64,000 nucleotides of DNA from Sphagnum compactum (Eukaryota): contig OZ234493.1 in NCBI GenBank assembly GCA_965153455.1, positions 13,754,213-13,818,212 of the forward strand, given 5' to 3'. How positions within the stretch are numbered: the first letter of the stretch is position 1; the number at the start of each line of letters is the position of its first letter. The translations under genes were made by a program, and so were the position numbers. The notes beneath the pieces were generated by a model. That model ran no database searches. It had not been told where the DNA came from and was given only the letters and a program-made list of their open reading frames with translations. Below are positions 1 to 64,000 of this stretch, one piece after another.

Positions 1-891
1 ATTGACTTGTTTTGCACATCTCTCTTTCTTGGGTTTTTTGAAGTTACATGTTGAAATTTGATATTAGTTTATGAGCTTCCTTGCTGAATACGAATAATTT
101 TGCTTGTTTTTTTGTTGCATCATTTAAATCAACCAATATGGAATGAAATGATATCAAAACAAACTCTTACATTTGGGATTCATTTTGCTATAACAAGTAA
201 AATTAGTGGAAGGAAAATTTGTCAATTGGCATTGACTATGTTCATATATAAAATTTGTAAGGATTGCAACTTTCAATGTAGATTGTGAGTAACTCCAAAG
301 TGGTTTAAATCCAACAACATAATTATTAAAGAATTCTCTTGGACATAATTCTTGTGATTGTGTCCGAATTTTTTAAGAATTGAAACCCTTGCTGGCCATA
401 ATTTGTGGAAAAAGTAGTGAAATGAAAATGAATTAGATTAATTAGGTGGTTTAATTAAAGAACCCAAAATTTGAAGATTTCAATTTTTAACATCACTCCT
501 TGAATTTATTGGCTAATATTCCATCATACCATTATGTTATGATATTCAATTATAGAATTATATTTTGAAACTTACTTTGCATGTAAATGATCTTCTTTTG
601 TGATTCAGTTGACTTTTTGAAAGAAAATTAACAACCCTAAAAAAATTGCAAATATGGGAATGGAATCAAAATTTAAATTTAAATGATGTTGCAAAATGAA
701 TATAGTATTGTTTAATTCATAGATTATTGTCTTGTTCCACTTTACATTTTCAATGAACTATATGTATTTTGTCAAATATTGTGATCGTACACTTCAGGAG
801 TTTTGCATTTCTTTGATTTTATGTAGAATCAAATTATTTTCAAGACTTATTTGATGAATCTTGTTGACATTTATTTTTTTGTCTTTTGCAG

Positions 892-3800
892 AAATATCCG
901 GTGCATGATTTAAGTCCTAATTGCACTTCAAAGAACCTGAATTTGACCATCATTTTTTTCCATGGGATTGTTAAAGGGATTGATGATGATTGGAAGCAAA
1001 CATGGACAACACACCCCATCAATGGTAAAGAAGAATGCATATGTTGGCCACAAATTTGGATCCCAAAGGACTTGAATGACAATGTCAAAATTTTGTTGCT
1101 ATCATATGATTCTAATGTTGTGGCAAGTGTCCATAATGATGTGACTGAAATTGGTCGAAACCTCATTCAAAGCTTGGTTACAAATTCAAGGTGTGACAAT
1201 TTCCTTATGTATTGGCACTTTATTTTTCATTGTGTGTTTCAATTAAAGATAATTGACTGAGTTTTGACATCTTTCAATAAATTGTTCATGTGGAACATTA
1301 TTGTGGTACATTATCTTGAACAATTTGGAACTTTCAAATCCATTGAAGAGAACATGAAATGGGGCTTTGGTGTTAATTCTCATGTTGAGATGAATTCTTA
1401 ACAAAGTTTATGTTCACATTATCAAGTTGTGGGAATCCAATTTGGTTGTAGTGACAATTTGTTACGAAAGTTTTTGAAGTTTCATCTTTGGCACTCGAAC
1501 TAAATTTAATTACCTATATAATTTATTGAATTTGAATCCAATTTGTACCTATATTTAATCTCATATATATATATATATATATCTTACTTCCAATTTCCTA
1601 CATTCTATTATTTGAGTTAAATTGTCAATGTAACACATAAAAACTTATCTATACATTAACACTTGGAAGTGAATGCCTACATGCTTTTGCATAATAACTT
1701 ATTTACCCACATGTGATTCAAACATTTTATATGTAAATTTTTGAAAGAAAATGTAAAATGAAAAATAACTTGCAAACAAATATGTTATGGACTTATGGCT
1801 TAGGTTGTTGTGGTAATTGACAATTTGCACCAAATACAATATATGATTTTGTGACTATTTATACATGTACAGTACCATTAAAAATGTTTTGATGCATTTT
1901 TGGTGCATTTTGAAATATTTTGTAGGTATGAAACGCTTTGGGACAAACCAATAGCAATGGTCGCTTATAGTTTCGGAGGTCTTGTCCTCAAGAGCTTGGT
2001 GGTTGAAATGCACAAACGTGTGCATCAAAAGCAAACGAATAGTTTAGATGTTATAGTACAAAATTGTTGTGAGAAATTTTTGAAAAATCTTAAAGGTGTG
2101 GTGTTTTATAGTGTACCACATGCCGGTGGTACCCAAGATCTATCAAATTATTTCAAGTGGCAAGGTGAACAAATCGACAAGGATACAACCTCGTCAAGTC
2201 TTTTGGAAAATATGGAATCTTTCAACCTAAAAATGGAACACCTTTCAATAGACTTTCACAAATCTATTTGCAAAGACATCAACATCTATGCATTTGCTGA
2301 AGGATTACCTATTGACAATAAATGGGTAAGATTTTGATCTAAATATATTGACTCTCCAACTAGGTTCCATAGTTGAACATTTTTATGTTATATAAACTTG
2401 TGTTGCTTTAAGTTTTGAAACTACTAGCATTAGTTGTGAAATTGGTTTTAAGTTTTCCCTTCTTTGTCCACGAATCCATTGTAACATGTATTCATAGTAC
2501 AAATTGCAAATTCATTGTGAATATAATGTCAATTGAAAGAAACACCTTTGTAGTTTTATTTTAAATTCATTTGTAATAGGATTAAATGAGGTTATGTTAC
2601 AAATTTATTTGATTTCTATAGTTTGAACACAAAATTTAAGTTATTGTTCCAATCATCATTTGGTTGCTACATTACATTTGACATTGTATATTAGGATAAA
2701 TCCAATCACACCAAGGAGTTCCAACTAAAAGAACATTTGTACATGTATAGGGAATTTTAGTGCCAACAACTTCAGCTATTCGATTGTCAAACAATAACTA
2801 TTACAAAGTCCCAGATGCTAATCACTTAACAATTTGCAAGCCACCATCAAAGGACCATCCAAGCTATTCCAAATTATTAGAATGTTTGAAAATTTTTATG
2901 AAGGTAAATAACATTGGTTTTATTTTTTGGAATTATGTATGTTCATCTAATTTGACTACAAACAATACATCATTTCACTTAAATTGCATGCCATATTTTT
3001 TTAGGGTATTATCCATTATTTGATTTTTAATTTTTTGGGTGAACTTTGACAGGAAAAAAATACACCACCTATGCCACCTTTGCCATGCTATGAGGTGGCG
3101 TTGGAAGGTAAAGCAAAGGCCATAAATAGTTTGTTACAAAAGGAATCTATTGTTGCATTGATTGGAATGGGTGGGATTGGGAAGACCACTTTGAGTAAAA
3201 AAGTGTATCATTTGTTCCACAACCAATATGAAAAATCTAGCTTCTTAGAAGATGTGAAATCAAAAGACATCAATGATGTCCAAAAAAAACTTCTACAAGA
3301 TTTATGTGATATAAATTCACACAAGTATGAAAATGTTGATAAATACCTCGATAGAATCAAGGAATGCATGATATCAAAGAAAGTTTTGGTGGTTGTGGAT
3401 GATGTTGGTACGATGAATAACCTTGGAACCTTGCAACTTCCTATTGACAAGCATGCCACTCATGTAGATTGCAAGAGCAAAATACTTATAAATTGTCGAA
3501 ATTGGCAAATATTGAAAAATCATGTAAGGGAATCCGCAAAAGTAGACATGGCATTCTTGGAAGAAGAACAAGCAAGGGAACTTTTCATGTTCCATGCATT
3601 CAAACATGCAAATTGTGTGATAAATGATTTCAAAAACATTTCTATGGAGATTATAGAAGCTTGTGGGGGCCTCCCTTTAAGCCTTGAAATATTGGGTTGT
3701 TATTTGTATGATATTCGTGATTTGGAAATATGGAAAGATGCATTGTGCGAATTGAAAGGTGGACGAAATATAACAGGGGGCTCTGACAATGAAATGCTTT

Positions 3801-5686
3801 GGAAAACTTTGCGAATTTCTTATGACCACTTGGATAAAAAACATCAAGAAATGTTTTTGGATATTGCTTGTTTTTTCATTGGTTTCAAGAAAAGTACGTT
3901 TTGTCGAGTGTATTGGAATGGAGATGATTCACCGAGCCCTATGTATATATTAAAAAACTTGGAAGATAGATCTTTAATCAAATGGGTAGAAGATGGCGGC
4001 TTGTACATGCATGAACAATTGCGAGACATGGGTCGAAATATTGCAACGGAAGTTACAATGAATCGATTTATATGGAAACCAAATATATCTTTGCAAAATA
4101 ATCAGGTTTGAGCAACATGCTAATGCAATCCTATGGTATTTTTTTTGTCAAAATTCCAAATGAACTATAAATCTTAGTTTTATTTAAGGAGATGTAATTT
4201 TTTTCATTAAAAACATAGCATTAGAATGAAATTTTATTTTTATTGATGTTGACAATTGTTTGTAATTGGTTTGATGTGATAGGTGGTGAAAAATCTAGAA
4301 GGCATTTCTTTTGAAAAATGTGAAGTTTTGCCTTCATTTTTTCAAAATGGCTCAAAGGAATTTCACAACCTTAGGTTACTTGACCTCACAAAAGCTTCAC
4401 CAAATACGGTGGAAATTTTCATCCAAGGTCAAGATTTGAATAACCTTCGATGGTTGTGTCTCCAAGAATGCATGATCCAAAAGTTGCCAAGTAATTTGTT
4501 TAATTGTTGTCACTTACTAGTACTCCATTTAACGGAATGTAAGTTTTTGGTTTTTGATATTTCCAACCATGACTTTAATATGTCAATATGTGATAAAATG
4601 AAAGAATTATCTACATCTATTGGCAAATTGAATGCACTCTTAGAGCTTAGTTTGTCGGGGTGTTCAAGCTTACAAGAATTACCGACATCTATTGGCCAAT
4701 TGAATGCATTCCAAAACCTTAATTTGTCATTGTGTTCCAGCTTGCAAGAATTACCTACATCTATTGGCCAATTGAATGCACTCCAAAACCTTCATTTGTC
4801 ATGGTGTTTTAGCTTGCAAGAAATACCTTCATTTATTGGCCAATTAAGTGCACTCCAAAACCTTCATTTGTTAAGGTGTTCGAAGTTGCAAAAATTACCT
4901 ACATCTATTGGCCAATTGAATGCACTCCAATACCTTAATTTGTCATGGTGTTCCAGCTTGCTAGAATTACCTACATCTATTGGCCAATTGAGTGCACTCC
5001 AAAACCTTGATTTGAATAATTGTTTAAGCTTGCAAAAATTACCTACATCTATTGGCCAATTGAATGCACTCCAATACCTTAACTTGTCATGGTGTTCCAG
5101 CTTGCAAGAATTACCTACATCTATTGGCCAATTGAATGCACTCCAATACCTTAATTTGTCATTGTGTTCCAGCTTGCTAGAATTACCTACATCTATTGGC
5201 CAATTGAGTGCACTCCAAAAGTTTGATTTGTCAGAATGTTTGAGCTTCCAAGAATTACCTACATCTATTGGCCAATTGAGTGCACTCCAAAAGTTTGATT
5301 TGTCAGAATGTTCGAGCTTGCAAGAATTACCTACATCTATTGGCCAATTGAATGCACTCCAAACCTTTGAATTGAATGAATGTTCAAGGTTGCAAGAATT
5401 ACCTACATCTATTGGCCAATTGAATGCACTCCAATACCTTAATTTGTCATGGTGTTCCAGCTTGCAAGAATTACCTACATCTATTGGCCAATTGAGTGCA
5501 CTCCAAAAGTTTGATTTGTTAGGGTGTTCGAGCTTGCAAGAATTACCTACATCTATTGGCCAATTGAGTGCACTCCAAAAGTTTGATTTGTCAGAATGTT
5601 TGAACTTGCAAGAATTACCTACATCTATTGGCCAATTGAGTGCACTCCAAAAGTTTGATTTGTCAGAATGTTCGAGCTTCCAATAA
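892..5686 (+). CDS. Alpha/beta-hydrolase-NB-ARC-LRR immune receptor (HNL-type NLR), gene 1; 5' start not located
   Basis: In-frame exons 892-1190, 1926-2325, 2751-2903, 3053-4105, 4283-5686 with GT/AG boundaries (about 1102 codons). Hydrolase motifs FFHG, CWPQIWIP, AYSFGG, NHLTICKP. NB-ARC P-loop GMGGIGKTT, kinase-2 VLVVVDDV, GLPL, MHE. About 15 LRRs of 24 aa precede the TAA at 5684-5686. No ATG follows the acceptor at 890-891, so an upstream exon is needed. Confidence 0.9.
1564..1581. repeat. (AT)n microsatellite in an intron of gene 1
   Basis: Run of about 9 AT units. Confidence 0.8.
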
Positions 5687-7390
5687 TTACCTACATCTAT
5701 TGGCCAATTGAGTGCACTCCAAAAGTTTGATTTGTCAGGGTGTTCGAGCTTGCAAGAATTACCTACATCTATTGGCCAATTGAATGCACTCCAAACCTTT
5801 GAATTGAATGAATGTTCGAGCTTGCAAGAATTACTTACATCTATTGGCCAATTGAGTGCACTCCAAAAGTTTGATTTGTCAGAATGTTCGAGCTTGCAAG
5901 AATTACCTACATCTATTGGCCAATTAAGTGCACTCAAAACCCTTGATTTGAACAATTGTTTAAGCTTGCAAGAATTACCTACATCTATTGGCCAATTGAG
6001 TGCACTCCAAAAGTTTGATTTGTCAGAATGTTTGAGCTTGCAAGAATTACCTACATCTATTGGCCAATTGAGTGCACTCCAAAAGTTTGATTTGTCAGAA
6101 TGTTTGAGCTTGCAAGAATTACCTACATCTATTGGCCAATTGAGTGCACTCCAAAAGTTTGATTTGTCAGAATGTTTGAGCTTGCAAGAATTACTACGTC
6201 TATTGGCCAATTAAGTGCACTCAAAACCTTTGATTTGAACAATTGTTTAAGCTTGCAAGAATTACCTACATCTATTGGCCAACTGAATGCACTCCAAAAC
6301 CTTAATTTGTCATGGTGTTCCAGCTTGCAAGAATTACCTACATCTATTGGCCAATTGAGTGCACTCCAAAAGTTTGATTTGTCAGAATGTTTGAGCTTGC
6401 AAGAATTATCTACATCTATTGGCCAATTGAGTGCACTCCAATACCTTCATTTGAACGATTGTTCGAGCTTATAAGAAATATCTACATCTATTGGCCAATT
6501 GAATGCACTCCAATACCTTAATTTGTCAAGGTGTTCGAGCTTGCAATAATTACCTACATCTATTGGCCAATTGAGTGCACTCCAAAAGTTTGATTTGTCA
6601 GAATGTTTGAGCTTGTAAGAATTACCTACATCTATTGGCCAATTAAGTGCACTCAAAACCCTTGATTTGAACAATTGTTTAAGCTTGCAAGAATTACCTA
6701 CATCTATTGGCCAATTGAGTGCACTCCAAAAGTTTGATTTGTCAGGGTGTTTGAGCTTGCAAGAATTACCTACATCTATTGGCCAATTGAGTGCACTCCA
6801 AAAGTTTGATTTGTCGGAATGTTTGAGCTTGCAAGAATTACCTACATCTATTGGCCAATTGAGTGCACTCCAATACCTTCATTTGAACGATTGTTCGAGC
6901 TTATAAGAAATATCTGCATCTATTGGCCAATTGAATGCACTCCAATACCTTAATTTGTCAAGGTGTTCAAGCTTGTAAAAATTACCTACATCTATTAGCC
7001 AATTGAGTGCAATCCAAAATCTTAATTTGTCAAGGTGTTCAAGTTTGCAAGAATTACCTACATCTATTCGCCAATTGAGTGCACTTCAAAACTTTGATTT
7101 GTCAAGGTGTTCGAGCTTGCAAGAATGACCTACATTTATTGAACAATTGAATGCACTCTAAAATCTTGATTTGAACGATTATTCAAGCTTACAAGAAATG
7201 CCTACATGTATTGGCCAATTGAATGCACTCAAAAACCTTAATTTGTCGAGGGGTTTAAGCTTGCAAAAATTACCTATGTGTATTGGTCGATTCAATGCAT
7301 TTCAAGCTTTCATTTTGTTGAGGTGTTTGGCTTGCAAAAATTACCTACATCTATTGAGGAATTGAATGCATTTCAAAAGCTTAAGTTGTT
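4610..7390 (+). repeat. Tandem 72-bp LRR-coding array (about 38 units)
   Basis: Near-invariant core ttgcaagaattacctacatctattggccaattga(a/g)tgcactccaa repeated every 72 bp. Confidence 0.95.
5687..7390 (+). pseudogene. Out-of-frame/decayed LRR units downstream of the gene 1 stop
   Basis: 1-bp deletion near 6194 (ttactacgtc vs ttacctacatc); stops at 6472, 6547, 6616, 6904, 6976 and later; divergence increases 3'-ward. Confidence 0.9.
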
Positions 7391-8859
7391 TATTAAATGT
7401 AGATTATAATGTGTAGGATTTTAAGCAAAACTAGAATTATATATTGCGTCAATAAGATTTCATTCATTTTGAATTTTTGTACAGATCACATAAAAATGAT
7501 TTGGGTTTGAAAACAAAAATATGTTATAAAAACATGAATATCTAATTGATTCATTATTGCATTTTTATATTGTAAATGCAAATCAATAAATTTATAAAGA
7601 TTTAAAACCCTTGCATGACAACATTTTTTATTAATTTTGAAAATCTAATTTATTTTTGTCAAATGATTAAAAATATATTTAGCCCAAGTACATATGTAAT
7701 GGAAGAACATTTTACAACCTCAAAAATTCATAATCATCAACATTATCATAACATAATGTAATAATGGACAAAATTTTAATTCATATGATTGATTTCCATG
7801 ATTCAAGAAATTTGGAAAGCTTTGATGGGGAAGATTGTTTTTAATGGTTGCCTTTATATTGGTAAAATTTCATAGACAAATTTTCATTAAATTTGGTACT
7901 TGACAATTAATTTATTATAATAATGATGAATCTTAAAGGCCTTACAAATCAAAATATTTTTTTTGAACAATTAAATCATTAATATGTGCACCAATTCCAC
8001 AACATAATGACAAGTTAGGATATAAACCATCACCTATTGCAACTTTTCAAGGTTCGTTCACATTGAAAGTTCCAAAAAGAATGTTTAACTTTTCAAGGAT
8101 TTCAAAGCCTAACTCTGAGTTTTTATTTTATCAAAATGATAACAATTGCAATGTATTTTTGTATGTTAATAAATAAAATGATGTCTTATTATAGTAATAA
8201 TTTTTTAAATTTATTTTGGACATTATGTAAGTGTCTTTCTAAAATCTTTAAACTAAATATATTAATTGTTTTAAACTTCATTTTTTGAGTAATCAAAAGG
8301 AATGTAAAAAATCATGCAAATTGATTTCAAATTTTTTGTACAAAAAAAACATGTTTTGTTTAAAGCAAGTATGTGTTCATTGGGTGAACTTCATGAAAAA
8401 AATATCATATCAAAATTTCAAAGGCTTGGAATTTTGTACCAAATGGTTGCAAAGGAGAATACTCATTAGTTTATACTAATTTGCTAGTTGTTTATGTCCA
8501 TTAAGCAAAATTTTTAGTTTGAAATATAGGTCATATGTGTACTTGTAAACCAAACTGTTGATACACAATTATGTATGCGTGTGAAAAATCACTAGCACCA
8601 CATGAATTATGTTATCTTGGGTTATTCAATTTTGCTTACTTAATTTTGTTCCATGTAAATGTTAGTTTTAACAATAGCCTTAAAAAATGTTGGATTTTTA
8701 TTCATTTTTTTGGAACTCAAATTGTGAATGAACCCTTCATAAAAACATGTAACCTAAATATCCACCATCATGCATCAAATGTGGACAAGTGTTCAAAATA
8801 ATCAAATTGTGATAGTATTTTGTCTACATTGTATACGTAGCTTGCATTCGCCTTGTCCA

Positions 8860-9080
8860 ATTGTTTGAACTTGTAATAACTACCTACATCTATTGACCAA
8901 TTTAATGCATTCCAAGAGTTTCATTTATGGGGGTGTTTAAGCTTGCAAGAATATATGTATGTCTATTGACCATTCTAATGCATTCCAAAAGTTCATTTAA
9001 TATGGGGGTGTTCAAATGTGCAAGAATTAGTCGTACATCTATTGGTTGCTTGAATGTAACCCAAAAGCTTCATTTGTTGG
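8860..9080 (+). pseudogene. Detached, highly degenerate LRR units of the gene 1 family (about 3 units)
   Basis: tacctacatctattgaccaatttaatgcattccaa and gtgtttaagcttgcaagaa match the 72-bp unit. Confidence 0.75.
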
Positions 9081-11639
9081 TACATGCATTCAAAGTGTAC
9101 CAAAAATAACACATTAGAACTTCCCAAAAAATTCTACACACAAAGGCCTATTGGGGATGTCATGTCAGAAAATATTAATCATGTGATCCAAACAATGCAA
9201 TTGGCATATGGCCATTTGGTAAATATTAATTTTACAAAACTTTTATACTATAGTATTTTTACAACAAAAAATATATATCTCAAAATGTACACTCTAAATT
9301 TGATAAAGATAAACATATAGTAACTTATATATTTTATTATTGCAACAATGATAATGTACTTCCTACACATAGTTTTTTCATGATTCAAAAGAAAACCACT
9401 ATTCATGGACAAGTCACCTCCACAAGCCAAACAATGTAGGTGGTTAATGCAAATGGATTTGACTTTTAGTCACAAATTTGTTTTGGACTCATTCCATTCA
9501 CATGACCTAAACTTTGAAAGAAACCACCACCCTTCTTCCTTATAAATACATTTTTTGATTGGTGGTGAAGGTTGCATCAAAACAGTTAAAATCCTTGCAA
9601 CTCCCAAGTGAAATTCCTAAATTCCCTAATTATGAATCCCATGATTTTGTGGGGTCATAAAATTTCCATATGAATTTTGATCCAAAAATTTCACATTACA
9701 AAGTTGTATTTTCAACAAGATCTCTCAAATGCCATGTTGCACACCTCAATCAAAGGTCATTTGATCCATGTTCCTAGATTTTAATGGTCAAGAATCAAAA
9801 TTTGAATTTGATTCATGACCTTTCTTTTGGCCATAGCTTTCAACTCAAAATTCCAAATGTTGCAAAGTGCGAATCGACTTTTGATATTTACACTTCAAGA
9901 CCTTTATAATAATGTATTGGGGACTAAATTTACTATTTACATTTTTGTCCCAAAAATTCAAAACACTTCGAAACTCCAACTTTCAAAATGATTTTTATTT
10001 AAAAATCTTTGGGGCTCACTTGCATCCCACACTTGTGCAAGTGTGAATGAATCCTAGGATGTTTTCCTAGCTTGTACCATTTTTCATGCCATAGCCTTGG
10101 TTTTGAACCCATTTAATATATTCTTATGAAATTATCACATTGTCCTAGTCCCATTTTAAATATTTTCTAAGTGCAAGGAGCTTAGGAACATCCCCCCAAG
10201 CTTTCTTTATTTTTCCTCTTTTTTGAGGATTACCATCAACTTAAAGGTTTATACCCAATACCTTAAAATGAACTTAAGGGGGTGACAAGTTGCAATGTTT
10301 TCAATTTATTTTTTCTTTCGCATGACATAAAGGGGGGAAAGTTGGGAGAAGGGGGAAGTTTTCATAGGCATGAAATTTTCTTTGGTTTGACATAGGGGAT
10401 CAAATAACTAGATTTTGATTTTTTTTGAAACCCAACTATATTATTACATTATTGTTTAAATGATAAACTTGGTTATCAATTTCCCTAGTTATTTTGTTGA
10501 TAACACGTGTATGTTATGCATAAGGGTTGGCTTTGAAATGCCCAACTTAATGACCGCTTGGCATATTATCAAGGTAGATTTTTGTATGCAAAACTTAACC
10601 CCCAAAATAAAAATCTTCATTCTTGATGTAGTTTTTATAATTGGCAATAACGTTGATCAAAATTTGAAAGAACAACCAAAAGTGAAATTAAGATTGGAAA
10701 GATGTAACCAAACAAAAAGTGACAATTGAAAAAACTTGGGACAAAACATGGAAGGGTACAAATCAATTTTTGGTTTTAATTTGAGTAATGAATGGGTTAG
10801 ACATAACAACATAAGGTGTACAAATTGAAATGACTCATGGAATTGGCATTTGATGACACATCTTTGATCATCTTGGAATTTTATTAATAGTGAGATGATT
10901 ATTTCACATATAGGTTTTGGAATGCACCTTGTATTATATGCCTGCAATATTTGATTCATTTAAAGTTTCAATTTAGTCATATTGGTATATCTAAACAACC
11001 TCTATCCATTTCAATTTATGTTACATCTAATGGTACATTTGTTGATTGGGTTGAAGGGACTCAATCGATTATTCATAAGGACACATTATTAACATTTTTA
11101 CCATTGGCTCCTCTTTGGAGGCAACCATTTTTGTGTTGAGGAATAATCTTTGAAATCCCAATAACTTTGCACATGGCACCAAGGACCTTAACCTTTTCAT
11201 AACTATTTCTTTTGCTTAGGGTTTTTTAAATGGCAGAAAAAATATATAATATGATGCATTACATGCACCACACATACGTATCTAACTTGTTTGACTTGAA
11301 ATGTCAAATTTAAACCCAGAGACCCTAATTCAATCTTGGGAGGACACTAGTAGAAAATGGCCCTTTTGATTGGTGTTTGCAACTATGTTTTAGTCGCAAG
11401 CGACAAATACGATTAACAAACTTTTAGTCGCGTTGGACAAGTCGCATACGTCAATAGTCGCATGCAACATTGGATTATGGATGTAAAGAAAAGGTCAACC
11501 AAATACGATGGTTTTGAATCCAATTCTATATTCAAATTTAAGCTCAAAATGTTTAATGGAAATAAACTCATCAACAAACAACCTTATCTAGGTACCCAAA
11601 CTCCAACTCCAAATTGTTCAAAGTTTAACTTGTTAAACA

Positions 11640-11960
11640 TTTGATCAAACATGTGAAGGATATATAAGGATTGGAAAAAAATGTGTCAACTCCTAACCTA
11701 AATGTCCATATATCCTTTCTAAGATATAACTAGGAAATTCCATGTTGTAGAATATCCTTCATTGTCATTCAATCCTTGGATTTTGTAAATTGTGTAGAAT
11801 TGTAACTATTAAAAACTTCATCAAACATGTAAATGCTACCTAATTAAGATTGGAAAAAATGTGTCAACTCCTAACCTCAATGTCCAAGTTGCCTTGCCAA
11901 TATATAACCAGGAAATTCCATGATGCACAACATTTCCATTGTCATCAATCCTTGGATACC
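11640..11960. repeat. Two-copy tandem duplication (about 177-bp spacing) inside the CACTA element
   Basis: ggaaaaaatgtgtcaactcctaacc...ggaaattccatg...caatccttggat occurs twice. Confidence 0.8.
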
Positions 11961-14038
11961 ATAGTGTTGTCCATCACAATAAACCTCCAAAGCACATAAT
12001 TCCTCTTATGAAAACTCAACCTTGGTACGGCCATGGGGATCAATATAAAAGGTTACACACCCACCCATCCATTCAAAAAATGTTTAGGGTTTAGTAGAAT
12101 TATATGATATGAAAACTAGTAATTGCAAAGTAAGTGCCTCAACATTTTAAAATACTCATTTGTTCCACCTGGACCTGTGTCTCAACTAGTGGCACTCTTC
12201 AAGTGTGATTGGGTTACACCTGGGTCTGATAGGTTTAGGATAGATATGATACGGAAAACTCTACTGAGCTTCATCAAAGCTAACCAAACATGGGGTTGCA
12301 TTAATCCCCTCAACCCTAATGGCATTAATTGTTGCATCAACATGTGCTAGTCATGGCTTTTCATTGACCTTAGTTTTTTTTCCATAATATGTCTTCCTAT
12401 TGAACCATAGTATTTTGATGGCACTTTCAAGCTCTTTAATCTGGATAGGAATATTTTCAACTCTTCTGGCAGTAGGACATATGAAGCAATGGGTTTGAAA
12501 ATCTTCTGCGATCTACGTGGATCTCGCTTTAGCCACAAGTGCTCTCGAATGCCGCAAACTCCATGTCACGTCGCACCTTGATGGTGTCTTTTGCTCCAAT
12601 TATGAACTTGATCAAGCTTTCACAAATGTTTTTTTCAATGTGCATCACATTTAGTGTGTGCCGGATCATTAATTGATGCAAATGGGACACCAATATGGTT
12701 AGATGGAGAAAACATGGTTTAGTTGCAAGGCATACATGACTTACAATAAAAAAAAGGAAACACAACAAACCCAGTTCTCATCCTCTTTCTAATTAATGCC
12801 ACATTAGGAATTGAATGATTTTGACCAACCATGAAAGCTTTTGAAAAACCATTGTGGCTATATAGAATCTATATTTTAGCCATTACACACTTTGAACTTC
12901 TTCCACCATAAAATTAATACTAATGTTCTTCAAACTTTAAAAGGTACAAAATCGATCTTAAATTCTCCCTTCTCTAGGCATGACAATTTGAGGTAAAGTT
13001 CTGCAAATGGAATGCTAAATTGGATAGCCCATCTATGGGCAAAATAGATTCCCAAGCTTTGAAAGCATAATTATTAGATAATCCCTTCTAATCTAGCAAT
13101 AGACCTTGTGACCAAGCTCTAAAACAAATGACAAGATATGGTTTTTCTTCTTACAACAAAACTTGTAGTAGAGGTCTCAAAATTAAATGTTCAAATAATC
13201 TAATATCTTATAGTAGTATAATTTGTATTATAGTTCTGAAAAATAATGATAAGATTTTTTTTCTTATGGTAGTAGAATATATTCTTGAGCTCGGTTATGA
13301 GAATGATTTGACATAACCTCTCCTTTGCCAACATATTCTATTCTCGAGCTTTGAGAACCAGGTTACCAAATTTCCTTCTGTATGACAACATATCTTTTAA
13401 AGTTTTGACGTTACCTAGCTACCATATTATCATTTGCATCCAACAATAGTTATATGTTTCATATTGCAACACTTCATGTACCTCCTTTGTGATGACTGGC
13501 CTACTTGTCAAATACATTATTGATTGTGTGACTCACATCCCAGTACAGAAGTTGAAATAGGGCTGACCAACGTTTCACCCCAGTTTTGTGTGATGGGCAC
13601 CCCTTTGCCCCCAAAACATTGTTGTGCCACCCAATTTTCTGTCATTTATGTTCACTTTAATGTTTCAACATCAGTTGTTGTTTTAGGCCTCCCCCACACC
13701 TCTTCTTTGCCATCAAAGTAAATTGCGTTTGGATGTATTTTATATGGGTGGTTTCTTTGCAACCACCTTTGACTTCCCTGAAAAACTGGTTTCCCAAGTT
13801 CTTTGGACCACCGGCTAATTATATCAGTGCCATATGGAAGGCATGTTTTATAACCTTGGTGTTGGCAACCAAAAACTATCCCATAAGCTGGAAAGTCGTG
13901 GATTGTCCACATTAGGACTGCCCTCATGGTAAATTCCCTCCTTCTGACAGGTTGCAATACATTCACAGCCCTCACCCCCTTCCATAATTCAACAAGCTCC
14001 TCAAACACAGGGGCCAAGTAGACATCAAAATTGCTATT

Positions 14039-16686
14039 TGAGAGGAATTTTTTGCACACCTTCAACATACAGATATGCACTCACAAAACCCGCTTGGAAG
14101 TGGATCTACTATGTAGATGTAGTCTAACAAGTACGGTGGTTCAAGGTAATGCAATGAAGCTCACTAAGATTTTAATGCGTTGTGTCCACTTGGAAGATAC
14201 AAAGACATTATGGGAGAATTGTAACTCACCATGATGGAATATGAAGGGCATTATGTTGACGTTCATTCAATGTCACGCTTGATGGTTGAACCCTTTTTGT
14301 TCCATTCGTCATAACATCTACATACAACCTCCTACTCTAACATGCATTGGATTTTTGAAAAGGCTAATCTAAAAGGAGCCATGTTACTCTAATAAGTTTA
14401 TTTTTAATTTTTTTAATCAAGAGTTAAGCCTTGGGACTAAACATCACTTTGCTTAGATTGAGGAAAAAATAGACAAATTCAACCTCCTCTACTTCCAGCA
14501 AGTGTAGCTCCCTTACAACATACCCGATGATGCTGAAATTTGAAAAAAACCTTTTACACCTCCTAAACAAGAACTCTTTAAAGTTTGACACAAATCAAAC
14601 GGTGGATTTGGGAGGAACAACTATTTGAAATAAAACTCCAGAGACTTTGTCATGGAAATCCTTCCATGAACTCCACTACAAACACCCTCTACTTCCGGCA
14701 AGTGTAGCTCCCTCACAGCAAACCCGATGATGCTGAAATTTGGAGAGAACCTTCTACACCTCCTAAACAAGAACTCTTTTAAGTTTGACATAAATCCAAC
14801 GGTGGATTTGGGAGGAACAATTATTTGAAACAAAACTCTAGAGGCTTTGTCATGGAAATCCTTCCATGCTTATTTCTTGCACACATCCTTTTCATGAATA
14901 ACACCCTTCCACACATAAAAACTAATCTTTTCCTCACACATTCATTCTCTTCCTTTCCGGTTCCATACATACAAGATATTCCTCTCTCCCTTAGTAAACC
15001 TTCATGACCTTCCTTGAGCTTGTTCCCCTTGACAAATGGAAGCTTTGAAATCCTTCCCTCCAATCAATGGCCTCTTCATCCTTTAAGAACCAATGAGAAT
15101 TGAAAATGATTTGCCCTCCAATTGATTTTAGGATGAAAATTTTTGGGCCCAATGAAACAAAAAAAAATTCCATCCTCTAATCAAATAGGATGACAATCCT
15201 CATGACTAATGGGATTGGAGGACTCATCTTTCCCCTTATCTTGGATATCTTGATGAGGTTCTTGAGCTTGATCCTTATCCTTTCCGTTCGTTGACCCTCA
15301 CATCCTACTTTTTCATCCTAATTATTTCAAGTAACTAAAAACTATGACAATTTATCGATAGTAACAAGTAAACATCCTTGAGTCCTTACTTGACTAAATC
15401 AATTCAATGGTTGAAGTAACATCCCCGCGTACCATTTACTCTTTTGATATCCCTTATTTTTTCTTCCATGCACTAATTAACTATGTAGTACATAGTAAAT
15501 TGGAATTAAAATTTGCATCACAAAAACCCCCACATACTCCTAGATCCACCGTTGAAATTAGAGTTCGATGAATCCATTAGATCTAGGATGTTCTAGTTTT
15601 CATGAGGTTCCGCCGTCACTCCCACACCTTACACCTACCCTAATTTGTTAAATAAAAAGGCCTTGACCCCTTCTAAACGCAAATACCACATTGTTTTTAC
15701 TACCCTCTGTTTTTGTTGATGCAGGTAATAATTTAATCATGGCGGATGATGTGACTGCGCTTTTGAATCCTCCAGTTGCACCAGTAGACAAGGAAGAGCT
15801 TGAAGAAGCACCGCTTAACGAAGTAGCGATTGAAGTGAATGTCTCTCAACGGTCGTGCGAAGAAGAACCATCCAAAAAAGTGGTGTGCATTCAAGTAGAT
15901 CGTTCGGCATGGGATCGTCGATTGTCTCCTAACCCACATGCCTTAGCAATTTATTTATAATTCGTTCCCGCTCGAAAAACCGCGCCAGAAAGGTTTGAAT
16001 AGTGTCAATGTGAAGACGACAATGTTCGTCTTCATTGTCGAACTTGGGTTCCCGATGATGGCCATTATTGTTGGCTACGAGGCCCAATTAACGCCCTTTC
16101 CATGGAGCATCAAGCCGAATATCTAGCTCGCACCATTCGTCGCATTCTGGAGTTTTTGCAATTGTGATCTATTCCTTTAAAGTTGTTTACTAAATTGTAA
16201 TTCACTTGAGGCCACTCAGGTGGAAATGTTAATACTTAAGTTTGATTTTGATTCTATCTAAGCGTCTGATAGAAGTGAAGACTAAATAAAGATGTATCAG
16301 GACTGCACCCTAGAAATCTTTCCAGTACATCATTTGTGCTTGACGATTATTCTACAGACTAACTTAATATTGTCATGGCGAAATGTTATTGTTAGTTATG
16401 GGCTTGTATTCCCAATATATCAATAAATCACATTTAATTCTATATCCCCTTTCCCTTCTCTACAACATAAAAGGATAATGCACTTAAAAAGGTTTACTAG
16501 GTTCTAAAACTAACTAAGCCTTGCATCAATTTAAATAAAAGAGTTTTCTACGCTGAAATATCCAAAGGCTAATCCAACTCTTAATAATTATTATTTGGAG
16601 GTTTATCAAGATTCAAATCATTAATACTAAGGAAAACTATGGAACTAAGGCTTAAAAATTTGTGGTATTATAATCCATGGCTCACA
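14039..16686. mobile_element. 2.65-kb solo-LTR-like insertion interrupting the CACTA transposase
   Basis: Begins TGAGAG and ends CTCACA; flanked by ctatt (14034-14038) and ctact (16687-16691). Removing it plus one flank copy restores the transposase frame IIPGSSSVKSSNFDVYLAP. Confidence 0.8.
14480..14870. repeat. About 200-bp tandem duplication within the solo-LTR-like insertion
   Basis: ctacttcc(a/g)gcaagtgtagctccc...ggtggatttgggaggaacaa...gtcatggaaatccttccatg occurs twice. Confidence 0.85.
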
Positions 16687-19600
16687 CTACTCTTCACACT
16701 ACTCGATCCAGGGATTATCATTGAGAACAACAAGAAAAACTTTTTGGTCACCAACCAAGGTGGAAGGTTATAGTTCAAGAACAACACAGGTGAAATTGAC
16801 CATGCATTGCTATTTTCCCCAAATGGATTCACTCCATTTGTGGCAAGCCCCAATCTGACATTTTTGGGCTCAACCCCAAATTCTAGCCAAGTCCTATCAA
16901 TGTAGACCCAAGCCTTAATATCAGGCACATGACAAATCTTCCCATCTGTGCTCTTATTTCGGCTATGCCAAGTCATGAGTTCAGCAATTTTTTGAACTCC
17001 AAACATGCGCAATAGCCTAGGAACCAATGGAAAATGTCGAATTATTTTAACGGCTACATTTGATTTGCCATATGCCTTAAAGCGTGCTGACCTACACTTT
17101 GGACATGTTTCCAACGTTTCATATTCCTTTCGAAACAACATACATCCATTAACACATGCACCTATGTTATTGTATTTCAAGCCTACCTTGCTATTTAAGG
17201 TTTTAGTTGCGTACATTGTTGGTGGCAAACAATTATCTAGTGGTAATAAATGCTTGTGAAATAATGCTAATAGTTCATCAACAAACTTGTTGGAGACACC
17301 ATGCACCTTGCAGACGTTCATCAACAGGAGTGTGGCTGCTAGCATTGATGACATGGCACCACTGTATAAGGGTTGGCATGTTTTTCGCAAGTATTGACCT
17401 TCACTAAAAATGTCTTCATCAAGGTCTTCTGTAAATCCTTCATGGTTGTCTCCTATGTTTCCTTTTGCATTGCCTTCATCTTGCCCTGTCATGCTCTCCG
17501 GCATAGCTGCCAACTCTTCCATGACATCACACACCTCTTGGACCATGCCAATTCCATCTTCCCTTGAGTTCGGGTTCAAGTGAGCATTCTCCATGCCTAC
17601 TTCAACATCTGGAGCTAGGAATAGATCATCTAAAAGTTATTCCATGTGGACACCTTCATCCACCAACTGCCTTGCTGTTTGTAATGACCCTTTAGTTACT
17701 GCAACCCATTCTTCATCAGAGCCATTGATTTCCCCTGGGCCTTTCCAAACTCTATACAAAGAGTGCCTACCATTCAAGATGAGGTGTCTTCGAACTGTGT
17801 CAAGCAAGATTGGCCTCCCCTTTCCTGCGCACTTATTACACGGACATCGCATTTTAGTCATGCCATGTTGTTGGGCCCATGACAACTCTCTAGCCCATAA
17901 CTTGTCATCCCTAGTGTAAGCCTAAAAGGATCATCTAGTTGCCTCCTGCCACTTGCCATGTTTTATCACTAATAGAAGTCTTTATTTTTGTGTGGTTTGC
18001 ACTATCACAATATCAACCGTTGGACCATTTACACGCATCCAACCAAAAAGGACAATGTAGCATCCGCCCACTCTCGTTGCAGTTGCATCTTGTTTAGCAA
18101 GCATGGGCAATCCAACATAATTGAATTGGCTCTATAGAAATGGATTGGATATAAGGAAAAAATATCTCTCCAAGTTTCATTAGAAGGAAGGTTTAAAGTT
18201 TTATTTCTCTCCATCCATGCATTTGAACAATAACTACAATGACATGAATAGAAATTAAGAATTTACACTCATCCTTCCTTTCAACTACACTCTTTTGTTT
18301 TAGACATATTCCAAATAAATTGATTAATCTAAACAATATAAGTGGCAACAATTGGATGTACCTAGAAACTTTTTGAATAATATAAGTGGCAACATGCAAT
18401 TGGATGTGCCGTGACCAAAGCATATCCGAAGGTAAGGTTGTGTGTGAATTCACCTCCTTGTGCTATGTTCCACATCCCTATGGATGGCTCCAAGTAAATC
18501 TGTACATGCAAGATAAAAGATTTCCCAAAGCATGGGATACTATTTTATGTGAAAAGAAGGAAATTTGGACTATTATGCCACTATGGTCACAAGGATGTCA
18601 ACCATCTCTTGGCTTTGAATAAAACACAACAAACCAACAAATGAAACATACCCCCATGTTTGTGTGTCATCCAACATTGGCGTCACCAATTGTGGGCAAC
18701 AATGGCTTTGACAACATATCAATGCCTACCACTTGCACACCCAACATAGAAAATCCAACATATAATTGCAAAAGTACCTGACATCTCATGACCTATCAAA
18801 TTATTTGAACAAGAAATGCATCACAAACAACAATATACCACAACCTCATGGAATATTAACACGAAGTATCCTTTGAATATTTCTTCCCAATTGAATCCTT
18901 GGGAAACAATAGACAAGTTTAGACATTAAATTCATTTTGATGAAGTCCAAGACTAGAATAAATCCAAAAGGGAAACTTGACTTGGTTGACTTGATCACGC
19001 TTGCTAATGAATCATGATATTGAGTTGTGGACACATTTAGAAATTATTTTCTCAATCATGCAAGAAATATGGTAAAAGTTGGTTAGTAGTTCCTTCTTGC
19101 AAACATATCCACAATGTCCATTACAATTCACAATTGGCTATCCTAACATACTTTACATGCTTGTAATAAGAATGGTGCCACTCAACTATGTGTAAACATA
19201 GAAAGATCAACAATCTACTAGCAAATCTTATCCCTAGTACAACTTCCAGTTACCAGTCCAAATCCTCAAAATGTAACTAGTTTACACACATGGCCATATT
19301 TTCACTTCTCCCAATAGACTGTTCAATGATTGGCAAAGATAATATCCAAACACATAAACACACAAAGGGTTGATGCCTCATGTAAAGGCTATATATCCTC
19401 ATTTTATAGTTTCCAAACAAGAACTTCGAGATAGGAAAAGACCTAAACCATCAACAATAACAACAACATCCACTATGATGAAAAAAAATTCACCTTGCCA
19501 AAAGGCATAATGTATTAGAAGGTAACTTTTGGATTGATAATGCTACAAAACTCAGTCCCCTTTCTTGTAGTTGCAATACGCAACTTCCACCTCATTGTCC

Positions 19601-20574
19601 CATAGCAACTGTCCATGTGTAGGTACAAGTTTTTAAATATTCTCCAATATACATAAGACTAACTTTCTATCATGTCTATGGCTTTAGAGATGCCCATATA
19701 CATATTTTTTGACTCTCAATTTTGGTAGTAGAGATACAACTTTATGATCAAATTTTTCCAACTATCTAAATGAAGGATTTCTTTTAGTTTCCTAGGTGTT
19801 CAAAGAATATGCATGACTACATGATAGCTTCCTTTCACACACACCAGAGCAGAATGTAAATACATGAACGCCACTGATTGTTTACCTAGTTGGTTTTAGT
19901 CCCATGGCCTCACAAATCTATGACAATTGGTTGGCCACAACATGTAGCCAATCCTGGATGAGTGAGATAAGTAAAAAGATGCATAGGTTTAGTTGATTGT
20001 TCCACAAAAAAAGGAGTTATGTTGCTCTTGCCTACACATGACATTCTTGGCAATTAACTTTGGAACAGAGGAACTATTAAGGTGTATTAGGAACAACAAT
20101 AACACTTTTGGTCATTTCTTTTGGCAAAAGCTACTCATAAAACTCGCCTGCTATGGAAGTGTACTTTGATTCAATTTTGTTTCCATTGGTGGCTCAATGT
20201 TGCCTAAAAGACACATGACCATTTCCACCAGAGTTCATCAGTTTCAACTATACTTCCTTCCTGCTACCCAAGGTGGTTGACCTTGTCTAACACATTCAAG
20301 ATACATTAGAACACACAATATACAAAGTACTTGTGTGATCAGCACCACATACCCTTTGAGACTTCACCTACATTAAACAACTATAGTTCCATGGTACATG
20401 TGCAAAAGTTTAATAGCTCAACTATTAAAAGAGACACAATTATTCCAAGTATTACAAGATGTGGCAACAACACAAAGTAATCCACACAATTGTTAGGGGG
20501 ATAACAAATATACATTATAATGTAGTGTATAACATCAATCTAAAGGCAATCTTTGAAGTTTTGTGAGTTGCAAG

Positions 20575-21010
20575 GCTTACCACGAGATGGTTGTAAACCT
20601 ATTCAAAATAAAGTTGTCTGTAGACTATCGTCTATTTAATGTTGAAAGCAATTTGCTAATTTCAATATACATTCATAGTATATTTCCACCTTTTTGTCTC
20701 CACCTTGCTTTATCATTCATAATGCCATGTACATTTGTTCATCCGTTTGTACTGTTTGGTAACATTTACAAAACGTAACTTCTAGCGCTTCAAATTTGCA
20801 AATGGAATGGGCTTTCATAAAAATCTCTCCCCACTTGGATATGACATCGTGAAGTGTAAAACAAAACAAATTGATGTTGTCAACATCATTATTTTTTCCA
20901 TTGGCTTGAATGGCTTTGCAAAACACACGTACATGAACATCTAGATCCGTTTTTATAGTGCAAATGGGGTAGGATAAGGATTTCCTACTTGGTGGGGGAT
21001 TTGGTGCTAT
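20575..21010 (-). mobile_element. Ty3/Gypsy-type gag remnant
   Basis: DLDVHVRVFCKAIQANG..INLFCFTLHDVISKW..FEALEVTFCKCY..VEIYYECILKLANC resembles a retrotransposon gag capsid domain; internal stops. Confidence 0.7.
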
Positions 21011-23089
21011 AAGGGGTTGGACATGATACCATGAGGGTCCAAACAACATATAACAAGCCAATGCGTTTACTTTGCATTTAGGACTATTGTCCTTTTTGGG
21101 GTCTTTTTTCCCAAAAACATGTTTTCCTAAAGAGGAATTTTCAAATGAAATGTTTTGAAACTTTTTAAATATTTTATTTATAGTTGCCCCAATATGTCAT
21201 ATGTTTTTTTACAATCAAATTTGGAGAAATTTTTGAAAGTGCATAGATTTTGCTAGATTTTGTGTTTCATCTTGAAAATTTGTCATAATTTCAAATCATA
21301 CCAAAACATGTTAACACTTTCAAGTTTAATTTTTAATATTATAAGCTACAAGCATTTTTTAAACAACTTATACATTGCATCACATTTACATGTTGAAAAG
21401 GACTCATGAACTTTGTTTAAACCTTAATTTTTGATAAATGAAAAATTAGAAAAATATGAAAATTTGAGTGTTTTTTAGATGTGTCTAATAGTACATTATT
21501 ACTATAAAAAAATTGAGGATGAAAAAAATTGTATTATGAAAATTAAGGGGCCCTTTATGAAAGTAATGTCATTGAATGAAGCTGTTAAACATCCTTTATT
21601 CAAACCAAACTTTGACATTGGAATTTTGTTTGATTCATTTTATATTTTTCAATATCCATATTATTCAATAACCACAACTTTCCATGATTCACATGCCATT
21701 AAGTGGCACCGCATACACAAATGTAATAATAATTGCAGAAAAAATTAACGTTTTAACATTAGTTTTGGCTCGTTTGAATTCATTCGCACCCATGAAGGGT
21801 ACCATGGATTCAAGGTAGGCCCTATTGACTACCCTATTGGTCTTGCAACATATGTTTTTGGATTATCTGAAATATTCATCCTTGAAGACTGCATGCTTCG
21901 TACCTCATCAAAAGGTTCCTACCCTGAAACTGACACAATTCATCAATTTGCATCTAGAGTCAATCAATATTACTCTCTTTGGTGTGTGGACTTGTTGCAA
22001 CAGTTTCATGGTACCAAAAAGTTTTTTTTTCAGCAGGGTCCAACATTGGTTCTCATGGAGTTTTTAGTTTAGTTTTGATGTGTTGCAATTCCGATGGATG
22101 ATTTCCGGTAGGTTGTAAAAATTTTCAGTTCGATATTTTTGGTAACTTCCTCCAATTGGTTTTGTTCCCCATTATGAAAGGTCACAACCTCCTCTGGGTC
22201 GTTCTTGGGTTGCTCTAGTCATTTTGGGTCTAAATTATGACAAATAATTTATTTTTTTGTTACTCACATGGCCTATTCTAACACTTTCTTGCAAAACTTG
22301 CTCCATTCTTTTCTTCATACTTCTTGTCAGCATTGTTGGCATATTGTAAATGATTGCAAAAAAGTTGTGATCTACGGGTTATTTTGGTTTTTCATTTGTG
22401 TTTGTCAAATAATAATGACAATTTATTTGTAGTTTGTTTTGGTAGAGTCAAATAAGTTTTAACTAGTATTTATCTAAATAGGAATGATAATGAACCAAAA
22501 ATTTTGGATTCAATATTCCCGGTATGGTTGCCAAATGTTAAGGCCACCTGGTGAACTATAGGGTTTTGAAAGAAATAAAACAAGGGAGTAGAAGAAAAAA
22601 TCTCTTTACTCTCCTTAGGTAAGCAAAAAGCTTTAACACAAAAGGGACTGTCCAAACTTAGTAAGGTAGCTTCATAAACCTTCTATAGAAATAAACTTGA
22701 AGCAAACATATAATAAAGAATACTTAGATACAAAAAGTTAGAATACTCCAAACAAACAAAGGAAAACAACTACACACATGGAATTCTATGTACAAAGGTA
22801 TGGCAGGAAAAAGTGACTTTACTTTAGAAAGTATTCTCCTATATAGTGCACAAAGGGACAAAGCCTTAGTACTTCAAAGAAAGAAGTAAAAAATAGTGGA
22901 ATAGGTAGTTCACCTAATTCCCAAAAAATTCGGTCTTAAATATACACAATCTAAACTAGTAATAAAATCGGTTTCGGTAAAAAAAGGTTTTCGGTAAAGG
23001 AATTTTGGTTTCAATAAACCTTTGATGAAAATTTGATTATGGTAAATGTTTGATTACGGTAAAAATCTACCTTCAACAATCTAAATCAA

Positions 23090-24145
23090 TGTTATGAACT
23101 TTTTAAAAGCTTCAAAAAATTTACATAAGAAAAATATCCATGTCTTTCTTGAAAAGTCATTTGTGACAAAAGAAAGTACTTTGATCCTCCCAACAAAGTG
23201 TGTTTGAATGGTCCACACAAATTAGTGTGAAGAAACTTGTTTGTCTTGAGGCCATAGTCATGCTTTTCTTTGGCACAATTTCTTTGTGTTGTTTCCCAAG
23301 CATGCAGTCATAACAACTTTCAGTAACAATTGGTACATATAAGGCATTCCTTTAGAACTTCATGGCTTGGAAAGTTTGTGTAACCTTTGAAAACTAATGT
23401 GTCCCATTCTTTTGTGCCACAACTCCACGTTTGACAATTGTTTAATCAAGAAAAGGGATAGTGATTTATGTTGAAGCTTGTGGAGTTGAAGCTTCGAGCT
23501 TGTACAATCCATTCTTAGCATCTTGAACACCAAATGCCAAAACTTTCTATGGAATATTTGCTGACAAGATTCAACATTTGGCCTTTCCAAAAACTAGAAT
23601 GCATTCCATGTTTGCTACAACTCCTACTAACAAAAGGTTGCTCACAGATATTATTTCATCTTGATAAGCAACAATAGCAATGCCCTTGGCATGCACCTTA
23701 TGGGTGTGACCACTGGCATACTTGATATTTGTTATGTCTACTACCTTTCTAATGTTTGTGAACTTTCCCACATCACCCATGACATGAGGTGTTGCTCCTG
23801 AGTCAAGATACCACTTGGTATCCTTTTCATGAAGATGTGACGCTAGCATGGTGACTTCAAACTCTTTGTGAAAAAATTTCTCATCATCTTCATTATGCAT
23901 CTCCTGATTCTCCTCCATTGTGTTGACTTGCGAACATGTCTCGTTTGGAAAAAAAGGACATTCCTTTCCCCAGTGTCTAAGGCAATTACAACGATTGCAA
24001 TTTCGAAGGCATCGCAAAGTATTCTAACGATGACCATTTGGGTTTTGTGTTAGACAACCACCTTCTTTGTTTTGATGGGGAAAACCCCTCCCTGAATAAG
24101 AGCAAAACTTGCAATCAATCTAGGGCAATTACAACGATTGCAAAA
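23090..24145 (-). mobile_element. Ty1/Copia gag-pol remnant
   Basis: Zinc knuckle CNRCNCLRHWGKEC, protease WYLDSGATPH, GAG-pre-integrase LWHKRMGHIS, and integrase start (C..CMLGKQH, HTNLCGP) in Copia order; frameshifted. Confidence 0.85.
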
Positions 24146-24267
24146 AAAAGTGCTAAAGTCACCATATTTTGAGGGGGAAAAAACAAAATTTCCATATTTA
24201 AATAATGAGTTCCTAGAGGTTGCCAAAAGACAGTAGAATCCTACAAATTTTTTTAGTTTGCTAGCTG

Positions 24268-24340
24268 ACCTCTACCCAAATTTGGCTCATTCCTCTTGTG
24301 GATGATGGCCAGTCCACCTACTTGACAAAATTGAAAACAA
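24268..24340 (+). repeat. Member of a short dispersed repeat family (reverse copies at about 55786-55850 and 57028-57080)
   Basis: caaatttggct..cctcttgtggatgat..ccagtccacctac..acaaaattg; the reverse complement is seen at the two other loci. Confidence 0.7.
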
Positions 24341-25479
24341 CCCGATGTGGGGTGGGTCTTTGATTCTTGTAATAACTGCTGGTTATGGGTATTTTTAGAA
24401 ATAAAATAAAAATCAGAATCAAAGAACCATGGATTCCGGGTATTAGACAATATTCAGAATCAAAGAACCACCGGTTCTGGGTTTTTCAAAAATTTCAAAG
24501 AACTGTCAGGCTTCATGAAAGAACCAGCAAAGGCTTGGCAGCTTTCTAGGTGGTTATTTGACTTTTTCAAAAAACATTTGAGGATCACAATACTATATAT
24601 ATAATAATCAGGTATTCAAGTTTTTGATAACCATCACTATACACCAGAATCGAGTACTTGATTTTTTAATAACCACAGTTATCAACTCTGAGGGTTTGAT
24701 GCAATTTTTAATATCCGCCCACTCTAAAAGAAAAAAACCTTAGGTTGAACTGCAAGTTATTGAATCTTGAGTAAAGTATGCAAGGTTGAGAGCACTAGTA
24801 GGTACCTATTTGCCAACAATGTGGTTCCCTTGATTCCAAAGTGAATCACTTTCTCCATGGATGATGTCAGGTATGTTCTCACCTAATCTTAGATAGGTTT
24901 TCTGATGGGTTTGCAGTTTATTGCTATGCTTACACACCAGGCTACCCTTTTCCATAAGCTTCATGAGGACTACTCAATTTAGATCTGCCTGGAAGTGTTT
25001 ACTATGCAAGGCCTTTGAGAGGACACCAGCTCCTGCAGAAGGCTGAAGCCTAGCAAATGTCGGATGCAAAAGCTCCACACATCATTAAGACCATATTAGC
25101 ATATTCCCCTCTGGGTGTTGGTGACCAAAACTTGATTATGCATGTTTGCAAAATGGGCAACCTGCAACATGATGCAGTCTATACTAAACACCTGCCAATG
25201 AGTTCTCTTCGGCACTATGCTTGGGTCTCATCCCCTCCATATGGCACTATGCCTGGGCCCCCTCTGCAATGACATTGGCTTTACAAGTTTCACAGGTTCT
25301 GCATTGTAGCGGAAGACCATGTTCTGCAAGTGACGTGGCCACCTGAAGCTCAAATTTGAAATGCATCTAAAATTAGCTCCTTTGCAATAAAGTTCATGGC
25401 ACACGCACAACCAAACATTTGAGCAGACCCAGTCCAGCAGGTAGCCACAGCTTGCTTTTCTCTTCTTTTGTAATTTGAG

Positions 25480-26780
25480 AGTCTGGTGCTTTCAAAATCC
25501 ATATGCAAATCATGTTCTTCTTTCCCAAATCCTTGCCTGCAGAAACCACTATGCATTCCATTTCCGAGGGTTTAAGGTTGCACAAGTCCCTTGATTTCCT
25601 GATCAAAGATTGATGAAGTTGCAGAGAAATCTCCACAACAACAATTAAAGGTAACACGACAATGAGTGCAGTCATAACCTCATGAGAGTCGCTCACAAAG
25701 TAACAGACCATCACCTTCATCACGAACGGCAGTGACAAGCTGCCATGACTACCCACTGAGTTCATCAGCTCCCAACAGTGGGTGTAGATAAGCATATAAT
25801 AATCTTCCCAAAAACTTGGGCAAACCATTATACACAATCTGTGTCCTGAGTTTCTGTTGCCTTTCCGGAAGCAATGGGAAGACTCAGCCGTGATGTTGGC
25901 TAGCACTCAAGAGACATTGCTAATCAAAAAAGTCAACAGTATCCTCATTCAAGCTGCAAAATTTTGATTTCCTGATCAAAATCCAGTGCAAAGTGTAGTC
26001 TTCTTTTCTAAATCCTTGCCTGCAGAAACCACTATGTATTCCATTTCCATGGGTTTAGGGTTGCATAAGTCCCTTGATTTTCTGATCAAAATCCAGTGCA
26101 AAGAGTAGTCTTCTTTCCCAAATCCTTGCCTGCAGAAACCACTATGCATTCCATTGAACTTCTTTTGTAACAAATCATCTCCAGGGTTTAGGGTTGCATA
26201 AGTTCCTTACTTTGCTGATCAAAATCTAGTATAGAACTTAGTCTTCTTTCCCAAAACCTTGCCTGCAACATCTAGTGTCAATCCATTTCTAGCAGAATTT
26301 CAGTCTTGCTTAATCTTTCATGTTAGAATTCCAATCTCATTTGTGGTGTCATTTCTGATGCACTTGCATAAGTTAATTGCTTTGCCGATCAAAATCCAGT
26401 TCTGAACTTAGTCTTCTTTCCCTGATCCTTGCCTGCAACATCAAGTGTCAATTCCATGTAATACAGCCCAGAATTTCAGTTTTGCATGTTAGAATTCCGT
26501 TACATTTATGGTATCATTTATGATGCACTTGCACAAGATGCTTGCTTTGCTGATCAAAATCCAGTGCAAAACATAGTCTAATTTCCCAAATTGTTGTCTG
26601 TAACATCTAGTGTAAATTCCATTTCCAGCCTAGAATTTCTTTGATGGTTACTCTTCCTCATTCAAGCTTCCATTGAACTTCTCTTGTAATTGAACAGCTA
26701 TGGGGGTTTAGGGTTTAAGGACCTTGTTTTGTTGATCAAAATCAAGTGCAAACTTTAGTCTTGTTCCCCAAATCCTGAAG
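25480..26780. repeat. Degenerate tandem array (about 110-185-bp units, about 7 copies) at the 3' end of the zinc-finger gene
   Basis: Recurrent tgatcaaaatccagt..agtcttctttcccaaatccttgcctgca at about 25495, 25973, 26083, 26216, 26386, 26552, 26733. Confidence 0.85.
25608..25963 (-). mobile_element. 356-bp non-autonomous insertion related to the 3' region of the Penelope-like element
   Basis: Flanked by a 17-bp direct repeat ttgatttcctgatcaaa (25591-25607 and 25964-25980); excision restores a normal tandem-array unit. Internal 25735-25905 is similar to 29880-30030. Confidence 0.75.
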
Positions 26781-29377
26781 TTCTTTTGAAGAACCCCCTC
26801 CTATAGTTGTGATATCCTCAAATGGCTTTGTTGCAACACTGACCTCTACACTATCTTGCTCAATGTCCTTTGCCCTTCCCAGTTTCACTTTCAATCCCTG
26901 CACTTGAAGCTCCATAACTTCCGCTAACAACAATCTGCATTTGGCAGTTCTCTCACACATTTGACTATCACCCTCAAACTTTGCCTTGCCCGGGAAAACC
27001 CAACCAACATCTATGTCCTCCCTCATGAGCAATGCTTCATTGAGAACCTGAACATAATGGTCACAAAGTCAGTCATCAAGTCAGTTTGAAACAAAACATG
27101 GGCTGTCTTTGAATTAGAAAAACTTAAACCATGGCTTTGTTGGATGGGTTTTTGAAGTTCTGCAATGGAGATCATCGATCCAGATCTATAAGATTCACAA
27201 ATAGCAGCTCATATTGGAAATTTATATTGAACCTGCAGCAACTAGATTCATATTCTGCTGCTGCATAATTTAATAGTCTACTGCATAATATAATCTGTTG
27301 CATAGAATTCAACAATTTATTTCATCTATCTTTATCTGCTGCGTATCACAACTGATGAACAAAATGCTTGTTGAATAAAGTATGAACAAATGGCACACAT
27401 GAGATGCAAGCAGGATGAATCCACACTCCCAATCTCATCATGTCGAGAGATGATGGAATGCAATATACTTTATACCTGCTCCAGACGTGGCTTATCATCT
27501 GCTGATGCTATAGAACTGCACCACATATCTTCCAACTCTTTAGTCATTCCAAGATTGTGTATGTCTGAAATTGCTCTATGAGCAATCTTGGACATGAATG
27601 CCCAGATCTTCTCAATTACTGGGTTTTGCAGTGCTAGATCAAATCCCAATAGCCCCAACAAGTGTTGTTGACATTTATCCACTTCTTCAATGTTGTCTTG
27701 CATTCTCGGAAACCACAGAAATCCATAGTCAATGACATCTTGAACTGCTATGGCCAGCCTGACAGAGTGGCCTTGCTCACGACAGTAGTGGAGGATGGTG
27801 CGATCAGTTAAACCATGGTGTGGATGAGCCAAAGGATGAAGTCTCCCAAATGAGGATCTGCAAAACAATTTGAATGCCCGGACTATGTGTGGGCACTCAT
27901 TTTCCAACGAAAAGGGTTCTGATTCCTTTTCCAACTCAGTTATGATGTCTTGCAACTCCTCCTTTGTGTGGACCCATGGGCACTGTGGACCAGAAGGCAA
28001 AGGATGCTGCTTCAACAACAAGTACAATGGTGACCAACCCCACTTGGACCTCTCTTCGGTAGCCTTAATGTGTTGCTCATATTTATGCAACTCTTGCAGA
28101 ACATGGTCTTCCTTCTCCTTGTTGAGGGTTTCCAAAGCCCCTTCCTTTAGCTCGTCGTACTGCTTCTTCAGTCTCAAGTACTGTAGGTAATCTCGCAAGC
28201 ATCTCATCTCTGTGAAGCGATTCATTGTGTTTTCTCCACCCCCTCCGGATGTCCAGGCATTCAAGGACTGTTTGACAATCTCTAAGATTTTGTTTGTCCT
28301 TTCAATCCCTCCATTTGCCTACATGGAAAAACAGCAACAGTAAGTAAATTGACACATACAAAAATATAACAAAATTCAACATTGCAAAGTAGGACAGATA
28401 CTCACTGGAGGGTAGAGGTACCACTGCCCAAAAGCAGCAACAAGCATGTTGCCTAATGTTCCTTCTATTTCCATCTTCATAAGTAGAGCTGTAGTTTCTT
28501 CAGGATCATCCAACACTTTCCTGCTCATAACCACATTTGTTTCTGACAGCAGAACATATAGTCCATTCATCACAACTTCAAGTGGCAGAGGAGCTAATTC
28601 ACAGGAACTTTCAACTGCGAAAGTTTTGGCCATCACTTTGGCCTTCTTTTCAATGTCTTCCCTACTCAGATGTTGTACACGCATCAGTGGCAATGTAGTG
28701 CCTGTAGAAAACAGAAACAGATTTGCCTCACATTTGTTCTGCCTTGTGGGGCCTTTTACCTTGTCTGTTGCAGGCTTCTCCAAGGCCTTCTCAACTGGGC
28801 CAACAAGTTTCTGCCTAGAAATTGAAGGATTAAGCAGAAAAGGCAGATTGCCTGCACCTTGATTTGGAGTTGATGAAAAGTCTTCATTGCTACTGAGGTC
28901 ATAAACCTCCTTCTCCTTAGGAGGTTTGGGCCTTTGAGGTGGCATATTAGTGGCCTCCCCATGTTGTTTTGTTGGTGCAACCCTTTTGGTGGGATACACT
29001 GGCTCCTGTTCGCTTTGTCGCTTGAATCTGTTTGGTAGGGTCTTCCCATATTTCTCACCCAACCTTGTCAACTCCTTAGCTTCAGACTTTGTCCAAGTGG
29101 GGTACATCTTGAGTAGATCCTTCCCCTTGTATTCAGGGCACTGCGTCATCATTCTATGGTAGCTCAGGGTGTTTTTGTCTTTGAAACACTGCTTGCAGAA
29201 CTTGCATTGAAATGATGGCCGATTGCCAACAGGAATGTCTGGGCGTTTGCAATCAAAGTGTGCTTCCAATGCAAGTGCCTTGTACTCCTCCTCAAGATAC
29301 AAGGCGACACAAGTGTGTCTATTCTGCTGCATTGTAGATTTGTGGATTCTACTCTTGCCATGTGGACCTCCCAACAC
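26742..29377 (-). CDS. Multi-exon protein of unknown function with a C2H2/C2HC-like zinc finger (at least 706 aa; probable upstream exon 33835-34047)
   Basis: Exons 29377-28406, 28318-27476, 27047-26742 join in phase 0 with canonical sites (tgcag/gtgagt, tgtag/gtata, ttcag) and no internal stops. Motif FQCKFCKQCFKDKNTLSYHRMMTQC. Confidence 0.7.
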
Positions 29378-29688
29378 CTGCAATATAATAGGATCACAAG
29401 AAGAACATGTCAAAACTTGAGACAACAAGATAACTAGAAGCACAACAGTTCAAGTGTGTGCAAAGTAGATTGAAGTGACATGTTTTGCATCCAAGTTATA
29501 AGTCCAAACCTAATCACTGGCCAGTGTAATTGTAGACATAAAGAAATCACTAGAATCAAAACACCACAAAGATGGATTCCATTTTCTCAGAAGAAACGAA
29601 TTCAAGAATTTTCAATTGAGTTGAGAGAATTGGTTTCAGCATTAAGACAAGACTATTACCATCGTAGATAAGTACTGAAGAAAAGAAA

Positions 29689-32600
29689 TATCTTTCATAA
29701 GAATAGAGAAATCTCCATTCTCACGATGAAGAAGAAACAGCAAGGTTAACACTTTCTCAGGAAGCCACAGAAACAACCAAACTAGGGAAGACAGCAAACA
29801 AACAAAAAACGAAAAACACACACTGGTATGAACAAAAGTGCCAGCGTCACACCTGTTCAGGGACCATCAACAGTAGTATGTATGATAGTGACTTAACTAT
29901 CACAACTTCCCCACTGACTTCATCAGCTCCCTACAGTGGGTAAAGGCCGGTGACAAGCACCAACCTATGAACTGAGTTTCTGCTGCAATTCTGGAAGCAA
30001 CAGGAAGACTCAGCCATACTACTGGCTAGCAACAGACCCCGCAACAAAGACCAGACAAAGAAACAAAGAAAGACAGAAAGGGAAAAGAACAGGGAAAGAC
30101 TAAGAACAAGTGGGCTTACAGGAAGCTCCCAACTTACAAGACCCGAAGCAAAATCATTCTGAAAATGCCAAAAGCAGAAATTCCAGACAGGAATTTTTCT
30201 TTAAGAACCAACCCTCTAGTTCTCTTTAGAAGAACTTTTAAAGGGTAGCCTTTTACCTTCAGAAAGACAATAAGACTGACCATCTGGAAGACAAAAAACT
30301 TCTTACAACTACAAAGTCTCAAGAATCTGTAAAATCGACTATTGATAACCCCCAGCTTCGCAGTCATTGAGATATTGGAATGAACACGAGGCATTCTAAT
30401 CATTTCAATACCTGCATACTCTGGTTGAGAGCGTTTGTCAAAAATGTCACAGGATAAACCTTGAGGACTCCGTCTTACAGTTAGATCCAAGAAATTACAA
30501 GAGAAGCCTTTAGACATACAATTCAACTCACAAGAGATTTTTGGGTATATGCCACTACCGAAAGAGTCTTGGTTAAGGTACATGAAGTTCTCAAAATCTG
30601 GAAAATCAGGAACAAAAAGATCATCCACAAATCTACGAACCAAGGACAATCTATGAAGCACAACAGGACATGTGTTACTCTTCAAGAGACGCTTATGAAA
30701 TCAAACTCATAGGTAAAGAGATAGAAATTAGCCAAATAGAGCGCACAATTAGTACCCATGGGGATACCAATGCATTGTCTATAAACACCCTGACCAAAAC
30801 AAAGAATCAAATTGTCTAATAAGAAATCCAGCCAAGAGATCAAATCTGAAGCCTCTGCAACTTTGAAGCTATGAAGATTTTCAAACAAATTGATCTCTGC
30901 TTTATTTTTCAGCCACAAAAACCTAAAGTTCAAAGCTGTTTTTTTGAACCAACAAAAACTTAAAACGATGAAGCTTCAGCATCCGATTAAACACTTTATT
31001 TATCAGAACTCTCATACGAGCTTTTAGATCCACTAGGTCAATTTTAGTGTATAGAGTTGAGAAATCAAAAGACTGCAACAGAAGTGGGGAAGCTTTATCA
31101 ATTTCAGATCTTGAAAGATTAAGTTTATTTATTACCTCCACCACTCCTGTAGAGTCATTGAGAATCCAACTACTATCACAAGGACCATCTGCCTTTTTGA
31201 GTTTAGACACCCAAAGGTCATTGACCGTAGGAAACATAGCTTTGAAGAAAGAACACAGCCACTTAGAAACATCAGTCAGAGAAGTAGAGCTGGCTGCACA
31301 GATAAATCTAGGTTTAATTGGGTTTTTATGAAACTTCCAAACAGCACAAAGAAACGGGAGACGAGGGCCACACTTAACACCTTTAAAATTATGAGCCTTA
31401 TTAAAAGAGAGATGAAATTTCAGAATATCAGATTGGGCAAGATTGGAGACCACATATGTACCAACAGGAGAATTAAGCTCAGAGAAAACAAAAGAAACAT
31501 AAAACTTTTTACAAACAAACACAAAGTTGTTACAACATTTATCCATGTAAGTAATGACCAAGGACCGTTGGAGAGTCTTTAGGTGATCCAGATCTCCTAA
31601 AGGAACAGACAAAGAAGAATCAGAAGAGGTTTGAACCATGAAGGAAGCACGAGTCCTCTTCTGCATGAACAAAAGAACTTTGGCTTTCCACTCACTTAAT
31701 ATCCCTTGAACTACTAGAAGCTCTTCTTGCTTGTTGACAAACTTCTTAAGACCATTATCAATAGCTTCTTCAATAGACAACATAGACAAGAAGCCACTTT
31801 TGAACTATGTGCCTCTAGAAAAGAGTTCAATTAGACTGGGCCTTGAAAGGATATTAAGGTTAGCAGAAATAACATGACCATGATGGGAATCAATAAAACT
31901 AGGGAAATGAAAACAAGCACAACCAGAGTGAATAATTTTATTAACTTGAGAAGCACAAACAGATCTTCCCAATGCCCCATAGTTGAAAAACTCTTGACCA
32001 GAAGTTTTGACATATTTCCAAACAACTAAGGCAGGGGACCAAAACTTTCTAACAAAAGGAGGAAGACTATCTAGCACAGAAGGAAGGTTTAAAATGGAAT
32101 AGAGATTCAAACCATCCATATGAGAAGAAACAAAAACAGAGATACTGAGATCTCTGCCTAGGAAAGAGGCACTTGACAAGAAAGAACGAGGAACGTTTCT
32201 CTTAATAAAAATGCTCAAAAGTTTAGACAGTTGTAAAGCATGGCCAACATCAAGACTGAGAACAGAAGGAGAAAACTCAGACAACAACAAAAGCATACTA
32301 ACCAATTTCTTGGTCTTTTACTTGGAGAGGAACACAATAGAAAACTTACCTTGAGACATAAGAGAAGAAAGGAATACCAACCTTCTTTTGTAATCTCTGT
32401 AGCCAAAAATTCTGTGAAGAGTAGCCAAAAATTCTGTGAGGAGAAAGGTGTGGGACCCCACTATGATTTGGTTGCACATCGTCAGAAGGTGAACCATTCT
32501 CTTCAGAAACTGGCAAAGTAGGAGGAGGTAAACTTACAGAAACAATAGGAAGAACATTGACAGGAACCCAAACTTTGTTCTTAGGACGAGCAAAATGAAG

Positions 32601-33073
32601 GTTTGCTGCGCTTTCTCCACAACATTGCAGAAGCTTTATGCACCCTAGGAGACCGTCTACTGTTTGACTTGCCTTCTAGGTTGTAACCTCTTGGAAAGAA
32701 AGTGTGCAAAATACTCATCCATTTTCGTTCCAATTGAGAGGCAACAACCTTAAACAAGTTCAGAGCAAAACGGCCTTCAGAATCTAAGAAATTCCCTTCT
32801 ACTTTTTCAATAGGAAAAACTCTGAAGGAATGGAAACCCTCTTTGGCAATGGCAGCATATAGTGGCTTCAAATCAAAAGACTAACTTGCAAGCTTAGACA
32901 ATCTTTTAGCTTCTCTTATATGCTCTTGAAATCTCTCAAAGGCAGAGACTTACATGTTTGACCAACATATAGCATTCTACTATTATTGACACTGTAAGTA
33001 ACATGAATTACCCCCTTATCTGAAAATGGACAGAGGCTAGTTGAAGAATTAAGGTGTTTTTGCCTAAGCCTTC
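29689..33073 (-). mobile_element. Penelope-like retroelement with N-terminal GIY-YIG endonuclease (Naiad/Chlamys-like), decayed
   Basis: GVIHVTY..LYVGQT..FERFQEH..ERKWMSILHTFFPRGYN at 32580-33015, upstream of RT motifs KFHKNPIKPRFI, SFDFSTLYTKI, GIPMGTNCA, RFVDDL, FLDL; no C-terminal endonuclease. Flanked by a 20-bp direct repeat. Confidence 0.9.
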
Positions 33074-33834
33074 TAAGTACTGAAGAAAAGAAAGGTCAAA
33101 TGAAGGACAAAGCTCCAACTAAGACAACTTCCAATACATTACACTTGCCAACCATGAAAATGGACTCTCTGGTGTAGACAACATGGAAACACATTGAATT
33201 CCACAATACCATACAATACCTCTCATGAGTATCAAGAAATCTACACACTCACGATTGAGGAAAACAGGACCAGGGTGAAAAAAATTTGAATTCCACAATA
33301 CTCTACAAAATTGCATTAGGTTGTTGCTGAAAGAACAGAAGCAAACTTGTGATCAAATGCTGATGTGCAGACAAGAAGCATCCACAGTCTTGCAAATGCA
33401 GTAATTCCAAATCTGCAACTTCTGTGCCAAAACTAAATCACAGGCAAGTAAACCCAACAACATTTTTTAAACTACCACAGAACGTGAAGACAAGATCCAA
33501 GCTCAACACATCATATCCAAACGGAATACATTTACAAATCATGCAAAGAGAGAAAACAAGTTTTGGCAGCCGAAGAACTCAACTGACATGCACTTGCCCA
33601 AGCTATCTACATGAAATTTGCAACAAAAGTGAAACATGTAACAGGATCACAAGCATTGATCAATTCTCTAAGTACAAGTAGACAACATTCCTCTACAACA
33701 CAATATAAGCCTTGTAAGGCATGTATGCAGCAAAATTTGTCAATTCTGCAGTTCTCAGGCTTAAACCTTGCAGCTCCTGATGCTAGAAGTGGGTGCAAAA
33801 ACAGAAGCAAAAAAAGAAGGAAAAGGAAACACAC

Positions 33835-34047
33835 CCCTTCTACCCATCCTACAGCTGCTGTTGTGACAATGTCGATATATTTCTGTCGACCAAGCAAGCC
33901 GATCATGTAAGGATCTTCTTGGGCGAAAATAGGCAACGCCTCTAACAGTAAATGTCCTCGCTCTCCCTCCCCTTTTCTGTGCATTGCAACTGCTTCAACT
34001 TCGCCTTTTGGTGTGTTGTCCTCTTCTATTGCATCCGAATCAATCAT
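33835..34047 (-). CDS. Probable upstream exon of the zinc-finger gene
   Basis: Open frame MIDSDAIEEDN..AVGWVEG ends at a phase-0 gtgtgt donor compatible with the acceptor at 29377; start codon uncertain. Confidence 0.4.
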
Positions 34048-34424
34048 GTCCTCACCAATGGAGGCAATAATGGTTGTATTGGGAGTTCTTGGTAGAGCGT
34101 ACCAAGTGGTAGCGTGTGTACATCGACATCTACACTCAATGCTTCCATGAAGTGCAAGCCAGAAAAAATCAAGTGAGTAAACCCTAAAGCTTCTTTGCAT
34201 TCCTTGCAAGAAGACACTGATTTCCATTAGTTTAGTGTGTGGTGGTGACCAGGATATCTTCGTGCGGCTATTTTTAGTATCCATTTGTGGCAGGATGGGA
34301 AGTGGCAGGGATGTTTCAGCATGTGAGTCTCCTTTTTGACAGAATTGTCCATGTCCCACTGGTCCATCAATTCAGTCTACTGCTTCAGGAATCAGTAATG
34401 AGCCCCTGTAATGAATGCATCGTG

Positions 34425-34750
34425 TTTTTTGTTTCAGCGTCATCACAGATTGAGTGAAGCAGACTGTCAAATTCTCCTTTGCAATGGATCATGCAAGTGT
34501 TTCAAGTGTACTACTGTATTAGGGTCTTGTATTTGCACTGTCTTCATAGAAGCTTAGCATCATGTTTTTGTTTCAGCATTATCACAGATTGAGTGAACTA
34601 GACTGTCAAATTTTCCTTTGCATTCAGGAGGACATTGCAATGGATTGTTGTCAGGATTGAGGACATGGCAATGGATCATGCAAGTGGTTCAAGTGTACTA
34701 CTGTATTAGGGTTTTGCATTTGCATGATGGTCTTTATAGAAGCTTAGTTT
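34425..34750. repeat. Two-copy tandem duplication; second copy carries an extra about 48 bp
   Basis: tttgtttcagc..tcacagattgagtgaa..atggatcatgcaagtg..tagaagcttag occurs twice. Confidence 0.8.
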
Positions 34751-36202
34751 GTCAAATGTTTTTGTCTCTCTCCAAGTTCAGATCTGGTTGTGCTAAAAGA
34801 AAAGAATTTTGGTAGTAGATGTTAGGTTTTGACAGGGAGAGATCTTGGATCAGGGATGTTTTGCAGAACAACAGAAATTTCAGTCATTTGCAGACTGTAG
34901 TATTGTGCACCAGCTGTTCCAGTGGATTGAGGACCAACCTACAGGTGGATGAGCCCACTTGACAGAAGGGTGCCCATTTTGCAGGAAGAATGTCTAGGTT
35001 TTACTGTACATTTTTTTTGTACCATGAAGTTGCTCACAGCATCAAAAAATAAAAATCATAGTTAAGATTCAAGCACTGAAGCTGCATGGAGTGAGTGAGT
35101 TACATCAGGGTGCAAATTCTTTGTACAAAACTGTGTAGAGTTACATAGCAAAAAACAATTTCCACAAAGTTCAACCCGAGCAGTTTTATGGAAATTGGAT
35201 TCTTTTGAGTTTTTTCTACATCCAAAAAAGGATCACTGTCATGCAAAGATTCCAAGTCTCTCTTTGTTCTGACACCTCAATGGGCTAGCATGCTGTTAAT
35301 CTGCTTAAGAGATCAACAGCAAGATCTATAGTTCCATAAAGAGAGCAGTTTCCTAGTTGTGCTGAGTGCAGATGTCATGGTCTTCTGCTTATGTTTTGTC
35401 TGGCATGTTCACAGTCTTGGTTTTGATGGAAGTTCCGAGTAGTGTCGTCTGATCTTTGACGATCTCATGGAGCCTGTTGTGTGTACTGAAAGGTTTGATT
35501 CTTTCCAGGAGGTCATTCAATAACTGATTTGTGTTGTGTTTGCATACTATTTTCTTGCACCATCTTTGAGCATATATGCAACCATGTTGCTTAAAGGTTC
35601 AGAATATCCCCAAGTAAATGATTGCAGTACCATGCCATGATGGGTCTGACCTAGATAGGTTTAGATTCTCATAGACACATTCTGGCACAAGTTGGCTTGC
35701 TTGAGCTCTGGTGGTGATGTTGTTGAACACTTGTTTTGATTCTCCAGGAGAAAATCGATTTTAGACTCGAAGCTCCTGGTAGCCGTGAGCACGTTCACAA
35801 TGCATTCCATAACGGCAGTACCCACCTTCCCAGTCTCTACATAATGTAGTTTTGTAGCAAGTGAAGGGGATTTGGGCATAATGACATTGTGCTCCTTGGA
35901 CATGACGCCTGCCATCATTCATGTTTACATACTTTACTCAGAGAGAATCAAGGTCACAGGTACATCCAATGTGCTTTCTTCATTCACATGAGCATGAAGA
36001 AAGCCCATAAATCACTTCTTGTTACAATACAAATATTTCTTGCCTGCTTGGGTATGGCTTCCCCCAACAAGATCTTTTCTTCACTTTTCTATTTTCAAGC
36101 TGCCACCCAAGCTGCACATCTCATTTGGACTGGCATTTTCATCCCTAGAATGTTGATTTTCGCTACATTTCCTTTTCAACTATGCCCAGCTTAAATCCAG
36201 AG

Positions 36203-38047
36203 TCAAGAAGTTTGAATGTAGTACCTAGTCTTGGGGAACAGACAGTTGGAGTTCTGAATTGCTGAGTTTGCAAGAGCATGAGCCTCAGCATTGCATCTCT
36301 TGGGGATGAAGACAATGTGACACGTTGTAAGTTGGTCAAGAAGTTCCTGCACTACACACCTGAGGTCTGCAACACTCCAATGACATGCTGTCCACTTTCC
36401 TGTTATCTGCATGAGAAACATGATGCTGGATTCTGACAACGTAATATGAGAGAAAATTTTGGTTGACCATGTTTTTGTGCATCTTAAAAGGATCTTAAAA
36501 CCATGTTTGATATATGTCATCATGGTAAATATCCCATTGGATTCTTCGAATTGAGTTGATTTCTTAAAGATCCAAGATCTATCCTCACCAGTTCAGAGAC
36601 CTAGCATTTAGAAAGATAGGAAAAAAGTCTCAGTTTGGTGCAAAAATAAGTGGGCTGTGAAATTGGTCATGGTGATTCACAACGGGATGCAGAAGTATGG
36701 TCTCTAACAACAACCCTCATCTGGAGAAGCAGCATAGAAGTTCAGGTTGCTGTGTATTCATAAGTGCCAACCTGGTTGAAGACAGTGAGGGAATCGCACA
36801 TGATGGTAAGGTGCTTCATTCCTCTCTTGAGTGCAATGTCCAGTCCCATAAGCAGGGCTGTATACTCTGCCACATGCACCGAGCAATGCTTTCCCAAATA
36901 CTCGCTCACTGTTGCCACTTCCAGCTCCTATTCAAGAATTCCAAATTTTTTTTTGCCGATGTTTTCTTCATTATTCCACTTGAAACCAAACCAAATCTCC
37001 GAGAGTCCTTGTCTTTCCAATGTACTACTAGTAGTAGTACTACCTCAAGTACAGCCAAAACTAGCAAAATTGTTGAGCTATCAATCACACAATTTGGTAG
37101 AAACAAAATATTTACAACACCCACTCCAGAGTCCAAATGGAGTTATTTCAATCACACATCAGGTTTTGAACAGCATACAAGGGTGGCCACTTTGATCAAT
37201 TTTTGTGCTGTGTGTACACACACTCTTATTATTGATTTACCTTCAAAGGTGTGATGAGGAGTGCGCCACTGCCTGCAGGCCCCAGAATTTGACCAGCAAC
37301 AGGTTTAGCAGTGGCTCCACTGAAATACAGCCAGTACGGAAACCTTCGTGAGCCTGTCAAGCACGTCAACAATTGTCTCTCAGAACCCTACTTCGCAAAA
37401 CAAATTGGCATATATGTTGTTAACTCACACGAGCAGTGGCAATTGAATCTATGGGTTGAGCAATGCACTTGCATGAATCTCAAGGTAAACTTCACACAAA
37501 ATGTGGGGTGTCAATGGTCTTTTCATGACTTTTATATCTAAGTTAAACATGATGGAATTCTGCTGCCCCACTAATCACTTTCTCTAAAACAGAACATACC
37601 CAACATCCCATGTGACTGTTTTTTTGTTTGAGAGTTTTTTTTCGGGTTGATAATTAGGTCTCCAATAATGAACTTGCCACAAATTGCTCAAATCTCACCT
37701 GACCATGGAGTGGGATCCCCAACAAACCTTTCTTGGAAAAGACTACGAAAGTCCTTCCAGGTGCCATGCTCTGAGAACTTCAAATTGTGAGCCCATTCAT
37801 ATGCTTTGTCAAACAGAGCGAGGAGTACTATTTGAAGCTTTTGCCTGCCATCAAGGAGTTCCTGAATTGTCCATCCTTCATAGTTGTAGATCCAGTGCTT
37901 TGCAAATTGCTCCGATTCTGTACCATAGAAAGGGGAGATCTCAATGCTCCCTTTCGTAGCTTGTGGGTATTCATATCCATATGTTGCTCTTACACTAAAC
38001 CTCACACTCAGGCTCAACGAATACCTTCTTGCTGCTGCTGGTCCCAT
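36203..38047 (-). CDS. Spliced gene encoding a Gag-capsid-like domain fused to an RNase H1-like domain (273 aa as modelled)
   Basis: Exons 38047-37699, 37353-37241, 36927-36772, 36406-36203 (822 nt, in frame, GT/AG). RNase H motifs WLYFSGA..GPAGSGALL, AEYTALLMGL, IMCDSLTVFNQITGKW, IPKRCNAEAHALAN. Gag-like LALFDKAYEW..TWKDFRSLFQERF. Confidence 0.7.
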
Positions 38048-39148
38048 GTATCTTCAGATCCTCTTTCACAATATCATAATGAACCACCTCAAATCAAACT
38101 TATTTTCTCGCCCAGTTGCACTATTAAAAGCTTGGGAAAACCTTCACAATCTTCACAATTTTGAGACAAAAAAATGCTTCACAAAATCTCTCATAAAAAT
38201 TTGTCAAGAATCTCCCAGGTACTAAAATCGGAACTCTGATCCCAAGTACCTTCTGAGAGTAAATTAATAGCCCATATTTTATTGAGACCAAAAACACTAC
38301 TTTTGGGCTCTCCTTCCTACTTTCCAATCTCTGATCTCCAAGCCATAGCCATACCTTTTAACATCAGGTGAGCTTCAAAGGCTACTCTTGCTTGTAAGCT
38401 TTGTGATTTTTTTTCCTTCTGGTGTATGCTTGTTGGGATAATACAAAAGTAGCATGTCCAGAAGCTGTGCTTCCACAATTATAGGATGCCCCTGGACACA
38501 CACCTCAACAAAAATCCCGGGTTTCTTTTGTGCCACAGATCATCATCATGGTTTTGGGCATCACCATGCATGCTTTGGGTGGACAGCACCATGCTTTGGA
38601 GATAGAGAGCACCATGAGATTTCAAATCTTTCTGACACTACAATTCGGCATTATTGAAAGATAACAGTGTGTATATACATTTGAGGATAATCCTCTACAC
38701 TACTTGCCTGAAATCACCACCTCCATTCCGCAAGAACTGTTCTTGTCAGGAGGAAAGAATGAGGAGGCAGGGGGGAGGGAGGAGTGAGAGTGGAAAAGCT
38801 TTGTTGATGAAGAGGAGGAGGGCCATTGTTGTCCAGTGGCCTAAAACCGTTATGACCTTCCACCAACTATAAACTGTCGAACTCGGGCAGGGTTCAACTT
38901 TTGATTCTATCTGCCCAATGTTGAGCTTCAGCCCCTATTACTATAGTAATGAGAACCACATTCAGATGAAGAAAACCCTGTATAATAAATTAAAAAAAGG
39001 GAGCAACAAAAACCCATCCATAAGAAGTACAGGGCAAATAGAAGCACAAGAACACATGTCATGAAAGAACATAACAAACAGGACACCACTAACACACTAA
39101 TAAAATAGAAGACTGGAAACTAAAAAAGCTCGTCTGTCATAGATCACA

Positions 39149-39437
39149 TGTCATAAATTGGCCAACGACGAAGGTGCACTGGCTGCGATTAGTGGAAGAG
39201 ATGAGGAATGCCTCTCTTGTCTGTCATAAATCAGCTAGCGACGAAGGCATACTAGTTGTGATGTGTGGAAGAGATGAGGAATGCTTCTCACATGTGTCAT
39301 AAATCGGCTAGCAACAAAGGTGCACTGGCTGTGACATGTGAAAAAGATGAGGAATGCTTCTTTTGTTTGCCATAAATCGGCTGGCAACGAAGGTGCACTG
39401 GTTGCGACGTGTGGAAGAGATGAGGAATGCCTCTCAA
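39149..39437. repeat. Tandem repeat, 4 x 73 bp
   Basis: Units start tg(t/c)cataaat at 39149, 39222, 39295, 39368 and share aaggtgcactgg-like and agatgaggaatgc blocks. Confidence 0.9.
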
Positions 39438-40914
39438 GCATGACAACACACTGAAAAATCGCAATGGCCTACACACATTGGAGGGTTATAGACACACGTT
39501 GCCAATAAGAAGAAATAAACATTGTGAGAACTAAAGATATTCGGGTACCATTAGTGTTGGTTGGTCCAGGATATTGGGCCAATTCCATCTACTAACCCCA
39601 TTTAGGTACATACCAGTGTTGTGCAGTTCTTAGGTTGTAGGAGGAACCTCCAGTTTTGGTTCCAAAAAAAGTTATGGGGCTGATTCTGGTTACGATTGGA
39701 TTAGGTTCTTTTTCTTCATAAAATTGGAACTTGGTTCTGGATCTGGTTTATTTTAATGTAAGGGTCACTTCCCACTCGGTTCCTCTAACCTCCCCTAACC
39801 CCGATTCGAGTTCCTTCTCAGAGTGTTCCCATCTTGGACCTGGGTCCAGTTTAGGTTCCAGATAACCAGAACTGAAACCGACAACAAGTACCTGAATGGA
39901 AGCTGCTCTACCAAAACCAGCTGCAAATGAATCATCCTCTCTAGTTCATCCATCCTATCTAGAGTTCCCTAGCTCGGGTCCCTAATAGGCAGGTACTGTT
40001 AGTAGGCTAGTATTGCCTTCAGTCAGAACTGTCTGGTAGGTTCTTTGATACCAAGACAAATTCCAATCAATATACGTATACTAGGATTCCAGCCTGATAC
40101 CCACCCAACACTAATATATACCACACAGGCCCGCCCGAGATAAAAGATTTGTGTAGTACTAAAGTTGAAACATTGGTTGTAATTGTGTTGTTGGTCTGGT
40201 GTGAAACCCTTGTGATCCAAACAAAAACCCTCCTGGCCCAGGCTAGAAAAACTAACCCCACCCTTGTGATTCCCAAACTTCATCTAGTGGCATCAGTTGC
40301 AACTCCAGTCACTTCACTAACTACAATCTTATTGCAGTCCTAATCCAGACTTTTCCACATTGGTGGGACAAATTAGAAAAGCATAAGCAAAGCACAAGCA
40401 CAACTACTGCTGTAAATCTGTGTTACTAATCCATTTGCATCTCTAATCGGTTCACTACCTCCAATCCTAATGCAGTCCTAATCCCAGTTTTTTCCCAAAT
40501 CAGTGGACAAATTAGTGACCAAACCAAGCACAAGTCCTTCGTACCTGTGTCATGCTTCTATTGTGAGGTTCAAAAGCTGCACAAAAACTTCCCAACGCTG
40601 TTATCTGTCAGATCAACAAAGTAATCACTGAAGGTGAGTCATTCATAATATCAAGCACAACAACATGTTGAAATATTTTTCATAGAGAGTATTATTATAC
40701 AGGTGGCAAAATGTTTATCCCATATGACATACAAATTGAGCTGCCATGATTATTGCACTAGTGCCTTCGTATGTGTCCAGTCTTTGATCGACTTAGCTAT
40801 CCCCCTCTTAAACCTACTTAAAATCAAACTGTACATGAATGGAAATTGTGTTGGCAATTGTGGATACAAAAATCCCAAACAAATGCATCTTACACATTGG
40901 GAGGTCTCACTCAC

Positions 40915-41870
40915 TCAATCAACCCAGTTTGTATTAGTCACCATGGCAAAGAAAGAGTATGCATCACTGATTTCATCAATCTGCAACCAACACACACTTG
41001 GTCTCTTCAGCACAGTTTACAAAAGAAGAAGAGATATTTACCACCCTATTACTATTGGCAGAACTATATGCACACAGCTGCATCCTCAAACAGAGAGAGA
41101 CCTTGTGCAAGCAACCAATGTTGAGACTGATCATCCCTCTCAAAACAAGAAGCCCAATAGAAGATACTCACGACTTTCTGAGTTGGGCGACCAGCTCCCT
41201 GGCCAGCCTTAGTATCAATTCGTGCATTCAATGGGTTTGTCTGAGGACTACTCTCCAAACTAGTGCAAAGCTCATACTGCAATGTCTGCTCCCCATCAAC
41301 CCACCAGGCCTAATTCTTTTAGTTACCTTCCATGATCATTGCCATACAAGTGCTGACAACAACTGTGAAATTTGAACCTGCCATAGCACCTGAACTATTT
41401 TACTGCCATCATTCTGTTCAAGCAATGAAATCATTGGTAACTGAGATATACTTACTGCAAGAAGTTTCAATGAATGAAGGGGACCACTCGATCATCATGG
41501 TCAGCAGTTAACAACATGGTGGGCGGATACTGTACTCCTGGCATCTGCTCCCATGGCCGCCTCACATTATGCAATGGTGAATATCTGCACAAAGCATTCA
41601 ACAGTTGAATGAATAGTGAAACAGTTTTGAACTCAGGTAATTGCCATGCACATGATGTGAATCCAAATGTATGCAAGGAAGTCTTGTTGAAGCAATGGAG
41701 AAGTGAACTGCATAAATTGGTGGTGACAATCAGGGACATAATAATGCTTATGACAATTGTGCTGGATGGTAACAAAGATATGTTGCAAAAAAGTGGAAGT
41801 GCTCACTTGATTAGCAATCTAAATTCCTCTTCGTTATCAGCACACCCATAATCTGAGGACCATGCATGCC
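40915..41870 (-). pseudogene. Prolyl oligopeptidase (peptidase S9A) 3' fragment, last four exons with introns
   Basis: [46 protein letters not shown], then a 1-bp deletion before HSLKLLA; LQYELC..RIDTKAGQGAGRPTQK (catalytic H to Q); IDEISDAYSFFA..WVD stop. No upstream exons seen. Confidence 0.88.
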
Positions 41871-43371
41871 CTGCATGCATTAGAAAATGCCCACACCATC
41901 AGAAACCATGATTCAACTATGGAACTGTATCCTGAAGCTTGGAGGAAATCTGAAGTTTTGGGTAGAATCCATTCAGTCAAATATTCAGAGTGACTTTCAG
42001 AGACAGTATATTCCAATGAAACACAATATCATGTGTCAACATTCGGTTTGTCCCAATGAAACACAATATTTTGGAAGTCCCCTTATTTTGTGTTTGAGAT
42101 TCCAAAACAGTTGAATAGCAGCCTCAACAAAACAAAATTATTATGTTATTTTTAGACATGTTAAAAATTTCAAAAAATATATTTCTTTCAAAGAAAGGGG
42201 GAAAAAAATATTGTGAAGGAAAAAAATGGACCCATCTTTCAGAATATTTGGGAATATTATATAGTTGAAAATGGAATTTTCAGAGTCAAATAATTATTTC
42301 CCAGAGACCCAACCCGATGAACCTGCTGTTCAACTAGGGTATTGGAAAGTGTGATTGAATGCTAATTGTCTTCCTTCATGTTGTGTTGGAGTGTTCATTT
42401 TGGGTTTGAATTCATGCATTGACTTAGTTTTGATTTGGATTTGTGTGCATGGCTGTCAGAAGAACTCCATGCTTTCCATATTGAGTACAAACATTGACCA
42501 ATTTAATGATATACTCCATTTGCAATAGATAGGTGGTTGTTGAGGAAATCCAGAAGTGAAGCCTCAAATGAGGATTGTGTGAAATCTGATGATGTGCACA
42601 TGGTGGAGGGACACACAGAGTACAACCAACTCATGAGTTTGTCAGGTACAACCCAAATGCATGACTCTCTAGAGAGAGGGTGGGCACTGATGATGGCCTG
42701 TGTTTAACCAGTGTGGACTATTGCACAAATGTCTGGGCACTGGAGCTGCAGTCATTGGGCAAGTCGTCCTATGTGCAAGGTCAGTGCAGGAGTTTAAAAG
42801 TCAAGTGTCTGTTCATGACACATGCTGTATAGAGTGGGTTGATAGCAAAACTTATGGATTGTCCCTCTTAACAGTAATGAATTCTGCAGCAGGAGACCTA
42901 CCACACATAGTACAGTTGCTGGCTTACAACAACTTGAGCTCTCTGGTTGTGACGCCTAAGAAGACACCCCTCACACCATGGCAGATGACACTGCTGGAAG
43001 TCTTCTGTCTGAAACCAGTGCACTACTATTAAACTTGAAATTCATTTGCACCAGGAGTACAAAGAGCCAAATCCTTCAACAAAACAAAACAGTCAAGAAC
43101 CACCAATCCTGATGCAAAATACTTCACTAATCCGGAACAGCAAATGGAAACTACAGTGGTTCTACACTGTAACACAGCACCATTTGCAAAACAGATACAT
43201 CACCACAGAAGAATTACATGATACAGAACCGAAAGCCAATTCCCTATTTGCACCAGAATTTTACTCAGAATCTGCCTTGATAAACATCAGCTTCCTGGAC
43301 AGAAATTTGTGAATGCATGCACTAGGCATGCATCAGACAAGCTCAAAGCCTAGTATCAAAACCTAGTGCTA

Positions 43372-44254
<883 letters not shown>

Positions 44255-44401
44255 GGTTGCTGGAGGCGAAAATACGCGACAAAAGTGGTCGAGATTCGGG
44301 CAAAGCGAGGTCGCGCGCGAGGGAGACGCTAGAGTGCGCGAGAAAGAGAGCAAGCGTAGCCGCGAGAGAGAGCCTTTGTTGCGAGCTTGCTGATCGCCGA
44401 T

Positions 44402-44409
44402 TAGGGTTT
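44402..44409 (-). promoter_or_regulatory. Telo-box (AAACCCTA) upstream of RPS30
   Basis: tagggttt on +, about 150 bp upstream of the ATG; typical of plant ribosomal protein promoters. Confidence 0.7.
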
Positions 44410-45379
44410 CATCCACATCTTTCATCCAATGTTTGGGTACCTAGGAGTGGTGGGCGGTTCCTCGACATTTGCCTTCCTTTCTAATTTTCTTGAATTTCAA
44501 ATAGATAATTTTTAGAAAATTTGATTTTTTAAAAAATTTAATTATTGCCAAACATAAAGAGATATTTACAATAGACAAGATGGTGAGGATTGTGAGGTAG
44601 CTCTATTCTTTTAATGAGCATGATATTTTGCGCAAAAAAAATTTCTTTTTAAAACAAAATGTGATACATTATTGCGGTTAAATGAAAAAAAAAAATTGGT
44701 TTTTTTAATCATGATGTCATCAAATATTACTTCTTTCTTTTGTTTAAAGTAGTATGTAAAAATATTTTATATTATGTTTCACAAATAAATTTTAAAATTT
44801 ATGTATGGATGTCATTTTTCATGTAGGAATATATTCATTTAGTTAATGTGAAGATAAATGTGTATATTAACTACAAAATTATTTTTTTTCAACATTACGA
44901 GTATTAGTTATTGGTATATTCATAGAAATATCATCATCATAATTACAACATATAGTGACAATAATAATTGGTGATGAATGAAAAACATTTGTTGAATTTA
45001 CACAATCACATCAACAATGCAATTATTTGACCTATGAGAGAGGCATTTTGACTTATTTTATTTTATTTTAATCTTTTTTTAGATAATTTTCTTTAGGGCA
45101 TATATTTGATTTTTTTTCTTTTTAAACTTGTGTTGGTTGTTATGGGGGAAACTATCAATTATAAGCTTTCGTTTCAACAAAATTGCAAATAGGTGTTCAT
45201 AAGAACCCCTATTAAGTTTGAACAAAAATTCAATTCCATCTAATTTTACACACCTCATTATTATGTTTTCATGGTTCATTTTCTTTGAGAATCCTAATTA
45301 TAATGATAGTAATACATTGTCGAAGCTCTTCATTGTTTGTTTGATTTCTAATCACAATGTTAGATGTTTTTCTTTTGAT

Positions 45380-45700
45380 TGTCGGTTGGTCTTTCTATCA
45401 ATATATTTATGTTCACATGTTCCAAGTGTGGACAAATGGTTCAAAATGCATGCCAAGTTGGTAGAGATATGCCTAGGTTTCTCAAAGGATAATGAGGCAC
45501 ATTGAAAAAAATGGAGCTCTATATACAATGACTACATACTACATAGAAAACAAGGTAATAAATTTCAAATTAAATAACTTTCGATAGATTAGAAAAATGT
45601 CATCAATTGGTATATGGCCTTGTTGATGATTTCATGTATGAATGTACCAATATTGTTTCCCATGCCCATGCAAATGCATTTGATTTTGAAGTGATAAGCA
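45380..45700 (+). pseudogene. Myb/SANT-like ORF remnant, probably the Harbinger second ORF
   Basis: DKWFKMHAKLVEICLGFSKDNEAH*KKWSSIYNDY has trihelix-like Trp spacing; convergent with the Harbinger transposase remnant. Confidence 0.45.
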
Positions 45701-47059
45701 AACTCTCACATCATTAAATATTACCATTAAACTTGAAGGTAGAAGTCTTAAAAGTTTGAACAATAACAAATCCTTAGAAAAAATGTTTAAGTGAAATTAA
45801 AAAGCATGTCAAAAGTATGATGCAAACTTTGAAAGTTAATGATGATTTCAAAATGTTTAAATGTTTTCTAAATGTTTAGAAAAAGGTATGCCAATGGTGC
45901 ACATCTCTTCCTAAATTGAAGATTATAGACCCATTTAAATTTTTGATGGCAACCAACTCATTAACTACATGAAATCTCCATGTAAAATCACTTTGACATG
46001 AAACATATGAACCCATCTTCTTGAACCTTAAACATAGCAAACTTTTGAATAAAAAGAATATGACGTTGACCTTGAGTGCTACACATGTTGAACTAAAGTT
46101 TTCACTTGTTTAGTTGTTTGTAATTTGATTATACAAAGTAACAAATACTAGATTGGATGCAAGGGATTAGGGTGCATGCACTCTAAAGTGGCTCATTTTC
46201 AGTGAATGCTCCATTTCTTAAAAGTCCATATGATAATGTTAAAATGGTAGTTTATTTAGATATCATTAATTTAGTGAGGAATTACATGGTGATTAATGAA
46301 CTAAAAAACCCATATGAAAATAAGTCATTCTAATTTATTTTTTAATGTACATGTTAAAAAAATAAAACTAGAAATCCACCAAAAAATGATTATGATAGGA
46401 CTTATGAAAATATGGCTCATTTTAGGCCATTCAAAAGTCCATAACTTTTTTTTGGTTAATTTTTTTCTAGCAATTTTTTTGCAAATATGTTCTGTTTGTT
46501 TTAACATATCATATATTGAGTCCCTATAATATATCCCAAATAAAATTCATACACAAAAATGCATGTGTATAAACAAGAAATCACTCCATATTTTTCAACT
46601 TCAAAAGTCCATTACTATATATTTAGTGTATATATGTTATAATTTTTAAAAATAATTTCTTCTTTTCCAAGTTGAAAATCTAAATCTAGCCACAAATTTG
46701 AAAAATGATTATTTTTATGTCATGTTAATAGCATGTAAATGCACGCCATTTTGCAAAAAATTGGATTGCGACACAAAAAGTGAACCACCTTATTTTGCAA
46801 CCACCCACTATAATAGAAATTGGATTTTAATATGTGACTTGTATATTAAAATTGTTGAAATTTAGACCTTGCCTTAAGTTCCATTTTTTCCTATTTGAAA
46901 ATCATGTAAGAAAAAATGAACTTGAGTTTTATTTAAAAAGATATGTTGGTGCATTGTGACAATTTGAAATTTTTTTTTGTTTGTTGTTTCATGGTTTCTA
47001 TGGCTTCATAACATGTTAGTAACAACAACCATCCTTTCTTGTCATAAGAATTGTAGAAC

Positions 47060-47950
47060 ACTTAGAAATCTATAATAATTTCATTCGACCAATCATTTGA
47101 TAATTTGTTACCAAAAACTATGTAAATGTTATGTAACCCTAAACATGTGGCAACTATATAATGTGCATTTGCCAATTTCACATCAAATCTTTTTAACAAA
47201 TTTCTCCATCTCCCTTTGAATAAGGTAAATATGCACATTTGACATCCATTTGTGTGGAAATTTAAACACAATTTCAATAATACCCATCTTTATGTCCCTT
47301 GAATGGTGAAAACATCCATGAACAACAAGGGTATGGCACAACTTTGACTAAAACATTTAAGGTGCAAGTCTTCCAACTTGAAAAAATAAAGCTATTGTAA
47401 TGCATGCCCACAAGTTGAATCATGCATTGAGCCAACGCATCTTATGTCAAATCACAAAAAATACATTTGCTTGTGATAATACCTTGCAAAAGGATTTCCT
47501 ATTGTGATAGTATATAGCATGGAATTTTGGTGCAATAATTGGGTTGTGGGATCCATGTATTGCATTAACAACATATGATATGCTGTGAATTGATTCAAAC
47601 TCATCTACATATCTTTTCATCATGGTGCTTGAAGGTCATTTTATGTATTTTTGTAACTTGATCTCTTTCATGGTAGAGATGAACTTACATACTATTTATT
47701 ATTTGGTTGGCACTCCAATTCCATACAAATCCCCTATCATTTGCATACATTGCCTAATTACAAATGTGAATATGGTTATTACAATCCTAATTTCAATAGG
47801 AATTGCATTATACATGTTGGAATTTTGTGAGGTGTCAAATTCCCCACCAAGTACAACATGATGAAGACTTTGAAAAAGTGTAGTGAACTTCACTAAAACC
47901 TGCAAACAAAAAATGAAGTTGAAGCATGGAATTAATTTGAAGAACAAGGT
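47060..47950 (-). mobile_element. PIF/Harbinger (DDE_Tnp_4-type) transposase remnant
   Basis: IGDLYGIG, GSMHDS and FKGRWRNLLKRF..IVATCLGLHNI motifs, heavily decayed. Confidence 0.75.
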
Positions 47951-48850
47951 TTGTAGAATAAATTTATTTCTGCTAATTGTATTCATGATTCATAATTCTC
48001 TATTGAAGAAGAAGGACTCTACACCTTCAAATTTCCCGTATGATTGCTCTTTTAATGCACCAAACCAAACTACATGAAGAAGACCAAAAAAAGGATTAAA
48101 ACACAAAGCAAGTAGTCCAAAAAAGCTAGCTCCATTTTCTCTTGGTGAGAGAGGACTAAGGCAATTCACATTGAAAGGTAGGTGTTGTTTTCTCACTAAG
48201 TGATTGTCCACTTCAGTGAATTTGTGATTTTTCCTGCACTTAGTGTTGTAAAGGGTGTTCATTTTTAGTGTTGCTTTCTAGTGTGTGTGAGCTTTAATTC
48301 TTGTGCTGATGATGGGTAGGTAAGTAAGTAGGTAGATATTTCTTAAAGACAAATTTGTGGTGATAGTTTGTAATTTTTAATTTTGGAGAAAAAAATCACA
48401 ACTACCCTTTTGAGATAAATTTGTGCAAAAAAAAGACATTGATTTGCATCATTTTGATATCTTTAAGCTGCAGTGTTGATTCCAGCAGTGTGGTGGGGTT
48501 TAGGGTTTAGGGGTTTTGTAAGCTGCAATTCTGTTAGCCCATCATGCATGCAGCCACTGCAAGTGCCTGAAAGGTAAAGATTTGAAAATGATCCATATGT
48601 CAAGTATGGTTTCAAATTACCCATTACAAAATAGGGTGATTTGAGACCTATTACAAAATTTAGGTTGAGAGTAAAAACCATAATTTTTGAGATCTCACAA
48701 ATAGAGGTAGGTACCCACACTCATGGAGGGGGGTATTAAGTGTAGGCAAAAATGGAGGATGATGGCACAATTGCACCTGAAGGAAAAACACAAGTGTTGG
48801 GTGGTACCTAATTTGGCAGGTAAGAACCATTGGTTCTAGTTAGTAATTAT

Positions 48851-49060
48851 GGTGCATTCACACTTGATGTTAAGTCAGTGTTAAATGAAAATCTAGGTGG
48901 CATCCTAGATGGCACCCAATGTTAAATTGGCCACGGCTTAGGGTGAATGTTAGCTTAACATAAAATTTTCATGGTAACTAGGTTTAAGTCCTAAATGGGT
49001 AGCATGGTGTTAATTAGGTGACTCAACATTAGAATCCCTAACACCAAGTGTGAATGCACC
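48851..49060. mobile_element. 210-bp MITE
   Basis: Terminal inverted repeats ggtgcattcacacttgatgtta / taacaccaagtgtgaatgcacc; TA-containing flanks. Confidence 0.8.
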
Positions 49061-49232
49061 TTAAGAACCAGAGCCTAACAAGGATTGATTTTCAAAACCA
49101 TTGGATTTTTAAAATTAAAAATTGAACCCCAAACCAGATTCTTAGTTCCATTTTGTGAATGGAACCACAATTAACACAATTCATCGTTTTTAGCCCTATG
49201 TGTATTCAAGGGTTATAGTACTAGTTTACTAA

Positions 49233-50447
49233 AGCATCATTCACACTTGGTGTTAAGTTGATGATATTGAGTCAATGTTAGATTTTCTTGATTTTTTGGG
49301 TCCATTCGTGTATGGAATGTTAGCAAAGTATTGGCAATGATGGGGATTCCTCGTTGGAAGGTGGTGCTAACTTGTTATTAGTGGTGTGTGGTAGCTAACA
49401 TTCAATCTTAAGTTTAAATGTCTAAATTTTAGACCTTTCATGCAATGTTATAAAAGAGGGGGAAAAGGACCAATTAATTCAGCGTTAAGTGACATAAAGA
49501 AGATTGTGGGGGGTCTGGTATCACCATCCTTACCAATTATTATTATTATTATTTTTAAACTTGAAAAATTATTTATTTTTGTTATCTAACTTGAAAGATT
49601 GTCAAAACGTGATTAAATATCAATCACTAATTTGCGAAGTCCAAAGGTCATTGTTAAAATTGTGAAGTCCAAAGGTCAATTTTAATTATCAAAGTTGTAT
49701 GGACAATCCAATCTTTGAGGTGCAAAGGCCAAGTTTAATAGTTAAAATTTTATGGACGACCCAATCCAATTAAAAACCAATTTTAATTGTCAAAATTAAA
49801 ATCTTTCAAGTCCCTCAAGTTTCCAAAATAGAACAGTGTAACTCATATTATTTAGTTGTGAGGACCTCCCAAAGTTCTTTCTTTTCCTTTTGTGATGGGC
49901 ATCATTGATTGTCCCATGACAAAAAAAATTAAAATACTAATCTATCAAACTTTGTACAATCCCAAAATAGATATGGGATAATGTAAGGTGCTATTTGGAA
50001 CATGTTGGGGAACTCATTGGGAAATTGGAGAACATGCTGGGAATTCAACGAGAATTTGATGGGAACACATTGAGAACAACAAAATTTAAAAAAATCCAAC
50101 ATGATGGTTACTTATTTTAGTGTGACATAGAGAAGATTTGGGGTCTATTAATCCCACCATGCTTTCCCATTTGATTCATGGATTGAAATAAATAAACTTT
50201 CACTGAAAGTGAAAATAATGACAAGGAACCTTTAGGTCTAGTGTGGATGGGTTGTCATTAGCTCTAGTGTTAAAGTCATGATACATGTGGTTACACCTAA
50301 CATTGGTCTTAAGTGTGAATGTGCATACATTCTTGCTCTCATTAACTTCGATGATTATTAACACTATTTAAAAATCTAATGACTATTTTAATGTAGCCTA
50401 TTTTAATACTAATGTCTAAAATCTAAACATTAGTTGTGAATGATGCA
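49233..50447. mobile_element. About 1.2-kb non-autonomous TIR element related to the 210-bp MITE (PIF/Tourist-like)
   Basis: gcatcattcaca (49234) / tgtgaatgatgc (50435-50446), taa on both flanks; shares cattcacacttg(a/g)tgttaag with the MITE. Confidence 0.6.
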
Positions 50448-51159
50448 TAATATGAAAAGGGTGTTGAGTAGGCTTGTGTGTAAGTGTCGAGAAAACATTC
50501 AAATTTTTTTATAAATTATTTTGAGTTAATTACAAGCTAAATGTGTAATAGAGCATTGGTTCTTTGTAGTGACCATAAAGTATTATCCCAACATACTCAC
50601 TACCAATTTTAGTATAAAACTTCCAAAGACATTAATATTAATTATGTAAAATTTGACAATTGAATATGAAAAATGTGAAATTGATCAAAAGAAAATCTAA
50701 AATATAAAAGTCAACATAGTTGGAATATATGGTATTTAAGCAATATTTATGTTTGAGAAATAGCAACATAACCTTGAAAATAAAACCTAAAAAAACCTCC
50801 CAAAATACCAAAAAAGGTCAAAAGGAAATGGCTTGATATATGATTTTGTCGACATGCCCCTTATTTGTAAACATAACCTTTTTTTTTCCATGCTTCTATT
50901 CTAGATTTATATACCATATGTTAGATATTTCATTAAAGTTATAGATATGGAAACTATTAAGTTCAATTAGGGTCTACTTTGTTTTATTGAATACAACTTC
51001 ATAACATACATTGATAACTTTTGGTCCACCCTAAGGGTGCATTCATGACCCAATGAACCAAAAAAGGTATTGGATTGTAAAAAAAATCAGTCAAAATTAC
51101 AGAAATATTTTTGTTTTGCCTTTCGAAACCATGGCAACCTATTTACTGTTTACAATTTT

Positions 51160-54100
51160 ACGTTCGTTTCGGACTAGAGAGTCCATTAGACGAAAGGTAG
51201 ATCATGGAGGACATATTGTCCTCTAGTACTGGCAGCATGCCACAAACTTGGCCAGGGCGACCGTGTTCATGGTCTGCATGAGCTCAACAACAGTGCAAGT
51301 GTGGGTGAGGGGCAGGGCCGAACAAAAGCGTTCCCTAACTTTCTGTGTGTTTGGACAAACAAGAAGCAAATGTTCTTCATCCTCAACCTTCCCCAAATTG
51401 CGGCCTTGACAAAGCCTCTCTGCGTATGGCACGCCCTTCCACACACCTAGCACTACCTCAAGCTGCGTGTTGCCACACCGAAATTGGGACAGAGCTTTCC
51501 GCAGCTGAACACAGCTGATGTCACACAAGTAGTTTTCGCTCTTGTACAACATATCTTTGAAGCGCAAGTATCTTGTTTGCACGTTGGTCTCGATCTCGCG
51601 GTTGATAAACAGCTTTTCAATGTAAGCCAGCCGCATATTATCCTTCACCTTTTTACACTCAATATTGTGTGGGGAAAACCTGGAGGGGGTGGGGCCCCAG
51701 CCTCCTGGTTGATCGGGCCTCCTGTCGTAGATCTAGCACCAATCGGCTGCATTAGTTGTAGCGCGGTCAACTTAGCCATCTGAACTCCCACCCGTACGTT
51801 GTGTGCGTTGCACCAAAATACTTGGCTCTCCGCCCAGCCTTTCACCCCTGCTAGACAGGTCGTATGTATGTGTGTTGTCCCATGAACCGTTCCCAGTGGC
51901 GGTTGAGCAGTCCTCGCCTGAAGCGCACGAGTCGTTGCAAGCTTAAGCGCCATTTCCAATGATGGTTGAACCGGAGGCAGAAAATCTGCCACCTCCTGGG
52001 GTTGATTCTTGAGTAGCCATTTTTTCACGGATCTAGCCCAGCATTTCTTTCCCGCAGCAAGCATAGCGAGCTGGGCTTCCCATGCCTTTCCCAAGATGCG
52101 GTCTTTAGTGACCGTGCTCACATGGTTATAGTACAACAACGCTTGTCCCCATGCAAAGTGTTCAAAGGGGAATTTGTCAAATTCTGCCAGCATGATGGAC
52201 GTGCTGGTTGTTTTTCGCACCTCGAGCACGGACTTGAGGAACCTTCGATACACTATTTCAATAACCTTTATTTTCTTGGAGTCCACCCAAACCTCACAGG
52301 CATAGCTTGCTGTGGAACGCACCAACGTGTTGAAGAGGTCACAACGTAATTGGACGTCCCTAATACGTAGCTCCGTACAATGGCGGTTTAGTGCGAACAG
52401 TGAGCGCTTACTGGCAGTTGTTAGATGTTCCACTACACTGTCTAGGTTTGAGGTGGTTTCGAGCAGGATCCCCAAGTATTTGAAGGTCTGCACACGTTCA
52501 ATAGTGTCACCTTCAAACACAAACTCTTGGCATGGGTTAGCAGAGTTGAACACCATGACTTTTGTTTTTTTCACGTTCATTGTGAGTCCACGTTCAACAC
52601 ACAACTGCTGGAACGCGTCTAACTGTTGTTGCAGTCCCACCTTTGATTCCGACGTCAGAGTAAGGTCATTTGCAAAAAGCAACAGCCATACGTGCACGTC
52701 TGCTAGGGCCGATGCATCGCATTTTCTGCCATTTAAGCACCCTTCCAAGGCATCCAAATATAGCCCAAACAGTAGGGGGCTGAAAGGGCAACCTCGCTTC
52801 ACACCTTCCTGGCACCTAAAGATGGAGGTGACACCCTTGCTTGGGTGGTTCATGCGTACGGTATCCTTGGCATACATCGCCTGCAGGCATCGCAAGAAAC
52901 GTCCCTCCACCCTGAGGCCAGCCAACACCTCCCACAGCACTTCACATGGCACAATATCAAACGCCTTTTTGAAGTCCACAAAGCAACAATAGAGTGGCTT
53001 CTTTTTTGCCTTGCTCTATTCTATTAGAGTTTGCAGCATGAAGAGTTGGTCTGTAGTGGGGTAATTTTGCGAAACCCAGCTTGACCTTTGGCACGCAGCC
53101 CATGTTGTTCAGCCCGCTCGCTTAGCCTTTTGTCAAGGATCATAGCGAACAATTTTGCTAGGATAGGCCCAATAGTTATCCCCCTGTAGTTGTCAAATTT
53201 GGAGGCATCGGCCCCTTTAAAGAGCATGTGGACCACCCAAGTGGAAAGGGCTTTTGGAAAGTTTTCTGCTAGAAAGCAGTTAAACGACGTTAATAGTGGC
53301 ATGTGTAGCAGCTCTCCCGCATCCAAAATGAATTCAGCTTTCATATCGTTATATGGATGGCGGAGACTAGCAAACTAGCATGCGGAAGCCTTCCAAAAGC
53401 ATGGCTACATTGATTTTGTCCACAACGGGTACTTTTTCTAGATTGAGAGTGCATCCACCTTGGTAAGCGTACACATATGTTGAGCTCTTGTAGTTTTCAA
53501 GAAAATTCTTTTCCTTTGTAATAACTTTTTAAGTTTACTTTCCTGATGTTTAGCGACGTGCGAATCGGGGTTGGCTTTCAGCCAGAACCTCAGCTCATGT
53601 TTCGCTATACGGCAGTCAGCGTCAAACCATGGTTTATGGCAGTGTCTCTCTCTGCAGTTTCCTCCCAAAGGCTTGTTGCCAAAAGTAGACTTTGCTGCAG
53701 CACCCATGCAATGCTGCAGTAGGTTAGCTAACCCGTCTGCCCCCAGATGCCCAATTGAGTCAACAACCCAGAGGTTTCCAAGATTCGCTATTAGGGCAAG
53801 TTGATACTCTTCAGCTTTCAATTTATCATATTTGAACCTAGGTAAAAAAAAATTTGTTACAATTGTATGTTATGGCTCAACAAAGCTACAATCGATGTTC
53901 GACCGTAGGCATAACGGCCTGTGTTCAAAGTCTCCCCTCATTGCGCAGTAGCGGGTGTCATCTCCTATCACCTTGAGGTGTCTAGCAACTTGCCAAATTG
54001 TAGGTGAGCCAACAATATAATCGACAATGCTACGCCCCCCATTTGCAAGCAAGTGAACTCCCCTTATTCGTCACCAGGTGTCCAGCCATTGAGGATGAGC

Positions 54101-54760
54101 AACCCAACGTCACAACATAGGTCTAGGAGCTCGCGGCCCCAACCGCCAACACTGGCGTCGCGGTTCTGTCGCTTAGCCACAACGCTTGGTTGCTCAGTCT
54201 CAGCGAACTCAAGCGCTTGTAACAATTCACAAAGGTCGCTAGTGTTAATGGTATCTGGTAACACTGTAGTACTTGCATTAAAATCCCCTCCCAATAGTAC
54301 TATGCCCCCTAGAATTTGAACTTCAGCAATATTTGTTGCCAAGTTTTGGAACAAGGATTCACTCTCGTGTTTGGAGCCAATAGGGGCAGCACCCCTGCTG
54401 ACTCGTAGCCATAGATAAGAATCGTGGCTTCCTTCCTTCCACTGTGACAGGTTTGGGCTGAGGTGGTTGCGAAAGTAAGCAACAACCCCCCCGCTATGTT
54501 TTATTGCTTTTGTTTTTCCCGGCTGCACAGTGCAAGCTACTACCCTTCAATGTGTGGCAAATGTTGGCTTGGGAAGTGTCAGGTTTTGATTAATACGACA
54601 AGGCAAGCATCCTGAAATACATCTGGTATTTGCACCCTCGTTTCCAGTTTATTTACACCACCCCCGTGCATGTTTCATAATACCATGCATAGATCTCTCT
54701 GGTCTCCGTGCCCCTAGATAGAGGAGGGCGGGCAAATCCGAGTGCCGTTAATGAAGAGCT
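51160..54760 (-). mobile_element. LINE (non-LTR) ORF2 pseudogene: APE endonuclease + RT + C-terminal Cys/His motif
   Basis: SGGVVAY, GGDFNA, SIVDY (endonuclease); NYRGITI, QAGFRK, DFKKAFD, GVKRGCPFSP, LLFANDL, FKYLG (RT); VEDEEHLLLVCP. Multiple frameshifts and higher GC than the flanks. Confidence 0.92.
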
Positions 54761-55255
54761 TGACTGGCAAGTTGTTGTATGTTCATGTGTAGGCATATTT
54801 GTATGCATATTTTGATTTTGTTACTATAACCCCTTGCATATTTGTGTGTATATTTTCTTTACTAATGCTATAGCCCTTGTGTATATACTTGTGTGTGTTT
54901 ATTGGCAAGGAAGGATATTGTGTTTAGATTCATTATAGAGTATAATAACTTAAAGGGATTTTGGCCCCTAGGTAGTAGATCTCTTTTTATATGAGGATTT
55001 TTGAAACATGATATTTTGGCTTGCGTTGAAACTTGAGATTAGTTATAGAGTTAATATGATATCTTGAAGGATTTTGGTTTCTTTCAGAGGATTTTTTTGA
55101 AGATTATATTTTTGCATGGTGAAATATTTGAATTTCCATAATCCTTCTATAGCATTAAGGTACTTTCTAATATAAATGGCAAGGCCACAAGTGACACACC
55201 CCTGGTTCTCTATACCAATGCTGCAGCCTCCACCCTCAAGTATATTTCTATACTA

Positions 55256-55620
55256 AAAACATCTTCACCGGTGCTTGGTACGTAACTCTCGATAATAAAA
55301 TTAAATGTCTAAGTTTAGCTGGTTTTTTTGGCAACCCACCCAATAAAACTGTAACTGGAACTGCATATACGTGGGATAGCAAACCACCTGGACCAATCAT
55401 TATGATCGACCAATCAGAAATACTGAGTCGCAGTTAGGTCCAATTTATTACACTGTTTTTTGGAGGTGCACAACTGTGTTGCGCCCTTTACCAGCCACGG
55501 CAAGCTGCACAAATTTGGTGCAGAAAAACCAATTTCCTGAGCTAAACCGGCACATTTTCACTTTTTCACAATAAATTATACTGTCTGGAGTCACATACGG
55601 AGCACCTGTGGAGATGCTCT
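55256..55620. mobile_element. About 365-bp MITE with about 30-bp imperfect TIRs
   Basis: catcttcaccggtgcttggtacgtaactc at the left end vs gagcatctccacaggtgctccgtatgtgactc (reverse complement of the right end). Confidence 0.7.
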
Positions 55621-55908
55621 AGTACTGTCACCCTTGTCTGAAAGGGATAACATTGGGACACTCACCACTAGTAGTGATTCATTCATCTCATGGTAAGCTT
55701 TTGACTCATCATGGATTGAGAAATATCTGAAAATTTTATGAATTATTTCTTCACTGTTGTTGTTGTTGTTAGGTTTTTTTTTTTTTTCATTTTTGTAAGG
55801 TAGGTGGACTGGTGGATCATACACAAGAAGACTTGGCCAAATTTGGCTATTTGTCAGACAGAAAAGTAGATTTTTTTTTGGGAGACAATGCTATATACTG
55901 ATGACATG

Positions 55909-56118
55909 CAACAACCTATGTTCTAGTTATGGCGATTTCAATTTTCTCTAAAAATATCACGACTTTTCACCCCAAAAAAACCCTTGTTTGATGCTAGTCC
56001 AATTTGGTTTCAACAACCTATGTTCTAATTATGGCGATTCCAATTTTTTTTCCTAAAAATATTGCAACTTTTCACCCAAAAAAACCCTTGTTGTTTTATG
56101 CTACTCCAATTTGGTTTC
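55909..56118. repeat. Two-copy tandem duplication (about 102 bp)
   Basis: caacaacctatgttcta(g/a)ttatggcgatt..aaaaaacccttgtt..tccaatttggttt occurs twice. Confidence 0.85.
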
Positions 56119-57544
56119 CCACCAAAGTGGATGTTGTTTCCTAAGTCTCCCATTCAGGCTGGGAATTTATGATTATTTCCTACCTTGGGAAGAGGATGTT
56201 TGTGTGCCAGTAAATCCCATTAAGGTTGGGAATTGTATGGTCTTTTGTTATTCATAAGTGGAGAATATTGTGTGCATGAGTCCAAATTGGAAGTTTTATT
56301 ATGTTATCTTCTATCTAGCCTAGTGAGATGTCATGTGTGCTGGTGGGTAAGGGTTTCATGTTTTGAACTTTTGAGTGCTAACTTTGTGAGTGCTAACTCT
56401 GTTTTCGATTGTGATGTACCACTACCACGTTTGAAATCAAAACACACACATACGTGTACAGTTTTGGTCAAATAAGCCGAATCAAATCTGCTACCTACAC
56501 ACACTTTTGGTTTTGAAGGAGAGGTGTCGAATTGTTTGATGAAATGTGTCCATTTGTGTGTGATAAGGCACTCCTGTGCCCTCAATGGGTTGGTTCCAAT
56601 AGCTTATTGTCAATCTCTCTTCTGAACTGTGTACTAGTTTCTGCACCATGTGGATTGGATACCTGTGTGCTGTGTTTTAGAAAGGAGTTTTTTTAAGTGC
56701 AGCCTAAAGTGGTGATTGTGCATGGGAAGAAGATGTACAAAAAGTGACAATCATCATCCCTGGGAAGATGTAGCCAAATCTGGCCATTAAACATATACAA
56801 AGCACCAATTTTTAATCATTGTTGTGTATTTTTTTCCTGGCTACTTACTAGAATTGAATATAACAATTCTGGCGATGTTTCCTATTTTTCTCTGACTTCT
56901 GGCAATTGAACCCCGCCCAAAAAATCATTTATTTTTTGATTTTTTCATCTTTAACCTGGTTCCGACTTTTTCCTGTAAAATATAAAAGCACAACCTTTGA
57001 GGAGGGTATTGTCCAGGGTTTTTTTTTCCCAATTTTGTTATGTAGGTGGACTGGATCATCCATAAGAGGAATTTGGCTAGAGGTCAGACAGTTCAGTAAA
57101 TTTTTGTAAGATTACTGCCTAGTTCTCGTAGCCAGTAGAAACTCATTGTCTAAATATGTCGACATGTGACTTTTTTTCCTCACATTATGGCGATTCTTGC
57201 CAAAAAATTCCCAAGTAAATGCCCTTGAACAATTTTCACTGATTTTATTTATTTTTGGGTCATCACAAGTGTGCAAATTTTCCAAAAAATAATAATGGCA
57301 CTGTCATACCATTCTGCAGTATTTTAGGATTATTCCTTAGAGACAAATAGCCGGGGCTACTGTGTCCACAATCAGAACGTGTGGTTCTGCCCTGTTGCTT
57401 TACCCGCTCTTTCGCCTCTTCTTTTTGCTGCACCAGTAGTCTGCCGGCCCTGCCTTGCGGCGTCGGAGCTGAAGGTGGCTTTTGCATTTCCTACCGATTG
57501 TTCAGCAACATCTCCCATCCTTCTCTTTCTGCTGGTGCATCAAG

Positions 57545-58265
57545 GTCAGATCGGGCGACCGCCTTGCAAGCTGACGAAGAGGCGAACCACGACCACTACC
57601 CGCCACTGTCTGATGTTTGCGCTCTCGTACTGCATCGATCCAGCTAGCACAGTGCACTGCATCTTCTTTTGCTGCATCGAGATCTGGCGCCCGACCTACA
57701 AGCTGACGAAGAGATGAAGCGCAAGCGCGACCCCAACGCCTTCTGGTGTGTGCGCTACCAAGCTATACCGATGCAGTAGGCTGCATCTTTTTTCTCATCG
57801 AGATTTTTCCGCCCCCCTGCAAGTTGACGAGTAGACTAACCATGACGGCAGACCCCCTCGCCTTCTGGTGTCTATACTACCGAGCTAGACGGATCCAGCT
57901 ACGTTGCACCTTCTTTTTCCGCATCGAGATCAGTTCCGTCCCGTAAGCTGACAAAGAGACGAACCACGACCGCAGAACTCACCGCCTTCAGGTGTGCGCT
58001 ACCAAGCTACTCCGATCCGGCGAGGTTGCACCTTCCTCTTCCGCGTCGAGATCGGGCGGCCGCCCCTGCAAACTGACGAAGAGATGAACCACGGCCGCAG
58101 ATCCCATCGCCTTCTGGTGTGTGCGCTACCAATCTAGGCTACACCTGGTTTTTCCGCATCGAGATTGGGCGCCCGCCCCTGCAAGCAGATGAAGACAAGA
58201 ACCAGGACCGCAGACCGCACCGCCTTCTGGTGTGCGCGCTACCAAGCTACAACGATCCAGCCCGC
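57545..58265. repeat. GC/CpG-rich tandem array, 6 units of 113-132 bp, just upstream of NLR gene 2
   Basis: Units start near 57566, 57698, 57819, 57943, 58068, 58181 with caagctgacgaagag..cgccttctggtgt..ctaccaagcta..catcgagat. Confidence 0.9.
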
Positions 58266-58676
58266 ACACCGCGCTGCACCTGACGGACCCCAGACCGCAC
58301 CACGTTTTTCGCCCGCGCATATACTTAGTGAAGGAAGGCGCAGCCTGTGGGCGACGTGCCATCTCTCATCAGTTCCTAATTCTACCTTACGAATCTAATC
58401 TCTGCTGCACAGAGTTGTGCAGCAGTTTCACAACGCGTAATCAGGCCAACTCTTCTGCAATCTCGTAAATCGTACTCATACCCACGAGTGATGGGGATTT
58501 CTTTCCGCCAGATCGTTTTGGTGCATCGATTCTTGAGCAAAACAACATTCCCATCAACAATCCTAACCGTTGCATCGACACTCCTAATCGTTTTTTGCAT
58601 CCACACTTTTTTGTTCCGAAAGTGGCGAGGGCAATCAATTGTTTGTGAGGGTAAAATTGGGGTTTTCGATGTGCAG

Positions 58677-61600
58677 ATGTGTCCCGTGACACAAGTATGG
58701 CCACCCGACGACTACAAGGGTCCCATTCATTTTGACGTCGTGTTCTTCCACGGCTTCCAATTCGGGCAGGATGCACACAACATGTGGAAAACCACATGGT
58801 CGACACGAAATCGCCCAGAAACATGTTGGCCCCAAGAATGGTTGGGACCACAATTGGGCAACAATGTCAGAATCTTGCTCCTCTCCTACGATGCATATGC
58901 CACCAAATCCAAGTCGCATGAATTTGGAAATACTGAAGATGTTTCACATATTGCAAAGAATTTGGTGCAAAGCGTGGTGACCAGGTTTGATTAAGAACCT
59001 ATATTTGTCTGCTGCAATATTTCCAACTATTTTTTATAACGATTGCGTGGATTTAGGATTTAACACACACAAATTAGTTATATTCTAAAATTACAAACTA
59101 GGTATTAGAAATATGGGTGCTTCAAATATGTTGTAATTTCTTGAAGCATGCCTTTGTGGAAGACAAAGGGTCGAGGAGTTTAGATCCAAACTGTAAATTC
59201 CATTGTAGATTGTTCTTTTTAATGTGTTTATGTGCAAGCTACAAGTGTTGTGGACTTGAACATACAAGAGGCATGTACTTGAACTTGTGGGATGTACCAA
59301 ATTTGCAGTGAGCATAGATCTTAGCATATTGATTGTTGAAAGAATGCCACACCTGGCTATTATGTGATTATTTAATTTTGTGCTTGTTTGATCTTGATCT
59401 ACAGTTCCAAGTGGAAGTTGGGCCAAGAACACCCCTTTGTGCTTGTAGGGCACAGCTTTGGTGGTATTGTCATTGAGAGCTTGGTCACTGAGATTCATAA
59501 GATATCTCAACAACAACATTGTGACAATCTAGAGAAAATGGGTGTTCAAAAGGCAAATGTTTTTTTAAAAAATATGGCAGGGGTGGCCTTTTATGCTGTA
59601 CCACATGTTGGGTCAAGGCAGTTAATTGAATATATTTGTAGACAATGTGAAATCAATTTGCACTCCAAGCACTTGGCCAAAGTCAAAGCAATCATCTTGG
59701 AAAATATTGATTCCTCCATATCCAAGGCAGCAGATTTATCAAATGATTTCTTTAATACACTTGCAAGTTGCACAAACGCTTATGGTGTTTATGTTTTCAT
59801 CGAAACCAGACCTATTGATGATAATGTGGTAAGTAATGAGCATTGTCAATTGTGCAATGGATGATGGTTAGCATTCAAACACTATTGTATAGAAACTTAA
59901 TAGGATTGGAATATATTTGGTTTTGCAGGGTATGATTGTGGAATATGGACCAGCCCAAATTCCAGGACACAAATGTTATAGAGTTGAAGGTTGTGATCAT
60001 TTCAGCGTTTGCAAGCCACCTGATCAAAACCATCCAAGTTATAATATGCTTTTGCAATTTTTGGAGGGGTGTCGAAAGGTAATAACTGTTGGCCAACTTA
60101 CAATTACTGGAGATTAATATTATTCAGAATTGAATATGTTGATTTGCCAATGTCCATGTTGATTAGCAATTTGTCAAATTGATTAATGTTTATGCTTTCA
60201 ATGTTCTAGCATAGAAGAAGTTGCAAAGTTCATGTAGCATGTTGGAATGCACCAAATGGATAAGGCAAATTAACAATTTCAAATGAGACCAACCCAAATT
60301 GAAAGATCTTTTGCAATGTGCATATTTTTCATCAAAGCACATTGTACATATACTGAACTTAAGGAATCTTAAACCTTTTCACCCAAAGGCCAACCTTGGG
60401 GCAACCTTCATATATTTATATTTCTAGACTCCTCTTGGGGTTTCATGGATCTCACTTATTGTTTTTGTCAATGAAAGTTGATTGTAGTTATAAAAAATTC
60501 AGAGCTTAGAAAAGATAGATTGTAGCTTGTAGTATTAATGGGCAAAGTTATGGCAATGAAAAGTTTATGCTTTTCTTTTGTATTTATCAAAATACAAGTT
60601 ATGGGTTGCAAGGATTAAATGAGTTTGTGTTGACGTAGGATTTTTTATTGAAGCATGCAAGCCTACCGAAATTGCCAAAACTTGTGATTGGGCTCGATGA
60701 AGCTATTGCCAATGTTAAGGGGAAAATTGTGGACAACCATATGCTAGCGGTGGTTGGAATGGGTGGGATTGGGAAGACAACTTTGGTGAAGAAACTTTAC
60801 CATCAAATACATGCTGATTTTAAGAAATCAAGTTTCTTGGAAAATGTCAAAGAAAATGACATTGTGAAAGTTAAAAAGAAAATCATCATGGATTTACGTG
60901 GCTTGAAATTAAAGGATCCTGAAAATTTTCTTAGATATTTTGAAGAATGTTGGACAGAAATGAAAGTACTTGTGGTCATTGATGATGTTAAAGAGACTCA
61001 AATAATTGAGCTATTTGGCGAAGACATAGTTAGCATCAAAAGAAGTGAAAATGGCAGTAGAGTAGTTATGACAGGACGAAATTGGAAAGATTTTGAAAAT
61101 GTTACACCTAAAGGTGGAAAGTTTGAAATGGATGGACTCAATGAAAACCAAGCAATGAAGCTTTTTTCTTGGAAAGCTTTTAGACAGTCAACACCTCCCC
61201 ATGATTTTGCATCCATAACAAGTGAGGTGGTTGATGCATGTCAAGGGCTACCATTATCCCTTGAGGTCACGGGTTCTTGGCTCTCTACCAAAAGAAATCT
61301 ACAAGAATGGAAAGAAGGTTTATCACGGTTGAAAAATGTAAAACCTTTTGGTGGGGATCGTATTGAAAATGATAAGCTTTGGGGGCGACTAAGGATTTGT
61401 TATTTTGACCTAGCCTATGAAGAACAAGAAATGTTTTTAGATATTGCTTGTTTTTTTTCAGAATACAACTCAAAATTTGAAACGGGGGTCACAATTCAAA
61501 AAGCATTACAAATATGGAAGGTCTCGTCGCAATATTCATCGATGAGTAGTTTGCAAAATTTGAAGGATAGATCACTTGTCAAGGTGAATGACAAAGGTAA

Positions 61601-63771
61601 TTTGGTGATGCATGATCAATTACGTGATATGGGTCGACAAATTGTAAAAGAAGTTTCTAGTAATGAACGCGGTAATCAAAGTAGGATTTGGGACGAGGAC
61701 GAAGCAAGAATGGTCCTTCTCAATGAGACGGTAATTCCTTCATCTTTAAATGTTCATCAAACTTTTAATTGTACACATTGGTGATTCAATCAACATTGTG
61801 TGAACTGTTGGATGTACATATGAAAATCTAACTCAATTCATGGTACTACATATAAATTAATGATGCACTCTCTAAACTAATCTGGTATGGTGCTTTGTTG
61901 GTTTTTAGGTCACTTCAAATATTCAAACCATTTGGTTGCCCGAAAATCTAGAACTTCCACAACAAGTAGCAGCATCAAAATTTCACCAAATGAGAAAATT
62001 GCGAATGCTCATCATGGAAGGAGCTAATGAAACATTCATACAATCTTGTCTCGGACAACATTTCAACCAATTGAAATGGCTCGTCATAAGTTCTGACATG
62101 ACACAACTTCCTGAATCAATGCAACACCTTGTTGGTTTAACTGTTTTGCAATTGCAAACTTGTGAAAACCTATTATACATACCAAAATTTCTCATAAACA
62201 TGACTTTGTTAATGCATTTAGACTTTGACGACTGTTCCAAACTGACTTCACTACCAACAACAATTGGTGACTTGAAGCATTTGACCAAACTAAATTTGGG
62301 AGGATGTTGGAATCTTAAGGAGGTTCCTCAAACCATTGGAAACAACTCTTCATTATCAATATTGGACTTATCTTATTGCCAATCCATTCAATCACTACCA
62401 ACAACAATTGGTGACTTGAAGCATTTGACCGAACTAAAGTTGGGAGGATGTGAAAATCTTAAAGAGGTTCCTCAAACCATTGGAAACATCTCCTCATTAT
62501 CAATATTGAACTTATCTTATTGCCAATCCATTGAATCACTACCAACAACAATTGCTGACTTGAAGCATTTGACCAAATTACTATTGAGAGAATGTGAAAA
62601 TCTTAAGGAGGTTCCTCAAACCATTGGAAACATCTCCTCATTATCAATATTGGACTTATCTTATTGCAAGTCCATTGAATCATTACCAACAACAATTGGT
62701 GACTTGAAGCATTTGACCAGATTATGGTTGGAAAGATGTGAAAATCTTAAGGAGGTTCCTCAAACCATTGGAAACATCTCCTCATTATCAATATTGAACT
62801 TATCTTCTTGCAAGTCCATTGAATCACTACCAACAACAATTGGTGACTTGAAGCATTTGACCAAACTAAAGTTGGAAGGATGTGAAAATCTTAAGGAGGT
62901 TCCTCAAACCATTGGAAACATGTCCTCATTATCAATATTGAACTTATCTTATTGCCAATCCATTGAATCACTACCAACAACAATTGGTGACTTGAAGCAT
63001 TTGACCAAACTAAAGTTGGGAGGATGTTGGAATCTTAAGGAGGTTCCTCAAACCATTGGAAACATCTCTTCATTATCAATATTGAACTTATCTTATTGCA
63101 AGTCCATTGAATCACTACCAACAACAATTGGTGACTTGAAGCATTTGACCACATTACTATTGGGAGGATGTGAAAATCTTAAGGAGGTTCCTCAAACCAT
63201 TGGAAACAACTCTTCATTATCAATATTGGATTTATCTTATTGCCAATCCATTGAATCACTACCAACAACAATTGGTGACTTGAAGCATTTGACCGAACTA
63301 AAGTTGGGAAGATGTGAAAATCTTAAGGAGGTTCCTCAAACCATTGGAAACATCTCCTCATTATCAATATTGGACTTATCTTATTGCAAGTCCATTGAAT
63401 CACTACCAACAACAATTGGTGACTTGAAGCATTTGACCACATTATGGTTGGAAAGATGTGAAAATCTTAAGGAGGTTCCTCAAACCATTGGAAACATCTC
63501 TTCATTATCAATATTGAACTTATCTTATTGCAAGTCCATTGAATCACTACCAACAACAATTGGTGACTTGAAGCATTTGACCGAACTAAAGTTGGAAAGA
63601 TGTGAAAATCTTAAGGAGGTTCCTCAAACCATTGGAAACATCTCTTCATTATCAATATTGGACTTATCTTATTGCAAATCCATTGAATCACTACCAACAA
63701 CAATTGGTGACTTGAAGCATTTGACCGAACTAAAGTTGGGAAGATGTGAAAATCTTAAGGAGGTTCCTTAA
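58677..63771 (+). CDS. Alpha/beta-hydrolase-NB-ARC-LRR immune receptor (HNL-type NLR), gene 2 (about 1278 aa; start could extend to 58491)
   Basis: In-frame exons 58677-58984, 59405-59828, 59929-60078, 60639-61730, 61909-63771. Hydrolase DVVFFHG, CWPQEWL, GHSFGG, DHFSVCKP. NB-ARC GMGGIGKTT, VLVVIDDV, GLPL, MHD. About 21 regular LRRs. Confidence 0.93.
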
Positions 63772-64000
63772 ACCATTGGAAACATCTCTTCATTATCAAT
63801 AGTGGACTTATCTTATTGCAAGTCCATTGAATCACTACCAACAATAATTGGTGACTTGAAGCATTTGACCACATTATGGTTGGAAAGATGTGAAAATCTT
63901 AAGGAGGTTCCTCAAACCATTGGAAACATCTTTTCATTATCAATATTGGAGTTATCTTATTGCGATTCCATTGAATCACTACCAACAACAATTGGTGACT
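62245..64000 (+). repeat. Tandem 144-bp (two alternating 24-aa LRRs) array, continuing past the stop to the window edge
   Basis: SLPTTIGDLKHLT-x-L-x-L-xx-CENLKEVPQTIGNISSLSIL(N/D)LSYC units; CAA to TAA at 63769-63771, then further units. Confidence 0.95.

What the first reader, a model, noticed from the sequence alone, without database searches (positions are those of the whole stretch)
5684..7390. Both NLRs end at a stop inside the LRR array, leaving a tail of silent LRR units: possible donor reservoir
Seen: gene 1 stops at GAA to TAA (5684) with about 23 further units decaying progressively 3'-ward; gene 2 stops at CAA to TAA (63769) with units continuing. Hydrolase, NB-ARC and proximal LRRs carry no lesions. 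Inference: these are probably not dead genes. Receptor length may be set by a movable stop, and the tail (with variants such as KTLDLNN and YLHLND) could feed the coding part by gene conversion or unequal crossover.
Basis: partly seen in the sequence, partly recalled or inferred. Interest (0 to 1): 0.72.

Follow-up and report, generated by a model that had tools for sequence, protein, structure and literature searches.

The report
Fossil LRR tails in moss NLRs
Two peat-moss immune-receptor genes stop partway through a long run of near-identical repeats, as most of their relatives examined also do, and the leftover repeats look like a decaying record of earlier, longer receptors rather than a maintained stock of spare parts.

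Summary
Both genes are Sphagnum-type hydrolase-NB-ARC-LRR receptors with open, canonically spliced reading frames. Gene 1 stops in the 15th of 39 72-nt LRR units (24 tail units); gene 2 in the 22nd of 31 (9 tail units). This is common in the family: 11 of 17 upstream-intact gene-1 paralogs and 18 of 20 other NLR loci carry such tails. Coding units keep LRR framework residues under purifying selection; tails do not, and they decay 3'-ward. Best reading: arrays expand by unequal recombination, random lesions cut them back, and receptors with about 10 or more repeats survive, leaving a neutral fossil tail. The donor-reservoir idea is unsupported: tails carry a neutral load of stops, deep tails share no long identical tracts with coding units (0 of 4571 pairs), and 6 of 17 intact genes have almost no tail. 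Gene 1's newest stop is too young to show that gene 1 itself survives it. Alleles and reads over the array were not examined. This scan noted the homogenised arrays before, and one decaying tail on a broken paralog.

The parts
892..2903 (+). Gene 1 exons 2-4 (892-1190, 1926-2325, 2751-2903): alpha/beta-hydrolase-like N-terminal domain; exon 1 lies just before the window
   Evidence: AG/GT ends and open frame; exon 1; weak DUF676 match, E 0.001, below cut-off; introns 1191-1925 and 2326-2750 skipped in RNA contigs of related sequences
3053..4105 (+). [quoted passage not shown]
   Evidence: PF00931 E 4e-31, PF23282; motifs
4283..5686 (+). Gene 1 last exon, coding part: linker plus 15 LRR units of 24 aa, ending at TAA 5684-5686
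   Evidence: single-sequence AlphaFold2 model is a regular solenoid, block pLDDT 66-96 from residue 121
5687..6190 (+). Young tail: 7 lesion-free units (index 15-21), mostly 0-2 differences from a neighbour; inferred to have been coding until the newest stop
6191..6981 (+). Middle tail (index 22-32): one frameshift, five stops; indices 21-26 and 27-32 form a six-unit tandem duplicate that shares a stop (25 and 31 differ at 1 base)
6982..7410 (+). Old tail (index 33-38): most diverged units, including a penultimate frameshifted unit and a terminal unit found in the same place in many paralogs
8850..9100 (+). About three further, strongly decayed LRR units 1.5 kb beyond the array
58491..61730 (+). 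Gene 2 exons 1-4: hydrolase-like domain and NB-ARC, open frame
61909..63771 (+). Gene 2 last exon, coding part: 21 full LRR units of two alternating types (144-nt period), ending at TAA 63769-63771
63772..64000 (+). Start of gene 2 tail; 9 units in all, ending about 490 nt past the window, with four deletions or frameshifts

Best explanation
Both genes are Sphagnum hydrolase-type NLRs whose sensor is a minisatellite-like LRR array in the last exon. The interior of the array gains and loses units quickly by unequal recombination while its two edges stay put (shown by paralog pairs; the mechanism is inferred). A long array of stop-prone codons is a large target for nonsense and frameshift mutations. 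A lesion in the last exon probably escapes NMD (inferred from Physcomitrium data), and an LRR solenoid of about 10 or more units is tolerated without a fixed C-terminal cap (inferred from the family distribution). So the gene stays under selection, the units behind the lesion become neutral and decay, and later lesions move the end further 5'. Receptor length is the balance between expansion and truncation. The tail is a layered fossil of earlier, longer receptors. It can still duplicate within itself and receive copies of coding units, but it is not a maintained donor library.
For: Family-wide: 11 of 17 upstream-intact gene-1-type loci have tails of 9-40 units, first lesion or end at units 10-69; 18 of 20 other NLR loci have at least 600 nt of repeat behind the ORF end. 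First LRR lesion before unit 10 in 0 of 17 intact and 11 of 23 other loci, p=8e-4. Singleton framework-changing/synonymous ratio 42/82 in coding units against 87/40 in tails, p=4e-8; neutral expectation 0.96. Framework violations step from 0.14 to 0.55 per unit across the first lesion in 11 genes, p=0.006, and are flat before it. Lesioned units per tail quartile: 0.22, 0.26, 0.36, 0.56. Stop/synonymous in tails 0.40 against 0.32 neutral. Units whose nearest neighbour is in their own gene: 62% coding, 72% near tail, 47%, 25% and 13% deeper. L022/L026, 99% identical upstream, have 10 and 26 units; L013/L020, 96%, have 22 and 52 with matching edge units. 31 of 40 annotated Sphagnum homologues with LRRs end inside a unit or in frameshifted repeat sequence. 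Family transcripts are spliced at three modelled introns. Moss NMD follows 3' UTR junctions, not long 3' UTRs (PMC6009662, passages).
Against: Gene 1 shows no framework step at its own newest stop (0.17 before and after). Its private upstream changes are 20 nonsynonymous to 6 synonymous, pN/pS 0.86, though pairwise dN/dS with paralogs is 0.42-0.67. With 14 full units it is the second shortest of the 17. 23 of 40 loci have an upstream lesion or missing exons, so gene death is common. RNA support is from relatives or paralogs at 92% likeness or more, not from this locus. The tail framework ratio (2.2) exceeds the neutral value (0.96), which points to some ascertainment bias in the singleton method. 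Units within an array are not independent, so the p-values are optimistic.
Confidence: 0.68

Rival explanations
1. Gene 1 (and perhaps gene 2) is a young pseudogene: older lesions were tolerated, but the newest stop killed it and upstream lesions have not had time to appear.
For: Units 15-21 behind the stop are almost unmutated; no framework step in gene 1; private pN/pS 0.86; many paralogs carry only one or two upstream lesions; L051, L053 and L056 show a first stop followed by 38-63 nearly intact units.
Against: All exons, splice sites and motifs are intact; L022 is upstream-intact with only 10 units, and the framework step holds across 11 genes; gene 2's tail is heavily decayed right behind its stop while 4 kb of coding sequence is clean.
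Confidence: 0.22
2. The tail is a selected or regularly used donor reservoir that feeds new binding-face variants or extra length into the coding array, like silent cassettes.
For: Tails hold exposed-residue motifs absent from their own coding part (108 of 145 motifs in 11 genes; 8 of 10 in gene 1). 6 of 143 deep-tail units lie within 2 differences of an own coding unit, 5 of them in gene 1. Tail units still duplicate after silencing (gene 1 units 25/31). Exposed positions are the most variable (pN up to 0.60 against pS 0.20). Nothing known blocks unequal crossover across a stop.
Against: Stop load is neutral and framework residues are not kept. Identical tracts of 90 nt or more: 0 in 4571 coding/deep-tail pairs against 11 in 6559 coding/coding pairs. 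Coding units' nearest neighbours are closer in the coding part (4.3) than in the tail (8.4). 6 of 17 intact genes have 0-3 tail units. The first stop recurs in its own tail in 13 of 23 arrays against 10.9 expected. The one decayed block inside a coding array (L019, p=0.002) is a local triplication with no tail relative. 4 of the 143 deep-tail units are as close to another gene's coding unit.
Confidence: 0.07
3. The tail is expressed after all, through stop read-through or splicing around the lesions.
For: Units 15-21 behind the gene 1 stop stay in frame. Not tested on RNA.
Against: Framework residues decay directly behind the first lesion across the family; many first lesions are frameshifts; stops sit at many different codons.
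Confidence: 0.02
4. The stops are sequencing or assembly errors in a repeat.
For: Near-identical repeats are hard to assemble (PMC12222747, passages); reads over the array were not examined.
Against: Both stops are substitutions; 3.3 and 4.0 kb of coding sequence have no indel; lesions cluster 3' in many loci; homologues from other assemblies end the same way.
Confidence: 0.01

Closest known systems
Bryophyte hydrolase-type NLRs (HNL, Xue et al. 2012, PMC3352924, passages; Hyd-NLR including a Sphagnum subclade, Chia et al. 2024, PMC11218826, passages)
   Same: Alpha/beta-hydrolase-like domain, NB-ARC and LRR in that order; all named homologues found are Sphagnum proteins.
   Different: The passages seen do not describe near-identical LRR arrays or tails behind the stop. 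Chia et al. suggest the Sphagnum hydrolase-NLRs acquired the architecture independently, so this is the same architecture, not shown to be the liverwort clade.
Fungal NLRs with high internal conservation (Podospora het-e, het-d, NWD family; PMC12222747, passages; PMC13449251, passages and section 12)
   Same: Sensor repeats 80-100% alike, a few hypervariable positions, gain and loss of repeats, frequent pseudogenes.
   Different: Those are WD40, TPR or ankyrin repeats. het-d and het-e need about 11 repeats plus in-frame cryptic C-terminal repeats to close a propeller, and an internal stop is read as a likely disrupted allele. Here an open LRR solenoid appears to tolerate truncation, leaving out-of-frame tails.
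Rice Xa1 alleles (PMC7748017, passages)
   Same: Plant NLR whose alleles differ in the number of near-identical LRR-region tandem repeats.
   Different: 4-7 repeats of 93 aa; no silent tail mentioned in the passages seen. Here 10-69 coding units of 24 aa.
Brown-algal ROCO and NB-ARC-TPR receptors (PMC11378527, passages)
   Same: 72-bp LRR modules shuffled in candidate immune receptors; a reservoir of spare LRRs has been proposed.
   Different: There each LRR is its own exon and splicing or exon shuffling selects them; here the array is one exon and the spare units decay neutrally.
Lamprey VLR cassettes (PMC6995607, start of abstract only); silent-cassette systems such as Borrelia vls (recalled)
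   Same: LRR or variable modules stored beside an expressed gene.
   Different: Those cassettes are maintained and copied into the expressed locus by a dedicated process; the tails here are not maintained and no directional copying was found.

Membership tests
Hydrolase-type NLR (architecture) | N-terminal alpha/beta-hydrolase domain | tested here: met
   Nucleophile-elbow-like SFGG motif in both genes; DUF676 weak on window exons (E 0.001 and 0.02, below cut-off) and above cut-off in 4 of 6 close homologues; a low-confidence model of homologue P0006 (mean pLDDT 46) matches many alpha/beta-hydrolases in the PDB. Catalysis not tested.
Hydrolase-type NLR (architecture) | Central NB-ARC with intact motifs | tested here: met
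   PF00931 E 4e-31 and 5e-28; P-loop, kinase-2, GLPL, MHE/MHD.
Hydrolase-type NLR (architecture) | C-terminal LRR domain | tested here: met
   Pfam LRR families; solenoid model matching solved LRR proteins.
Liverwort HNL clade | NB-ARC phylogeny and intron pattern of the Marchantia class | not tested
   No tree with Marchantia HNLs was built.
NLR with high internal conservation | Sensor repeats at least about 80% identical within a gene | tested here: met
   TRF 85% and 93% matches; mean nearest-neighbour distance 4 of 72 nt in coding units.
NLR with high internal conservation | Hypervariable exposed positions on a conserved frame | tested here: met
   pN 0.60 and 0.56 at two exposed codons against 0.01-0.06 at most frame codons and pS 0.20; uncorrected pairwise counts, not a codon-model test.
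NLR with high internal conservation | Repeat number varies between alleles | not testable with these tools
   Only paralogs were available (10 against 26 units at 99% upstream identity).
Silent-cassette donor system (VLR-like) | Donor units kept intact by selection | tested here: not met
   Neutral stop load, framework decay.
Silent-cassette donor system (VLR-like) | Tracts copied from silent units into the expressed part | tested here: inconclusive
   No long tracts between coding and deep-tail units; near-tail units cannot be told from former coding units, and one genome cannot give direction.
Silent-cassette donor system (VLR-like) | Reservoir present at every functional locus | tested here: not met
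   6 of 17 upstream-intact genes have 0-3 tail units.
Silent-cassette donor system (VLR-like) | Somatic diversification within an individual | not testable with these tools
   Needs long reads from one clone.

The most novel reading that the evidence does not exclude
The young, lesion-free tail directly behind the stop is a usable reserve: an unequal crossover or deletion that removes the stop re-extends the receptor with units carrying binding-face motifs absent from the current protein (8 of 10 tail motifs in gene 1), so Sphagnum populations segregate for stop position and switch receptor length and specificity in both directions.
Probability: 0.15. Interest if true: 0.7.

Novelty: new variant of a known kind. 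Interest (0 to 1): 0.42.

Why it matters
If right, a stop inside the LRR array does not by itself mark these moss receptors as pseudogenes, which changes how the large Sphagnum NLR repertoire is counted and annotated. The tails give a layered record of past receptor lengths, and the family offers a natural estimate of the minimum LRR number (about 10) that such a receptor needs. It extends the high-internal-conservation mode of NLR evolution, best known from fungi, with a feature that open solenoids allow and closed propellers do not. I did not find this described in six library searches; most subscription papers and all supplements were unseen.

Tried and rejected
Stop copied from the tail: gene 1's stop recurs in unit 26, but this codon is a hot spot (25 of 751 tail units) and family-wide recurrence is at chance level (13 of 23 against 10.9). 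Units sharing a stop are not closer overall (15.2 against 16.5 differences, p=0.16); only two close pairs exist. A shared deletion in L014 and L024 looked like a lesion inherited from their ancestor, but the units differ at 10 bases and the tails do not align unit by unit, so it was dropped. Reactivated tail blocks inside coding arrays: one candidate (L019) was a local triplication; adjacency test p=0.34. Public runs: none of 24 listed holds half the words of the 5' part of gene 1 (best 0.36), so no run shows this locus or an allele; contigs laid were short and full of other letters, and intron bins also have depth. Searches of earlier scan notes by words found nothing. The alignment served only the hydrolase model. 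Rows left out: the last two units of each array and the first unit in the singleton tests; L039 (under 8 units) from the dead set; one hit with a stop in NB-ARC was not fetched; 34 of 74 homologues had fewer than 4 recognisable LRR units and were not classed.

Full report
Setting. The window is G000:C1:13754213-13818212 of a 382-Mb genome. All named homologues of the gene 1 NB-ARC exon among 74 proteins listed are Sphagnum proteins, so I treat it as a peat moss. Two NLR genes lie at the two ends, with transposon fragments and a ribosomal protein S30 gene between them.

Observation. Gene 1 has exons 892-1190, 1926-2325, 2751-2903, 3053-4105 and 4283-5686, all with AG/GT ends, giving one ORF of 1102 aa; its first exon with ATG lies just before the window. 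Gene 2 gives 1339 or 1340 aa from five exons. Both have an SFGG hydrolase motif, NB-ARC with intact motifs, and LRRs. Gene 1's array has 39 units of 72 nt; TAA at 5684 closes the 15th, and 24 units follow, with 8 stop codons (the first included) and 2 frameshifts in the array. Gene 2's stop at 63769 lies in the 22nd unit; the tail is 9 units and decays quickly. The chance that 5-8 independent lesions all fall in the 3' part of gene 1 is 0.007-0.0004.

It is a family trait. I fetched all 39 paralogs that the gene 1 search scored (132 candidates, 40 scored). 17 of the 40 loci have open exons 2-5 and linker; exon 1 was not checked, and some of the other 23 may only have exons outside the 10-kb stretch or a mis-modelled boundary. 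Of the 17, 11 have tails of 9-40 units and 6 have 0-3; the first lesion or end lies at units 10-69. Of 20 further NLR loci (8 close to gene 2 and 12 next-ranked of 114 hits; one hit with a stop in NB-ARC skipped), 18 have at least 600 nt of repeat behind the ORF end; their upstream exons were checked only roughly and three show stops. Among 40 annotated Sphagnum homologues with 4 or more recognisable units, 22 end inside a unit and 9 end in frameshifted repeat sequence (crude classes; gene models may be truncated, and some proteins may come from the same species as the window).

Selection stops at the first lesion. In the 17 loci, singleton changes at LRR framework codons against synonymous ones are 42/82 in 514 coding units and 87/40 in 222 tail units (p=4e-8); six long-dead loci give 60/50 and the neutral expectation is 0.96. 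Framework violations rise from 0.14 to 0.55 per unit across the first lesion in 11 genes (p=0.006) and are flat before it. No intact locus has a first lesion before unit 10, against 11 of 23 others (p=8e-4). Tails carry 76 lesioned units in 221 (4.8 per kb), within the 2.8-9.4 per kb of eight broken loci, and the load rises by quartile from 0.22 to 0.56. Units are related, so these p-values are optimistic, and the tail ratio above neutral shows some bias in the singleton method.

Results against, for gene 1 itself. It shows no step at its newest stop (0.17 on both sides), its private upstream changes are 20 nonsynonymous and 6 synonymous (pN/pS 0.86), and it is the second shortest of the 17. 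Its newest stop is recent, and whether this copy survives it is open. Gene 2's tail is decayed directly behind the stop, which fits a longer survival. RNA contigs from three moss or plant metatranscriptomes skip introns 1191-1925, 2326-2750 and 4106-4282 and the DNA run shows no such joint, but these are related sequences: no listed run holds more than 0.36 of the words.

Array dynamics. L022 and L026 are 99% identical upstream and have 10 and 26 units; L013 and L020 (96%) have 22 and 52, with matching first and last units, and only L020 has a tail. So length changes by expansion, independently of stops, and tails derive from once-coding interior units. In gene 1, units 21-26 and 27-32 are a tandem duplicate, and 25 and 31 share a stop and differ at one base. 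The duplication therefore followed that stop and put fresh copies of coding-type units behind it. This accounts for most of gene 1's five deep-tail units that lie within 2 differences of a coding unit. The order of the frameshift in unit 22 and the stop in unit 14 is not determined.

Testing the reservoir. A maintained donor set should stay intact, be present at all live loci and share fresh tracts with the coding part. Tails have a neutral stop load (0.40 against 0.32). 6 of 17 intact loci have almost none. Identical tracts of 90 nt or more occur in 11 of 6559 coding/coding, 3 of 2211 coding/near-tail and 0 of 4571 coding/deep-tail pairs. The share of units whose nearest neighbour is in their own gene falls from 62% (coding) and 72% (near tail) to 47%, 25% and 13% further out. 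First stops are not copied from tails more than chance gives (13 of 23 against 10.9), and the one decayed block in a coding array is a local triplication. In favour: 108 of 145 tail motifs at exposed positions are absent from the same gene's coding part, and the near tail is indistinguishable from coding units, so occasional re-entry by unequal crossover is not excluded. One genome cannot show direction.

Mechanism. Shown: family-wide tails, the selection boundary, the decay gradient, fast change of unit number, duplication within a tail. Inferred: unequal recombination as the cause; tolerance of uncapped ends (the truncated gene 1 exon models as a regular solenoid, which is weak evidence); escape from NMD, since in Physcomitrium 3' UTR junctions and not long 3' UTRs predict decay (PMC6009662, passages), provided no intron lies downstream. 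LRR codons are more stop-prone than NB-ARC codons (6.7-7.0% against 5.1-5.3% of substitutions), and C-to-T is the commonest change in tails.

Comparison. The architecture is the bryophyte hydrolase-NLR (PMC3352924 and PMC11218826, passages). The mode of evolution resembles fungal NLRs with high internal conservation (PMC12222747, passages; PMC13449251, passages and section 12; no mention of Sphagnum or moss in its main text) and rice Xa1 alleles (PMC7748017, passages). It fails two tests for a silent-cassette system of the VLR kind. Six searches returned no paper describing these tails; supplements of Chia et al. may list the genes but were not read. Earlier notes of this scan describe the homogenised arrays on other loci and one decaying tail, which lies at my locus L040; my counts there match (61 units, 33 behind the first stop, broken acceptor).

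Verdict. A real and general feature, best read as live receptors trimmed by random lesions with neutral fossil tails (0.68). A new variant of a known kind; interest 0.42.

Noticed in passing
window 7270-7410 and paralogs L011-L043: Many gene-1-type paralogs share a frameshifted penultimate unit, a distinctive terminal unit and the 3' flank, so the ancestral gene already ended before its last unit.
   Followed up: partly
window 8850-9100: About three strongly decayed LRR units lie 1.5 kb beyond the array; the flank containing them is shared with L012, L015, L038, L043 and L044.
   Followed up: partly
L011, L015, L016, L021: A second block of LRR units with a copy of the 3' flank follows the main array, a doubled gene end.
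   Followed up: no
L017, upstream of exon 4: A block of well-preserved LRR units sits directly before the exon 4 region, where exons 2-3 should be: a rearranged or tandem-fused copy.
   Followed up: no
L051, L053, L056: Gene-2-type arrays of at least 85 units run past the fetched stretch; the first stop is followed by 38-63 nearly intact units.
   Followed up: partly
window 62251-63771: Gene 2's array alternates two LRR types (144-nt period); one type carries most of the variation.
   Followed up: no
window 58491-58620: Gene 2 begins with a hydrophobic stretch before the hydrolase domain, possibly a membrane anchor.
   Followed up: no
window 57674-58261: GC-rich 113-bp tandem repeat (about 5 copies) directly upstream of gene 2.
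   Followed up: no
window 1188-2749: One RNA run has a contig joining exon 2 to exon 4, skipping exon 3, in a related sequence.
   Followed up: no
window 16668-17636 (-), 51645-53015 (-), 43369-43881 (-): Transposase_21 fragment, reverse transcriptase ORF, and ribosomal protein S30 gene.
   Followed up: no
window 27470-29449 (-) and 30134-32317 (-): Long minus-strand ORFs of 170-357 aa; the three scanned had no Pfam match. Probably transposon-derived, unverified.
   Followed up: no
window 39149-39436: 73-bp tandem repeat, about 4 copies.
   Followed up: no

What the first reader, a model, noticed from the sequence alone, without database searches (positions are those of the whole stretch)
36203..38047. 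Hidden intron-containing Gag-like + RNase H fusion gene with an altered active site
Seen: four exons join into a stop-free 273-aa frame; two of them are absent from the ORF track in this frame. The C-terminal part has the motif order of type-1 RNase H, but the first catalytic Asp reads Ser (LYFSGA, 37319-37321) and the last Asp position reads His (AHALAN); E and the middle D are kept. The first exon resembles a retrotransposon capsid helix bundle. Inference: a domesticated or chimeric gene, perhaps a non-cleaving RNA:DNA hybrid binder that could associate with retroelement particles.
Basis: partly seen in the sequence, partly recalled or inferred. Interest (0 to 1): 0.72.

Follow-up and report, generated by a model that had tools for sequence, protein, structure and literature searches.

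The report
Moss half-capsid, dead RNase H gene
A peat-moss gene joins half of a retrotransposon capsid protein to a disabled RNA-cutting enzyme and an RNA-binding zinc finger; it is conserved under selection and belongs to a small gene family, so it looks like a transposon part that mosses turned into a gene of their own.

Summary
The four exons join with GT-AG ends into a stop-free 273-aa frame. Exon 1 is a Ty3/Arc-type capsid N-lobe only (profile hit to dArc1 E 3.4e-5; fold Z 9.2). Exons 2-4 are an archaeal-type RNase H with D to S and D to H changes, so probably inactive. Five such loci occur in the genome: one keeps all four acidic residues, three intact ones lack the first and last Asp, one is broken. 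Close relatives show purifying selection (pN/pS 0.09 and 0.18), intact splice sites and no exonic indels. The same half-capsid domain is fused to a kinase in a liverwort protein record. No junction of this locus was seen in RNA; that test was empty, and partly intron-retaining contigs and an antisense transcript were seen instead. Verdict: a domesticated gag-derived host gene family with an architecture my eight literature searches did not find. Most likely a non-cutting RNA-binding adaptor; a retrotransposon-restricting role is possible but untested.

The parts
37699..38047 (-). Exon 1: ATG plus Ty3/Arc-type capsid N-lobe (residues 1-116), with a conserved N-terminal strand-helix extension; ends in W-x-G at a phase-1 intron
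   Evidence: Retrotrans_gag E 7e-4, below cut-off; profile vs dArc1 N-lobe E 3.4e-5; pLDDT 89.9; dArc1 Z 9.2, rmsd 3.0, 77 aligned
37241..37353 (-). Exon 2: RNase H strands 1-2, holding S128 in place of the first catalytic Asp
37319..37321 (-). Codon AGT = S128 (first catalytic Asp position); Ser also in the C18 paralogue and P0064; unchanged in 4 of 4 related loci
36772..36927 (-). Exon 3: RNase H strand 3, helix A with E175 (36867-36865), strand 4 with D199 (36795-36793); ends at the phase-0 Q|V/I intron shared with the host RNase H1 genes
   Evidence: (RVT_3 E 1.6e-10)
36225..36406 (-). Exon 4: RNase H C-terminal half with K242 (Arg in most active relatives) and H249 (last catalytic Asp position, 36280-36278); phase-2 donor after 36225
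   Evidence: (RVT_3 E 5.3e-5)
36203..36224 (-).
   Evidence: stop kept in 3 of 3 covering loci
35761..35908 (-).
   Evidence: same join in CAK9231167.1; TIS11d/TTP E 2.7e-7 and 3e-5; 3 synonymous, 0 non-synonymous changes
35493..35747 (+). GT..AG intron of an antisense (+ strand) transcript that overlaps exon 5 and intron 4; not part of the gene
   Evidence: one contig, run X4, depth 6.55; sites read

Best explanation
It is a host gene of peat moss, one of a small old family built by exon shuffling: a retrotransposon capsid N-lobe on one exon was joined to an intron-bearing archaeal-type RNase H and a TIS11-type CCCH finger. SHOWN: domain identity, exon structure, family of five loci, purifying selection, loss of two catalytic Asp in this branch. 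INFERRED: this copy cannot cut RNA, and a lone N-lobe cannot build a capsid. MECHANISM (inferred, my best bet): a non-cutting RNA-binding adaptor. The finger, and perhaps the dead RNase H surface, holds RNA or RNA:DNA hybrids, while the half-capsid serves as a protein-docking module for a cellular partner, possibly other family members such as the catalytically intact C10a copy, which it would target or damp. Identity about 0.9; whole mechanism about 0.45.
For: Capsid N-lobe: (14 of 14 rows with Z >= 5 are capsid or capsid-derived proteins). RNase H fold: (Rv2228c, rmsd 1.4, E 1e-12). Three separately folded modules with low-confidence linkers at 112-120 and 261-277, pTM 0.53. Selection: L046 15 synonymous/207.7 sites vs 5 non-synonymous/737.3 (p 4.8e-7); L048 16/207.8 vs 10/737.2 (p 1.2e-5); each domain is constrained, the linker is not. 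The D to S change is shared by C1, C18 and P0064 although synonymous sites between C1 and C18 are saturated. The same N-lobe is fused to a kinase in a Calypogeia protein record, which fits a portable docking module. Precedent for functional N-lobe-only genes: PMC10516033 (passages).
Against: No RNA contig or read spans any junction of this gene; none covers exon 1; four contig pieces run 31 or more bases from an exon into an intron, and the one spliced contig is antisense. Other Sphagnum database models stop in intron 3 at 215 aa. The T-N-N motif of active relatives reads S-V-H, and no hybrid-binding domain was detected, so hybrid binding is doubtful. The finger is single, and it is absent from C18 and P0064 and decayed in C8, so it is not needed by every member. 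No partner has been identified.
Confidence: 0.45

Rival explanations
1. Retrotransposon restriction factor: the half-capsid co-assembles with Ty3/gypsy Gag particles, as RTL8 does with PEG10, blocks assembly, and carries RNase H (active in C10a, binding-only here) and the finger to the reverse-transcription intermediates.
For: N-lobe-only RTL8 enters and reduces PEG10 particles (PMC11684626, abstract). The first named feature hit in the Atlas is FAM127A-like (that FAM127A is an RTL8 gene is recalled). All three domains suit the contents of a retroelement particle. The genome has at least 150 scored Gag matches. The family has duplicated and lost members.
Against: Resident Gag proteins sampled score at most 14 bits (6.7 with the four-paralogue profile) against 52-68 bits for the liverwort domain (49 loci, mostly two families). 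The gene shows strong conservation, with no sign of an arms race in four close relatives. RTL8 action is species-specific (section title), which suggests that close kinship to the target matters.
Confidence: 0.25
2. The RNase H fold of this branch no longer touches nucleic acid. It was remodelled into a metal-binding or protein-binding scaffold, like the dead RNase H domain of plant RBR ubiquitin ligases.
For: Eight Cys/His positions are invariant in C1, C18 and P0064; C169, C198, C214, H215 and C235 occur in none of the nine other rows, C244 in one. T-N-N is replaced, and the His at 172 is shared with the dead RNase H of the RBR-type locus L012. The Arg of active relatives varies (K, R, P).
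Against: E175, D199 and N245 are kept in all three. Only three sequences define the pattern. I had no model coordinates to test whether the Cys/His residues cluster. The window copy keeps a constrained RNA-type finger.
Confidence: 0.2
3. A non-functional remnant: chance neighbours, a decayed retroelement, or a pseudogene that is not spliced.
For: No junction seen in the RNA runs laid, and intron-retaining contigs. One paralogue (C10b) is broken. The neighbourhood is rich in mobile elements.
Against: pN/pS 0.09 and 0.18; splice sites kept 8 of 8 in three loci and 4 of 4 in the partial one; no indel in exons in 4 of 4 loci. Same order and intron positions in five loci. One uninterrupted ORF with all three junctions in a 57%-identical relative. 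No LTR-sized repeat in 30000-46000.
Confidence: 0.05
4. Still an active nuclease, with S128 and H249 tolerated or the site rebuilt.
For: The fold, E175 and D199 are kept. Changes at the last Asp are known to be tolerated in E. coli RNase HI (recalled; a D134H structure is listed).
Against: The first Asp binds both metals and its loss abolishes cleavage in RNase H1 (established knowledge, recalled; not tested here). Position 249 is free to vary (H, E, Q) in this branch.
Confidence: 0.05

Closest known systems
N-lobe-only domesticated Ty3/gypsy capsid genes of mammals (RTL8, LDOC1; PMC10516033 passages, PMC11684626 abstract)
   Same: Host gene holding only the N-terminal capsid lobe, conserved under selection; unable to form a particle alone (shown for RTL8, inferred here).
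   Different: Separate lineage and kingdom. Here the lobe is exon 1 of a multi-exon gene fused to RNase H and a CCCH finger. No full-length domesticated partner is known.
Drosophila Arc1/Arc2 and mammalian Arc capsid
   Same: Best sequence-profile and fold match of exon 1.
   Different: Arc has both lobes and forms capsids. This protein has no C-lobe and no CCHC knuckle; identity is 23-26%.
Plant co-opted gag genes Crtg8-11 (Wang and Han 2021, PMC8321522; parts 1-2 of 6 read)
   Same: gag co-option in plants; Crtg10 is fused to a host gene (KELP).
   Different: All four are angiosperm events. The main text has 0 hits for moss, Sphagnum, RNase H, RVT, CCCH or kinase. Supplements not read.
Plant nuclear RNase H1 (archaeal-type; two loci in this genome, L032 and L034; two in Physcomitrium, PMC9409398 passages)
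   Same: RVT_3-type domain, same fold, and the same phase-0 Q|V intron.
   Different: About 34% identity. No hybrid-binding domain; N-lobe and finger instead. Two catalytic Asp lost. Lacks the other RNase H1 introns and has its own.
Tat LTR retrotransposons with archaeal-type RNase H (PMC4408406, passages)
   Same: Gag and archaeal-type RNase H in one locus.
   Different: No protease, RT, integrase or LTRs; spliceosomal introns inside the RNase H. The paper reports that moss Tat-like elements lack this RNase H.

Membership tests
Domesticated (co-opted) Ty3/gypsy gag gene | Capsid homology by sequence or fold | tested here: met
   Profile E 3.4e-5 to dArc1 N-lobe; VIA-align Z 9.2, rmsd 3.0, 77 aligned; Foldseek best E only 7.9e-3; Pfam hits below cut-off
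Domesticated (co-opted) Ty3/gypsy gag gene | Purifying selection | tested here: met
   pN/pS 0.09 and 0.18; N-lobe 8 synonymous vs 3 non-synonymous changes
Domesticated (co-opted) Ty3/gypsy gag gene | Low copy number, no LTR or pol context | tested here: met
   Same five loci from three queries (lower bound); no LTR-sized repeat; no pol domain between the exons or in ORFs tested nearby
Domesticated (co-opted) Ty3/gypsy gag gene | Orthology or synteny across host families | tested here: inconclusive
   Orthologues named only in Sphagnum. Ten of 12 hits end at the same W-x-G but most are unnamed. Liverwort domain is closely related but has another partner. Synteny beyond about 3.5 kb not tested.
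Domesticated (co-opted) Ty3/gypsy gag gene | Expressed as spliced mRNA | tested here: inconclusive
   No junction at this locus (X24 0 reads; X1 5 and X4 3 contigs, none on exon 1). Joined ORF in relative P0064; database models P0059, P0054, P0058 are predictions.
Capsid-forming Gag (Arc, PEG10, PNMA2 type) | Both capsid lobes present | tested here: not met
   Match covers only the N-lobe (dArc1 residues 50-120); RNase H strand 1 follows at residue 123
Active type-1 RNase H (archaeal-type) | RNase H fold | tested here: met
Active type-1 RNase H (archaeal-type) | D-E-D-D catalytic set and conserved Arg | tested here: not met
   S128, E175, D199, H249, K242. The C10a paralogue has D, E, D, D and R.
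Active type-1 RNase H (archaeal-type) | Cleavage of RNA in RNA:DNA hybrids | not testable with these tools
   Needs an assay
Plant RNase H1 (AtRNH1/PpRNH1 type) | N-terminal hybrid-binding domain | tested here: not met
   Pfam on P0059 shows only RVT_3, zf-CCCH and weak Retrotrans_gag; the N-terminus is a capsid lobe
LTR retrotransposon with archaeal-type RNase H (Tat) | gag-PR-RT-RH-IN polyprotein between LTRs | tested here: not met
Tandem CCCH (TZF/TIS11) proteins | Two tandem C-x8-C-x5-C-x3-H fingers | tested here: not met
   One finger, C-x7-C-x5-C-x3-H, similar to TIS11d and TTP finger 1

The most novel reading that the evidence does not exclude
A bryophyte defence family in which a retrotransposon half-capsid, domesticated before mosses and liverworts split, works as a capsid-recognising module: fused to RNase H and a CCCH finger in mosses it is packaged into retrotransposon particles and destroys (C10a) or blocks (this copy) their RNA:DNA intermediates, and fused to a kinase in liverworts it signals. 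It would be the oldest gag co-option known in plants and the first with a nuclease payload.
Probability: 0.2. Interest if true: 0.92.

Novelty: new variant of a known kind. Interest (0 to 1): 0.74.

Why it matters
Co-opted gag genes are well known in animals; the survey I read lists four in plants, all in flowering plants. This is a bryophyte case with an architecture (half-capsid + RNase H + CCCH finger) that my searches did not find in print. The genome holds both a catalytically intact and several dead members, which gives a built-in pair for testing. The same half-capsid on a liverwort kinase suggests a very old, reusable module. If it targets retrotransposon particles, it is a protein-level transposon defence in plants, where RNA silencing is the known route.

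Tried and rejected
(1) RNA evidence: raw-read run X24 laid 0 reads (no test); X1 and X4 gave 5 and 3 low-depth contigs with no junction of the gene. (2) Two-copy complex prediction of exon 1 returned 'no answer' (score 0.00, alignment not used); it says nothing either way. (3) Search for longer relatives with exon 1 alone found none among 127 candidates; the profile found one, the liverwort kinase; P0059 found only 2 at E <= 1e-5. These searches are word-limited, so absence from Physcomitrium, Marchantia or vascular plants is not shown. (4) RNase H tree of 12 rows: 7 of 9 inner branches open; it does not place the family's origin. (5) N-lobe tree of 15 rows: separation from three transposon Gag rows is weak (70/80) with long branches meeting, and the four paralogues do not form one group. 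One origin for the moss and liverwort domains rests on profile scores, not on the tree. (6) viral contigs: 3 pattern matches, none a relative. (7) Atlas feature search with the whole protein: no usable hit. (8) Earlier findings: none by sequence or words; five in this genome on other elements. (9) Idea that the RNase H part is a direct copy of the genome's RNase H1 genes: only one intron position is shared and identity is about 34%; not supported. (10) C18 exon 5 vs the P0064 tail: weak match only (E 0.004, 19 residues), so calling P0064 a C18-type gene rests mainly on 67% vs 60% RNase H identity. (11) Literature searches without a matching description; most subscription papers are outside the library.

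Full report
OBSERVATION. All introns are GT..AG and the join gives 273 aa without a stop; S128 and H249 stand at the first and last catalytic Asp positions, E175 and D199 are kept. Exons 3 and 4 each pass the RVT_3 cut-off and cover consecutive parts of the profile; exon 1 hits Retrotrans_gag below the cut-off. A CCCH finger lies about 300 nt further on. A donor after 36225 and an acceptor before 35908 join it in frame to give 315 aa. A Sphagnum troendelagicum database model (CAK9231167.1, P0059) has exactly this five-exon form; two other Sphagnum records join exons 1-3 and stop in intron 3. These records are predictions; their basis is unknown to me. Named homologues and moss-metagenome holders place the window in peat moss.

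DOMAINS. A 15-row profile of exon 1 matches the N-lobe of Drosophila Arc1 (E 3.4e-5; 4 chains at E <= 10, three of them dArc). Its model is confident (pLDDT 89.9). Against 48,161 chains the best match is dArc1 (Z 9.2, rmsd 3.0, 77 aligned), and all 14 rows with Z >= 5 are capsid or capsid-derived proteins. Foldseek ranks the same proteins first, but with best E 7.9e-3. Only one lobe is present: RNase H strand 1 starts at residue 123. Residues 123-262 form an archaeal-type RNase H (Rv2228c E 2.7e-12 by sequence, rmsd 1.4 by fold). The finger resembles finger 1 of TIS11d and TTP but is single and spaced C-x7-C-x5-C-x3-H. The full model shows three modules with low-confidence linkers and pTM 0.53.

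FAMILY. Three different queries return the same five loci in G000 (a fourth returns three of them); this is a lower bound. Each has the N-lobe exon followed by RNase H exons. The four intact copies share a phase-1 intron after W-x-G and a phase-0 intron at Q|V/I; the broken copy C10b has donors at the same places. The Q|V intron is also in the two host RNase H1 loci and in two other RNase H-like host loci, so the RNase H part comes from an intron-bearing host lineage and not from a retroelement pol (inference). C10a has D-E-D-D and Arg and carries the finger in its last exon. C8 has Gly and His at the first and last Asp and a finger remnant behind a stop. C18 has Ser and Glu and a different Cys-rich fifth exon. 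The finger is therefore probably ancestral. In 1.84 billion representatives exon 1 finds 12 proteins; 10 of 12 end their similarity at the same W-x-G, one is a liverwort type and one a Brassicaceae Gag-domain protein. P0064, 57% identical, is one ORF on a 1413-base contig with all three RNase H-side junctions closed and the same Ser; I infer a spliced cDNA, though a retrocopy would look the same. Its organism is not given.

LIVERWORT LINK. The profile's only longer hit is a Calypogeia fissa protein with the same N-terminal domain fused to a protein kinase (E 4.3e-25); a second, unnamed record has the same fusion. A profile from the four intact G000 paralogues alone scores it 54 bits, against 16 for the Brassicaceae Gag and at most 6.7 for 49 resident Gag loci (the sample is dominated by two families). 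This points to one domain family, but the tree is weak.

SELECTION. A metagenome scan gave 4 loci from 188 pattern matches. L046: 15 synonymous changes in 207.7 sites, 5 non-synonymous in 737.3 (p 4.8e-7). L048: 16 in 207.8, 10 in 737.2 (p 1.2e-5). L049 is nearly the same as L048 and not independent; L047 is partial. Pooled changes, synonymous to non-synonymous: N-lobe 8:3, RNase H 11:3, linker 2:5, finger 3:0 (small numbers for the finger). All splice sites covered are intact, no indel falls in an exon, and S128 and H249 do not change. In run X20, 0 of 12 listed indels lie in exons (p 0.03; 4 rows not shown). Between C1 and C18 synonymous sites are saturated while dN is 0.3-0.43, so the dead site has been kept for a long time.

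AGAINST. Splicing at this locus is not shown. Of four runs laid, the raw-read RNA run gave nothing; two metatranscriptome assemblies gave eight low-depth contigs, none on exon 1 and none across a junction. Four pieces run well into introns. The only joint is a + strand GT..AG intron at 35493-35747, from an antisense transcript over the 3' end, which may explain the unspliced pieces. Hybrid binding is also doubtful: T-N-N of active relatives reads S-V-H, no hybrid-binding domain is present, and the C1/C18/P0064 branch has gained invariant Cys and His residues.

MECHANISM. Shown: a conserved host gene of three modules. Inferred from established RNase H chemistry (recalled): loss of the first Asp ends cleavage. 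Inferred from the missing C-lobe: no capsid of its own. My best reading (0.45) is a non-cutting RNA-binding adaptor whose half-capsid docks on a protein partner, perhaps the active paralogue. Rivals: retrotransposon restriction by co-assembly, as RTL8 does to PEG10 (0.25); a remodelled scaffold that no longer binds nucleic acid (0.2); remnant (0.05); active nuclease (0.05).

KNOWN WORK. Wang and Han 2021 (PMC8321522; parts 1-2 of 6 and a term search) list four plant gag co-options, all angiosperm; their supplements, which I did not read, would show whether Sphagnum was sampled. PMC4408406 (12 of 28 passages) reports that moss Tat-like elements lack archaeal-type RNase H and names the conserved Arg. 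PMC10516033 (passages) and PMC11684626 (abstract and outline) give the N-lobe-only precedent. PMC9409398, PMC12652420 and bioRxiv 10.1101/572842 (passages) describe plant RNase H1 and show no gag or CCCH fusion in the passages seen; the bioRxiv supplements are closed and may list such proteins. Eight searches (listings only) found no description of this architecture; most subscription papers are not covered.

VERDICT. Real, conserved and larger than first described. It works like a domesticated half-capsid adaptor, is a member of the co-opted gag kind on the features that could be tested, and is not a member of active RNase H1, Tat elements or capsid-forming Arc-type proteins. New variant of a known kind; interest 0.74.

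Noticed in passing
window 35253-36185 (+), intron 35493-35747: Spliced antisense transcript overlapping exon 5 and intron 4 (one contig in run X4); the joined stretch shows no clear protein family.
   Followed up: partly
P0047 (CAM6095177.1), P0048, P0049: Liverwort proteins with the same capsid N-lobe fused directly to a plant receptor-type cytoplasmic kinase domain; worth its own study.
   Followed up: partly
L008:6659-4840 (-) = G000 C10 near 15.557 Mb: Three-exon paralogue with a complete D-E-D-D site, Arg and a CCCH finger in the last exon: the candidate active member. A broken copy lies about 110 kb away (L009).
   Followed up: partly
L012 (G000:C10:11197299) and L031 (G000:C7:14460826): Other intron-bearing host genes with degenerate RNase H sites; L012 continues into a RING-like region (RBR-ligase type, label recalled). 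Both have His where active enzymes have the second Asn.
   Followed up: partly
L016 (G000:C475:66452-66835) and L023 (G000:C612): Intronless RNase H genes on small contigs; L016 has a complete active site. May be contaminant or viral DNA in the assembly.
   Followed up: no
window 1882-5686 and 59376-63771 (+): Two similar units of serine-esterase-like ORF followed by NB-ARC and LRR exons, about 57 kb apart, flanking the region.
   Followed up: no
window 30134-32317 (-): Broken reverse-transcriptase-like frames with GIPMG and VDD motifs, resembling a Penelope-like element (label recalled; no Pfam hit).
   Followed up: no
window 13652-17636, 23571-24023, 51645-53015 (-): CACTA transposase pieces, a copia-type pol piece and an RT frame.
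   Followed up: no
window 39149-39436: Tandem array with 73-nt period about 1.1 kb upstream of the ATG.
   Followed up: no
window 43369-43881 (-): Ribosomal protein S30 match.
   Followed up: no

Follow-up and report, generated by a model that had tools for sequence, protein, structure and literature searches.

The question raised by this locus is how a moss receptor gene comes to carry a tandem array of leucine-rich repeats (LRRs) whose units are almost identical, silent sites included, and differ from one another mainly at a few residues of one predicted surface. The array lies at the end of a 64,000-nucleotide stretch of the Sphagnum compactum genome (GenBank assembly GCA_965153455.1, contig OZ234493.1, positions 13,754,213 to 13,818,212 of the forward strand), which is called the window here; all coordinates are positions in it. 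An earlier sequence-only reading had proposed that concerted evolution together with recombination inside the array diversifies a ligand-binding surface.

The receptor gene and its repeat array

The array begins in the last of five exons and runs off the window. The following features were identified:

58677..58984, + strand: exon 1, with the ATG (58677) and the first part of the alpha/beta-hydrolase domain (tblastn with the S. balticum protein P0156, 95% identity over 58677-58982; RNA joint)
59405..59828, + strand: exon 2, hydrolase core with the nucleophile-elbow motif GHSFGG (P0156, 89% identity; RNA joints on both sides)
59929..60078, + strand: exon 3, end of the hydrolase domain (matches to P0156 and P0121 at 78-88%, P0156 at 78%)
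60639..61730, + strand: exon 4, NB-ARC with the P-loop GMGGIGKTT and a Roq1-like winged helix (Pfam NB-ARC, PF00931, E=5e-28; WHD_ROQ1, E=6.8e-14)
61909..63771, + strand: exon 5, LRR domain as far as the in-frame TAA (open reading frame; Pfam LRR_14, PF23598, E=1.6e-86)
62248..64000, + strand: 144-bp tandem array (Tandem Repeats Finder), 12 full units and 25 bases of unit 13
63769..63771, + strand: in-frame stop (TAA) in unit 11 at its codon 28, where the other 11 units have CAA; end of the 1278-residue frame
63772..64000, + strand: untranslated "ghost" repeat units (rest of unit 11, unit 12, start of unit 13), frame and register unchanged

The sequence-only reading had ended the array at 63771. 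This position is in reality the in-frame TAA of unit 11, and behind it the array continues in the same frame through unit 12 and into unit 13 at the end of the window.

The exons are separated by four GT..AG introns (58985-59404, 59829-59928, 60079-60638 and 61731-61908), each of which is covered by 30-48 polyA RNA reads, and the spliced frame is continuous over 1278 residues. Exon 5 consists of approximately 113 residues of divergent LRRs followed by 10.6 array units. RNA reads were mapped on 58300-62247, i.e. upstream of the array, so that the unit count, the unit order and the TAA rest on the assembly; the joint 61730/61909 was seen and read depth runs on to 62247. A total of 1404 reads mapped, 411 of them at least 99% alike and 993 at 95-99%. 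Since most reads fall into the latter group, the transcription is that of the window's gene or of a very close relative.

The gene is a Sphagnum alpha/beta-hydrolase–NB-ARC–LRR receptor of the Hyd-NLR/HNL class, which has been described in bryophytes, Sphagnum among them (Xue 2012, PMC3352924; Chia 2024, PMC11218826). It possesses an N-terminal hydrolase (recognised through P0156), an NB-ARC with a P-loop and a C-terminal LRR domain, and the introns at the domain borders, 60079-60638 and 61731-61908, are both in phase 0. The same domain order and phase-0 introns at both borders are given for the class (PMC3352924, PMC11218826). P0156 matches Pfam Abhydrolase_6 with 27.9 bits (cutoff 26.3); searched singly against Pfam, the window's hydrolase exons gave nothing above the cutoff and only a sub-threshold match to Peptidase_S10. 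The solved chain closest to the exon 4 region is Roq1 (E=9e-31), which places the window's NB-ARC closest to the TIR-NLR type. Judging by homology, the receptor presumably has an immune function. A second gene of this kind is found in the window at 868-7392; its array is clearly broken.

In the array, Tandem Repeats Finder detected a period of 144 with 12.2 copies, 93% matches, 0% indels and a score of 2946. All 12 full units share one reading frame, and each 144-bp unit encodes 48 residues, or two 24-residue LRRs. Mean pairwise identity between units is 93.0% in DNA (range 87.5-97.9%) and 87.8% in protein, with 29 of the 144 nucleotide columns variable. In the AlphaFold2 model pLDDT exceeds 90 along the array, and strands occupy unit positions 14-18 and 38-42; here the LRR domain is a stack of 48-residue modules forming a regular solenoid. 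A Foldseek search with the AlphaFold2 LRR model found only generic long LRR solenoids (SHOC2, RGFR1 and plant LRR receptors).

Variable positions and signs of selection and exchange between units

The near-identity of the units, silent sites included, was borne out: the array is gap-free and scaffold pS among its units is 0.048. Recurrent variation, in more than one unit, is confined to eight residue columns, namely 14, 16, 18, 19 and 21 in the first LRR, and 33, 40 (D/N) and 45 (Q/K); the last two are the N/D and Q/K toggles that had been reported for the alternate LRR. These eight columns account for 309 of the 386 residue differences counted between pairs of units, and two units differ on average at 7.5 of the 24 bases in the eight variable codons vs 2.3 of the 120 scaffold bases. 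Seven of the eight lie within the xxLxLxxCx positions. Recurrent variation affects 7 of the 12 predicted surface positions vs 1 of the 36 others (Fisher p=7.7e-5), in agreement with the earlier observation that variation is concentrated on one strand. The nine beta-strand motifs listed at that time are all present, and the list lacked only the TKLKLGGCW of unit 6. TELKLGRCE is common to units 8 and 11, and TTLWLERCE to units 9 and 12.

A comparison of dN and dS, of the kind that had been suggested as a check, points to selection on these codons. The dN of the five variable codons of the first LRR is 0.49, approximately ten times the scaffold dS of 0.050, while scaffold dN is 0.011. The resulting scaffold dN/dS of 0.22 shows that the scaffold is constrained. 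At codons 16 and 21 the units differ by 2-3 bases, and their silent sites differ by about 5%. Some of the variable states are private to the window's array (TGG at codon 21, CAA at codon 45 and CTA at codon 16). In the predicted solenoid the variable residues would bind a ligand on the concave face.

Arrays with variable positions as in the window's array were found at 38 related loci from metagenomes, with 1 to approximately 40 units each; these are short-read metagenome contigs and may be chimeric. Five further loci of about 30% identity (L039-L043) gave no unit matches, and L044-L060, being unrelated LRR proteins, did not enter the unit search. Annotated proteins of Ceratodon and of four named Sphagnum species also contain arrays built like that of the window. 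Family comparisons were made on 15 non-redundant arrays with 238 units. In this set within-array diversity is highest at positions 14, 16, 18 and 43, followed by 19, 40, 42, 21 and 45, and pN exceeds scaffold pS at positions 14, 16, 18, 19, 21, 42 and 43. Units tend to cluster by array: for 150.8 of the 238 units the nearest neighbour belongs to their own array (18.4 expected by chance), and the tree requires 79 changes of array label vs 180.8 in shuffles (minimum 171 in 500 shuffles).

The proposal of recombination inside the array held in part. The PHI test among units is significant on bases (p=0.0005) and on codons (p=0.022), and incompatible codon pairs number 7 of 19 among near pairs and 19 of 26 among far ones. 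The states at codons 14, 18 and 19 are single-base steps apart, so recurrent mutation suffices for the mosaics of half-motifs inside the strand and recombination is not needed there. Firm evidence of exchange is confined to the pairing of the first-LRR block with codon 45 in the second LRR, where the states are 2-3 bases apart. Most variable states are linked by single-base steps, and part of the supposed mosaic may be recurrent mutation. Similarity did not decay with unit distance at lags 1 and 3, which were non-significant; a weak signal was seen at lag 5 (p=0.014, uncorrected for the three lags tried). Silent codon 15 (CTA/TTA) is linked to the state of codon 16, and the other arrays share this linkage ([[50,2],[13,20]], p=6e-9, with the window excluded).

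Concerted evolution, as had been proposed, has a similarly divided outcome. Scaffold silent divergence is lowest inside the window's array (0.054), compared to 0.068-0.253 to each of 14 other arrays. In most of those arrays, however, the within-array silent divergence (0.07-0.22) is as high as that to the window's array, so that strong homogenisation does not characterise the family as a whole. Seven label changes are needed for the window's 11 stop-free units on a tree built from the scaffold only; the units lie close to the family consensus and are not a single clade. Because of this, recent expansion and ongoing homogenisation leave the same picture on the tree.

The in-array stop codon and alternative explanations

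Unique base changes are more frequent after the TAA (6 of 204 bases) than before it (11 of 1521; Fisher p=0.010), an excess that indicates continued constraint on the translated part. The first stop is also at codon 28 in three related arrays (L001, L006 and L015). The four stops may have a common ancestral origin, although the window's stop unit is more similar to other units of its array (up to 97.9%) than to the stop units of the three related arrays (88-91%). Among the arrays readable to a stop, the first in-frame stop falls within the array span in 35 related arrays and in the window's, with more units behind it in most. Stops are found in 98 units out of the 468 counted in the window together with the related loci, and many members of the family, possibly the window's gene among them, may be decaying.

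These observations, together with those on selection and exchange, are probably best explained if the array serves as the sensor domain of an intracellular Hyd-NLR/HNL receptor that is encoded in the germline and expressed. Unequal crossing-over or gene conversion would multiply its modules, delete them and swap sequence among them, and would probably also act between paralogous arrays. Such exchange would keep the scaffold nearly uniform, at silent sites as well, while selection for new binding specificities would maintain and renew the differences at the solvent-facing beta-strand residues 14, 16, 18, 19, 21, 40 and 45. The nonsense codon within the array would fix the C-terminus of the protein and leave untranslated units behind it.

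A different explanation, unlikely but to be taken seriously, holds that the units were tandemly amplified not long ago in a gene now undergoing truncation or already reduced to a pseudogene. The uniformity of the units would then reflect only their youth, and the variable positions would be inherited from older units, with no current selection or homogenisation. The TAA with further units behind it, the in-array stops of the 35 related arrays and the 98 stop-bearing units all fit this explanation, as do the closeness of the window's units to the family consensus without forming a clade, the lag-5 signal, which may reflect duplication in blocks, and the broken array of the window's second gene. 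Neutral change after a recent amplification, however, would hardly produce 2-3 base differences at codons 16 and 21 in units that are so similar at silent sites. The constrained scaffold, the states private to the window's array, the higher frequency of unique changes behind the stop than before it and the spliced transcripts likewise argue against this explanation.

The units behind the stop might also have a role of their own. It is improbable, though conceivable, that they form a silent cassette store and that homologous recombination trades variable patches of the beta-strand between them and the translated units, so that exchanges and shifts of the stop would create heritable receptor variants within a haploid, clonally growing peat moss. 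Post-stop unit 12 repeats the variable motif of unit 9 (TTLWLERCE), with 95.8% identity between the two units; this match and the haplotype with its linked silent site, found across arrays, are hints of such a store. Another hint is that units continue behind the first stop in most related arrays, as they do in the two arrays of the window. If the store were real, the moss system would parallel pseudogene-templated diversification in a germline-plus-clonal form. A purely somatic or clonal process is very unlikely. The assembled sequence would in that case be one variant of many, produced by cassette assembly similar to that of lamprey VLRs or by frequent mitotic homologous recombination in the haploid moss. 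Homologous recombination is efficient in mosses and the post-stop units, such as unit 12, are possible donors. The sequence-only reading had drawn the VLR parallel, and it finds no support in the data: the array is complete and contiguous in one spliced, expressed germline exon and not an incomplete gene flanked by banks of cassettes, and at four related loci the unit order is the same across samples (26, 9, 7 and 4 shared units). The concordance of these overlapping contigs from different samples also weighs against an assembly artefact, in which the repeat would have been over-expanded or mis-ordered. Tandem repeats that are 93% alike are hard to assemble, the array is known from the assembly alone, and the best sequencing run contains 0.46 of the sampled words of 60600-64000, none reaching half. 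Nevertheless, the differences between units are ordered, respect codons and are free of indels, and similar arrays recur at the 38 independent metagenome loci and in the Sphagnum and Ceratodon proteins, which makes an artefact scarcely credible.

Comparison with known repeat receptors

With lamprey VLRs the array of the moss receptor shares the modular LRR solenoid and, by prediction, diversity on the concave face. A VLR gene is incomplete in the germline, and somatic assembly completes it with cassettes from its flanks, whereas the moss array is complete in a germline exon and has no cassette bank upstream within the window; neither its exon structure nor the unit order at the related loci gives a sign of somatic change. 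The LRRs of tomato Hcr2 proteins alternate between two types, and the repeat unit of the rice Xa1 series is longer, at approximately 93 residues. In Hcr2 (Cf-2/Cf-5), intragenic recombination varies the number of 24-residue LRRs, and the repeats are nearly identical in nucleotide sequence (PMC7468133). These are extracellular receptor-like proteins of a flowering plant and not NLRs, while the moss gene has an NB-ARC upstream in the same spliced frame. The alleles of Xa1 are NLRs with central tandem repeats in the LRR region and differ in substructure there (PMC7748011). They have a BED-domain N-terminus, are found only in grasses and contain far fewer units than the moss array. The contrast that the earlier reading had drawn with the internally divergent LRRs of angiosperm NLRs applies to a moss host and was overstated, because repetitive LRR-coding regions are known in flowering plants (Hcr2/Cf-2, Xa1).

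The comparison with fungal het-e type repeats, also made earlier, is a fair functional analogy. In fungal NLR repeats of high internal conservation (het-e/het-d/nwd), protein identity within a gene is approximately 85% or more and positively selected sites lie on the binding face (Dyrka 2014, PMC4986451); concerted evolution and repeat reshuffling were proposed as the drivers (PMC4986451). The moss repeats, 87.8% identical in protein and with variable sites on the predicted surface face, resemble them in both respects. The fungal repeats are, however, of the WD, ANK or TPR type, with no LRR in the survey (PMC4986451), and the nucleotide-binding domain is often NACHT instead of NB-ARC. Repeat-number polymorphism was shown between fungal alleles (PMC4986451), while the moss comparison concerns paralogous arrays only, of approximately 1 to 40 units.

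In the main-text passages of the HNL/Hyd-NLR papers (PMC3352924, PMC11218826) there is no account of 48-residue modules, of their uniformity, of stops within the array or of a range of unit numbers, and among open-access papers and preprints no description of such near-identical LRR arrays in moss NLRs was found. The moss array therefore appears to represent an evolutionary mode known from the fungal repeats, Hcr2/Cf-2 and Xa1 that is new in moss receptors. Plant NLRs usually have irregular recognition domains, in which single repeats are difficult to match with one another; the moss sensor is a near-perfect modular solenoid in which nearly all variation falls at few positions. If confirmed, this would mean that the mode of the fungal WD, ANK and TPR receptors and of a few flowering-plant genes also acts on the LRRs of an early-diverging lineage of land plants. 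Mosses would then be a natural system in which the formation and renewal of binding surfaces can be read, and the regular scaffold could be of use in LRR design.

Anatomy of the repeat array

Tandem array of the first receptor gene (Tandem Repeats Finder)
62248–64000, forward strand: period 144 bp, 12.2 copies, 93% matches, no indels, score 2946; runs to the window end

Cutting at 62248 yields 12 full units, all in the frame of ORF 61909..63771. Each unit encodes 48 residues (consensus: SLPTTIGD-LKHLTKLKLGRCENLKEVPQTIGN-ISSLSILDLSYCKSIE), i.e. two 24-residue LRRs, which are identical to each other at only 8/24 residues. Pairs of units are on average 93.0% identical in DNA and 87.8% in protein. 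The sequence-only reading described a uniform array with concentrated variation, and this observation was confirmed as real and far from chance. All nine motifs that it listed are present; that of unit 6 (TKLKLGGCW) was missing from its list.

Among the units 29 of 144 base columns are variable, and at eight residue columns the variation recurs in two or more units (14, 16, 18, 19, 21, 33, 40 (D/N), and 45 (Q/K)). The first five correspond to x in the T-x-L-x-L-x-x-C-x motif of the first LRR. The eight columns account for 309 of the 386 pairwise residue differences, and an average pair of units differs at 7.5/24 bases of the variable codons vs 2.3/120 bases of the remaining 40 codons (the scaffold). 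Twelve surface positions were predicted as the textbook solvent-facing sites of LxxLxLxxCx in both LRRs. Recurrent variation falls on 7 of these 12 vs 1 of the other 36 positions (Fisher p=7.7e-5); with singletons included, the counts are 8/12 and 7/36 (p=0.004). In a single-sequence AlphaFold2 prediction for the LRR exon (mean pLDDT 83.6, >90 along the array), beta-strands fall at unit positions 14–18 and 38–42. Nei-Gojobori estimates are dS 0.050 and dN 0.011 for the scaffold, and dN 0.49 for the five variable codons of the first LRR.

The receptor gene and its relatives

Introns of the first receptor gene (GT..AG joints in RNA reads)
58985–59404, forward strand: intron
59829–59928, forward strand: intron
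60079–60638, forward strand: intron
61731–61908, forward strand: intron

The four joints were each found in 30–48 raw polyA RNA reads (run X24), and the exons joined from the ATG at 58677 form an unbroken 1278-residue frame terminating at TAA. Read depth extends to 62247. Since 993 of the 1404 reads are only 95–99% alike (411 are at least 99% alike), transcription is established for this gene or a very close relative. Reads are also present over 58300–58676, with loose ends at 58312 and 58677, so a 5' untranslated region or upstream exon begins at or before 58300. A G+C-rich 113-bp tandem repeat (57674–58261, 4.8 copies, 70% matches) lies immediately upstream of the gene. A sharp read pile-up over the P-loop coding stretch (60751–60785, flanked by 311 and 350 loose ends) most likely consists of reads from many other NLR paralogs with the same short conserved motif.

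ORF 60639..61784 encodes an NB-ARC domain (E=5e-28) and a Roq1-like winged helix (E=6.8e-14), and Roq1 is also the closest solved relative of the NB-ARC exon. The three hydrolase exons upstream show 95%, 89%, and 78% identity to P0156, a S. balticum protein above the Pfam Abhydrolase_6 cutoff, and their translation contains GHSFGG. At each of the two domain borders the intron is in phase 0, as is described for the HNL class (Xue 2012, PMC3352924). Every sequence-level feature tested was found, and judged by these the gene is a Hyd-NLR (HNL) member, a class that Sphagnum is reported to possess (Chia et al. 2024, PMC11218826).

Among 4374 scored candidates, 869 relatives of the NB-ARC exon were found at E<=0.001 (best: 90% identity), and in the best 120 of these every organism-named match is a Sphagnum species. 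Among named proteins, the LRR exon is matched best by those of S. magellanicum, S. jensenii, and S. balticum, with another moss, Ceratodon purpureus, next. Annotated proteins of these four mosses contain arrays with strict 48-residue spacing and 71–92% internal identity; their variable columns lie in both LRR halves and, in the Sphagnum proteins, include strand positions 14–18. In the S. magellanicum homologue P0121 (residues 580–867) two unit types alternate (TQLRS.AC...LSYCRSIE and TELRL..C...LSSCMSIE), a pattern that points to a putative 96-residue higher-order repeat.

Second receptor gene and other features of the window
868–7392, forward strand: hydrolase–NB-ARC–LRR gene, 39–44% identity to the first gene
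4602–7389, forward strand: its LRR array, 72-bp (single-LRR) period, 38.8 copies, 85% matches
4864–6210, reverse strand: open frame of 448 residues opposite this array
16668–17636, reverse strand: tnp2-family transposase fragment (E=1.2e-24)
51645–53015, reverse strand: reverse transcriptase (E=2.1e-20)

In the second gene the variable residues likewise occupy LxxLxLxxC positions and group into a small set of repeated motifs (QKFDLSEC, QYLNLSWC, QTFELNEC, KTLDLNNC). Its array has 15 intact units, then TAA at 5684 in place of the first codon of unit 16, followed by 7 in-frame units, a frameshift near 6190, and ~16 further units. The antisense frame most likely arises as a side effect of the repeat and does not represent a gene. 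The transposase fragment and reverse transcriptase are transposon remnants between the two receptor genes.

Related arrays, signals of exchange, and in-array stops

One scan of metagenome contigs gave 60 loci, of which L001–L038 are relatives (59–83% identity); a profile built from the window units detected array units in each of these 38 loci as well as in the window. The metagenome arrays derive from short-read contigs in which assembly errors are possible, although contigs that cover one locus in separate samples show matching unit order (26, 9, 7, and 4 shared units). Array spans (window included) range from ~0.6 to 39.6 units, several being truncated by contig ends. Stops occur in 98 of 468 gap-free units. 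Some arrays are very long: L001 (3391–9093) has 39.6 units, L010/L011 34–39, and L019 32. L001 has 32 open units ahead of its first stop and contains a two-unit block twice (4255–4542 and 4543–4830).

Eighteen arrays had at least 6 stop-free, in-frame units, and removal of L011, L014, and L027 as duplicates of other loci left 15 arrays (238 units). Within arrays, residues are most diverse at positions 14 (0.69), 16 (0.66), 18 (0.70), and 43 (0.67), followed by 19 (0.45), 40 and 42 (0.39), and 21 and 45 (0.35). At positions 14, 16, 18, 19, 21, 42, and 43 pN exceeds scaffold pS (ratios 1.0–3.0).

The scaffold nearest neighbour lies in the same array for 150.8 of the 238 units (18.4 by chance) and for 10.8 of 11 window units. 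A scaffold-only FastTree phylogeny required 79 array-label changes, vs a mean of 180.8 and a minimum of 171 in 500 shuffles. The window's 11 stop-free units were not recovered in it as a single clade (7 label changes); they lie near the family consensus. At silent scaffold sites, the window array diverges by 0.054 internally and by 0.068–0.253 from the others. The window array is the most uniform of those compared, whereas most others diverge internally by 0.07–0.22, and strong homogenisation is therefore not general across the family. Recent expansion would explain the uniformity of the window array no less well than ongoing homogenisation does.

In the window array, incompatibility affects 58 of the 120 pairs of informative sites and is less frequent between near sites than between far ones (PHI p=0.0005). 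With each codon treated as one character, so that multi-base codons were not counted repeatedly, 7/19 near and 19/26 far pairs are incompatible (p=0.022). The firm incompatibilities set codon 16 or 21 against codon 45, where the states are 2–3 bases apart. Codons 14–16 are mutually compatible but conflict with codons 18–19. The interpretation in the sequence-only reading is supported in part. Signals of exchange are present, and conflict exists inside the strand, but because the states at codons 18–19 are one base apart, the proposed half-motif mosaics may partly be recurrent mutation. Within the window array, the silent state of codon 15 (CTA/TTA) tracks the state of codon 16. The association also exists in the other arrays, window excluded ([[50,2],[13,20]], p=6e-9), so at least some variable motifs are old haplotypes common to several arrays. 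TGG (codon 21), CAA (codon 45), and CTA (codon 16) are private to the window array.

Position 63771, previously taken as the array end, is actually the last base of an in-frame TAA (63769–63771, codon 28 of unit 11; CAA in the other 11 units). Beyond this stop the array goes on without a change of frame or register, through unit 12 and up to the start of unit 13 at the window end. Unique base changes number 6 in the 204 bases past the stop vs 11 in the 1521 before it (Fisher p=0.010), and this excess fits relaxed constraint behind a genuine stop. The first in-frame stop lies within the array span in 35 related arrays and the window array, and most of these have further units beyond it; in-array stops are the rule among arrays readable to a stop. 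The codon-28 stop (CCT TAA ACC) comes first in four arrays (window unit 11, L001 unit 33, L006 unit 11, L015 unit 3). As the window stop unit is up to 97.9% identical to its own array and 88–91% to the other three stop units, the shared stop may reflect either common descent or recurrence.

Proposed mechanism and known systems

The array probably belongs to an intracellular immune receptor in which two-LRR modules are duplicated, deleted, and exchanged, with concave-face residues under diversifying selection. By analogy with the family, the hydrolase domain would signal, the NB-ARC domain would switch, and the LRR solenoid would sense; this sensor is made up of two-LRR modules, with unequal crossing-over or conversion as the putative means of their duplication, deletion, and exchange. 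Recent amplification inside a decaying gene would leave a young, uniform array with a stop in it, and the prevalence of in-array stops would fit this, but next to the constrained scaffold it appears unlikely. Two further explanations, somatic or clonal diversification and an assembly artefact, are very improbable; both would have to be squared with the agreement in unit order between samples at related loci.

The module-exchanging array favoured here would work like three known systems without membership in them. Fungal high-internal-conservation repeats are WD, ANK, or TPR, and as far as the survey describes them LRRs were not found (Dyrka 2014, PMC4986451), while the window repeats are LRRs. 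In the tomato Hcr2/Cf-2 family, intragenic recombination is described as driving evolution and LRR number varies (PMC7468133), but these proteins are extracellular. Rice Xa1 alleles are described as BED-NLRs with central tandem repeats (PMC7748011). Our literature search found no paper on such arrays in moss NLRs; supplements of NLR surveys may list such features. Both the evolutionary mode and the receptor class are already known, and the window case is a variant of this mode in that class.
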